Source: Variovorax sp. (GTDB lineage: Bacteria; Pseudomonadota; Gammaproteobacteria; Burkholderiales; Burkholderiaceae_C). Taken from it: 37,950 nt of DNA. How positions within the stretch are numbered: position 1 is the first letter of the stretch; each line of letters begins with the position of its first letter. The translations under genes were made by a program, and so were the position numbers. Positions 1 to 37,950 of the stretch are shown here, piece after piece. The DNA lies in contig JANPAK010000035.1 of the NCBI GenBank assembly GCA_031429925.1, forward strand, positions 1 through 37,950. Direction: 5' to 3'. The notes beneath the pieces are model-generated. The model saw nothing but the letters and a program-made list of their open reading frames with translations. It had not been told where the DNA came from and searched no databases.

Positions 1-186
1 GGGCATGCCCACTTGGAGCGCATCTTTTTGCTCTTTTGATACAAAGTTGCCCTGCACGATTTCAACTTGGTAGGGCGTGATCAAGCCCCCAAGACGACCC
101 GTGGTGTTATCTAGGCTCGTGCAGGCCGATAAGCCAAAGCAGGCGCCAAGAAGGAGTGGTAGGCTAAAAGCGTTAAAAACAGGCAT
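1..186 (-). CDS. bamE: Outer membrane protein assembly factor BamE (5' part; runs off window)
   Basis: Not in ORF track. Manual translation from ATG at 186: MPVFNAFSLPLLLGACFGLSACTS...ITPYQVEIVQGNFVSKEQKDALQVGMP. Lipobox LSAC, BamE-type 'Y..ei.QGN...l..GM' motif, divergent from fur as usual. Confidence 0.9.
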   Translation of the reverse strand, partial: MPVFNAFSLPLLLGACFGLSACTSLDNTTGRLGGLITPYQVEIVQGNFVSKEQKDALQVGMP

Positions 187-281
187 TACAAGCAGGCCAA
201 GTGCGCAACAGATGCGCAACCGAGACAGGAGGGTTATGATCGATCCATTGTAGCGGCTCGCCTATCCCTCCCTACTGCGCC

Positions 282-725
282 ATGATCACTCTTGATGAAC
301 TGAAAAACACTGGCCTGAAAGCCACCCTGCCTCGGTTGAAGATCATGCAGGTTTTCCAAACCGGTAGCCAACGCCACATGACTGCAGAAGACGTCTATCG
401 TGTCCTGCTCAATGAACGCACTGATATTGGCTTGGCAACCGTGTATCGCGTGCTCACACAGTTTGAGCAGGCCGGACTGCTCACCCGAGGCAATTTTGAG
501 AGCGGTAAAGCGGTTTATGAGTTGAACGAAGGCACGCACCATGACCACTTGGTGTGCTTGGATTGCGGCAAAGTGGAAGAGTTTCACGATGCGGAGATTG
601 AGAGGCGCCAAACCGCCGTTGCCAAGGCAAAAGGCTTTGCTCTTGAAGAGCATGCACTGTCCCTTTATGCGCGCTGCACAAAAACCGCTTGTCCGCATCG
701 GCCAGCAGTCGGTAAAACGGCTTGA
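282..725 (+). CDS. fur: Ferric uptake regulator
   Basis: [28 protein letters not shown] and [11 protein letters not shown] motifs. Confidence 0.97.
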
Positions 726-741
726 TTTTGAAGTGTTTTGG

Positions 742-789
742 GGCTTTAGCCGACATAAACACCGCCTGATTTGCTATTGATTTCATAGT
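742..789 (-). repeat. 48-bp fixed-spacing motif, copy 1 (degenerate)
   Basis: Minus strand ACTAT-gaaatca-ATAGC-aaatc-AGGC-N12-GGC-taaa-GCC; same spacing as the other copies. Confidence 0.6.
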
Positions 790-795
790 GATCGC

Positions 796-1362
796 ATGCT
801 GAACCAAGACTCTTCTGCCGCTGCGCCCTTACCCGTGTCGCCCCCACTTTCACCCCCCCTGCGCCCCAGCGTGCTGCGCCCGGGCGTGAAATTTCTGCTT
901 TCGCACACTGCGCATTTCATCGCCTTAGGCGCTGGCTCTGGCCTATCGCGCATCGCGCCTGGCACCCTGGGCACGCTCTGGGCTTGGGCGGCGTTTGCGG
1001 TGATGCAGCTCTATTTGAGCGAAGCGCAGATCGGCGGCGTCATTTTGGTGTCGCTCTTTGTCGGCTGGTGGGCTTGCACTGTGACGGCCGCTCATCTGCG
1101 CGTGCTCGATCCGGGTGCGATAGTTTGGGACGAAGTCGTCGCCTTTTGGATCATCTTGTGGTTGATCACGCCCGCTGGCTTCATGGCACAACTCGCCGCC
1201 TTCGTACTTTTTCGTTTTTTTGATGCGGTTAAGCCCGGCCCTGTGGCTTGGGCCGATGAGCTGTTTCACGGCTTTGGCTGGAAAGGCGGCTTGGGCATCA
1301 TGCTTGATGATTTGGTGGCCGCAGCTTGCACCCTCCTAGTGATTGCGTGGTGGCGATTTTGA
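796..1362 (+). CDS. pgpA: Phosphatidylglycerophosphatase A
   Basis: GSGL..APGTLGT, DPGAIVWDEV, FRFFDAVKPGP and GIMLDDLVA motifs. Confidence 0.95.
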   Translation: MLNQDSSAAAPLPVSPPLSPPLRPSVLRPGVKFLLSHTAHFIALGAGSGLSRIAPGTLGTLWAWAAFAVMQLYLSEAQIGGVILVSLFVGWWACTVTAAHLRVLDPGAIVWDEVVAFWIILWLITPAGFMAQLAAFVLFRFFDAVKPGPVAWADELFHGFGWKGGLGIMLDDLVAAACTLLVIAWWRF

Positions 1363-1371
1363 TGCGGTATT

Positions 1372-1896
1372 GTGGATATGAACATTGATCAATCGTTACT
1401 AAATCAAGAGCATTTGACGCAGGATTTATGCAGGCTGCTGGCCGATTCACTTCTTAAAAACGAACTAAAACTCGCTACGGCAGAGAGTTGCACCGGCGGT
1501 TTGATTTCTGCCGCCTGCACCGATTTAGCCGGCTCCTCGGATTGGTTTGAGCGTGGTTTTGTGACCTACTCTAATGCTGCCAAAACTGAGTTGCTTGGCG
1601 TGGACGCGCAACTGATCGAAGCGCACGGCGCGGTGAGCGAGCCGGTTGTGCGCGCGATGGCCTTCGGTGCAGTTCGCCACAGTGCAGCACAGGTGAGTGT
1701 CGCTGTCACGGGGATTGCTGGACCCTCAGGCGGTAGCGCGGACAAACCCGTGGGAACGGTGTGGTTTGGATTTTCTGTGCAAGGTCAATTGCACAGCGAG
1801 ATGCATCGCTTTGACGGCGATCGCGACGCCGTGCGCGCACAAACCGTGACGCACGCCCTGCGGCGAGCCTTGGCGCTTCTTTCTGCGATTGAGTAG
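1372..1896 (+). CDS. CinA C-terminal-domain protein / nicotinamide-nucleotide amidohydrolase (PncC family)
   Basis: ATAESCTGG, GSSDWFERGFVTYSN and TGIAGPSGG motifs; follows pgpA. Start may be ATG 1378. Confidence 0.92.
   Translation: MDMNIDQSLLNQEHLTQDLCRLLADSLLKNELKLATAESCTGGLISAACTDLAGSSDWFERGFVTYSNAAKTELLGVDAQLIEAHGAVSEPVVRAMAFGAVRHSAAQVSVAVTGIAGPSGGSADKPVGTVWFGFSVQGQLHSEMHRFDGDRDAVRAQTVTHALRRALALLSAIE
1395..1442 (+). repeat. 48-bp fixed-spacing motif, copy 2 (inside CinA/PncC N-terminus)
   Basis: GTTAC-taaatca-AGAGC-atttg-ACGC-N12-GGC-tgct-GGC. Confidence 0.65.
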
Positions 1897-1949
1897 GTTG
1901 ACAATAACTCCGACGTGACGCAAGCCGTTTGCCTACTGTGTCTTTGCAC

Positions 1950-1997
1950 GCTATTGATTTCATAGCTGCCTGCGCAATAAATACGACGGCCATCGGC
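1950..1997 (+). repeat. 48-bp fixed-spacing motif, copy 3
   Basis: GCTAT-tgatttc-ATAGC-tgcct-GCGC-N12-GGC-catc-GGC. Confidence 0.85.
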
Positions 1998-2019
1998 TAT
2001 TTTTCCTCATAGTATCGCC

Positions 2020-2697
2020 ATGACGACTGCACACCAACGCCCTTTTCTCAAAATCTGCTGCATCATGAGCGAAGCTGAGGGGCGGCTGGCTTGGCGCATG
2101 GGCGCTGATGCGCTGGGCTTGGTGTCTCAGATGCCGAGTGGGCCCGGTGTGATTGCTGATGGTCTCATTGCGCACATTGCATCCACCGTGCCGCCGCCGC
2201 TGGCAACGTTTTTGCTCACTTCGCTGCGAGATGCGCCCGCCATCGTTGCGCAGCATCGGCAGTGCCGCAGCAACACGATCCAGCTCGTGGATACCGTGGC
2301 AGAGGATGACTTGCGGCAACTGCGCGAGGCGCTGCCTGGCATTGCTCTGGTGCAGGTGATTCATGTGAGCGATGCATCGTCGGTGAACGAGGCGCTGCGC
2401 GTTGCGCCCCTCGTGGATGCGATCTTGCTCGATTCGGGCAATCAAAAACTGCCCCTCAAAGAGCTGGGCGGCACGGGGCGCACGCATGACTGGCGCATCA
2501 GTTCGCACATTCGCCAAGCACTGGATGCCCTGCCGCAGCCCAAGCCAATGTTTCTGGCCGGCGGCTTGCATGCAGGCAATGTGCGCGAGGCCATTGCAGT
2601 CGTGCAGCCCCATGGCTTGGATGTTTGCAGCGGCGTGCGCACGTATGGGCGGCTCGATGCCAGTAAGCTTGCCGCCTTGATCGCAGCTTTGGATTGA
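2020..2697 (+). CDS. trpF: Phosphoribosylanthranilate isomerase (TrpF) family protein, outside a trp operon
   Basis: LKICCI, GADALGLV, ILLDS, GGTGRTHDW, FLAGGL and GLDVCSGV motifs. Confidence 0.85.
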   Translation: MTTAHQRPFLKICCIMSEAEGRLAWRMGADALGLVSQMPSGPGVIADGLIAHIASTVPPPLATFLLTSLRDAPAIVAQHRQCRSNTIQLVDTVAEDDLRQLREALPGIALVQVIHVSDASSVNEALRVAPLVDAILLDSGNQKLPLKELGGTGRTHDWRISSHIRQALDALPQPKPMFLAGGLHAGNVREAIAVVQPHGLDVCSGVRTYGRLDASKLAALIAALD

Positions 2698-2729
2698 GAG
2701 CAAGTGCGGCCGTTCTCACTACACTGCAA

Positions 2730-2777
2730 GCTATCAAATCAATAGCATTTTGCGCAATCAATAAGCCGGCGGCGGGC
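2730..2777 (+). repeat. 48-bp fixed-spacing motif, copy 4
   Basis: GCTAT-caaatca-ATAGC-atttt-GCGC-N12-GGC-ggcg-GGC. Confidence 0.85.
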
Positions 2778-2809
2778 TGTTTCTGCTTTAGATTGTCTGT
2801 AAAGAGGCT

Positions 2810-3202
2810 TCAAGACCGCCCCCTGCCCACAGCACCCAAGTGCGTGAAAGCAAAGCCCTCGCTGTACTTCAGGCCATAGCCCAGCGCTCTGTCAAAGCCG
2901 ATATGCGCGATCCAGATCAAAGCCAGCGATATCACCAAAGGCTGAGCGCCGTGAACGCCCCAAGCCAACAACGCGAACGCACCCAGATACGAATGCGTGA
3001 GGTTGTAAGCCACAGCTCCGATGCGCGCATTGATCAGATAGGCCAGCAGCGCCACATCGGGCAGCAAGAAACACAGCGCGAACTGCGTCCACGAGCCGCC
3101 CCAGCGGCTATACGCCCAGAGGCTGCCTAGTAACACGGCTAGTGCTTCCGCTCGCAGCAGCCAGCGCAATGCGCCTGTCACAGGGGTGTTTGGCATATTC
3201 AC
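2810..3202 (-). CDS. DUF4260-like small membrane protein
   Basis: LLRAE..., FLLPD, YNLTH, WIAHIGFDRALGYGLKY and FAFTHLG pattern; 4 hydrophobic segments; GGAG upstream. Confidence 0.8.
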   Translation of the reverse strand: MNMPNTPVTGALRWLLRAEALAVLLGSLWAYSRWGGSWTQFALCFLLPDVALLAYLINARIGAVAYNLTHSYLGAFALLAWGVHGAQPLVISLALIWIAHIGFDRALGYGLKYSEGFAFTHLGAVGRGRS

Positions 3203-3212
3203 GGTGATCTCC

Positions 3213-4397
3213 TCAAGCGTTCACAATAAATTTCTCAAGCGCGCGTCTTGGCGTTGCAGCGGCTGGCTCGACTGAATAGCCGATTCGGCAAAACATTTGC
3301 ACCGTGGGATCCGTGGCGCTGCGCGGCGCAGCTTGCCCCAATACAAGTTGATGAACGCCTTCATAGTGGGGCTTCATCTCCGGGAATTCTTGCAGGGCTT
3401 GGCTCATTGGATGCATGCCTATTCCCAATGCCGTGGCCTTCAGTTGCAGGCGAACATAGGTGCGCCCGGCATCAATCTGATCGACGCGTCTGTTGCTGCC
3501 AGTGATCCAGACGAAGCCCATGGACGTATTGCTATGGCCCTCGAACCGATCCATTCCGTTCTTCTCGGCTGGGCTGCCTGCAGCCGGTGGGTTGTTGCGA
3601 TCAAACATACCGATCGCGGTGATGGTGCGCACAAAAGGGCTGTTGACAGAGATGCCGTCACGGTGCTGCAGAATCTCTGCCGGCCCGACACGAACGAGGC
3701 GAATGCTTTCCATCATTGTGCGGGGCGTGCGCAGTTCCACCAAGGCAGACTCCCAGCACAGCTTGCGCATCGCTGCCAGTGGCGCGGCTTGGACCGTGCC
3801 GCCGACGCGCATCCCAGCGCTGCCCATGCCCGAGACGAGCTGCTGCAAACTCGCATCCGAAACAGGCTTGGTCGTGTCGAAGTTCACCTTGACCGTGTGG
3901 CGCTTCAGAATCTGGGCAAACAATGCGTCCTTGCTGGCGCCGGACTGTAGCGTGATGCGTGCGACCGGTTGTCGCATCGCCGCGCGCCAGTCTTTCAGCT
4001 GCGTCGGCAGCTCGCCCTGTGGCCATAGCGTCACATCGGCCCGCAAACCTTGCTCGGCGAGCGCGATCACCAGCAGCTCGATGAACGCACCATGACCAAT
4101 CAGAATCTGACGGCCGAAAGGGTCGGTCTCCGGCAGGATGCGTTGTGGATCGGTTCGGAGCGTGATCACATTCGGCTCGCGCAAATCAACCAGCCATGGC
4201 TGCAAATTGTGCGGGTTGGGTGCGGTGATGGCGTAAGCCAGAGCGCGGCGCCTAGGATCGGTCTCGGAGCTGGCAGGGCCATTCCAAGCCTCTAGCGCCT
4301 GCGCTGGATAAGCGCTGCTAAAGCAGCCTGTCAAAGTGGCGGTGGCTGCTGCGACGGTACCGCCGCCGGCGAGCCGGATGAAGTTTCTGCGCTGCAT
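3213..4397 (-). CDS. Tat-signal (lipo)protein, Acg-type nitroreductase-like FMN-binding family
   Basis: MQRRNFI twin-Arg, LTGC lipobox, APNPHNLQPW, LPETDPFGRQILIGHG, AGRTYVRLQL and HPMSQALQE. Confidence 0.8.
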   Translation of the reverse strand: MQRRNFIRLAGGGTVAAATATLTGCFSSAYPAQALEAWNGPASSETDPRRRALAYAITAPNPHNLQPWLVDLREPNVITLRTDPQRILPETDPFGRQILIGHGAFIELLVIALAEQGLRADVTLWPQGELPTQLKDWRAAMRQPVARITLQSGASKDALFAQILKRHTVKVNFDTTKPVSDASLQQLVSGMGSAGMRVGGTVQAAPLAAMRKLCWESALVELRTPRTMMESIRLVRVGPAEILQHRDGISVNSPFVRTITAIGMFDRNNPPAAGSPAEKNGMDRFEGHSNTSMGFVWITGSNRRVDQIDAGRTYVRLQLKATALGIGMHPMSQALQEFPEMKPHYEGVHQLVLGQAAPRSATDPTVQMFCRIGYSVEPAAATPRRALEKFIVNA

Positions 4398-4400
4398 GTT

Positions 4401-5138
4401 TTACTCCTGATGAAAAGGGTGAGTTGAGTGGGGGCGAAGGAAATTGAAGCATAGGCCGATGCCGAGCGCGATCATGTAAAGCGGTAAGACGATATTGGTC
4501 GCATCCGTAATGGGCTGGACCGCGGGCCACGCATTGCGCCATGCGCCGAGTAACAAAGCGATAGAGAAGGCGGCACCAAAATGGCCGAGCAACCGGATTC
4601 GTCCCGACTCACCTATCAGCGCCAAGCTGACTAGGAGAAAGAAACCTGCGAGCGCTATTTCCCCAGCGAACTCACCAATCAGGTTGCCCAGAAATAGGTT
4701 GATGGCGTCAAACCAGGGTGCCAGCGCAAGCGTTGCAGCTGGCGTGTTCGCCGATTGCGCAAGCACCCAATGCAACGTCGGCCACCGGATAAGACCCAAA
4801 AACATGAATAAGGCAGCGAAGCTGGCCAGCACGATCGCGGCCTGCATCTTGAGCGGATGCTCAGGAAAGGCGGCTCTTGCGCCGAACGCCGTTGGCAGCA
4901 AAGCAAAAGGAATGAATGCATAGACGAACCAGACGCTGCGCAAACTGGCACCACCCTCAAGCAACTTGGGATACACCTTGTCCACCGGGAGATCAAGCAC
5001 ATCGGGATAGCCCATGCGCATGGCTAAGATCGTGAAAACCGCACTGAATGCAATCGCTGCTGCAATCAGTGCAAGACCGCCGAAGCGCTGCGGCCACAGG
5101 GATTTGAGGGCAGGATGGGTGGGAAAGTGCTGCATCAT
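4401..5138 (-). CDS. DUF4386-like multi-pass membrane protein
   Basis: Start reassigned to ATG 5138 (GGAAGG upstream). YPDVL, GLIRW and GNLIGEFAG motifs; about 6 TM segments. Confidence 0.7.
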   Translation of the reverse strand: MMQHFPTHPALKSLWPQRFGGLALIAAAIAFSAVFTILAMRMGYPDVLDLPVDKVYPKLLEGGASLRSVWFVYAFIPFALLPTAFGARAAFPEHPLKMQAAIVLASFAALFMFLGLIRWPTLHWVLAQSANTPAATLALAPWFDAINLFLGNLIGEFAGEIALAGFFLLVSLALIGESGRIRLLGHFGAAFSIALLLGAWRNAWPAVQPITDATNIVLPLYMIALGIGLCFNFLRPHSTHPFHQE

Positions 5139-5215
5139 GGATTCCTTCCAAAGTGATGAGCTCGATTGTGGGAACTTCGGCGTTGTTGCACAATTGCCTA
5201 TCGCTTCACACCAGC

Positions 5216-5231
5216 TATTCAATAATGAATA
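5216..5231. promoter_or_regulatory. Inverted repeat TATTCA-N4-TGAATA overlapping the LysR start; candidate autoregulatory site
   Basis: Perfect 6-bp inverted repeat in an AT-rich divergent intergenic region next to a LysR gene. Confidence 0.4.
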
Positions 5232-6109
5232 ATTCTTTTGACTGGACACTGATCCGCTCCTTCCTCGCCGCGCTAGAGCACGGCAGCCTGCTGGGCGCGG
5301 CCAAAGCACTGCATTCGAGCCAGCCGACGCTCGGGCGACATATTGCCGAGCTGGAATCGCAACTGGGTGCCACGCTGTTTGAGCGCACCGGTCGCGGCTT
5401 GGTGCCCACTGCCATGGCGCTGCGCTTGGCCGATGCTGCGCGCATGATGGAGGCGGGTGCTTTGCAATTGGCACGCCAGGCCTTGGGTCAGCAAAATGAA
5501 TCCACGGGGACGGTGCGCATCAGTGCCAGCACACCGGTTGCGTGTTACCTCTTGCCGCCAGTGATTGCCGCCATGCGCGAAAGTCTGCCGGAGATTCAAG
5601 TGGATTTGGTCGCCAGCAACTCGGTCAGCAATCTGCTCAAACGCGAGGCCGACATTGCGATACGGATGGTGCAACCGGATCAGGCGAGTTTGGTGGCCAA
5701 GCGCATTGGGCAGGTGCGCCTAGGCATTTTTGCGCGGCGGGACTACTTGCGCCGCCGTGGTCAGCCCCGTCAGCCCGAAGACTTGCTGCGCCACGAATTG
5801 ATCGGGCTCGACAGCGCAAATGACATTATTGACGGCTTTACCAAGATGGGGCTGCCCATCACGAGAGAAAGCTTCTCATTTCGCACCGATGATCTGATTG
5901 TTGGTTGGCAGGCGATTCGCGCCGGACTAGGGATTGGCGTTGTAGCCCATTACGTTGCGCGCACAGATCCAGAGGTGTTACCGATCTTGGACTCGATTAA
6001 GCTACCACTACTACCGGTTTGGCTGGTGGTTCACCGCGAGATCCGTAGCAACCGGCGTATCCGCGCGGTGTATGATTTTTTGGCGCAGCATCTGCCGGCG
6101 CAGCTTTGA
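5225..6109 (+). CDS. LysR-family transcriptional regulator
   Basis: HTH 'GSLLGAAKALHSSQPTLGRHIAELE..LF ER', 'EADIAIR'. Start reassigned to ATG 5225. Confidence 0.95.
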   Translation: MNNSFDWTLIRSFLAALEHGSLLGAAKALHSSQPTLGRHIAELESQLGATLFERTGRGLVPTAMALRLADAARMMEAGALQLARQALGQQNESTGTVRISASTPVACYLLPPVIAAMRESLPEIQVDLVASNSVSNLLKREADIAIRMVQPDQASLVAKRIGQVRLGIFARRDYLRRRGQPRQPEDLLRHELIGLDSANDIIDGFTKMGLPITRESFSFRTDDLIVGWQAIRAGLGIGVVAHYVARTDPEVLPILDSIKLPLLPVWLVVHREIRSNRRIRAVYDFLAQHLPAQL

Positions 6110-6118
6110 AAGACGCTC

Positions 6119-6610
6119 ATGAAACCACAAGAATGCATCCAAGAATTCTATTCCGCGTTTGCGCAGCTGGATTCAGAGCGCATGGCCGCTTGCTACGCGC
6201 ATGAAGCAAGCTTTGAGGATGAAGTCTTCTGGTTGAAAGGCAAAACAGAAATCATGGGTATGTGGGGCATGCTTTGTGATGCCGTCAAATCCAAAGGGCG
6301 AGACGCTTGGATGCTGGAGTTCTCAAAGATCGAAGCCTCTGGCAAGAATGGGTGCGCCCACTGGGAGCCTACCTATCGCTTCACGGCAACCGGACGCATG
6401 GTTCACAACGTGATTGATGCTGAGTTCACTTTTGATGACCGGGGAAAGATCCTCACCCATCGTGATCGGTTTGATTTTTGGCGCTGGTCGCGACAAGCCT
6501 TGGGCGCTCCAGGCTTTCTTCTTGGCTGGAGCCCATTGCTGCGCCGCAAGGTGCGTGATCAAGCTAACGCCGGCCTGCGCAAGTATTTGCGCGCGAAAGC
6601 GCAAACATGA
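6119..6610 (+). CDS. NTF2/SnoaL-like family protein
   Basis: FYSAF..LD..MAACY, F.D.VF, HWEPTYRF..TGR.VHN and HRDRFDFWRWSRQALG. Confidence 0.85.
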   Translation: MKPQECIQEFYSAFAQLDSERMAACYAHEASFEDEVFWLKGKTEIMGMWGMLCDAVKSKGRDAWMLEFSKIEASGKNGCAHWEPTYRFTATGRMVHNVIDAEFTFDDRGKILTHRDRFDFWRWSRQALGAPGFLLGWSPLLRRKVRDQANAGLRKYLRAKAQT

Positions 6611-7503
6611 GCTGGTTTGAAGGATTTACACTGCAGCGCTGGCAGGTCAATGGCGTTGATGTCGCCGGCCGAACTGGGGGCGATTCGGCCAAACCTGCTT
6701 TGGTGCTGATCCATGGTTTTCCTCAGAGCCACGTCATGTGGCACCGGGTCGCAAAAGCGCTTCAGCAAGACTACTTCCTAGTTATGCCTGATTTGCGCGG
6801 TTACGGTGACTCCTCCACCTTGCCCGGCAGTGTGGATCATGCGCAGGCGAGCAAGCGTGAAATGGCACGTGACATCATCGGCGTGTTGGATGCGTTGGGC
6901 GTCAACCAAGCCTTTGTTTGTGGGCACGATCGGGGCGGGCGCGTTGCGCATCGCCTTGCTTTGGACCACCCCGAGCGGGTGAGTAAGCTGTGTTTGATCG
7001 ACATTGCGCCGACGCTGGACATGTATTCCCGCACAGATATGGCATTCGCGAGAGCGTATTACCATTGGTTCCATTTGATTCAGCCCGCCCCTTTGCCGGA
7101 AGCGATGATCTTGGGAAGCTGGCGCAGCTACTTACATGCGAAGCTGGGTGGTTGGGGCGGTGCGGGCGTTGGCTACATCGAGGCGCAGGCGTTGGCGGAG
7201 TACGAGCGCCATTTCCAACGACCTGCTTCTATCACTGCCATGTGTGAGGACTATCGAGCTAGTGCGGGCATCGACCTTGAGCACGACCGACAAAGCCGAT
7301 GGGCTGGGCAGAAAATTGCTTGCAACACGCTCATACTTTGGGGTGAGCGTGGCGTGGTGAACAAGATGTTCAAACCGCTAGATCTTTGGCAGGCTCAATG
7401 TCACGCGCAAGTAAGCGGCTTTGCTATGCCCAGTGGGCATTTCATACCCGAAGAGTTACCCGGTGATACCGCCGCGGCTCTCCAGAAATTTATGACTACG
7501 TAG
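6607..7503 (+). CDS. Alpha/beta hydrolase, haloacetate (fluoroacetate) dehalogenase-like
   Basis: HGFPQ, DLRGYG, GHDRGGRV (Asp nucleophile plus two Arg), YYHWF, CEDYRA and GHFIPEE; ATGA overlap with upstream gene. Confidence 0.85.
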   Translation: MSWFEGFTLQRWQVNGVDVAGRTGGDSAKPALVLIHGFPQSHVMWHRVAKALQQDYFLVMPDLRGYGDSSTLPGSVDHAQASKREMARDIIGVLDALGVNQAFVCGHDRGGRVAHRLALDHPERVSKLCLIDIAPTLDMYSRTDMAFARAYYHWFHLIQPAPLPEAMILGSWRSYLHAKLGGWGGAGVGYIEAQALAEYERHFQRPASITAMCEDYRASAGIDLEHDRQSRWAGQKIACNTLILWGERGVVNKMFKPLDLWQAQCHAQVSGFAMPSGHFIPEELPGDTAAALQKFMTT

Positions 7504-7518
7504 GTGAGGCGCCCGTCA

Positions 7519-8454
7519 TCAAACACCCAGCATGAGTCGAAGGTTTTGCACTGCTGCGCCGCTTGCACCTTTGCCCAAGTTGTCATATCGAGCCACAAGC
7601 ACCGCCTGGCCAAGGGCGTCGTTGCCATACACGGACAACTCCAGCATATTGGAGTTGTTGAGGGCGGTTGGCTCGATGTTTTTGCCTTCAGCAGGCGGAA
7701 TCACCTTCACCCACTCGCAACCTGCATAGCGCGCACGCAGCGCGTCTTCGAGCTGAGAGGCATTTTTAACGCCATTCATCAAATCAAATTGCAGGCAGAT
7801 ATGGTCAATCATCCCACTGTGGAAATTTCCGACAGCGGGAATGAACATGGGTCGGCGCGTCAGGCCGCTGTAATGTTGCAGCTCAGGCACGTGCTTGTGC
7901 GCTAAATTCAGGCCATACACCTCCAGCGGCGGCGCGCTCTTGCTCAGTTCATAGCTTTCAATCATTTGTCTCCCGCCGCCAGAATAGCCGGAAAAGCCTT
8001 GCATCACCACAGGGTAGTCTTTTGGCAAGAGGCCAGCGTCGACCAGAGGGCGCATCAGAGCAATGCCGCCGGTAGGGTAGCAGCCCGGGTTGGCGACGAA
8101 TTGGGCGTTTTTCACCGCCGCTGTTTGCTCGGGGGTTAATTCAGGATAGCCATTTACGCAACCGGGAGCGATGCGGTGAGCTGTCGATGCATCTACCATT
8201 TTTAGGGGCCTGAGGCCTTTTTGAGCTCTAGCCGACGCCAGATCTGCGCAGAGTGCTACGGATTCAATAGCAGATTGATCATGAAGGCAGAGCACAACCA
8301 AATCTGCCTCGTCAAACAGAGCCTTCTTGGCTTCGATGTCTTTGCGCTTTTCGGGCGCAATCGAGAGCACTTGGATTTGCGGCAAGGTCGCCAAGCGCTC
8401 GCGGATTTGCAGCCCAGTGGTGCCCGCCTCGCCGTCGATGAATACTTTTGCCAT
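7519..8454 (-). CDS. argC: N-acetyl-gamma-glutamyl-phosphate reductase
   Basis: [34 protein letters not shown] and [14 protein letters not shown]. Start reassigned to ATG 8454. Confidence 0.95.
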
Positions 8455-8611
8455 GATGGAGCTCTTTCTAGGTGTCAATTTTGGTGCATTGCAACATGAT
8501 ACAGTTACGCGGCTGAAATCGCTTCGTAACTTAAGCTCTGCATTGCGGACGATTTTGCATGAATTTAAGTCTCTCTCGTCATCACAACGACACATAGCCG
8601 GAATCCCTCCC

Positions 8612-9778
8612 ATGAAAATTCACGAGTACCAAGGCAAGGAAATCTTGCGTCAATTCGGCGTGCCAGTCCCGCGGGGCATAGCAGCCTTCACTGTGCAAGA
8701 AGCCATTGAGGCCGCACAAAAGCTGGGCGGACCGGTCTGGGTGGTGAAAGCGCAAATCCACGCCGGTGGCCGCGGCAAAGGCGGTGGCGTGAAAGTGGCC
8801 AAGAGCATTGAAGATGTGAAGCGCCTAGCTGGCGAGATCCTAGGCATGCAACTCGTCACGCACCAAACCGGCCCTGCCGGTCAAAAAGTTCGCCGCTTGT
8901 ACATTGAAGACGGTGCAGATATCAAGCAAGAGTAGTACGTGAGCGCCGTGACCGACCGCGCCACGCAAAAAATTGCCTTCATCGCCTCAGCAGAGGGCGG
9001 TATGGACATTGAAGAAGTGGCGCACAATCGCCCCGAAAAAATCATCACAATTTATGCCGATCCTGTGCTCGGTTTGACAACCGAACAAGCCAAAGATCTA
9101 GCCGATCGCATAGGCATCCCTTCAGACAGCACCGCTCAAGCCGTGGACGTCTTTCAGAAGCTCTACAAATGCTACATGGACACCGATGCAGCCTTGGTGG
9201 AGATCAATCCACTCAACCGCGACAGCAAAGGCAACATCATGGCCTTGGACGCGAAATTCAACTTTGACTCTAACGCTTTGTTTCGCCACCCTGAAATCGT
9301 CGCCTACCGCGATTTGGATGAAGAAGACGCTGCAGAAGTCGAAGCGTCCAAGTTTGATTTGGCCTATATCAGCCTCGATGGCAACATCGGCTGCTTGGTC
9401 AATGGCGCTGGCCTAGCGATGGCCACCATGGACACCATCAAGCTGTATGGCGGCGAGCCGGCCAACTTCCTAGATGTTGGTGGCGGCGCCACCCCAGAGA
9501 AAGTGACCGAGGCCTTCAAGATCATGCTGAAAAACCCGAAAGTCGAAGCCATTTTGGTCAATATTTTTGGTGGCATCATGAAGTGCGACACGATTGCAAC
9601 CGGCATCATCACCGCCTGCAAAGCCACCAATTTGTCTGTGCCGCTGGTTGTGCGCATGAAGGGCACCAACGAAGAGTTGGGCAAAAAGATGTTGGCCGAG
9701 AGTGGTTTGCCTATCATCAGTGCCGGCTCCATGGCCGAAGCTGCTGAAAAAATTATGGCTGCAGTGAAGAAAGCCTAA
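8612..9778 (+). pseudogene. sucC: Succinyl-CoA synthetase beta subunit interrupted by one in-frame TAG at 8933-8935 (nonsense mutation or sequencing error)
   Basis: MKIHEYQGK...[11 protein letters not shown], then IKQE*YVS, and the same frame continues to [18 protein letters not shown] and NIFGGI. 388 codons if read through. Confidence 0.9.
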
Positions 9779-9787
9779 GGAATAGAC

Positions 9788-10681
9788 ATGTCGATCTTTA
9801 TCAACAAAAACACTAAAGTCATTACCCAAGGCATCACCGGCAAGACCGGCCAGTTCCACACGGAAAAGTGCCAAGAGTATGCAAACGGCAAAAACTGCTT
9901 CGTTGCGGGTGTGAATCCGAAAAAAGCCGGTGAGTCGATCTTCAACATCCCCATCTACGCTTCCGTGAAAGAGGCTGCCGGCCAAACTGGCGCCACCGTT
10001 TCCGTGATCTACGTGCCGCCCGCAGGCGCAGCCGCTGCAATCTGGGAAGCCGTGGAAGCAGATCTGGATCTGGCCATTTGTATCACCGAAGGCATCCCCG
10101 TGCGCGACATGCTCGAAGTGCGCAACCGCATGAGAGCCAAGGAAGCCGCTGGCGGCAAGAAAACCCTTTTGCTTGGTCCCAATTGCCCTGGTTTGATCAC
10201 CCCAGAAGAAATCAAAATCGGCATCATGCCCGGCCATATTCACCGCAAAGGACGCATCGGCGTGGTCTCCCGCTCCGGTACCCTCACCTATGAAGCTGTC
10301 GCTCAGCTCACCGAAATCGGCCTGGGTCAATCCAGCGCGGTGGGCATCGGTGGCGACCCAATCAACGGCTTGAAGCATATTGACGTGATGCGCGCCTTCA
10401 ACGACGATCCCGACACCGACGCCGTGATCATGATTGGTGAAATCGGTGGCCCTGATGAGGCGGATGCCGCCCGTTGGTGCAAGGCCAATATGAAGAAGCC
10501 TATTGTCGGCTTTATCGCCGGTGTTACGGCGCCGGCTGGAAAGCGCATGGGCCATGCCGGGGCGTTGATTTCTGGCGGTGCAGATACGGCAGATGCCAAG
10601 CTTGCCATCATGGAAGAGTGTGGCTTCAAGATCACACGCAACCCGTCGGAGATGGCCAAGCTACTAAAAGCTATGCTGTAA
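9788..10681 (+). CDS. sucD: Succinyl-CoA synthetase alpha subunit
   Basis: QGITGKTG, GPNCPG, SRSGTLTYE and MGHAGA phospho-His motif. Confidence 0.98.
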   Translation: MSIFINKNTKVITQGITGKTGQFHTEKCQEYANGKNCFVAGVNPKKAGESIFNIPIYASVKEAAGQTGATVSVIYVPPAGAAAAIWEAVEADLDLAICITEGIPVRDMLEVRNRMRAKEAAGGKKTLLLGPNCPGLITPEEIKIGIMPGHIHRKGRIGVVSRSGTLTYEAVAQLTEIGLGQSSAVGIGGDPINGLKHIDVMRAFNDDPDTDAVIMIGEIGGPDEADAARWCKANMKKPIVGFIAGVTAPAGKRMGHAGALISGGADTADAKLAIMEECGFKITRNPSEMAKLLKAML

Positions 10682-10699
10682 GCCGCAGCTTTTCAACAG

Positions 10700-10734
10700 A
10701 AGCCGGATCGCGTGTCCGGCTTTTTTGCTTTTTG
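10700..10734 (+). terminator. Rho-independent terminator after sucD
   Basis: AAGCCGGA-tcgcgtg-TCCGGCTT followed by T-runs. Confidence 0.85.
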
Positions 10735-10820
10735 GGGTGTGATTGCGGTTATCCACATACCGAAGTTGGTCAGATTGCGTCAAAATCGTATGCAAATCAA
10801 CGATAACTGACGGAGAACCT

Positions 10821-11525
10821 ATGGACTTTAGCTCAGGCGCCCTGTGGGGAGCATTTTTTGCCATTGTAGTGGCCAACATTTTGCTTTCTGGCGACAACGC
10901 CGTTGTCATCGCTATGGCGGCACGCCAATTGCCGCCAGCACAGCAGAAGAAAGCGATTTTTTGGGGCAGCGCGGCGGCCATTGTTATGCGCGTGATCTTG
11001 ACGGTTGTTGCGGTGCAGCTACTCGCTGTGCCCTACATCAAGATCGTAGGAGGTCTATTGCTGTTCTGGATTGGGGTGCAGCTACTGTCTTCTGGCGAAG
11101 ATGACGCCAATGTGAAGTCGCACGGCACCATGCTTGCGGCAGTGCGCACCATCTTGATTGCCGACTTGGTGATGAGTGTCGATAACGTGATTGCTGTTGC
11201 TGCTGCAGCCGATAAGGCGCCAGAGAACATGAGAATCATCTTATTGATTGTTGGACTAGGTTTGTCGATTCCCCTCATCATTGTGGGAAGTACTTTGCTC
11301 ATGAAAGTGATGGAGCGCTATCCGATGATCATCACGTTGGGCGCGGCTTTGCTGGGTTTCCTAGCGGGTAGCATGTTGGTGACTGACCCTGTTGATCGTG
11401 TTTGGTTCGCGGATCATGTGCCCAATGCAGAAATCCTCGTTGGAGTTACTGGAGCCGTGCTTGTCGTGGTCGTTGCAAAGTGGCTGGAGATGCGAAAGAG
11501 TGGGGAATCGTTGAACGGGCCGTGA
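10821..11525 (+). CDS. TerC/YjbE-family membrane protein
   Basis: LLSGDNAVVIAMA, ADLVMSVDNV and GLSIPLI; GGAG before ATG 10821. Confidence 0.9.
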   Translation: MDFSSGALWGAFFAIVVANILLSGDNAVVIAMAARQLPPAQQKKAIFWGSAAAIVMRVILTVVAVQLLAVPYIKIVGGLLLFWIGVQLLSSGEDDANVKSHGTMLAAVRTILIADLVMSVDNVIAVAAAADKAPENMRIILLIVGLGLSIPLIIVGSTLLMKVMERYPMIITLGAALLGFLAGSMLVTDPVDRVWFADHVPNAEILVGVTGAVLVVVVAKWLEMRKSGESLNGP

Positions 11526-11590
11526 CCTGGCAGCTTCGAGAGCTTCGTCGAATCGAGATGCAGGATCGGTGACCGTCTAAAATCTAAGCC

Positions 11591-12328
11591 TTGATTCTTG
11601 TCGATCCTTTGCTGGCATCGGCGTTTGCGCGGAGCCCATCGTTGGATCTCGATATCCTGTCCTTGCTCGTGCCATCGAGCCAAATTGTGCTGATCAATGT
11701 GTTGTTGGCTGGCGATAATGCCGTGGTCATTGTGTTGCTTTGTCGCAACTTACCTGAGGGGCAGCGCAAATGGGGTATCGCTTGCGGTATGGCCGGGGCT
11801 ATTGTTCTGCGGGTGCTGCTCATGGGGTTTGCGATGGCGTTGCTAGCAATGCCCTATCTAAAAATCGTTTGCGCGCTCCTGCTCGTCTGGACCGCAGTGC
11901 AGATACTGACGCCAGACGGTGACACCAATAGCGCAGGAGACAGCCCCCGCCAGTTTTGGGCGACGATCAAGACGGTCATGGCTGTTGATTTCGTCATGAG
12001 CTTTGACCATGTCTTGGCAATTGCTGGTGCAGCACAAAATGCGCAAGCTCAATACCAGTTGCACTTGGTCTTACTTGGCCTCTTATTGAGTATTCCAGTG
12101 ATTGTGGCTGGCAGTCAAAGGGTGCTTCAATTTACCGAACGGTGGCCTGTCCTGGTCACCTTGACTGCCATGTTGTTGGGCTGGATCGCCGGACAAATGG
12201 TTTACTCGGACGATGCACTCAATGATGTGCGACCGCAAGGGCAGGTTTGGATTTTGAGTTTTGGGTTTGCCGGTGCTTGGCTGGTTTGGGTGATCAGCCG
12301 CGCGCTTCTATCGCGGGAGCAAAATTGA
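11591..12328 (+). CDS. Second TerC/YjbE-family membrane protein (start uncertain)
   Basis: LLAGDNAVVI, DFVMSFDHV and GLLLSIPVI; no clear RBS or ATG start. Confidence 0.8.
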   Translation: MILVDPLLASAFARSPSLDLDILSLLVPSSQIVLINVLLAGDNAVVIVLLCRNLPEGQRKWGIACGMAGAIVLRVLLMGFAMALLAMPYLKIVCALLLVWTAVQILTPDGDTNSAGDSPRQFWATIKTVMAVDFVMSFDHVLAIAGAAQNAQAQYQLHLVLLGLLLSIPVIVAGSQRVLQFTERWPVLVTLTAMLLGWIAGQMVYSDDALNDVRPQGQVWILSFGFAGAWLVWVISRALLSREQN

Positions 12329-12569
12329 TCTTCGGCGCCAGATAGGCAACTGCAATCAAGGTTTGAGGCGGGCGGTGTGGCGCACTCGAGTCCTAACGCT
12401 GCCGCAAATTTGCAACATTCTGTCTTCACGGCGTGATAAATTGCCTTGATTGAATCCCATGCGTCTGTTATGGTTACGCCTAATGGGTGGAGAAAATCTC
12501 TACTAAAGACAAGCACTTAGCGCTCTTTTTTGAAAAGCGACTTCGGATTTTGCAGAGTGAGGGGCGATC

Positions 12570-15341
12570 GTGGCGACATCCACACTATTGAAAAGCGGGA
12601 ATTTTTGGCGCGCCGACTGGTTTGTTGGCGTGCTTGTGGTCGTTGCGGTCTTGCTGCTGCATAGCTTCGGGGATTTGATTGGCACCTTGGAGCGTCGCTA
12701 CTACGACTTTGCGAGCACTTCGACCAGCCGCACGCCGTCAGACAAAATTGCGGTGATTGCAATCGACGACGTCAGCATTGCCAACATTGGGCGGTGGCCT
12801 TGGAGCCGCGACGTCCATGCACAAATGACCGATCTACTTTCAGGCGCTAAAGCAAAGGTCATTGCCAACACCACTTTTTTCTTCGAGCCGCAAACGGACC
12901 GAGGTCTCATTTATATTCGTAAGATTAAAGAGAGCCTAGGGTCAATCGATCCCGCCAATCCTCATCCTGGCGCCGACCAAGCAACGAAAATTATCGCTGA
13001 GGCAGAGACCGCGCTTGATACGGATGCCAAGTTGGCAAACAGCATTGCAAAAGCGGGAAATGTTGTTTTACCGTCGGTTTTCAAGATCGGCGAACCGCTT
13101 GGTAACCCTGACAAACCGTTGCCTGCCTTTGCGCTCAAGAGTGCGGTGGACGAGAGCCAAGGCTTTTCGCTCCCTGCCCTTTCCGGGCAACAGCCCATTG
13201 AGCTAATCGGAAGTGCTGCTGTTGGTGTGGCGCACTTGAATCAGTGGCTGGATGTTGATGGGGCTGTCAGGTACGAGCCTTTGCTTGTGAATTACTACGG
13301 GAAGGCGGTGCCTTCGATGGCGCTGCTCGTGGCAGCGAAGAGTCTGAACTTAAATGCGAGCGATATCAAGCTCAACTATGGCGAATCCGTGCAGATTGGA
13401 AAGCTCAAAGTCAAAACCGATGAGGCGGCGCTGATGTTGCCGCAGTTTTACAAGAATACCGCGGACAAGCGTGCGTTCCCTGTCGATTCGTTCTACGATG
13501 TGCTGTCTGGAAAGATCCCCGCGTCCAAGTATGCAGATAAGATCGTCATTATTGGCGCCACAGCGGCTGGCGTGGGTACGATCTTTGCAACGCCCGCCGC
13601 CAAGGACATGAGCCCAGCTGAAACGATCGCGCACGTCACGTCGAGCATACTGGGGGAGCACTTTATTGTTCAGCCCAACTGGGGAGTATGGGTCTCGCTC
13701 GGTGCTTTTCTGATGGTTGCCGCATACCTGATCGTTCTGTTGCCGCGTCTGTCTGCTGGAATGGGCGCAGGTGTAACGGCTGGGTTCTTTGCTCTTCTCT
13801 TGTGCTTGGAGTTTGGCTTGCTGGCTGGAGCCTCGACTTGGCTTAAGCTCGTTTTGCCCGTAATCCTACTCGTGATTGGCCATCTGGCGCTCACCACAAA
13901 GCGCTTCCTTGTGACGGAAGCCGGTAAAGCCAAATCGGACGAGGAGTCGGCAGAAACCAACCGCATGATGGGTCTGGCGCTTCAGGGCCAGGGACAGTTG
14001 GATATGGCATTTGATCGCTTCCGTCGCGTGCCTGCAACATCGGCTTTGTTGGATAACATGGGTAACCTCGCTCTTGATTTTGAGCGTAAGCGGCAATTTA
14101 ACAAAGCCCAAGCGGTCTACGAGCACATGGCATCGCTCGACAAAGACCATAAAGGTTTGCAAGATAAGCTTAATCGCGCCAAGAACCTATCAGAAACAGT
14201 CATCCTCGGTGGTGGCGGTAGCCATCCTGGCGGAACGATGCTGTTGGATGGTGGTGGAGTCGAAAAACCCATGCTGGGTCGATATCAGGTCGAAAAGGAG
14301 CTGGGCAAAGGTGCAATGGGGGTCGTCTATTTGGGTAAAGACCCCAAGATCGGCCGCGTGGTAGCCATTAAGACCATGGCGCTTTCGCAAGAGTTTGATG
14401 GCGATGAGCTCGTCGATGCTAGGGAGCGATTCTTCCGTGAAGCGGAAACCGCAGGGCGACTACAGCATCCCTACATCGTGACGATCTATGACGCTGGCGA
14501 AGAGCATGACTTGGCCTACATCGCTATGGAGTTCCTCAAAGGCAAAGACTTGCTGGACTACTGCAAGGATGGCAATTTGCTGCCGATGCAGCGGGTGGTG
14601 TCGATCGTTGAGCGCGTGGCGGGGGCATTGTCGTATGCTCACAAAAATAGCGTGGTGCACCGTGATATCAAGCCTGCGAACGTCATGTATGAGCACAGCT
14701 CAGATACCGTGAAGGTGACCGACTTTGGCATCGCCCGGATTACCGACTCCAGCAAGACCAAGACAGGCATGGTTCTCGGTACGCCAAGCTTCATGAGTCC
14801 CGAGCAGCTTGCAGGCAAAAAGGTGGATGGTCGCTCAGATTTGTATTCACTGGGTGTCATGCTGTTTCAGATGCTAGCGGGTGTGTTGCCTTTCCGAGGT
14901 GATTCGATGGCTGAGTTGATGTACAAGATTGCAAATGAAGATGCTCCAGACATCCGCATCATCCGTGCGGAGATTCCACAAAAGCTTGCAGACATCGTGG
15001 CTATGAGCCTGTCTAAGCGGCCTGAAACACGCTACCAAGATGGCGACCAGTTTGCGGCTGACCTGAAAGCGGTAATGAGCGAACTAGGAGGTCCACCCTC
15101 AAATGGTTTGCCAGCCGCAGCCCCCGCAACGCTGTCGGCTGCAATGCCAGCCGATGAAAAGACGCAGATCCTACAAACAGGCGCCGTTGCCGATATGGCA
15201 ACTCAAGTGCTTAGGCCCACTGGCACCGACGATAAAACACAGATATTTTCAAGGGTTGAAGATGCCGTCGCACCTCCGCTAGTGCCCGCTGAAGACCCAT
15301 TCGAAAAAACCATCATAACTCGCCCGCGGGGTAACACTTGA
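12570..15341 (+). CDS. Membrane CHASE2-domain Hanks-type Ser/Thr protein kinase
   Basis: N-terminal TM, CHASE2 signature IAIDD.SI..IGRWPWSR and DVDGAVR, 3 TMs, TPR-like helical linker, kinase motifs GKGAMG, VAIK, HRDIKPAN, DFG and GTPSFMSPE. Confidence 0.95.
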   Translation: MATSTLLKSGNFWRADWFVGVLVVVAVLLLHSFGDLIGTLERRYYDFASTSTSRTPSDKIAVIAIDDVSIANIGRWPWSRDVHAQMTDLLSGAKAKVIANTTFFFEPQTDRGLIYIRKIKESLGSIDPANPHPGADQATKIIAEAETALDTDAKLANSIAKAGNVVLPSVFKIGEPLGNPDKPLPAFALKSAVDESQGFSLPALSGQQPIELIGSAAVGVAHLNQWLDVDGAVRYEPLLVNYYGKAVPSMALLVAAKSLNLNASDIKLNYGESVQIGKLKVKTDEAALMLPQFYKNTADKRAFPVDSFYDVLSGKIPASKYADKIVIIGATAAGVGTIFATPAAKDMSPAETIAHVTSSILGEHFIVQPNWGVWVSLGAFLMVAAYLIVLLPRLSAGMGAGVTAGFFALLLCLEFGLLAGASTWLKLVLPVILLVIGHLALTTKRFLVTEAGKAKSDEESAETNRMMGLALQGQGQLDMAFDRFRRVPATSALLDNMGNLALDFERKRQFNKAQAVYEHMASLDKDHKGLQDKLNRAKNLSETVILGGGGSHPGGTMLLDGGGVEKPMLGRYQVEKELGKGAMGVVYLGKDPKIGRVVAIKTMALSQEFDGDELVDARERFFREAETAGRLQHPYIVTIYDAGEEHDLAYIAMEFLKGKDLLDYCKDGNLLPMQRVVSIVERVAGALSYAHKNSVVHRDIKPANVMYEHSSDTVKVTDFGIARITDSSKTKTGMVLGTPSFMSPEQLAGKKVDGRSDLYSLGVMLFQMLAGVLPFRGDSMAELMYKIANEDAPDIRIIRAEIPQKLADIVAMSLSKRPETRYQDGDQFAADLKAVMSELGGPPSNGLPAAAPATLSAAMPADEKTQILQTGAVADMATQVLRPTGTDDKTQIFSRVEDAVAPPLVPAEDPFEKTIITRPRGNT

Positions 15342-15405
15342 CTTTAACGCTGCGATGCGGTCGCCTTATTGCTTCCGAAAGCCGCTATAGTTCGCTATTG
15401 CACTT

Positions 15406-16191
15406 ATGATTTATCAGTTCTCAATTTGTACCGACCCCGGCCTCGCACGAGATAATAACGAGGACTCGGTCGTTTTTGATGCCGCCGCGCAGCTGGCAGT
15501 GTTGGCTGACGGTATGGGTGGTTATAACGCGGGCGAAGTCGCGAGTGGAATGGCGACCGCATTTATCAAGTCTGAAATGAGCCGATGGTTATCTCAGACG
15601 GGTAAGAATGCAAACGCGCGCGAGGTGCGTCGCGCACTAGAGATTTGCGTGGATAACGCCAATCGTTCGATTTTCAATGCTGCGAGCTCCAACCCTCAAT
15701 ACACGGGCATGGGCACTACGCTGGTCGTCGGCGCCTTCCAAGGCAATCGCCTGATGCTCGGGCATATTGGGGATTCGCGCTGCTATCGCTTGCGTGGGGC
15801 GGAATTTAGCCAGATCACAAAAGATCACTCCTTGCTCCAAGAGCAATTAGATGCCGGACTGATTACGCCCGAACAAGCCGCAACGTCGCTTAACAAGAAT
15901 CTTGTGACACGCGCTTTGGGGGTTGAAGACGTGGTGATGTTGGAGACCAACGAACACCGCGCTGAAGTGGGTGACCTTTACCTGATGTGCTCCGATGGCT
16001 TGTCTGACATGGTCTCGGACGACGACATCGCTGATATCATGCAAGGCACAGAGAATTTGGATGTTAAGGCTAAAGCCTTAATCGATGCGGCTAATGCAGG
16101 CGGTGGCAGGGACAACATCTCTGTGTTGCTGGCGCTAGCCAAGGATGGGCAGAGCAAACGCGGCTTCATGTCGCGCTTGTTGGGCAAGTAA
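15406..16191 (+). CDS. PP2C/PPM-family Ser/Thr phosphatase (Stp1/IreP type)
   Basis: R..NED, ADGMGG, GMGTT, GDSR, CSDGL and GG.DNI motifs. Confidence 0.95.
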   Translation: MIYQFSICTDPGLARDNNEDSVVFDAAAQLAVLADGMGGYNAGEVASGMATAFIKSEMSRWLSQTGKNANAREVRRALEICVDNANRSIFNAASSNPQYTGMGTTLVVGAFQGNRLMLGHIGDSRCYRLRGAEFSQITKDHSLLQEQLDAGLITPEQAATSLNKNLVTRALGVEDVVMLETNEHRAEVGDLYLMCSDGLSDMVSDDDIADIMQGTENLDVKAKALIDAANAGGGRDNISVLLALAKDGQSKRGFMSRLLGK

Positions 16192-16216
16192 ACATACTCA
16201 ACAACAGGAGCCGACC

Positions 16217-16864
16217 ATGCCGAAAATGATCGTGTCGATCGACGGTGTCGTCATCAAAGAAGTTCAGCTGACTAAAGACCGCACCACGTTAGGTCGCAGG
16301 CCGTATAACGACATTGTGATCGACAACTTGGCGGTTAGCGGCGAACATGCGGTGATTCAACTCGCTGGCAATGATGTCAGCCTCGAGGACTTGAACAGCA
16401 CCAATGGGACATACATCAACGGTAAAGCTGTGAAAAAGCAGCAACTTGCCAACAATGACACGATTGAGATTGGCAAGTACAAGATCAAGTACGTTAACGA
16501 GCAGCAAGAGGCGGGATTTGAGCGTACGATGGTCATCAAGGCGGGCGCTGCTGGATTGACGGCACCCCCACCAACCAACGCAGCGACCCCACCTGCTCCC
16601 AATGCCCAGGCCGCGATCAAGGTGATGTCAGGGGCGGCCGCAGGTCGAGAGGTGCCCTTAGTGAAGGTGGTGACAACAATTGGAAAGCCTGGCGTCGCCG
16701 TTGCAGCCATTACCAAACGTCCCCACGGGTTTGTTGTGGCTCATGTCGAGGGAACGAGTAAGCCATTGCTCAATGGCACCCCAATAGGGTCTGAGCCGGT
16801 CACCCTCAAGGATGGTGATGTGCTGGAGCTGGCGGGTACCCAAATGCAGTTCGTCCTAGGATAG
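16217..16864 (+). CDS. FHA-domain protein (intact N-terminal FHA plus degenerate C-terminal FHA-like domain)
   Basis: LGRR..NDI, VSGEHA and DLNSTNGT. CAGGAG RBS before ATG 16217. Confidence 0.92.
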   Translation: MPKMIVSIDGVVIKEVQLTKDRTTLGRRPYNDIVIDNLAVSGEHAVIQLAGNDVSLEDLNSTNGTYINGKAVKKQQLANNDTIEIGKYKIKYVNEQQEAGFERTMVIKAGAAGLTAPPPTNAATPPAPNAQAAIKVMSGAAAGREVPLVKVVTTIGKPGVAVAAITKRPHGFVVAHVEGTSKPLLNGTPIGSEPVTLKDGDVLELAGTQMQFVLG

Positions 16865-16942
16865 GTTCACTGGTCCAAATAGCACAGTGGCAGCCTCAAT
16901 CCGCGACCATACTGAGCTATCGACTAAGACGTAGGAAACATC

Positions 16943-19210
16943 GTGGCGATTCTGAGGCATTGGCCACGTATTGGGGTCACCCTTTTGCCCTTGATGGTGG
17001 CGTTGTTGCATGCCGCCAATGTCGTTCCTTTAACCGTGCTTCAGCGGCTGGATGACATCATTTATGATGCCCGCCTTCGAGCAACCATGCCCAAAAGTAT
17101 TGACGAGCGAATCGTCATTCTCGATATTGATGAGAAAAGCTTGGCTGAGGTTGGTCGTTGGCCGTGGGCGCGGAACAAAATGGCCAGTTTGGTCGACGAG
17201 CTCTTTGATCGCCAAAAAGTCGCTATCCTGGGGCTTGATGTGGTGTTTGCTGAGGCAGACGAGAGCTCGGGGCTGAAGCGCCTGCGTCAGTTGGCGAGCA
17301 ATGAATTCAAGGATCAACCAGGCTTTGGAGAGCGACTGAATCAGATTCAATCGAGCTTGGATTACGACAGCCTTTTCGCGCGCTCCCTTGAAAACCGCCC
17401 AGTGGTCTTGGGCTATTACATGACTAGTGATCGCGAAGGCCGCACCAGCGGCGTGTTACCCGCGCCGGTCATGGAAAAAACCGCCCTTCTTGGGCGCCCT
17501 ATTAAGTTTACGAGCTGGTCGGGCTTTGGGTCCAACATTGAATCATTGGCGAAGGCAGCACCGGTAGCGGGCTTCTTCAATTCGGTTACAGATACCGACG
17601 GTGTAGTGCGATCTATTCCGTTGGTGGCCGAATACAAAGGGCAGTATTACGAATCTCTGGCGGTGGCGATGTTTCGTGTGTTGACTGGCATGCCTAAAAT
17701 CGAGCCAGGTTTCCCGCAGGAGCGCTTTCTCGCAAGAGGTTACCAAGGGCTAGAAAGCATCCTTCTCAAGCAAGGGGGCAAGAGCCTCGCCATACCCGTA
17801 GATGATCGTGTCGCCACATTGGTGCCCTTTCGGGGGCCGGGCAATATCTCGGGCGGCTCGTTTAAATACATCTCCGCCGCAGATGTATTGGCGCGTCGAG
17901 TTGCACCTGGAGCGTTGTCGGGCAAGATCATATTGCTTGGCACGACGGCTCCTGGCTTGTTGGATTTGCGCGTCACTCCTGTTGGCGAAACCTATCCCGG
18001 TGTCGAGGTGCATGCGAATGTGATCTCAGGTCTTTTGGACGGGCGCCTTTATGTCAAGCCTGACTACGCGGTCGGATACGATGTGATCGTATTGCTTTTG
18101 GCCGGTTTGATATTGGCCTTCGCTCTACCCCTCCTATCGGCGCCCAAGGCGGTCGCGTTGAGTGCAGTAGTGATCACTGCGCTGGTCAGCCTGAACTTCT
18201 GGCTCTATTTGGGTGCTGGGTTGGTGTTGCCTTTGGCCGCTGCCCTAGTGATGGCGCTGACCGCGTTTGCCTTGAACATGAGCTATGGCTACTTTGTTGA
18301 GAGTAAGTCCAAGCGACAGATTGCCAACTTATTTGGCACTTATGTGCCGCCAGAGTTGGTGGACGAAATGGTAAAGGATCCCGATAGCTACAACATGAAG
18401 GCAACAAGCAAAGAGCTGACGGTGATGTTTTGCGATATGCGTGGCTTCACCAAGCTGAGTGAAACGATGGAGCCCACCCAGTTGCAGGGCCTGCTCAACG
18501 ATGTGTTCAGTCGGTTGACCAATGTTATCCGTAACAATCGAGGCACGATTGATAAATACATGGGCGACTGCGTCATGGCGTTCTGGGGCGCGCCCGTGGA
18601 TGCGCCGGACCACGCTGCGCTGGCGGTGAAAACCGCGATGGAGATGGCAAATGAGGTGCGCAAGATCAATGAAGAATACCGCGCCAAAGGCACACCTGAA
18701 ATCGGAGTGGGCATCGGACTGAATACCGGCTCGATGTGCGTGGGCGACATGGGCTCGTCGATTCGCAAGAGCTACACCGTGATTGGCGACTCAGTCAACC
18801 TCGGATCGCGCTTAGAGGGCTTGTCCAAAACCTATGGCGTCGACATCGTCGTGAGTGAGTCAACCAAGCAGCTCGCGACAGATTTCGCGTGGCAAGAGCT
18901 GGACAGGGTACGAGTCAAGGGCAAAGACCAAGCGGTGACCATTTTCTGGCCATTGGCCCCTCTGGATCGCCTGCCCAAGGAGTTGGGGGATGAAATCAAG
19001 CTGTGGAATAGCTTCCTGAAGTCCTATCGAAATCAAGATTGGGACCAGTGCGATCTGCAAATGCTCAATATAGAACGCAGCCAGACGTCCAAGAGCGGCA
19101 AATCTGCCAAAAAATACCTTTACCAACTGTATTCTGAGCGTGTAGCCTCAATGCGTCAGCTGCCGTTTGACCCGAGCTGGGACGGGGCGACTAATTTTGA
19201 GACCAAGTAA
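16943..19210 (+). CDS. Membrane CHASE2-domain class III adenylate cyclase
   Basis: IDEKSL..VGRWPW.R and DTDGVVR (CHASE2), 3 TMs, catalytic FCDMRGFT, DKYMGD and YTVIGDSVNLGSRLE (Lys/Thr purine-specifying pair typical of bacterial adenylate cyclases). Confidence 0.93.
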   Translation: MAILRHWPRIGVTLLPLMVALLHAANVVPLTVLQRLDDIIYDARLRATMPKSIDERIVILDIDEKSLAEVGRWPWARNKMASLVDELFDRQKVAILGLDVVFAEADESSGLKRLRQLASNEFKDQPGFGERLNQIQSSLDYDSLFARSLENRPVVLGYYMTSDREGRTSGVLPAPVMEKTALLGRPIKFTSWSGFGSNIESLAKAAPVAGFFNSVTDTDGVVRSIPLVAEYKGQYYESLAVAMFRVLTGMPKIEPGFPQERFLARGYQGLESILLKQGGKSLAIPVDDRVATLVPFRGPGNISGGSFKYISAADVLARRVAPGALSGKIILLGTTAPGLLDLRVTPVGETYPGVEVHANVISGLLDGRLYVKPDYAVGYDVIVLLLAGLILAFALPLLSAPKAVALSAVVITALVSLNFWLYLGAGLVLPLAAALVMALTAFALNMSYGYFVESKSKRQIANLFGTYVPPELVDEMVKDPDSYNMKATSKELTVMFCDMRGFTKLSETMEPTQLQGLLNDVFSRLTNVIRNNRGTIDKYMGDCVMAFWGAPVDAPDHAALAVKTAMEMANEVRKINEEYRAKGTPEIGVGIGLNTGSMCVGDMGSSIRKSYTVIGDSVNLGSRLEGLSKTYGVDIVVSESTKQLATDFAWQELDRVRVKGKDQAVTIFWPLAPLDRLPKELGDEIKLWNSFLKSYRNQDWDQCDLQMLNIERSQTSKSGKSAKKYLYQLYSERVASMRQLPFDPSWDGATNFETK

Positions 19211-19224
19211 GGCAGCTATTCCTC

Positions 19225-20016
19225 ATGAAAATCAGGGTTCTAGGATGCTCCGGCGCCATCGCCAAAGACTGCCGCACTACGTCATTCTTGATTGATGATG
19301 ACGTGCTGGTGGATGCGGGCACGGGCGTCGGCGATCTGACCTTGGTTGAAATGGCGGCGATCAATGATGTCTTGATCACACACTCGCACTTGGACCACAT
19401 CGCTAACCTGCCGTTGATGATTGACTCTGTGGCTTCGATGCGCACGCAACCCTTGCGCGTCCATGCATTGGCCGAAACTATCGAGGCATTGCAAAAGCAT
19501 ATATTTAACAGTTTAATTTGGCCAGACTTCACTAGAATTCCTACTTTGGAAGCGCCTTTCTTGAGCTTTCATCCTTTACAAACGGGCGCGCGTTTGCGAA
19601 TTGGCAATAAGATGGTGGAGGCATTGCCAGCGGTTCACACGGTGCCAGCCGTGGGGTATGCCATCACCGCAGGTGCAGGCTGCTGGGTGTTTTCGGGAGA
19701 TACGGAGCGCAATCCTGCTTTTTGGCAGCGCATCAACCAAATGAATGTGGCGATGCTGGTGATTGAGACGGCATTTTCCAACCGTGAAAAGCAGTTGGCG
19801 AAACTGAGTTTGCATTTGTCGCCCAATGTCTTGGCGCAAGAGCTTGATCAGATCGACAAGGCCAAGCGTTTCCCAATTTACATCATGCACACGAAGCCGG
19901 CTGAGACTGAGCAAATCATGGAGGAAATCCAGCGCTTTGACCAAACGCAACCCTTCGGACCTAACGTGACCCACGATATCCGCTGGTTACGAGCCGGACA
20001 GGAGCTCACTGTATGA
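19225..20016 (+). CDS. Metallo-beta-lactamase-fold 3',5'-cyclic-nucleotide phosphodiesterase (class II-like)
   Basis: LGCSG, DAGTG, THSHLDH, FNSLIWPDF, HTVP, SGDT and LHL motifs; adjacent to the cyclase. Confidence 0.85.
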   Translation: MKIRVLGCSGAIAKDCRTTSFLIDDDVLVDAGTGVGDLTLVEMAAINDVLITHSHLDHIANLPLMIDSVASMRTQPLRVHALAETIEALQKHIFNSLIWPDFTRIPTLEAPFLSFHPLQTGARLRIGNKMVEALPAVHTVPAVGYAITAGAGCWVFSGDTERNPAFWQRINQMNVAMLVIETAFSNREKQLAKLSLHLSPNVLAQELDQIDKAKRFPIYIMHTKPAETEQIMEEIQRFDQTQPFGPNVTHDIRWLRAGQELTV

Positions 20017-22445
20017 ATGCCGTTCTCAAGCCATCCACAATCTCAACGGACGCAGCAGAAAAAGCCTTCTTCGATTCGCAGATGTTGCCTAAAGAAAAGC
20101 GCGGCGTCACGTTTGAAGTCCTGTTTTATCGCCAATTGCAACAGGTGACGACGCGTATCCATGCAACGGACAACATCGACCAACTGATGTTGGAAGCTAG
20201 CGACGACATCTGCAAACTACTCAATGCAGATCGACTCACGTTGTATGCAATGAACGAAGACCAGACGGCAATTGTTTCCAAGATCAAGACGGGTTTAAAT
20301 GTTGCTAAGGATCTGAAACTACCGATCGGAGTTCAGAGCATTGCGGGATACGTCGCGATGGTGCGTCAGCCGGTAAACATTGCGGATGTCTATGACGATG
20401 AGGCATTGAAACGCATCCATCCGGCACTGTCTTTCCTTAAAGAGGTCGACAAGCGTTCAGGCTATCGCACCAAGCAAATGTTGGTGATGCCGATCTTGGA
20501 TGGCGAAAACTTGTACGGCGTCTTGCAGGTGATCAACAACAAAGGCGATGCGCCGTTTGGCGACTTAGAACTTGAAGGCGCAGACCAGCTTTGTAAGACT
20601 TTAGCAACCGCTATTCGACAGCGTGCTGAGAAAGCCAGCAAACAAGCTGAAGATTCTGCCCGTAAGCGAGCCACCAAATACGATGGTTTGATGAAGGATG
20701 GCGTGATTACTGCGGAGCAGCTTAAAGATTGCGTTGCTCGAGCCCGAGAGCAATCCAAATCGGTTGAGCATTTGCTGATGGCGGACTTTGGAATTCGACC
20801 CAGCCAAATTGGACCCTCGCTATCCAAATTCTTTGGCGTCGACTATGAGCCGTTCAAGGGAGGACGGATTCGTTCAGAAATGCTGCACTCCCCACTTAAG
20901 CTCGATTTTGTGCACTCGCAGGGTTGGATTCCTTTGGAAGAAACGCCAGAGGGCTTGGTGGTGATGTGCCTTGACCCTGAAGCGGTACGCGGATCGCGGA
21001 TTGTTCAGCAAATTTTCCCCCGTGTGTCGAAGATCAAGTATTGCATCACGACGCAAACAGAGTTTGAAGAAACCATCGTCCAGTTTTTTGGCGCAGGCGT
21101 GGAGGGGGGGTCGATTGATGAGTTGCTGGCTGATTTGAACTCACCGCTAGACGATGACGCAGATGAGTCGGCACTTGAATCAGCGGCGGCCGACAACGAA
21201 TTGGTGAAATTCGTCAACAAAGTCATTATCGACGCGTACAACCAGCGCGTCTCAGACATTCACATCGAACCGATGCCCGGTAAAGAAAAAACGGGTATTC
21301 GCTTTCGCATTGATGGCAGTCTGCAAACTTACATTGAAGTGCCGGCCAGCTTTAGGCAAGCCTTGGTCACGCGCTTGAAAATCATGTGTGATCTCGATAT
21401 TTCCGAGAAACGTAAGCCGCAAGACGGCAAAATAAAGTTCAAGAAGTATGGCCCCTTAGATATCGAACTGCGCGTGGCCACCATTCCATCTTCTGGAGGC
21501 ATGGAAGATGTCGTGATGCGAATTTTGGCCTCGGGCGAACCAATTCCGATGGATAAGTTGGGCCTTACGCCGCACAACCGAGAGCGACTCGAGAAAACGG
21601 TCTCCAAGCCTTATGGACTATTCTATGTTTGTGGTCCAACAGGCTCAGGCAAGACAACGACCTTACATTCTGTCTTGAAGTTTCTTAACAAGGTCGATAC
21701 AAAAATCTGGACCGCAGAAGACCCGGTTGAAATCACGCAAAAAGGGCTGCGGCAGGTTCAGATCAATAAGAAGGCCGGCATTGACTTTGCACTTATCATG
21801 CGCGCATTCCTGCGGGCTGACCCCGACATCATTATGGTGGGCGAGTCGCGCGACAAAGAAACGGTGAGCATGGGCGTAGAAGCCTCTCTGACAGGCCACC
21901 TCGTTTTCTCCACGCTGCATACCAACAGCGCACCCGAGTCGATCATTCGCTTGTTAGACATGGGCATGGACCCCTTCAATTTTGCCGACGCGCTTCTGGG
22001 CATCCTTGCGCAACGCTTGGCCAAAAAGCTCTGTGACTGCAAAGATGAATACACGCCAGATGCGAAAGAGATCAAGGCATTCATGCTGGAATACGCGGAG
22101 GATTTGCAGCACACCGCAGCTTGGGTGGCCGATCCGGGCGGTTCACAACAAGAGCTGCTGCAGACCTGGATCGATAACTACGGCAAAGACGGGCAACTTC
22201 GCTTCTATCGCCACGTGGGTTGCGATAAATGCAACAAGACGGGCTACAAGGGCCGCATTGGCTTGCATGAATTGCTGGTCGCAGATGACATAGTGAAAAA
22301 ACTCATCCAAGAGCGCGCCCGTGTCGCCGATATCTTTGTGGCGGCGGTGGGCGGCGGTATGCGCACCTTGAAGATGGACGGTATGGAAAAAGTCATGATG
22401 GGCTTGACCGATATCAAGATGGTGCGGCAGGTCTGTATCAAATAG
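20013..22445 (+). CDS. GspE/PilB-family secretion/pilus ATPase with N-terminal GAF domain
   Basis: GAF (DRLTLY, SIAGYVA, VDKRSGYRTKQMLVMPI, GVLQVINNK), SDIHIEP, Walker A GPTGSGKTT, EDPVE, LRADPDIIMVGE, His box TGHLVFSTLHTN, C..C/GC..C zinc motif; ATGA overlap with the PDE gene. Confidence 0.93.
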   Translation: MNAVLKPSTISTDAAEKAFFDSQMLPKEKRGVTFEVLFYRQLQQVTTRIHATDNIDQLMLEASDDICKLLNADRLTLYAMNEDQTAIVSKIKTGLNVAKDLKLPIGVQSIAGYVAMVRQPVNIADVYDDEALKRIHPALSFLKEVDKRSGYRTKQMLVMPILDGENLYGVLQVINNKGDAPFGDLELEGADQLCKTLATAIRQRAEKASKQAEDSARKRATKYDGLMKDGVITAEQLKDCVARAREQSKSVEHLLMADFGIRPSQIGPSLSKFFGVDYEPFKGGRIRSEMLHSPLKLDFVHSQGWIPLEETPEGLVVMCLDPEAVRGSRIVQQIFPRVSKIKYCITTQTEFEETIVQFFGAGVEGGSIDELLADLNSPLDDDADESALESAAADNELVKFVNKVIIDAYNQRVSDIHIEPMPGKEKTGIRFRIDGSLQTYIEVPASFRQALVTRLKIMCDLDISEKRKPQDGKIKFKKYGPLDIELRVATIPSSGGMEDVVMRILASGEPIPMDKLGLTPHNRERLEKTVSKPYGLFYVCGPTGSGKTTTLHSVLKFLNKVDTKIWTAEDPVEITQKGLRQVQINKKAGIDFALIMRAFLRADPDIIMVGESRDKETVSMGVEASLTGHLVFSTLHTNSAPESIIRLLDMGMDPFNFADALLGILAQRLAKKLCDCKDEYTPDAKEIKAFMLEYAEDLQHTAAWVADPGGSQQELLQTWIDNYGKDGQLRFYRHVGCDKCNKTGYKGRIGLHELLVADDIVKKLIQERARVADIFVAAVGGGMRTLKMDGMEKVMMGLTDIKMVRQVCIK

Positions 22446-22479
22446 AACCCATGCCTTGTTCAGGCGGAGTTATAGGTCG

Positions 22480-23982
22480 ATGAAAAGTGTTCCCAAATGG
22501 CTGATCAGCGTCAGCATGGCGGTAGCCCTGCTGGGCTGCGGCACGCAAACCGTCAACCCCGTCACCGGCCAACAAGAGCGCTCTGTGATGAGCGAGGCAG
22601 ACGAAGTGCGCGAAGGGGCGAAGGGGCATCAGGAGGTGCTTAAAGAGTACGGTGTACTGAAAAATGATCGCGTGCAAAACTATGTGAACGATATTGGACA
22701 ACGACTGGCCAAGCTTTCGCATCGCAGCCAACTCAAATGGACATTTACCGTGCTCGATAGCCCCGAGATCAATGCCTTTGCGCTGCCTGGGGGCTATGTG
22801 TACATCACGCGAGGCATCATGGCTTACTTGGACAGCGAGGCTGATTTGGCGGGCGTCGTGGGGCATGAAATTGGTCACGTCACGGCGCGGCATGGCGCGC
22901 AGCGTGCAACGCGTCAACAAAACGCTGCTGTCGGAGCGATCTTGGGCGGGCTGCTGGGCGCGGTGCTCGATGCCAAAGGTGGCGGCGGTATTGGTCAGCA
23001 GATCGGCGAGGCTTCCCAAGCAGCCGCTGCAGGCTATGTTGCGAAGTATGGGCGCGAGCAAGAGTTGCAAGCCGATGGCTTGGGCGCGGAATACTTGAGC
23101 CGCGTCAACTACGACCCGCGCAACATGATTGACGTGATCCGTGTGCTCAAAGATCAGGAGCGTTTTTCTGGAGACGTGGCGCGCGCGGAGGGCCGACCCG
23201 TGCCGCAGGGCGGCAATTCGTGGCTCGCCTCACATCCGAGCAATGATCAGCGGCTTGAGGCCATCTCCAAGATCGCTGCGCAATACCAAATCAATAAGAA
23301 TTATGCGGATGAAGGGCGCGTTCGCTATCTGCAGGTGATCGACGGCATGCCCTTTGGTGAAAGCCCGGAGCAGGGGCTTACGCGAGGGAGAAATTTTTAT
23401 CATTCGGGTTTGAACTTTGCACTCACCGCTGCCAATGGCTGGCGCATCAACAATGAAGCCGAGCAACTGACGATCGTCAACGCTGCTGGCGATGCAGCAC
23501 TAATCGTACAACTTGCACCCGCCGATGCAGGCCGCACGCATGAGGACGTGATTCGCAATGCCGTCAAACCTAGCTCAGGCCGCATTGAGCGCTATGCTAT
23601 CAACGGATTGCAAGCTTCGCATTTCACGGGAACTGTGCAAGCCCAAGGTGGGCAGCGCAGTATCGAGCTCACGGTAGCTACTGGCGCGAGCGGGCAGAAT
23701 TTTATCTTCCTCTACGCCGCCAAAGATGCCGCCACCCTGCAGCGCAACCGTGTCGTATTGAAAGACATAGAAAACACCTTTCGCGGCATGAGCGCGCAAG
23801 ATACCGCTGCTGCCAAGCCTTGGATCATTCGAAGCGCAGCCTTGCCACGCGGAGGCTTTGCAGATTTGGCGCGTACTGCGCCGATGGCCACACTGCCTGA
23901 GCAACAACTCAAGCTTATGAACGGTGTGTATTCCAGTGGCACAGTGCAGCCGGGGGCGTTGGTGAAGATGGTGGTGCAGTGA
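22480..23982 (+). CDS. M48-family zinc metalloprotease lipoprotein
   Basis: LLGC lipobox, NAFALPGG, HEIGH, YGREQELQAD and SHP; extended C-terminal domains. Confidence 0.9.
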   Translation: MKSVPKWLISVSMAVALLGCGTQTVNPVTGQQERSVMSEADEVREGAKGHQEVLKEYGVLKNDRVQNYVNDIGQRLAKLSHRSQLKWTFTVLDSPEINAFALPGGYVYITRGIMAYLDSEADLAGVVGHEIGHVTARHGAQRATRQQNAAVGAILGGLLGAVLDAKGGGGIGQQIGEASQAAAAGYVAKYGREQELQADGLGAEYLSRVNYDPRNMIDVIRVLKDQERFSGDVARAEGRPVPQGGNSWLASHPSNDQRLEAISKIAAQYQINKNYADEGRVRYLQVIDGMPFGESPEQGLTRGRNFYHSGLNFALTAANGWRINNEAEQLTIVNAAGDAALIVQLAPADAGRTHEDVIRNAVKPSSGRIERYAINGLQASHFTGTVQAQGGQRSIELTVATGASGQNFIFLYAAKDAATLQRNRVVLKDIENTFRGMSAQDTAAAKPWIIRSAALPRGGFADLARTAPMATLPEQQLKLMNGVYSSGTVQPGALVKMVVQ

Positions 23983-24003
23983 GTTTCACTGTATCCGTAG
24001 AAT

Positions 24004-24089
24004 TGCACTACCCGTAAGTTTTGCTCCGTGTCCCCCGCCTCGCTGCGCGCGTCTCCTCCTTTACCTACGCAAAACGCACGAGTAGCGCA
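24004..24089 (-). repeat. Hairpin element with conserved AAGGAGGAG...GGGGGACA core, copy A
   Basis: 21-bp imperfect stem (24004-24024 / 24069-24089) around core GTAGGTAAAGGAGGAG-acgcgcgcagcgaggc-GGGGGACACGGA (minus strand); between convergent genes. Confidence 0.75.
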
Positions 24090-24117
24090 TTCCTGCCAGC
24101 GTAACTTCGTTCAATGA

Positions 24118-24663
24118 CTAACGTACATCCGGCCGATTGCTCAGCTCATTCGGATTGGTTGCGTTGGAATCGATAGGAAAGTGTTGCACCAGCAGCGCGG
24201 AGATTTCTTCCATCGCTTGCGTGAGGCCGCGCTCGTAATCGCCGCGCTTTAAGTGATCGCTTAATTTAGCGACAGTTTCTTGCCAAAAATGGCTGTTTGC
24301 CGGCATAGATATTGCGCGATCAGCTACTATTTCTATAGCGCGTTCGGCAAGCAAAAGATAAATCAATACGCCGTTGTTGTGCTGCGTATCCCACACACGG
24401 AGTTTGCCAAACATGGCAATCGCTCGCTCGCGCGGCGCGGCGTCGCGCCAGAGGTAGCTCATGGGCAGGCCGGCTTCGATGCAGATGCGGATTTCGCCGC
24501 TGTGGCGTGCTTCGCTGGCTTGCGTGAAGCGCTCTAGCTGCGCGAGCAGCTCGAGCGGCACAGAGTGGCGCACGTCGCGGTCGTCCATCCAGCGATGTTT
24601 CCAGATGCGCTTGAGTTTGGCAAAGAAGTTGCGTTGAATTCGAGGTGAGCTTGCTTGCTGCAT
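24118..24663 (-). CDS. TPM-domain protein
   Basis: SEARHSGEIRICIE, F..LRVWDT..NNGVLIYLL..AIEIVADR and NELSN. Start reassigned to ATG 24663. Confidence 0.9.
   Translation of the reverse strand: MQQASSPRIQRNFFAKLKRIWKHRWMDDRDVRHSVPLELLAQLERFTQASEARHSGEIRICIEAGLPMSYLWRDAAPRERAIAMFGKLRVWDTQHNNGVLIYLLLAERAIEIVADRAISMPANSHFWQETVAKLSDHLKRGDYERGLTQAMEEISALLVQHFPIDSNATNPNELSNRPDVR
24292..24339 (-). repeat. 48-bp fixed-spacing motif, copy 5 (inside TPM gene, sense strand)
   Basis: GCTAT-agaaata-GTAGC-tgatc-GCGC-N12-GGC-aaac-AGC, encoding AIEIVADRAISMPANS. Confidence 0.75.
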
Positions 24664-24664
24664 A

Positions 24665-25585
24665 TCAAAAATCTCCACTCGCACCGCCGCCGCCAAAATC
24701 CCCGCCGCCACCGGAGCTAAAGCCTCCCCCGCCACCACCGCTCCAGCCTCCGCCACCTGCGCCAGATGACCAGCCGCCGCCGTCATAGCCGCGTGAGTGA
24801 CCACGCCGGCTACTGATTGCGCGGCCAAAACTGGAGATCAGGGTAAACAGCAGGGCTGCAAAAAATGCGACACCCGCAATCACCAGACTGGCAGTGACAA
24901 AAAACGCGATGCCGCCCACTGCGCCGCCAGTGACGAGCGAGCCAAGCTTGTTGCCAAAAATGCCCTTTGCAATCGCGCCACCAATCGGTACAGCGAAAAA
25001 CAGGAAGATGAAAAAATCCATCCATTCGAAACCGAGCTGCTGTGGATTGAAGCCGTCTTGTGCATCAGGCGCTGGCAAATTTTCAGCACCAATGCGTTTG
25101 TCGAGTTGTTCAATCGCCGCTTCAATGCCTTGCGCATACTGGCCTTGGCGAAGCGGCGGTGCGAGCGCGTTGCTGATGATTTGCTTGGCCGCGAGATCGG
25201 GAATGGCGCCCTCTAGGCTTTTAGCCACTTCAATGCGCAGTTTGCGATCTTCTTTGGCGATGATGATGAGCACACCATCGCCCACATCGCGCCGCCCGAT
25301 TTTCCACGCATTGGCTACGCGATTGGCATAGCTGGAAATATCTTCAGGCGCAGTCGTGTTCACCAGCAGCACGACGATTTGCGAGCCGCGCGTTTGCTCA
25401 ATGCGGGCGAGTTGCGTCTCGATACTTCCCGCCTCACCAGCAGAAAGAATTTGAGCAGTATCGACCACGCGGCTTGTGAGCTCAGGCACGGCTTGCTGTG
25501 CGCCGGCAAGCTGCGGCAAAAGCACAGCGAAGGCCAGCAGTGAGGCAGCGAGCCATTTACGAAAAATAGAATAAATTGCTATCAA
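24665..25585 (-). CDS. TPM-domain protein (YgcG-like) with Gly-rich tail
   Basis: VVDTA..LS, GSQIVVL, WKIGR..DG, RIEV..LEG.IPD and C-terminal GGGDFGGGGASGDF. Confidence 0.9.
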   Translation of the reverse strand: MIAIYSIFRKWLAASLLAFAVLLPQLAGAQQAVPELTSRVVDTAQILSAGEAGSIETQLARIEQTRGSQIVVLLVNTTAPEDISSYANRVANAWKIGRRDVGDGVLIIIAKEDRKLRIEVAKSLEGAIPDLAAKQIISNALAPPLRQGQYAQGIEAAIEQLDKRIGAENLPAPDAQDGFNPQQLGFEWMDFFIFLFFAVPIGGAIAKGIFGNKLGSLVTGGAVGGIAFFVTASLVIAGVAFFAALLFTLISSFGRAISSRRGHSRGYDGGGWSSGAGGGGWSGGGGGGFSSGGGGDFGGGGASGDF

Positions 25586-25625
25586 TTGATGAGCGCTTCA
25601 CGCAGATTTCATAACGGCTAGAAGC
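25578..25625 (+). repeat. 48-bp fixed-spacing motif, copy 6
   Basis: GCTAT-caattga-TGAGC-gcttc-ACGC-N12-GGC-taga-AGC; overlaps the predicted start of the YgcG-like gene. Confidence 0.75.
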
Positions 25626-25640
25626 TATTTTGTTTATAAC

Positions 25641-26234
25641 TTACTTCTTATTAAAGTCTACAGTCGGTGGCACAGCAATTTGCGCTTCGTTGGCGACGGT
25701 GAAGCCCGCTTTAGAGGTGTAGCTGAAGATCATGGCCGTGAGGTTGCTCGGAAAGCTGCGGGCGAGCACGTTGTACTCTTCAATCGTCTTGATGTAGCGA
25801 TTGCGCGCGACGGTGATGCGGTTCTCTGTGCCTTCGAGCTGCACGCGCAGGTCTTGGAAGCCTTGGTTGGCTTTGAGGTTAGGGTAGTTCTCCGTCACAA
25901 CCAGCAAACGCGATAAGGCCGAGCCGATCTCGCCCTGCGCGGCTTGGAATTTTTTCATCGCTTCAGCATTGTTCAACATTTCGGGTGTCATTTGGATGCT
26001 GGTGGCCTTGGAGCGCGCTTCCACCACTTTGGTGAGCGTGTCTTGTTCAAAGTTGGCCTCGCCTTTGACGGTGTTGACGATGTTGGGAATCAAATCGGCG
26101 CGGCGTTGGTATTGGTTGAGCACCTCGCTCCACGCGGCCTTGGATTGTTCGTCCAAGCGCTGGAAGTCGTTGTAGCCGCAGCCGGTCAGCAAGGCGGTGA
26201 AAGCCAGCAAGGCGGTCAAAAGCAGTTTCTTCAT
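25641..26234 (-). CDS. lemA: LemA-family lipoprotein
   Basis: LTGCGYN, QYQRRADLIPN, ENYPNLKA and LEGTENRI.VAR; GAGG RBS. Confidence 0.95.
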   Translation of the reverse strand: MKKLLLTALLAFTALLTGCGYNDFQRLDEQSKAAWSEVLNQYQRRADLIPNIVNTVKGEANFEQDTLTKVVEARSKATSIQMTPEMLNNAEAMKKFQAAQGEIGSALSRLLVVTENYPNLKANQGFQDLRVQLEGTENRITVARNRYIKTIEEYNVLARSFPSNLTAMIFSYTSKAGFTVANEAQIAVPPTVDFNKK

Positions 26235-26297
26235 TTCGATTCCTCATTAAAAAGGGCGCACCCGTTGGTGCACATGACATAACGGTAGCATAGATAG

Positions 26298-27068
26298 GTG
26301 CAAGTCTCACCTTCTCAAGCCTTAGAAGCCGCCCAGCGGGCAGCGCCCCTGTCACCGCGCCAGCCCGATCTGCTCTTGGCGGGTGCAACGGGCGTATTGG
26401 GTAACGCGGTGTTGCGTCGTCTGGTGGGCGTGCACCGCTATGCCCATACGCGGGTTCTGGCCCGCGAGCCGGTGCAGCAAGGCATGCGACAACTGTCTGT
26501 GCATTTGGTGGCGGGCGATATTGCACAGTGGCCTGATCAGCTCGGCTGTGATGTGGCCGTTGTGATGTTTGAGCCGCCGCGTGTGTATTACGAACGAGAG
26601 CGCGCTTTGTGGACGCCGGAGCCAGCGCAGCTGCCCGAGCTGGCGAACTGGTTGCACCGCTGTGGCGCAAGCAGCTTGGTTGTCGTCCTTCCGCATGCCC
26701 AAGGCAGCTTGCCGGAATCCCTCAAGCGTGGCCTAGCTTCGCTTGATGAGCAGGCCTTAGCCAGTATTGGCTTCGAGCGCCTGTTGCTCTTACGTAGTGC
26801 TGAAAAACCAGTGCCCATCCGGCAACCCCATCCCTTGGATCGTCTGGCGCAATGGATGCTAGGCATCTTTAGCTTCATGGTGCCAGCGCATGAGCAGCCG
26901 GTGCGCCCCACCAAGATCGCTGAAATAGTTGATGCCTTGTTGCAAACCGCGCCACCTGGCATCACGGTGCTTTCGCCGCAAGAGATGTGGGCGCTGTCGC
27001 AGTGCGATGCATCTCGTATGCTGGACACCGTGAAAACCCGATTTGACAACATGTCCAAAATTACTTAA
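26298..27068 (+). CDS. Hypothetical protein with Rossmann-like GATG motif (atypical SDR-like)
   Basis: LLLAGATGVLG dinucleotide-binding-like motif; typical codon usage. Confidence 0.65.
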   Translation: MQVSPSQALEAAQRAAPLSPRQPDLLLAGATGVLGNAVLRRLVGVHRYAHTRVLAREPVQQGMRQLSVHLVAGDIAQWPDQLGCDVAVVMFEPPRVYYERERALWTPEPAQLPELANWLHRCGASSLVVVLPHAQGSLPESLKRGLASLDEQALASIGFERLLLLRSAEKPVPIRQPHPLDRLAQWMLGIFSFMVPAHEQPVRPTKIAEIVDALLQTAPPGITVLSPQEMWALSQCDASRMLDTVKTRFDNMSKIT

Positions 27069-27076
27069 CATGTTAA
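27043..27076 (+). promoter_or_regulatory. Sigma70-like promoter (TTGACA-17bp-TAACAT) overlapped by palindrome TTAACATGTTAA; candidate HpaR operator
   Basis: TTGACA 27043-27048, TAACAT 27066-27071, perfect 12-bp palindrome 27065-27076, start codon at 27080. Confidence 0.7.
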
Positions 27077-27079
27077 TTA

Positions 27080-27550
27080 ATGAATCCTTTCGCGCACCGA
27101 AATTTGCCTCGCCTGCTGCTGCAAGCGCGCGAAGCCGTGCTCGAGCATTTCCGCCCCGGGTTGCGTGAGCATGGCTTGACGGATCAGCAATGGCGCGTGC
27201 TGCGCGTACTCGCCGAAGAGGGCCAGTGCGATGTCAGCACGATCGCTCAGGGCGCTTATCTGCTCGGCCCCAGCCTCTCGGGTGTGCTCACCCGCATGGA
27301 GCGCGACGGACTTATCGTAAGAGCTGTAGATACCCAAGACGCACGCCGGCAGCTGGTTCGCGCCAGCCCCAAAGGCAAACGCATGGTCGCCAAACTTGCG
27401 CAATCCATCGAAGCGCATTACAGCCAAATGGAAGCAAGTCTCGGTGAGGAGCAGTTACGGCAGCTGTATGCATTGCTCGACGAGGTGATTGCCATTTCGC
27501 AGCCGAGCGGCGCAGCACCAGCCAAACCATTGAAAGGTAGCAAAGCATGA
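27080..27550 (+). CDS. hpaR: Homoprotocatechuate degradation regulator (MarR family)
   Basis: LLLQAREAV..FRP.L..GLTDQQWRVLR, PSLSGVLTRMERDG; heads the hpa cluster. Confidence 0.9.
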   Translation: MNPFAHRNLPRLLLQAREAVLEHFRPGLREHGLTDQQWRVLRVLAEEGQCDVSTIAQGAYLLGPSLSGVLTRMERDGLIVRAVDTQDARRQLVRASPKGKRMVAKLAQSIEAHYSQMEASLGEEQLRQLYALLDEVIAISQPSGAAPAKPLKGSKA

Positions 27551-28212
27551 TGCCCACAACGGTCTACGGCAGCCTCATGCATCATGGTGCGGAGTTGCAG
27601 GCGCTTGGCGAGGCGGCGCATCAGCTGCCCTACAACGCACCACCCAAGGCGCCCGTGCTATACATCAAGCCGGCCAATACCTTCAACGCTTTTGGCGGGG
27701 TGCTGCATCTGCGTGCGGCTCAGCCACAGATACTCGCCAGAGCCTGCGCTGGGCTGATTTACAAGCCAAATCAGCCCTTGGACATTGCCAATTCTGCGCA
27801 ATTTGCTATCAAAAAAGTAGCTATTTCTGACTGGCAAGTCGCATTGCTATGCGACTTTACCTTGCCCCACGGCAGCTTCTATCGCCCACCCTTGCGCTTT
27901 AACGCATTTGACGGCTCGCTGGCCGTGCCGCAAAGCTGGGCCGCTTGGCCAGAAGATGGTTTGCGTCAGCAGCGCGTCGAAACTTGGGTCAATGGCCAGT
28001 TGGCGCACAGCTATCAGACGGCGGATTGGCTGCTTACTGCGCAAGATCAGCTCAAGGCCGTGAGTGAATTCATTGCTTGGGAGGCAGGCGACGTACTCAT
28101 GCTCGGCTGCGCGCCCGATGCACCGTTTGTGAAGGTTGGCGATGTCGTGGAGGCGCGCCTGAACGGTCAAGTTTTCACTCGTACGTTGATTGCAGCCGGA
28201 GAAGCTGTATGA
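27547..28212 (+). CDS. Divergent FAH-family protein (HpaG N-terminal-type subunit)
   Basis: PY.APPKAPVLYIKPANT, FYRP and GDVLMLG; central region diverged and contains the 48-bp motif. Confidence 0.75.
   Translation: MMPTTVYGSLMHHGAELQALGEAAHQLPYNAPPKAPVLYIKPANTFNAFGGVLHLRAAQPQILARACAGLIYKPNQPLDIANSAQFAIKKVAISDWQVALLCDFTLPHGSFYRPPLRFNAFDGSLAVPQSWAAWPEDGLRQQRVETWVNGQLAHSYQTADWLLTAQDQLKAVSEFIAWEAGDVLMLGCAPDAPFVKVGDVVEARLNGQVFTRTLIAAGEAV
27774..27821 (-). repeat. 48-bp fixed-spacing motif, copy 7 (inside HpaG-N-like gene, antisense)
   Basis: Minus strand GCTAC-ttttttg-ATAGC-aaatt-GCGC-N12-GTC-caag-GGC. Confidence 0.75.
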
Positions 28213-28970
28213 GGCAAGCCCGCGTCATTTACCAAGGTCACGTACTTGCAGCACGCGAGGCAGACGGCATGCTCTTGCTGGAAGACGGCCAGCGTGTCAG
28301 TCAGGATGCTGTGCGCTGGCTACCCCCGCTCGCACCGGTGGGTCAGGCCCGCACCATTCTCTGCCTCGGCCTCAACTACGCCGACCATGCCAAAGAGCTC
28401 GCCTTCAAACCACCGAACGAGCCGCTCGCTTTCCTCAAAGGCCAAAGCGCTCTCATCGGCCACCGCGAGCAAACGCATCGCCCAGTCGATGTGAAATTCA
28501 TGCACTATGAATGCGAGCTAGCTGTAGTCATCGGGCGCTCTGCAAAGAATGTGAAGCGTGACGACGCCTACGAGTTCGTGCAAGGCTACACCATAGCCAA
28601 CGACTACGCCATCCGCGACTACTTGGAGAACTGGTATCGTCCGAATCTGCGCGTCAAAGGCCGCCCCACCTGCACGCCCATCGGCCCTTGGCTGGTGGAT
28701 GCGAAAGACATTGCTGACCCGATGCAGCTCGATCTTCTAACCAGCGTCAACGGCCAGATCACGCAGCGCGGCAACACCCGCGACATGATCTTCAGTATTC
28801 CCGCCCTCATCGAATACTTCAGCAGCTTCATGACCCTACGCCCCGGCGATCTGATCCTCACCGGAACGCCAGATGGCGTGGTCGATTGCCAGCCGGGCGA
28901 CAATGTTGAATGCAGCATTGACGGCATCGGTATGTTGCACAACACGATCGTATTGCGGGAGACAACATGA
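28209..28970 (+). CDS. hpaG: FAH-family isomerase/decarboxylase (HpaG C-terminal-type subunit)
   Basis: LGLNYADH, HYECEL, ANDYAIRDYLENWYRPNLRVK and ILTGTP; ATGA overlap. Confidence 0.9.
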   Translation: MRQARVIYQGHVLAAREADGMLLLEDGQRVSQDAVRWLPPLAPVGQARTILCLGLNYADHAKELAFKPPNEPLAFLKGQSALIGHREQTHRPVDVKFMHYECELAVVIGRSAKNVKRDDAYEFVQGYTIANDYAIRDYLENWYRPNLRVKGRPTCTPIGPWLVDAKDIADPMQLDLLTSVNGQITQRGNTRDMIFSIPALIEYFSSFMTLRPGDLILTGTPDGVVDCQPGDNVECSIDGIGMLHNTIVLRETT

Positions 28971-29518
28971 TTCAAAACACCTTGCGCCCCTTGATCACCC
29001 TCGTCGCTGCACTGCTTTGCGCAGGCTGCGTCACGCTCATGCCCACACCTGAGAAGCCGTACACGCTCGGTGCGGGTTTGAGCGGAGTCAATGTGGGAAA
29101 TCTCACTTGGCGCTGGCAGGATGCGCGACCTGCCCCCGCTGCAGACAATCGCTCAACGCCCGATGGTGTGCTGTTTGGTGATGCCGTGATGCGCCCGGCA
29201 CCCTTTGAATTCATTCAAGCGGAGTTTGCACGCGCAGTCGCTTCGCATGAGCAAAGCAAAGAAGTGCAAGAAAAGCTGCGTGGCAAAACGATTCGTTTGT
29301 TGGCCTTTGAATCATCGGCTGGCTTGTGGGTGCGCTTGAGCGAGAGTCAACAAGGCAAATGGGATGTGATGCGCGCCAAGATCGTGATCGATCTCGATGG
29401 CCAACGCTACGAAAGCCTCGATACGCACCGATTTAAAAACAGCGACCAACCCAGCCCATTGAGCCCTGCAATTCGCAATGCGGTTGAGGGGCTGGTGAAT
29501 CAAATCCATTTGTTCTAA
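28967..29518 (+). CDS. Hypothetical lipoprotein
   Basis: Signal peptide ending in LCAGC; ATGA-coupled to hpaG, ends 5 bp before hpaE; no family recognised. Confidence 0.7.
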   Translation: MIQNTLRPLITLVAALLCAGCVTLMPTPEKPYTLGAGLSGVNVGNLTWRWQDARPAPAADNRSTPDGVLFGDAVMRPAPFEFIQAEFARAVASHEQSKEVQEKLRGKTIRLLAFESSAGLWVRLSESQQGKWDVMRAKIVIDLDGQRYESLDTHRFKNSDQPSPLSPAIRNAVEGLVNQIHLF

Positions 29519-29523
29519 AAACT

Positions 29524-30990
29524 ATGATCTCTCATCTTATCAATGGCCAGGCCGTGGGTAGCGGCGCCACGTTTGACTCCATCAACCCAGCGACCCAAGA
29601 AGTGTTGGCGGAAGTGGCCTCGGGCGGCTCGCAAGAGATCAATGCGGCCGTGGCTGCCGCCAAGGCCGCTTTCCCCAAGTGGGCGGGTCTGCCAGCAACC
29701 GAGCGGGCCAAGCTGGTGCGCAAACTCGGTGATTTGATCGCGGCGCATGTGCCTGAGATCGCGCAGATGGAAACCAATGATTGCGGGCAGGTGATTGCGC
29801 AAACGGGCAAGCAACTCATCCCCCGGGCGGCAGACAACTTTTACTATTTTGCAGAAATGTGCACCCGTGTCGATGGCCACACCTATCCCACCCCCACGCA
29901 TTTGAACTACACCTTGTTTCACCCCGTGGGCGTGTGCGCGCTGATCTCGCCGTGGAATGTACCCTTTATGACGGCGACTTGGAAAGTCGCACCTTGCTTG
30001 GCGTTTGGCAACACCGCGGTGCTCAAGATGAGCGAGTTGTCGCCGATGACAGCATCGCGCTTGGGCGCGCTCGCGCTCGAGGCAGGTATTCCACCCGGCG
30101 TGCTCAATGTGGTGCATGGTTACGGCAAAGACGTCGGTGAACCACTATGCGCACACCCTGATGTACGAGCCATTTCGTTCACTGGTTCAACCGCCACCGG
30201 CAACCGCATTGTGCAAACCGCTGGCCTCAAAAAATTCAGCATGGAGCTGGGTGGTAAATCGCCATTCGTCATCTTTGAGGACGCCGATTTAGACCGTGCT
30301 TTACATGCAGCGATCTTCATGATCTTCTCCAACAACGGCGAGCGCTGCACAGCGGGCAGCCGCGTCATTGTGCAGCAGAGTATCTATGCAGACTTTGCGG
30401 CGAAGTTCGCGCAGCGTGCCAAGCGCATCACCGTGGGCGACCCGCTTGATGAGAAAGCCGTTGTGGGCCCGATGATTTCACAAGCCCATTTGGCCAAAGT
30501 GCGAAGCTATATTGAACTCGGATCCAAAGAAGGCGCGAGCATGCTCTGCGGCGGGCTGGGCAAGCCCAGCTATGCCGCCGAGCTGCCTGAGCGTGTGAGA
30601 AAGGGCAACTACGTTTGGCCTACCGTGTTTGCAGATGTCGATAACCGCATGAAAATCGCGCAAGACGAGATCTTTGGCCCGGTGGCTTGCTTGATTCCGT
30701 TCAAAGACGAGGCAGACGCGGTGCGCATTGCAAACGACACGCAGTATGGGCTGGCCAGCTATGTGTGGACAGAGAACATTGGCCGCGCACATCGCGTAGC
30801 GGCGCAGATCGAGGCGGGCATGTGTTTTGTGAATAGCCAAAATGTGCGAGATTTGCGTCAGCCTTTTGGTGGCACAAAGGCCAGTGGCACGGGGCGCGAG
30901 GGTGGCACTTGGAGCTATGAAGTGTTTTTAGAGCCTAAGAATATTTCTGTGTCGCTGGGCTCGCACCATATTCCGCGTTGGGGTGTGTGA
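29524..30990 (+). CDS. hpaE: 5-carboxymethyl-2-hydroxymuconate semialdehyde dehydrogenase
   Basis: SPWNVPFM, FTGST, MELGGK, NGERCTAGSR, EIFGPV and HHIPRWG C-terminus. Confidence 0.95.
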   Translation: MISHLINGQAVGSGATFDSINPATQEVLAEVASGGSQEINAAVAAAKAAFPKWAGLPATERAKLVRKLGDLIAAHVPEIAQMETNDCGQVIAQTGKQLIPRAADNFYYFAEMCTRVDGHTYPTPTHLNYTLFHPVGVCALISPWNVPFMTATWKVAPCLAFGNTAVLKMSELSPMTASRLGALALEAGIPPGVLNVVHGYGKDVGEPLCAHPDVRAISFTGSTATGNRIVQTAGLKKFSMELGGKSPFVIFEDADLDRALHAAIFMIFSNNGERCTAGSRVIVQQSIYADFAAKFAQRAKRITVGDPLDEKAVVGPMISQAHLAKVRSYIELGSKEGASMLCGGLGKPSYAAELPERVRKGNYVWPTVFADVDNRMKIAQDEIFGPVACLIPFKDEADAVRIANDTQYGLASYVWTENIGRAHRVAAQIEAGMCFVNSQNVRDLRQPFGGTKASGTGREGGTWSYEVFLEPKNISVSLGSHHIPRWGV

Positions 30991-31020
30991 TGATTCCTGC
31001 ACCCGTACTTGGTCACAGTC

Positions 31021-31120
31021 GCAGAGGCTTGGGGCATCCGACTGCGCTCATGTCCCCCGGCTGGCGCTGCGCGCGTGCCTCCTCCTTGACTTCGCTACGT
31101 CAGATACCCCAACCCTCTGC
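31021..31120 (-). repeat. Hairpin element, copy B
   Basis: 22-bp stem (31021-31042 / 31099-31120) around GCGAAGTCAAGGAGGAG-gcacgcgcgcagcgccagcc-GGGGGACATGAGC (minus strand). Confidence 0.8.
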
Positions 31121-31168
31121 TCTAGCGAAGATGGTTGCACGCAATCTGCAATCACCAATCGGTAGCGC

Positions 31169-31264
31169 ACAAGAGGCGGCGGGCGTGAGTCTCAGCGAAG
31201 TAAAGGAGGAGACGGCAAAGCCGGCGGGGGACATGAGCAGAGGCTCACGCCCGCCGCCTCTTGT
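31169..31264 (+). repeat. Hairpin element, copy C (inverted relative to copy B)
   Basis: 25-bp stem with one G-T pair (31169-31193 / 31240-31264) around GCGAAGTAAAGGAGGAG-acggcaaagccggc-GGGGGACATGAGC. Confidence 0.85.
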
Positions 31265-31306
31265 ACACGGAGCAACCAAAGTAATCAAAGCGCGAAGGAG
31301 CAATCA

Positions 31307-32176
31307 ATGGGCAAACTAGCACTAGCAGCAAAAATCACCCACGTCCCCAGCATGTATCTTTGCGAATTTCCGGGGCCTAATTTCGGCAAACGGGATGCTG
31401 CTGTTGCTGGCCACAAAGAAATCGACAAGCGGTGCAGAGCAGCCGGTGTGGACACCATCGTTGTGCTCGATGTGCATTGGCAGGTCAACAGTGAATATCA
31501 CCTCAATTGCGCGCCGCACTTCAAAGGCATCTACACCAGCAACGAGCTGCCGCACTTCATCAAAAACATGCCCTATGAATATTCGGGCAATCCTGCGCTC
31601 GGCCATGCGATTGCGGATATGGCCAACGAGATGGGCGTGAAATCCAGAGCGCATTCAGACACGAGCTTGCAGTTGGAATACGGCACACTCGTGCCCATGC
31701 GCTACATGAACAGCGATCAGCATTACAAAGTCATCTGCGTGAGCGGCTGGTGCGATTGGCATGATCTCAAAGAAAGCGAGCGCTTTGGCTTGGCGGTGCG
31801 TCGCGCGATTGAGCAGCGATACGAAGGAACTGCGGCGGTGTTTGCCAGTGGCAGCCTTTCCCATCACTTTGCAGACAATGGCAAAGCACCAGAATTTGCT
31901 TTTAAAACCTACAACGCCTTCTTGGAGCAAGTTGATCTGCGCGTGGTTGAGCTGTGGGAGCGTGGCGAGCATGCGACCGTGATTGACATGCTGCCGATGT
32001 ATAGCGACAAATGTTGGGGCGAAGGTGATATGCACGACACGGCCATGCTGTATGGTGTGCTCGGAGGCGCTGCGTACAAAGAAAAGGTCGAGGTCGTGAC
32101 GCCTTACTTTGGATCCAGTGGCACCGGCCAGATCAACGCCATCTTCCCCGTCGTGCCTCTACCCATGGAGGCCTGA
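31307..32176 (+). CDS. hpaD: 3,4-dihydroxyphenylacetate 2,3-dioxygenase
   Basis: MGKLALAAKITHVPSM, YTSNELPHFI, LEYGTLVPMRY, SGSLSH and SSGTGQ; AAGGAG RBS. Confidence 0.95.
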   Translation: MGKLALAAKITHVPSMYLCEFPGPNFGKRDAAVAGHKEIDKRCRAAGVDTIVVLDVHWQVNSEYHLNCAPHFKGIYTSNELPHFIKNMPYEYSGNPALGHAIADMANEMGVKSRAHSDTSLQLEYGTLVPMRYMNSDQHYKVICVSGWCDWHDLKESERFGLAVRRAIEQRYEGTAAVFASGSLSHHFADNGKAPEFAFKTYNAFLEQVDLRVVELWERGEHATVIDMLPMYSDKCWGEGDMHDTAMLYGVLGGAAYKEKVEVVTPYFGSSGTGQINAIFPVVPLPMEA

Positions 32177-32177
32177 C

Positions 32178-32609
32178 ATGCCACATCTTGTGATTTACTA
32201 CACACCGAATTTAGATGCCAAGACCGATATGACGGCGCTTTGCCGAAAGATGGCCGACACCATGATTGCCGTGCGCGATGAAACGGGCGCTGCAGTGTTT
32301 CCTGTGGGCGGCACGCGCGTGCTGGCCTATCCGGCGGCACACTTTGCGGTTGCCGACGGCGGCGCAGCGGGCAAGGCGACTGGTGGCTCGGGGGATTATG
32401 CGTTTGTGTACATGAACCTTCGCATGGGTCGGGGGCGTTCGAATTCTACGAAGCAGATAGCAGGTCACGCAATATCTGCGGCGGCAAAAGCGCATTTTGA
32501 GCACTTATTGCAGACCGAGCACATCGGTGTGACGGTGCAGGTGGACGAAGGCCATGAAGCCTTTGATGAGAAGCACAGCTCGATTCATCCGCTGTTCAAG
32601 AAAGCTTAA
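32178..32609 (+). CDS. hpaF: 5-carboxymethyl-2-hydroxymuconate isomerase
   Basis: Catalytic Pro1 (MPHL), FP.GGTRV and LRMGRGR; GGAGG RBS; start reassigned to 32178. Confidence 0.9.
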   Translation: MPHLVIYYTPNLDAKTDMTALCRKMADTMIAVRDETGAAVFPVGGTRVLAYPAAHFAVADGGAAGKATGGSGDYAFVYMNLRMGRGRSNSTKQIAGHAISAAAKAHFEHLLQTEHIGVTVQVDEGHEAFDEKHSSIHPLFKKA

Positions 32610-32612
32610 ATC

Positions 32613-33446
32613 ATGCTCGACAACGCACTGATTGGCAAACTGGCGCAAGAGCTTGAAAATGCCGAACGCACGCGCACTCAGGTAGAACATTTCTCCAAGC
32701 ACCACGCAGGCATGACCATTGAAGACGGCTACCGCATCAACCGCGCATGGATGAAGATCAAGGCCACCCAAGGCCGGCAGGTGATTGGCCACAAGATCGG
32801 TCTCACCTCGCGCGCCATGCAGGTCTCCAGCAATATTGATGAGCCCGATTACGGCACGCTACTCGATACGATGCGCTGCACCTGCAAAGGTGGCGAGGTG
32901 TTGGAGATTCCTGTGAAAAACTTCATTGCCCCCCGCGTCGAGGTGGAGCTTGCGTTTATCTTGAAGCAAGAGCTGCGCGGGCCAAATATCACGGTGCAAG
33001 ATGTGATGGCCGCGACGGATTACGTGACACCGGCCGTGGAAATCATCGATGCGCGCATCGAGCAGTTTGACCGCCACAACAAAGCACCACGCAAAGTGTT
33101 TGACACCATCAGCGATAACGCCGCGAATGCTGGCATCGTACTCGGCGATATAGCGAGCGACAGCAGATATCGCATTAACGCGGAAAACACTGATCTTCCC
33201 TGGGTTGGTGCGATTTGCCGCTACAACGGTGTGGTGGAAGAAACAGGTCTTGCCGCTGGCGTGCAAGGCCATCCGGCGGTGGGTATCGCGTGGCTGGCAA
33301 ATAAGCTCGCGCCTTGGGGCGAGTATTTGCAAGCGGGCGAGATTGTTCTGGCGGGTTCTTTCACCAAGCCAGTGCCCGCCAAGGCGGGCGATGTGTTTGA
33401 TGTGGACTATGGCGCGCATGGCCGCTTGCAGTTTAAGTTTGTTTGA
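32613..33446 (+). CDS. hpaH: 2-oxo-hept-3-ene-1,7-dioate hydratase
   Basis: [34 protein letters not shown] and LAGSFT. Confidence 0.95.
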
Positions 33447-33455
33447 GAGGGCAAT

Positions 33456-34217
33456 ATGAAGCAAGAAGACTTTCACCCCAACGAGTGGCAAGCGCGTGTC
33501 GAGCTGGCCGCTTGCTACCGCATCTTTGACATGCTGGGTTGGCCCGAGATGATTTACAACCACATCACCGTTCGGCTACCCGCCAGCGTGACGGGTCAAG
33601 CAAAGCAATTCCTCATCAATCCGTTTGGCTTGCATTACAGCGAGGTCACCGCGAGCAATCTGGTGAAGATTGATATCCAAGGCAACAAGTTGGATGCGGC
33701 CAACCTTTATCCCGTTAATCCCGCGGGGTTCACGGTGCACAGCGCCATCCACCAGCATACGCCGGATGCACATTGCATCATGCATACGCACACGACCACG
33801 GGCATGGCGGTGGCCTGCACCGCCTCAGGCCTCGCGCAAAACAACTTTTACTCTGCGCAGCTGCATGGCTTGGTCGCTTATCACGACTTTGAGGGCATCA
33901 CCGTGCATGCGGAGGAAGCACCGCGCCTGTTGAAGAACATGGATGGCAAGCCACTGCTCATTTTGCGCAACCATGGCTTGCTCGCTTGGGCGCCAACCCT
34001 GCCGCTGGCGCTGGTACGCCTGTGGACATTGCAGCGTGCCTGCGATATTCAATGCATGCAAGCGGGGCTCGGCGCCGCCATTGCCGTGCCGCAGGCCGTG
34101 GCAGAGAAAACGACGCATGACAGTTTTCAATTTGATGCGCAGTTTGGCGCGGGGCAAGATGTGTTTGATGCGTTGAAGCGGCGCGTGGATAAAGCCAATC
34201 CTGGTTACGCGCAGTGA
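33456..34217 (+). CDS. Class II aldolase/adducin family protein
   Basis: LAACYR, NHITVR, INPFG, HSAIH, HTH and LRNHG metal-binding His residues. Confidence 0.9.
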   Translation: MKQEDFHPNEWQARVELAACYRIFDMLGWPEMIYNHITVRLPASVTGQAKQFLINPFGLHYSEVTASNLVKIDIQGNKLDAANLYPVNPAGFTVHSAIHQHTPDAHCIMHTHTTTGMAVACTASGLAQNNFYSAQLHGLVAYHDFEGITVHAEEAPRLLKNMDGKPLLILRNHGLLAWAPTLPLALVRLWTLQRACDIQCMQAGLGAAIAVPQAVAEKTTHDSFQFDAQFGAGQDVFDALKRRVDKANPGYAQ

Positions 34218-34225
34218 TCTGAGTC

Positions 34226-34273
34226 GCTATTTATTTAGTAGCATACTGCGCAGACTCCACATAGGCAAAAAGC
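34226..34273 (+). repeat. 48-bp fixed-spacing motif, copy 8
   Basis: GCTAT-ttattta-GTAGC-atact-GCGC-N12-GGC-aaaa-AGC. Confidence 0.85.
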
Positions 34274-34292
34274 TGAATTTCCATTGAAATCA

Positions 34293-35291
34293 ATGAAAAA
34301 AATGAAGATCCAACGTATTTGTATCGTGGGCGCAGGCAGTATCGGTGGCTGGATCGGCGCGAAGCTCTCGCGCTGCGCGGGCGTGCAGCTCAGTGTGTTT
34401 GCGCGTGGCCTAACGCTAGATGTGCTGCAACGGGATGGTTTGCAACTGCATCTGAAAGACAGCCAGATTCAAACCAAGGTGAAAGCGTCCAACGATGCTG
34501 CGATGCTGGGCGAACAGGATCTTGTCATCCTCGCGGTGAAAGCACCGGCCGTGCGCGACGTGGCTAAGCAGATCGTGCCACTGTTGGGCAAAGAGACGAT
34601 GCTTCTGTCTGCGATGAATGGCGTTCCTTGGTGGTTCTTCGATGGCTTTGGCGATGCTCTGATTGGCCAGCGCTTGCAAAGCATCGATCCAGACGGCGAG
34701 ATTGCCCAGCACCTTCCTGCGCAGCTCATCATTGGCTCGGTCGTGCATGCCAGCTGCGCCGTACGCAGCCCTGGCGTGATCCAACATCACTTTGGCAACG
34801 GCCTCATCATCGGCGAGCCCTCTGGTCACGCCACCCAACGTGTTCAAGCCTTGCTGGCCTTGTTGCAAGAAGCTCTCTTTGATGTCACGCTCTCGCCGCA
34901 GATCCAAAAAGACATTTGGTACAAGCTCTGGGGCAATATGACGGTCAACCCCGTGAGCGCCATCACTGGCGCGACGACCGATAAGATTTTGGGCGATGAT
35001 CTGCTGCGCGGCTTTATCAGCCAGGTGATGCTCGAAGCCAAAGCCATTGGCGAGCGCATCGGTATCCCGATTGCTCAGCGACCCGAAGACCGTCATCAAG
35101 TCACGCTCAAGCTCGGTGCATTCAAAACCTCGATGCTGCAGGATGTGGAAGCTGGCCGCCCGGTGGAGCTGGATGCGTTAGTGTCCGCCGTCAGAGAAAT
35201 TGGCCAGCTCAAAGGGTTACCCACGCCTTGGACCGATGCGCTGCTCGGTTTGGCGCGCGTCCATGCCCGTCAGCGCGCCCTTTACCCTTAA
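34293..35291 (+). CDS. 2-dehydropantoate 2-reductase (ketopantoate reductase) family protein
   Basis: GAGSIG, LAVK, MNG, WYKLWGN and TSMLQD..GR..E. Start at 34293 or 34302. Confidence 0.9.
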   Translation: MKKMKIQRICIVGAGSIGGWIGAKLSRCAGVQLSVFARGLTLDVLQRDGLQLHLKDSQIQTKVKASNDAAMLGEQDLVILAVKAPAVRDVAKQIVPLLGKETMLLSAMNGVPWWFFDGFGDALIGQRLQSIDPDGEIAQHLPAQLIIGSVVHASCAVRSPGVIQHHFGNGLIIGEPSGHATQRVQALLALLQEALFDVTLSPQIQKDIWYKLWGNMTVNPVSAITGATTDKILGDDLLRGFISQVMLEAKAIGERIGIPIAQRPEDRHQVTLKLGAFKTSMLQDVEAGRPVELDALVSAVREIGQLKGLPTPWTDALLGLARVHARQRALYP

Positions 35292-35323
35292 TGAAAAAGC
35301 CGCTCAATTGAGCGGCTTTTTCA
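35292..35323. terminator. Bidirectional rho-independent terminator
   Basis: Perfect palindrome TGAAAAAGCCGCTCAA/TTGAGCGGCTTTTTCA between convergent genes. Confidence 0.9.
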
Positions 35324-35339
35324 GGCGATCGAACAAAGA

Positions 35340-35885
35340 TCACGCAGCCGCGAGCCAATAGCCTGCGTTGAATGGGGAGCTCATACGCAGCGCCAGTGGC
35401 GATACATCAACCAGCTTATCCGTTGGCATCTTTTCGCCATCGGTTTCTTCTTCTGTCGCTGGCGCAGCTTTGCCAGAGTTGGCGCGAGCTACAGCAAAAG
35501 AATAGAAGCAGCGGAAAGGCACTTTGCGATCATGCCAATAGTCAGCGATGTCGCGGAAGATATCTAGCAACTGCTCGCGGGCTTCCTTGTCGAATTTGGG
35601 GTTCGTAGGAATGTGCTCGAGCACAACGATGAATCCAGGCTGACTGCCCGATTTGTGAATCGGATCGGTAAGCACATCGTAAAGCGCGTCGTAGTTTTTG
35701 CCGAAATGGCTTGGCAGCTTCAATTGAATGGCAAGCAGATCCAACACATCTTGCTTGGACTGCGCCTCACCGATGCTGGCGTAAAGGAAATGATGCCCCA
35801 TTTCAGTCGCTGCATCTTGCAGCTCCTGGACACGGTGAGCACGAATAGATTGGACGATATTGGGTTTGGTATGACGAAGGGGCAT
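35340..35885 (-). CDS. Barstar-family RNase inhibitor with C-terminal extension
   Basis: P.HFGKNYDALYD.LTD barstar motif; directly downstream of a barnase-type RNase. Confidence 0.85.
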   Translation of the reverse strand: MPLRHTKPNIVQSIRAHRVQELQDAATEMGHHFLYASIGEAQSKQDVLDLLAIQLKLPSHFGKNYDALYDVLTDPIHKSGSQPGFIVVLEHIPTNPKFDKEAREQLLDIFRDIADYWHDRKVPFRCFYSFAVARANSGKAAPATEEETDGEKMPTDKLVDVSPLALRMSSPFNAGYWLAAA

Positions 35886-35950
35886 ATTGCTTCTCCGTTG
35901 ATCTCTGACTAAAAAAATAAAAACTCGGCGGTGTCAACTTCAGGCAGCGC

Positions 35951-36370
35951 TTATTGGGCGATGCGCTTGAAGCTGGCGTAATGGTCTTCGGTGTAGTAAC
36001 ACACCTCAGGTTTTACGGATTGGCTCCCGCCGCAGACAATCCGTTTGGCTCCGCGCGTGCGGGCGTAAGGCGTTTTGACCGTGTATTCACGATAGAACCC
36101 GCGTTTTTGTGCGGGTAGCATTCGCTCACGGTTGCCAAACACGGTGCCATCTTTCTCATAAGGAAAGGGGCCGCCGGCCAAAATCAATGCATAGGTTTCA
36201 CGGCCTTGCTTGGGCAAGTCGGCCAAAGCGATGCTTTGAGCGGCTGGCTCGGCTGCTGGGGTAGGGCCTTTGGCCTGAACCCCGGTAGCGGTCACTATGA
36301 TCAGGTAGAACACCCCAATGCTCAAAAGTGAGCAGGCGCCAACCCAAGTATGTTTGAACCAGCGCTTCAT
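35951..36370 (-). CDS. Secreted guanyl-specific ribonuclease (barnase/RNase Sa/T1 superfamily)
   Basis: Hydrophobic N-terminal signal, GGPFPY..DG.VFGNRE..LP, YREYTV, RG..RIV and YYTEDHY.SF. Confidence 0.92.
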   Translation of the reverse strand: MKRWFKHTWVGACSLLSIGVFYLIIVTATGVQAKGPTPAAEPAAQSIALADLPKQGRETYALILAGGPFPYEKDGTVFGNRERMLPAQKRGFYREYTVKTPYARTRGAKRIVCGGSQSVKPEVCYYTEDHYASFKRIAQ

Positions 36371-36542
36371 CGTGAACCCTGCAAGCTTTGTTTGCCAAAA
36401 TACGGGTTATCCCGTAATTCCTAAGCTCTCTATTGTCGCGCAAAGCTGAGAAATATGCAAGCCCTAGGGGTATCAACGCCTTTAACCATTGTGCTAGCTG
36501 GGTGTTTCTGGGTGGCAAAAAAATAAAATATGTAAGCGCACA

Positions 36543-37950
36543 CTATTTCAATATTGCTTGTCTAGATGCGTTTGCGTCAGCCACGGTCAGCGCTGTCATA
36601 TTCACAATTCGTCGCACAGTGGCGCTCGCTGTCAGGATATGCACCGGTTTGGCGCAGCCCAAAAGGACTGGGCCAATGGCGATATTGCCACCTGCCGCTG
36701 TTTTGAGCAAATTGTATGCAATGTTAGCGGCATCGATATTGGGCAAGACCAGCAAGTTAGCCTCGCCCGTCAGCGTGCTGTTGGGCATGATGCTCTTGCG
36801 CATGGCGGCGTCTAGCGCTACATCGCCATGCATCTCGCCGTCCACTTCTAGCCACGGCGCTTGCGCCCGCAGCAACTCCAGCACGCGGCGCATCTTGAGG
36901 GCGCTGGGCTGGTCGCTGGAGCCAAAATTGCTGTGCGACAAAAGAGCGGCCTTGGGCGATACGCCAAAGCGCACCATCTCTTCGGCGGCCATCACCGTGA
37001 TCTCGGCCAGCTCTTCGGCGTTTGGGTCGTAATTGACGTGGGTGTCAACGAGGAAGAGTTGGCGATCGGGCAATAGCAAGCCGTTCATGCAGGCGTATAC
37101 CGGCACATCTTGCTCCGTGCTCTCTGCGCCGCCCGGGCGCTTGCCGATCACTTGGTCGATGTATTGCAAATGCAGGTTGGTGGTGCCCCAAGTGCCGCAG
37201 ATCATGCCGTCCACATCGCCTTTGTGCAGCAGCATTGCGCCGATCAGCGTGAGGCGGCGGCGCATTTCAATCTTAGCGACCTGCGCGGTAATGCCCTTGC
37301 GCTCGGTCATCCGATGGTAGGTTTGCCAGAAATCACGATAACGGTGATCTTGCTCAACGTTGACAACGTCATAGTCAAGCTCCTCATTGAGGCGCAGGCC
37401 AAATTTCTCAATGCGTCGCGCGATGACAGCCGGACGCCCAATCAGGGTCGGACGCGCAAGCCCTTCATCCACCACGATCTGGCAGGCGCGCAACACGCGC
37501 TCTTCCTCGCCCTCGGCGTAAGCGATGCGCTTATTGGCAGCCTTCTTGGCGGCCTGAAAAATCGGCTTCATCGTGGTGCCGCTTGCATACACAAAGCTTT
37601 GCAATTTTTGCCGATATGCTTCCATGTCGGCGATCGGACGCAAGGCCACGCCGCTGTCTTGCGCGGCTTTGGCCACTGCTGGCGCAATCTTCATCATCAA
37701 ACGCGGGTCAAAAGGCTTCGGGATCAAATACTCAGGGCCAAAGGCCAGCTTCTCGCCGACATAGGCAGCGGCCACGACCTCACTTTGCTCGGCCTGCGCC
37801 AGCTCAGCGATCGCATACACCGCAGCAATCTCCATCTCAACGGTGATGGTGGAGGCGCCGGCATCGAGTGCGCCGCGAAAAATGTAGGGAAAACACAGTA
37901 CGTTGTTGACCTGGTTAGGGTAATCCGTGCGCCCGGTCGCCATGATCGCG
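36543..37950 (-). CDS. maeB: NADP-dependent malic enzyme with phosphotransacetylase-like domain (3' part; runs off window)
   Basis: ATGRTDYPNQVNNVLCFP, IPKPFDPRL, EGEEERVL, DGEMHGD and ANIAYNLLK. Confidence 0.95.
   Translation of the reverse strand, partial: AIMATGRTDYPNQVNNVLCFPYIFRGALDAGASTITVEMEIAAVYAIAELAQAEQSEVVAAAYVGEKLAFGPEYLIPKPFDPRLMMKIAPAVAKAAQDSGVALRPIADMEAYRQKLQSFVYASGTTMKPIFQAAKKAANKRIAYAEGEEERVLRACQIVVDEGLARPTLIGRPAVIARRIEKFGLRLNEELDYDVVNVEQDHRYRDFWQTYHRMTERKGITAQVAKIEMRRRLTLIGAMLLHKGDVDGMICGTWGTTNLHLQYIDQVIGKRPGGAESTEQDVPVYACMNGLLLPDRQLFLVDTHVNYDPNAEELAEITVMAAEEMVRFGVSPKAALLSHSNFGSSDQPSALKMRRVLELLRAQAPWLEVDGEMHGDVALDAAMRKSIMPNSTLTGEANLLVLPNIDAANIAYNLLKTAAGGNIAIGPVLLGCAKPVHILTASATVRRIVNMTALTVADANASRQAILK

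What the first reader, a model, noticed from the sequence alone, without database searches (positions are those of the whole stretch)
12570..22445. Dual-channel signalling cluster: CHASE2 kinase/PP2C/FHA plus CHASE2 cyclase/PDE/GAF motor ATPase
Seen: six co-oriented genes with gaps of 64, 25, 78 and 14 bp and a final ATGA overlap. They form two complete writer-eraser-reader sets: phospho-Thr (kinase, PP2C, FHA) and cyclic nucleotide (class III cyclase, MBL-fold PDE, GAF domain). Both writers carry the same type of periplasmic CHASE2 sensor. Known: kinase/PP2C/FHA triads (PpkA/PppA/Fha1) switch T6SS on, and cAMP normally controls type IV pili transcriptionally via CRP/Vfr. Here there are no T6SS genes and no CRP-like gene; the only candidate output is a GspE/PilB ATPase. 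Inference: a self-contained system in which one extracytoplasmic cue post-translationally controls a pilus/T2SS motor through both phosphorylation and local cAMP. I know of no characterised system with this architecture, but cannot verify novelty.
Basis: partly seen in the sequence, partly recalled or inferred. Interest (0 to 1): 0.85.

Follow-up and report, generated by a model that had tools for sequence, protein, structure and literature searches.

The report
cAMP-gated pilus motor replacing PilB
Six real, conserved genes encode a protein-phosphorylation switch, a predicted cAMP maker and breaker, and an extra pilus-assembly ATPase whose sensor domain likely binds cAMP; many related bacteria carrying this ATPase lack the standard pilus motor PilB, so it is likely a working, signal-controlled substitute that I found described in no paper searched.

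Summary
The six genes, gaps and domains are as described, with intact catalytic motifs. The cluster is widespread: the GAF-ATPase is in 139 of 301 Burkholderiales genomes, often beside the major pilin gene. The target is the type IVa pilus: of 80 carriers, 79 have pilM, 32 have T2SS gspE and 11 have T6SS. New here: only 36 of 80 carriers keep canonical PilB, versus 53 of 55 pilM-positive non-carriers, and 19 carriers have neither PilB nor TfpB; pilC operons read in five carriers begin without pilB. The ATPase forms its own clade and probably is a third extension motor. Its GAF keeps the cAMP-contact residues of CyaB2, but the NKFDE motif is incomplete and the c-di-GMP motif is absent. 'Self-contained, single output' is overstated: relatives add GAF-HD-GYP and cNMP-binding genes, lose kinase or cyclase, or keep the signalling genes beside pilA without the ATPase. 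This genome's genus keeps PilB. I found no paper on it. The scan noted this cluster before on other DNA (8 notes), without the PilB-loss result in what I saw.

The parts
12446..12474 (+). Candidate sigma-70 promoter (TTGATT, 17 nt, TATGGT) inside a conserved upstream block
   Evidence: Block conserved in 12 of 12 aligned upstream regions of close relatives; 8 of 12 consensus matches, below the scan's threshold. Function inferred.
12570..15341 (+). CHASE2 - 3 TM - TPR-like - Hanks Ser/Thr kinase, with Thr-motif tail (T865, T890, T914)
   Evidence: Pfam; VAIK 598-601, HRD 697-699, DFG 718-720, TM segments; juxtamembrane T543 in 38/40 orthologues, tail motif in 16 of 17 closest kinases and 1 of 23 others
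15406..16191 (+). PP2C/Stp1-type Ser/Thr phosphatase
   Evidence: NCBIfam NF033484 over cut-off, 245 vs 230 bits; metal-binding motifs present
16217..16864 (+). FHA protein: canonical FHA (G26 R27 S41 H44 N63), linker FERT104MVI, second degenerate FHA-like beta domain
   Evidence: Invariant residues in 49/49, T104 in 47/49; two-domain model pLDDT 84.6 with disordered 100-127; best fold matches GarA/OdhI FHA
16943..19210 (+). CHASE2 - TM - class III cyclase, adenylyl-type (D498, D542, K538, T612, N619, R623)
   Evidence: Pfam; aligns with P. aeruginosa CyaB 3r5g E 1.5e-32, Lys and Thr shared, while guanylyl-type 2w01 has Glu at the Lys site; positions
19225..20016 (+). MBL-fold class II cyclic-nucleotide phosphodiesterase (H53-S-H-L-D-H58)
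   Evidence: PDEase_II E 6e-16; best PDB match yeast PDE1 4ojv; HXHLDH is the class II motif (PMC4222275)
20013..22445 (+). GAF - N1 (MshEN-like, c-di-GMP motif absent) - PilB/GspE-family ATPase; candidate third type IVa pilus extension motor
   Evidence: Walker A 541-548, E569/E573, E611, H636, Zn cysteines 674/676/737/740 invariant; GAF best match CyaB2 1ykd E 9e-27; own clade; phyletic pattern
22456..23982 (+). M48 peptidase gene, co-oriented, at the place where relatives have pilA; genus-level neighbour, membership uncertain
   Evidence: Pfam M48; 80-84% orthologues follow the ATPase in 7 close loci
9788..12328 (+). Upstream landmark sucD-terC-terC; the same sucD-terC...pilA locus hosts the cluster in relatives

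Best explanation
This is a conserved signalling cluster of the type IVa pilus whose last gene encodes a PilB-family ATPase that likely acts as an additional extension motor, likely switched by cAMP binding to its own GAF domain, and that likely has taken over from PilB in lineages that lack pilB. Proposed working: a periplasmic cue (unknown) activates the CHASE2 cyclase; cAMP would bind the GAF and activate the hexameric motor without a transcription step; the translationally coupled class II PDE would end the signal. In relatives with the GAF-HD-GYP gene the same cAMP would also lower c-di-GMP. In parallel the CHASE2 kinase would phosphorylate T104 of the FHA protein, which would fold back onto its own FHA pocket and change what the second FHA-like domain binds; PP2C would reset it. 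The FHA target is probably a part of the pilus machine but need not be this ATPase. Shown: gene content, motifs, synteny, phyletic pattern. Inferred: ligand, direction of control, motor activity, all interactions. In this genome's genus the ATPase is an extra motor beside PilB and TfpB.
For: pilM in 79/80 carriers vs 55/80 non-carriers; gspE 32/80; pilin gene within 4.5 kb downstream in 20/40 diverse loci and in L012, L013, L015, L016, L023, L024. PilB over cut-off in 36/80 carriers but in 53 of 55 pilM-positive non-carriers; 19/80 carriers have neither PilB nor TfpB. In G042, G183, G105, G037, G187 the pilC-pilD operon has no pilB upstream, whereas control G014 has it. In five f19 genomes only two large extension-type ATPases are found, this one and a second that in G042 and G183 sits in a separate operon with its own platform and pilin-like genes. 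ATPase motifs invariant in 76 sequences. CyaB2 cAMP contacts R291, T293, I308, D356, N359 (PMC4411481) map to R74, T76, I91, D146, S149; R, T and D are invariant in 63/63. PDE is the tightest neighbour, 34/40. In another class of the phylum, distant GAF-ATPases again lie by GAF-HD-GYP or CHASE2-cyclase genes in 6 of 12 loci fetched. Precedents: two motors in A. baylyi (PMC8213720); cAMP-activated GAF-HD-GYP Tlr0485 (10.1101/2021.11.05.467447).
Against: No activity, binding or expression data. NKFDE motif incomplete: N175 and F182 invariant, K in 33/63, the Asp position not conserved, and this motif is needed in other cNMP GAFs (PMC11977230). The best structural GAF match is PtsP (Z 20.3), ahead of PDE5 (19.1) and CyaB2 (15.9). 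The cyclase orthologue is missing in 21 of 80 carriers, though 5 of 5 such genomes tested have other class III cyclases. The PDE is present in 33/80 non-carriers and the signalling genes stay without the ATPase. 25 of the 44 PilB-less carriers have TfpB, and G105, G043, G074, G031, G190 hold further unclassified ATPases. Kin are not independent: PilB state changes 5 times on a 30-row PilM tree but starred branches force only one change. Extension ATPases are usually machine-specific (PMC11656802).
Confidence: 0.55

Rival explanations
1. The cluster is a general regulatory hub of the pilA locus. cAMP acts mainly through CRP-like regulators, the GAF-HD-GYP enzyme or the cNMP-rhodanese protein; the ATPase is a pilus motor, but its GAF is unliganded, binds something else (cGMP or a metabolite) or only dimerises.
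For: Signalling genes persist without the ATPase, with a pilin adjacent in 9 of 20 such loci and FHA in 10 of 20; 13 cNMP-binding matches in the own genome; incomplete NKFDE; an isolated CyaB2 GAF-B binds both cAMP and cGMP (PMC4411481).
Against: Ligand-pocket residues R74, T76, D146, Q172 are invariant in 63/63, unlikely for an empty pocket; the minimal retained unit is PDE+ATPase (L064-L067, L075); cyclase is adenylyl-type.
Confidence: 0.25
2. The GAF-ATPase is an accessory or priming factor rather than a stand-alone extension motor; where pilB is lost, TfpB or another orphan ATPase does the work.
For: TfpB in 49/80 carriers; extra unclassified ATPases in several PilB-less genomes; the ATPase fails the PilB model cut-off, 463 vs 676 bits, and groups with orphan ATPases of unknown function.
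Against: 19/80 carriers lack both PilB and TfpB, including all sampled members of f8, f19, f20, f35, f51; pilB is almost never missing without the GAF-ATPase (2 of 55, both drafts from families whose other members carry it).
Confidence: 0.13
3. The ATPase powers a type II secretion system, or the kinase-PP2C-FHA trio controls a T6SS encoded elsewhere.
For: Best structural matches include GspE; own genome has a full T2SS; PpkA/PppA/Fha1 precedent (recalled).
Against: gspE only 32/80 and VipB 11/80 carriers; no VipB in own genome; the own T2SS has its own GspE in its operon; ATPase outside the GspE branch.
Confidence: 0.05

Closest known systems
PilB/TfpB two-motor system of Acinetobacter baylyi (PMC8213720; passages read)
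   Same: An orphan, phylogenetically distinct extension-type ATPase serving the same type IVa machine; the paper notes one species with tfpB but no pilB.
   Different: This ATPase is neither PilB nor TfpB (below both cut-offs; separate clade), carries a GAF sensor and sits in a signalling cluster; the own genome has TfpB separately.
c-di-GMP-gated MshE/PilB/PilF ATPases with MshEN domain (motif table in PMC10333796)
   Same: Second messenger read directly by an N-terminal domain of the assembly ATPase; weak MshEN Pfam match.
   Different: The RLGxxL motif is replaced by KYDGL or similar in all 16 rows shown; the sensor is a GAF of the cNMP type.
Pil-Chp / CyaB / Vfr cAMP control of P. aeruginosa pili (PMC11656802; passages and section 11 read)
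   Same: Class III adenylyl cyclase linked to type IVa pili.
   Different: There cAMP acts through transcription; the review has 0 mentions of GAF or FHA. Here the candidate receptor is the motor.
cNMP-binding GAF domains: Anabaena CyaB2, PDE2/5/10, and GAF-HD-GYP Tlr0485/PmGH
   Same: Closest solved sequence relatives of the GAF; pocket residues conserved; relatives encode a GAF-HD-GYP next door.
   Different: Fused to a motor ATPase; NKFDE incomplete.
Kinase/PP2C/FHA switches: T6SS PpkA-PppA-Fha1 (recalled), GarA/OdhI (fold matches; mechanism recalled), Sulfolobus PP2A-ArnA-ArnB control of type IV filaments (10.64898/2026.08.11.744115; abstract read)
   Same: Writer-eraser-reader trio; FHA protein with its own conserved Thr motif; in Sulfolobus a phosphatase module controls pili and twitching.
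   Different: No T6SS; tandem FHA plus FHA-like architecture; CHASE2 sensor kinase; bacterial type IVa pilus context.

Membership tests
PilB (TIGR02538) | Score over the equivalog cut-off | tested here: not met
   462.7 vs 675.65 bits
PilB (TIGR02538) | Branches with PilB; gene upstream of pilC | tested here: not met
   Separate clade, SH-aLRT 99, quick trees only; not beside pilC
PilB/GspE-type assembly ATPases | Walker A/B, Asp box, His box, four-cysteine zinc site, N2D-CTD fold | tested here: met
   Foldseek TMt 0.84-0.85 to PilF/PilB cores
PilB/GspE-type assembly ATPases | Drives pilus extension; binds PilC/PilM | not testable with these tools
TfpB (NF053534) | Score over cut-off; TfpB clade | tested here: not met
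   379 vs 850 bits; own TfpB is on contig C105, 870 bits
GspE (TIGR02533) | Score over cut-off; co-occurs with T2SS | tested here: not met
   432 vs 630 bits; gspE in 32/80 carriers
MshEN c-di-GMP receptor | RLGxx(L/V/I)(L/V/I)xxG motif | tested here: not met
   KYDGLMKDG in the window; RLG absent in 16 of 16 rows printed out of 63; motif from PMC10333796
cNMP-binding GAF | Pocket residues equivalent to CyaB2 R291, T293, I308, D356, N359 | tested here: met
   R74, T76, I91, D146 identical; S149 (T in most) for N359
cNMP-binding GAF | NKFDE motif | tested here: inconclusive
   N and F invariant, K/R 47/63, Asp position variable
cNMP-binding GAF | Measured cAMP or cGMP binding | not testable with these tools
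   Needs a binding assay
Class III adenylyl cyclase | Two metal Asp, Lys and Thr/Asp for adenine, Asn and Arg | tested here: met
   D498, D542, K538, T612, N619, R623
Class II cNMP phosphodiesterase | HXHLDH motif, MBL fold | tested here: met
   substrate untested
T6SS PpkA/PppA/Fha1 module | Association with T6SS core genes | tested here: not met
   VipB 0/1 own genome, 11/80 carriers; TagH model 42 vs 120 bits
pThr-binding FHA domain | G-R, S-x-x-H and N-G motifs | tested here: met
   First domain, 49/49; second domain lacks them

The most novel reading that the evidence does not exclude
A third class of type IVa pilus extension motor, present in about half of Burkholderiales lineages, is turned on directly by cAMP through a fused GAF domain, is supplied by its own membrane cyclase/PDE pair and tuned by a Ser/Thr kinase-FHA switch, and has displaced PilB outright in several families, so that in those bacteria pilus extension is wired to cAMP at the motor itself.
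Probability: 0.4. Interest if true: 0.9.

Novelty: new variant of a known kind. Interest (0 to 1): 0.76.

Why it matters
PilB is treated as the universal extension motor of type IVa pili, with c-di-GMP as the only nucleotide known to act on such motors directly and cAMP acting through transcription (PMC11656802). A widespread motor with a cNMP-type GAF, and whole families with pilM, pilC, pilD and pilT but no pilB, would change both points. It gives simple tests (cAMP binding to one domain; single deletion in a PilB-less strain) and bears on the review's open question of why bacteria carry several extension ATPases. It would also explain genomes that look as if their pilus system were incomplete.

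Tried and rejected
Complex prediction (FHA protein with ATPase; then PilM with ATPase) was not available, so no statement on binding is made. No RNA holder was listed for the cluster. No Rfam match in the window. Promoter and terminator scan at chance level. T2SS and T6SS targets rejected by co-occurrence. The idea that FHA/PP2C are dedicated to the ATPase was weakened; that the PDE is exclusive to it. Absence of pilB and pilC in the own assembly is not used as evidence: pilD starts at a contig end and 5 of 5 close relatives have PilB. Careful tree did not finish; only quick trees are used (9 of 39 PilM rows were dropped by my pattern). First domain slices for kinase and ATPase core were out of frame; redone. 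Literature: 10 searches gave no paper describing the cluster or a GAF-fused PilB; the two Ramlibacter papers (passages) do not describe it, one only counts three PilB paralogues. Subscription journals and supplements were not searched. One review on GAF structure was not held. Papers seen only as listings are not cited as evidence.
Full report
Observation. The six ORFs, their lengths, the gaps (64, 25, 78, 14) and the ATGA overlap are exact. Pfam and NCBIfam give CHASE2-kinase, Stp1-type PP2C, FHA, CHASE2-class III cyclase, class II/MBL phosphodiesterase and GAF-T2SSE ATPase. Catalytic motifs are intact in all enzymes. The nearest named relatives are Comamonadaceae (Variovorax sp. PCZ-1 and MAGs, Ramlibacter albus). 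The window is contig C35 of a 521-contig assembly, 96% complete.

Conservation. All six genes stand in the same order in 15 of the 22 loci; 3 are cut by contig ends, 3 lack kinase and cyclase, 1 lacks the PDE. The GAF-plus-N1 part of the ATPase matched 139 of 301 genomes drawn across the order at E 1e-45, in 60 of 145 genera. From these I fetched 40 loci chosen for family spread and contig size: PDE upstream in 34, GAF-HD-GYP directly downstream in 28, PP2C and FHA in 27 each, a pilin gene within 4.5 kb downstream in 20, kinase in 17, cyclase in 15, cNMP-binding/rhodanese in 3, all six genes in 14 (some loci end at a contig edge). In Comamonadaceae the site is sucD-terC-[cluster]-pilA (L012, L013, L016, L023, L024). 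In the window's genus an M48 peptidase gene follows instead and the pilins lie on another contig. In a phylum-wide sample, 33 of 401 genomes matched at 1e-25; 25 belong to another class, where 30-35% identical GAF-ATPases lie near GAF-HD-GYP or CHASE2-cyclase genes in 6 of 12 loci fetched. The Atlas, queried with homologue P0090, lists GAF-MshEN-T2SSE clusters with automatic names only.

Which machine. I tested the first 80 of the 138 other carriers and 80 of the 162 non-carriers. pilM: 79/80 against 55/80. T2SS gspE 32/80 and T6SS vipB 11/80 of carriers. The ATPase therefore goes with the type IVa pilus. Canonical PilB was found in only 36/80 carriers but in 55/80 non-carriers, including 53 of the 55 with pilM; the two exceptions are drafts from families whose other members carry the GAF-ATPase and lack PilB. 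TfpB is in 49/80 carriers; 19 have neither. The search scored at most 14 candidates per genome, so I checked directly: in five PilB-negative carriers (1 to 6 contigs) pilC-pilD has no pilB upstream, while control G014 has; full T2SSE listings of ten genomes show, in five f19 genomes, only this ATPase and one other large one, which in the two read lies in a separate operon with its own platform gene; the other five genomes hold additional ATPases that I did not all classify. Fisher tests are very small but overstate, since kin are not independent; on a PilM tree of 30 rows the state changes 5 times (shuffled mean 8.5), yet starred branches force only one. Mixed families (f28 1/4, f4 1/2, f60 2/3) hint at repeated loss. 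The window's own genus keeps PilB; its absence from this assembly is an assembly gap, and TfpB, PilT/U, pilM-Q and a T2SS are present.

The ATPase. It scores below the cut-offs of PilB, TfpB and GspE. In quick trees the betaproteobacterial GAF-ATPases form one clade (SH-aLRT 99) inside a larger clade (100) with the distant GAF-ATPases and orphan ATPases without GAF; this clade, PilB and TfpB meet at an unresolved fork (89). The model (pLDDT 77.5) matches PilF, PilB and GspE cores. The N1 region has a weak MshEN match but not the c-di-GMP motif. The GAF's closest solved sequences are CyaB2 (E 9e-27), PmGH and PDE GAFs. Using the contact list of PMC4411481 (passages) and the alignment, R291, T293, I308, D356 and N359 correspond to R74, T76, I91, D146 and S149; R74, T76, D146 and Q172 are invariant in 63 sequences. 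Against: NKFDE is incomplete, which matters in other GAFs (PMC11977230, passages); by structure PtsP GAF ranks first; isolated CyaB2 GAF-B also binds cGMP. The cyclase has the adenylyl Lys/Thr pair like P. aeruginosa CyaB, so cAMP is the likelier ligand.

The phospho arm. The FHA protein has two beta domains joined by a disordered linker; the first has all pThr-binding residues and matches GarA/OdhI folds; the linker carries F-E-(K/R)-T104-M-V-(I/L), with T in 47/49. A Thr with a hydrophobic residue at +3 is a typical FHA ligand (recalled). The kinase has a conserved juxtamembrane T543 (38/40) and, in 16 of the 17 closest orthologues but 1 of 23 others, one to three copies of a similar motif in its tail. 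I infer self-capture of phosphorylated T104 as in GarA/OdhI (mechanism recalled). The target is open. PP2C-FHA stay next to the ATPase without kinase or cyclase (L023, L047, L073), and 4 of 5 such genomes tested lack the kinase orthologue, one lacking any Hanks kinase at 1e-30. Conversely the PDE occurs in 33/80 non-carriers; in 20 such loci fetched, FHA is present in 10, a pilin is adjacent in 9 and all five signalling genes in 2.

Mechanism, committed. CHASE2 cyclase makes cAMP; the coupled PDE limits it; cAMP binds the motor's GAF and promotes extension; where present the GAF-HD-GYP lowers c-di-GMP at the same time, by analogy with Tlr0485 (10.1101/2021.11.05.467447, passages; HD_5 and GAF domains); the kinase/PP2C/FHA switch tunes a pilus component. 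Gene content and patterns are shown; ligand, direction, motor activity and interactions are inferred. Confidence 0.55; the motor claim alone about 0.8.

Known and new. Extra extension motors are known (TfpB; PMC8213720, passages) and so is direct nucleotide gating by c-di-GMP. The 2024 PilB review describes cAMP only via Vfr and never mentions GAF or FHA (PMC11656802). Ten literature searches found no description of this cluster; subscription journals and supplements are outside them. Eight earlier AI notes of this scan describe the same cluster in other genomes (I had found the pilA link before reading them); a word look-up for PilB loss returned none. Verdict: real, conserved, uncharacterised; a new variant of signal-gated pilus motors, with PilB displacement as the strongest new evidence. 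Interest 0.76.

Noticed in passing
window 8327-9778 (+): sucC is interrupted by an in-frame TAG at 8933-8935 with the frame continuing; probably a sequencing or assembly error, or a pseudogene; not checked with reads.
   Followed up: partly
window 12400-12530: Conserved non-coding blocks upstream of the kinase gene in 12 close relatives (TTTGCAAC, GTGA, TGCCTTGATT, GTCTGTTA, ACTTAGCGC); besides the candidate promoter they may be regulator sites.
   Followed up: partly
G000:C269:14971-16935 (-); L033, L034, L035, L036, L038, L039, L042: A sister group of orphan PilB-family ATPases without GAF, many with long unannotated N-termini; the own genome has one (654 aa). Function unknown.
   Followed up: partly
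G000:C297:514-1200: A second, stand-alone FHA protein 42% identical to the cluster's.
   Followed up: no
G000:C213:4272-6458 (-): Receiver - class III cyclase-like - Ser/Thr kinase fusion protein, 728 aa.
   Followed up: no
L025:9868-10950, L028:9712-10749, L044, L057, L061, L142: cNMP-binding plus rhodanese protein inserted between PDE and ATPase; a candidate second cAMP receptor.
   Followed up: partly
L063, L083, L153, L158: A short M48 peptidase gene (284-302 aa) sits directly beside the cyclase or PDE gene in several families; M48 genes may be a recurring part of the module.
   Followed up: partly
L149:11818-14235: PDE and GAF-HD-GYP are fused into one 805-aa ORF where the ATPase gene is missing.
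   Followed up: no
L137:5985-8656 (-): A divergent 605-aa GAF-ATPase without N1 domain, again overlapping an MBL-fold hydrolase gene of another subfamily.
   Followed up: partly
L026:1323-6834 (-): In G016 the ATPase is followed by a FecR-TPR-TonB-barrel gene and a different CHASE2 cyclase.
   Followed up: no
window 35340-36370 (-): Barnase-type ribonuclease and barstar gene pair; ordinary.
   Followed up: no
window 27080-34217 (+): Aromatic-catabolism cluster (MarR, two FAA hydrolases, aldehyde dehydrogenase, LigB dioxygenase, CHMI isomerase, aldolase); ordinary.
   Followed up: no
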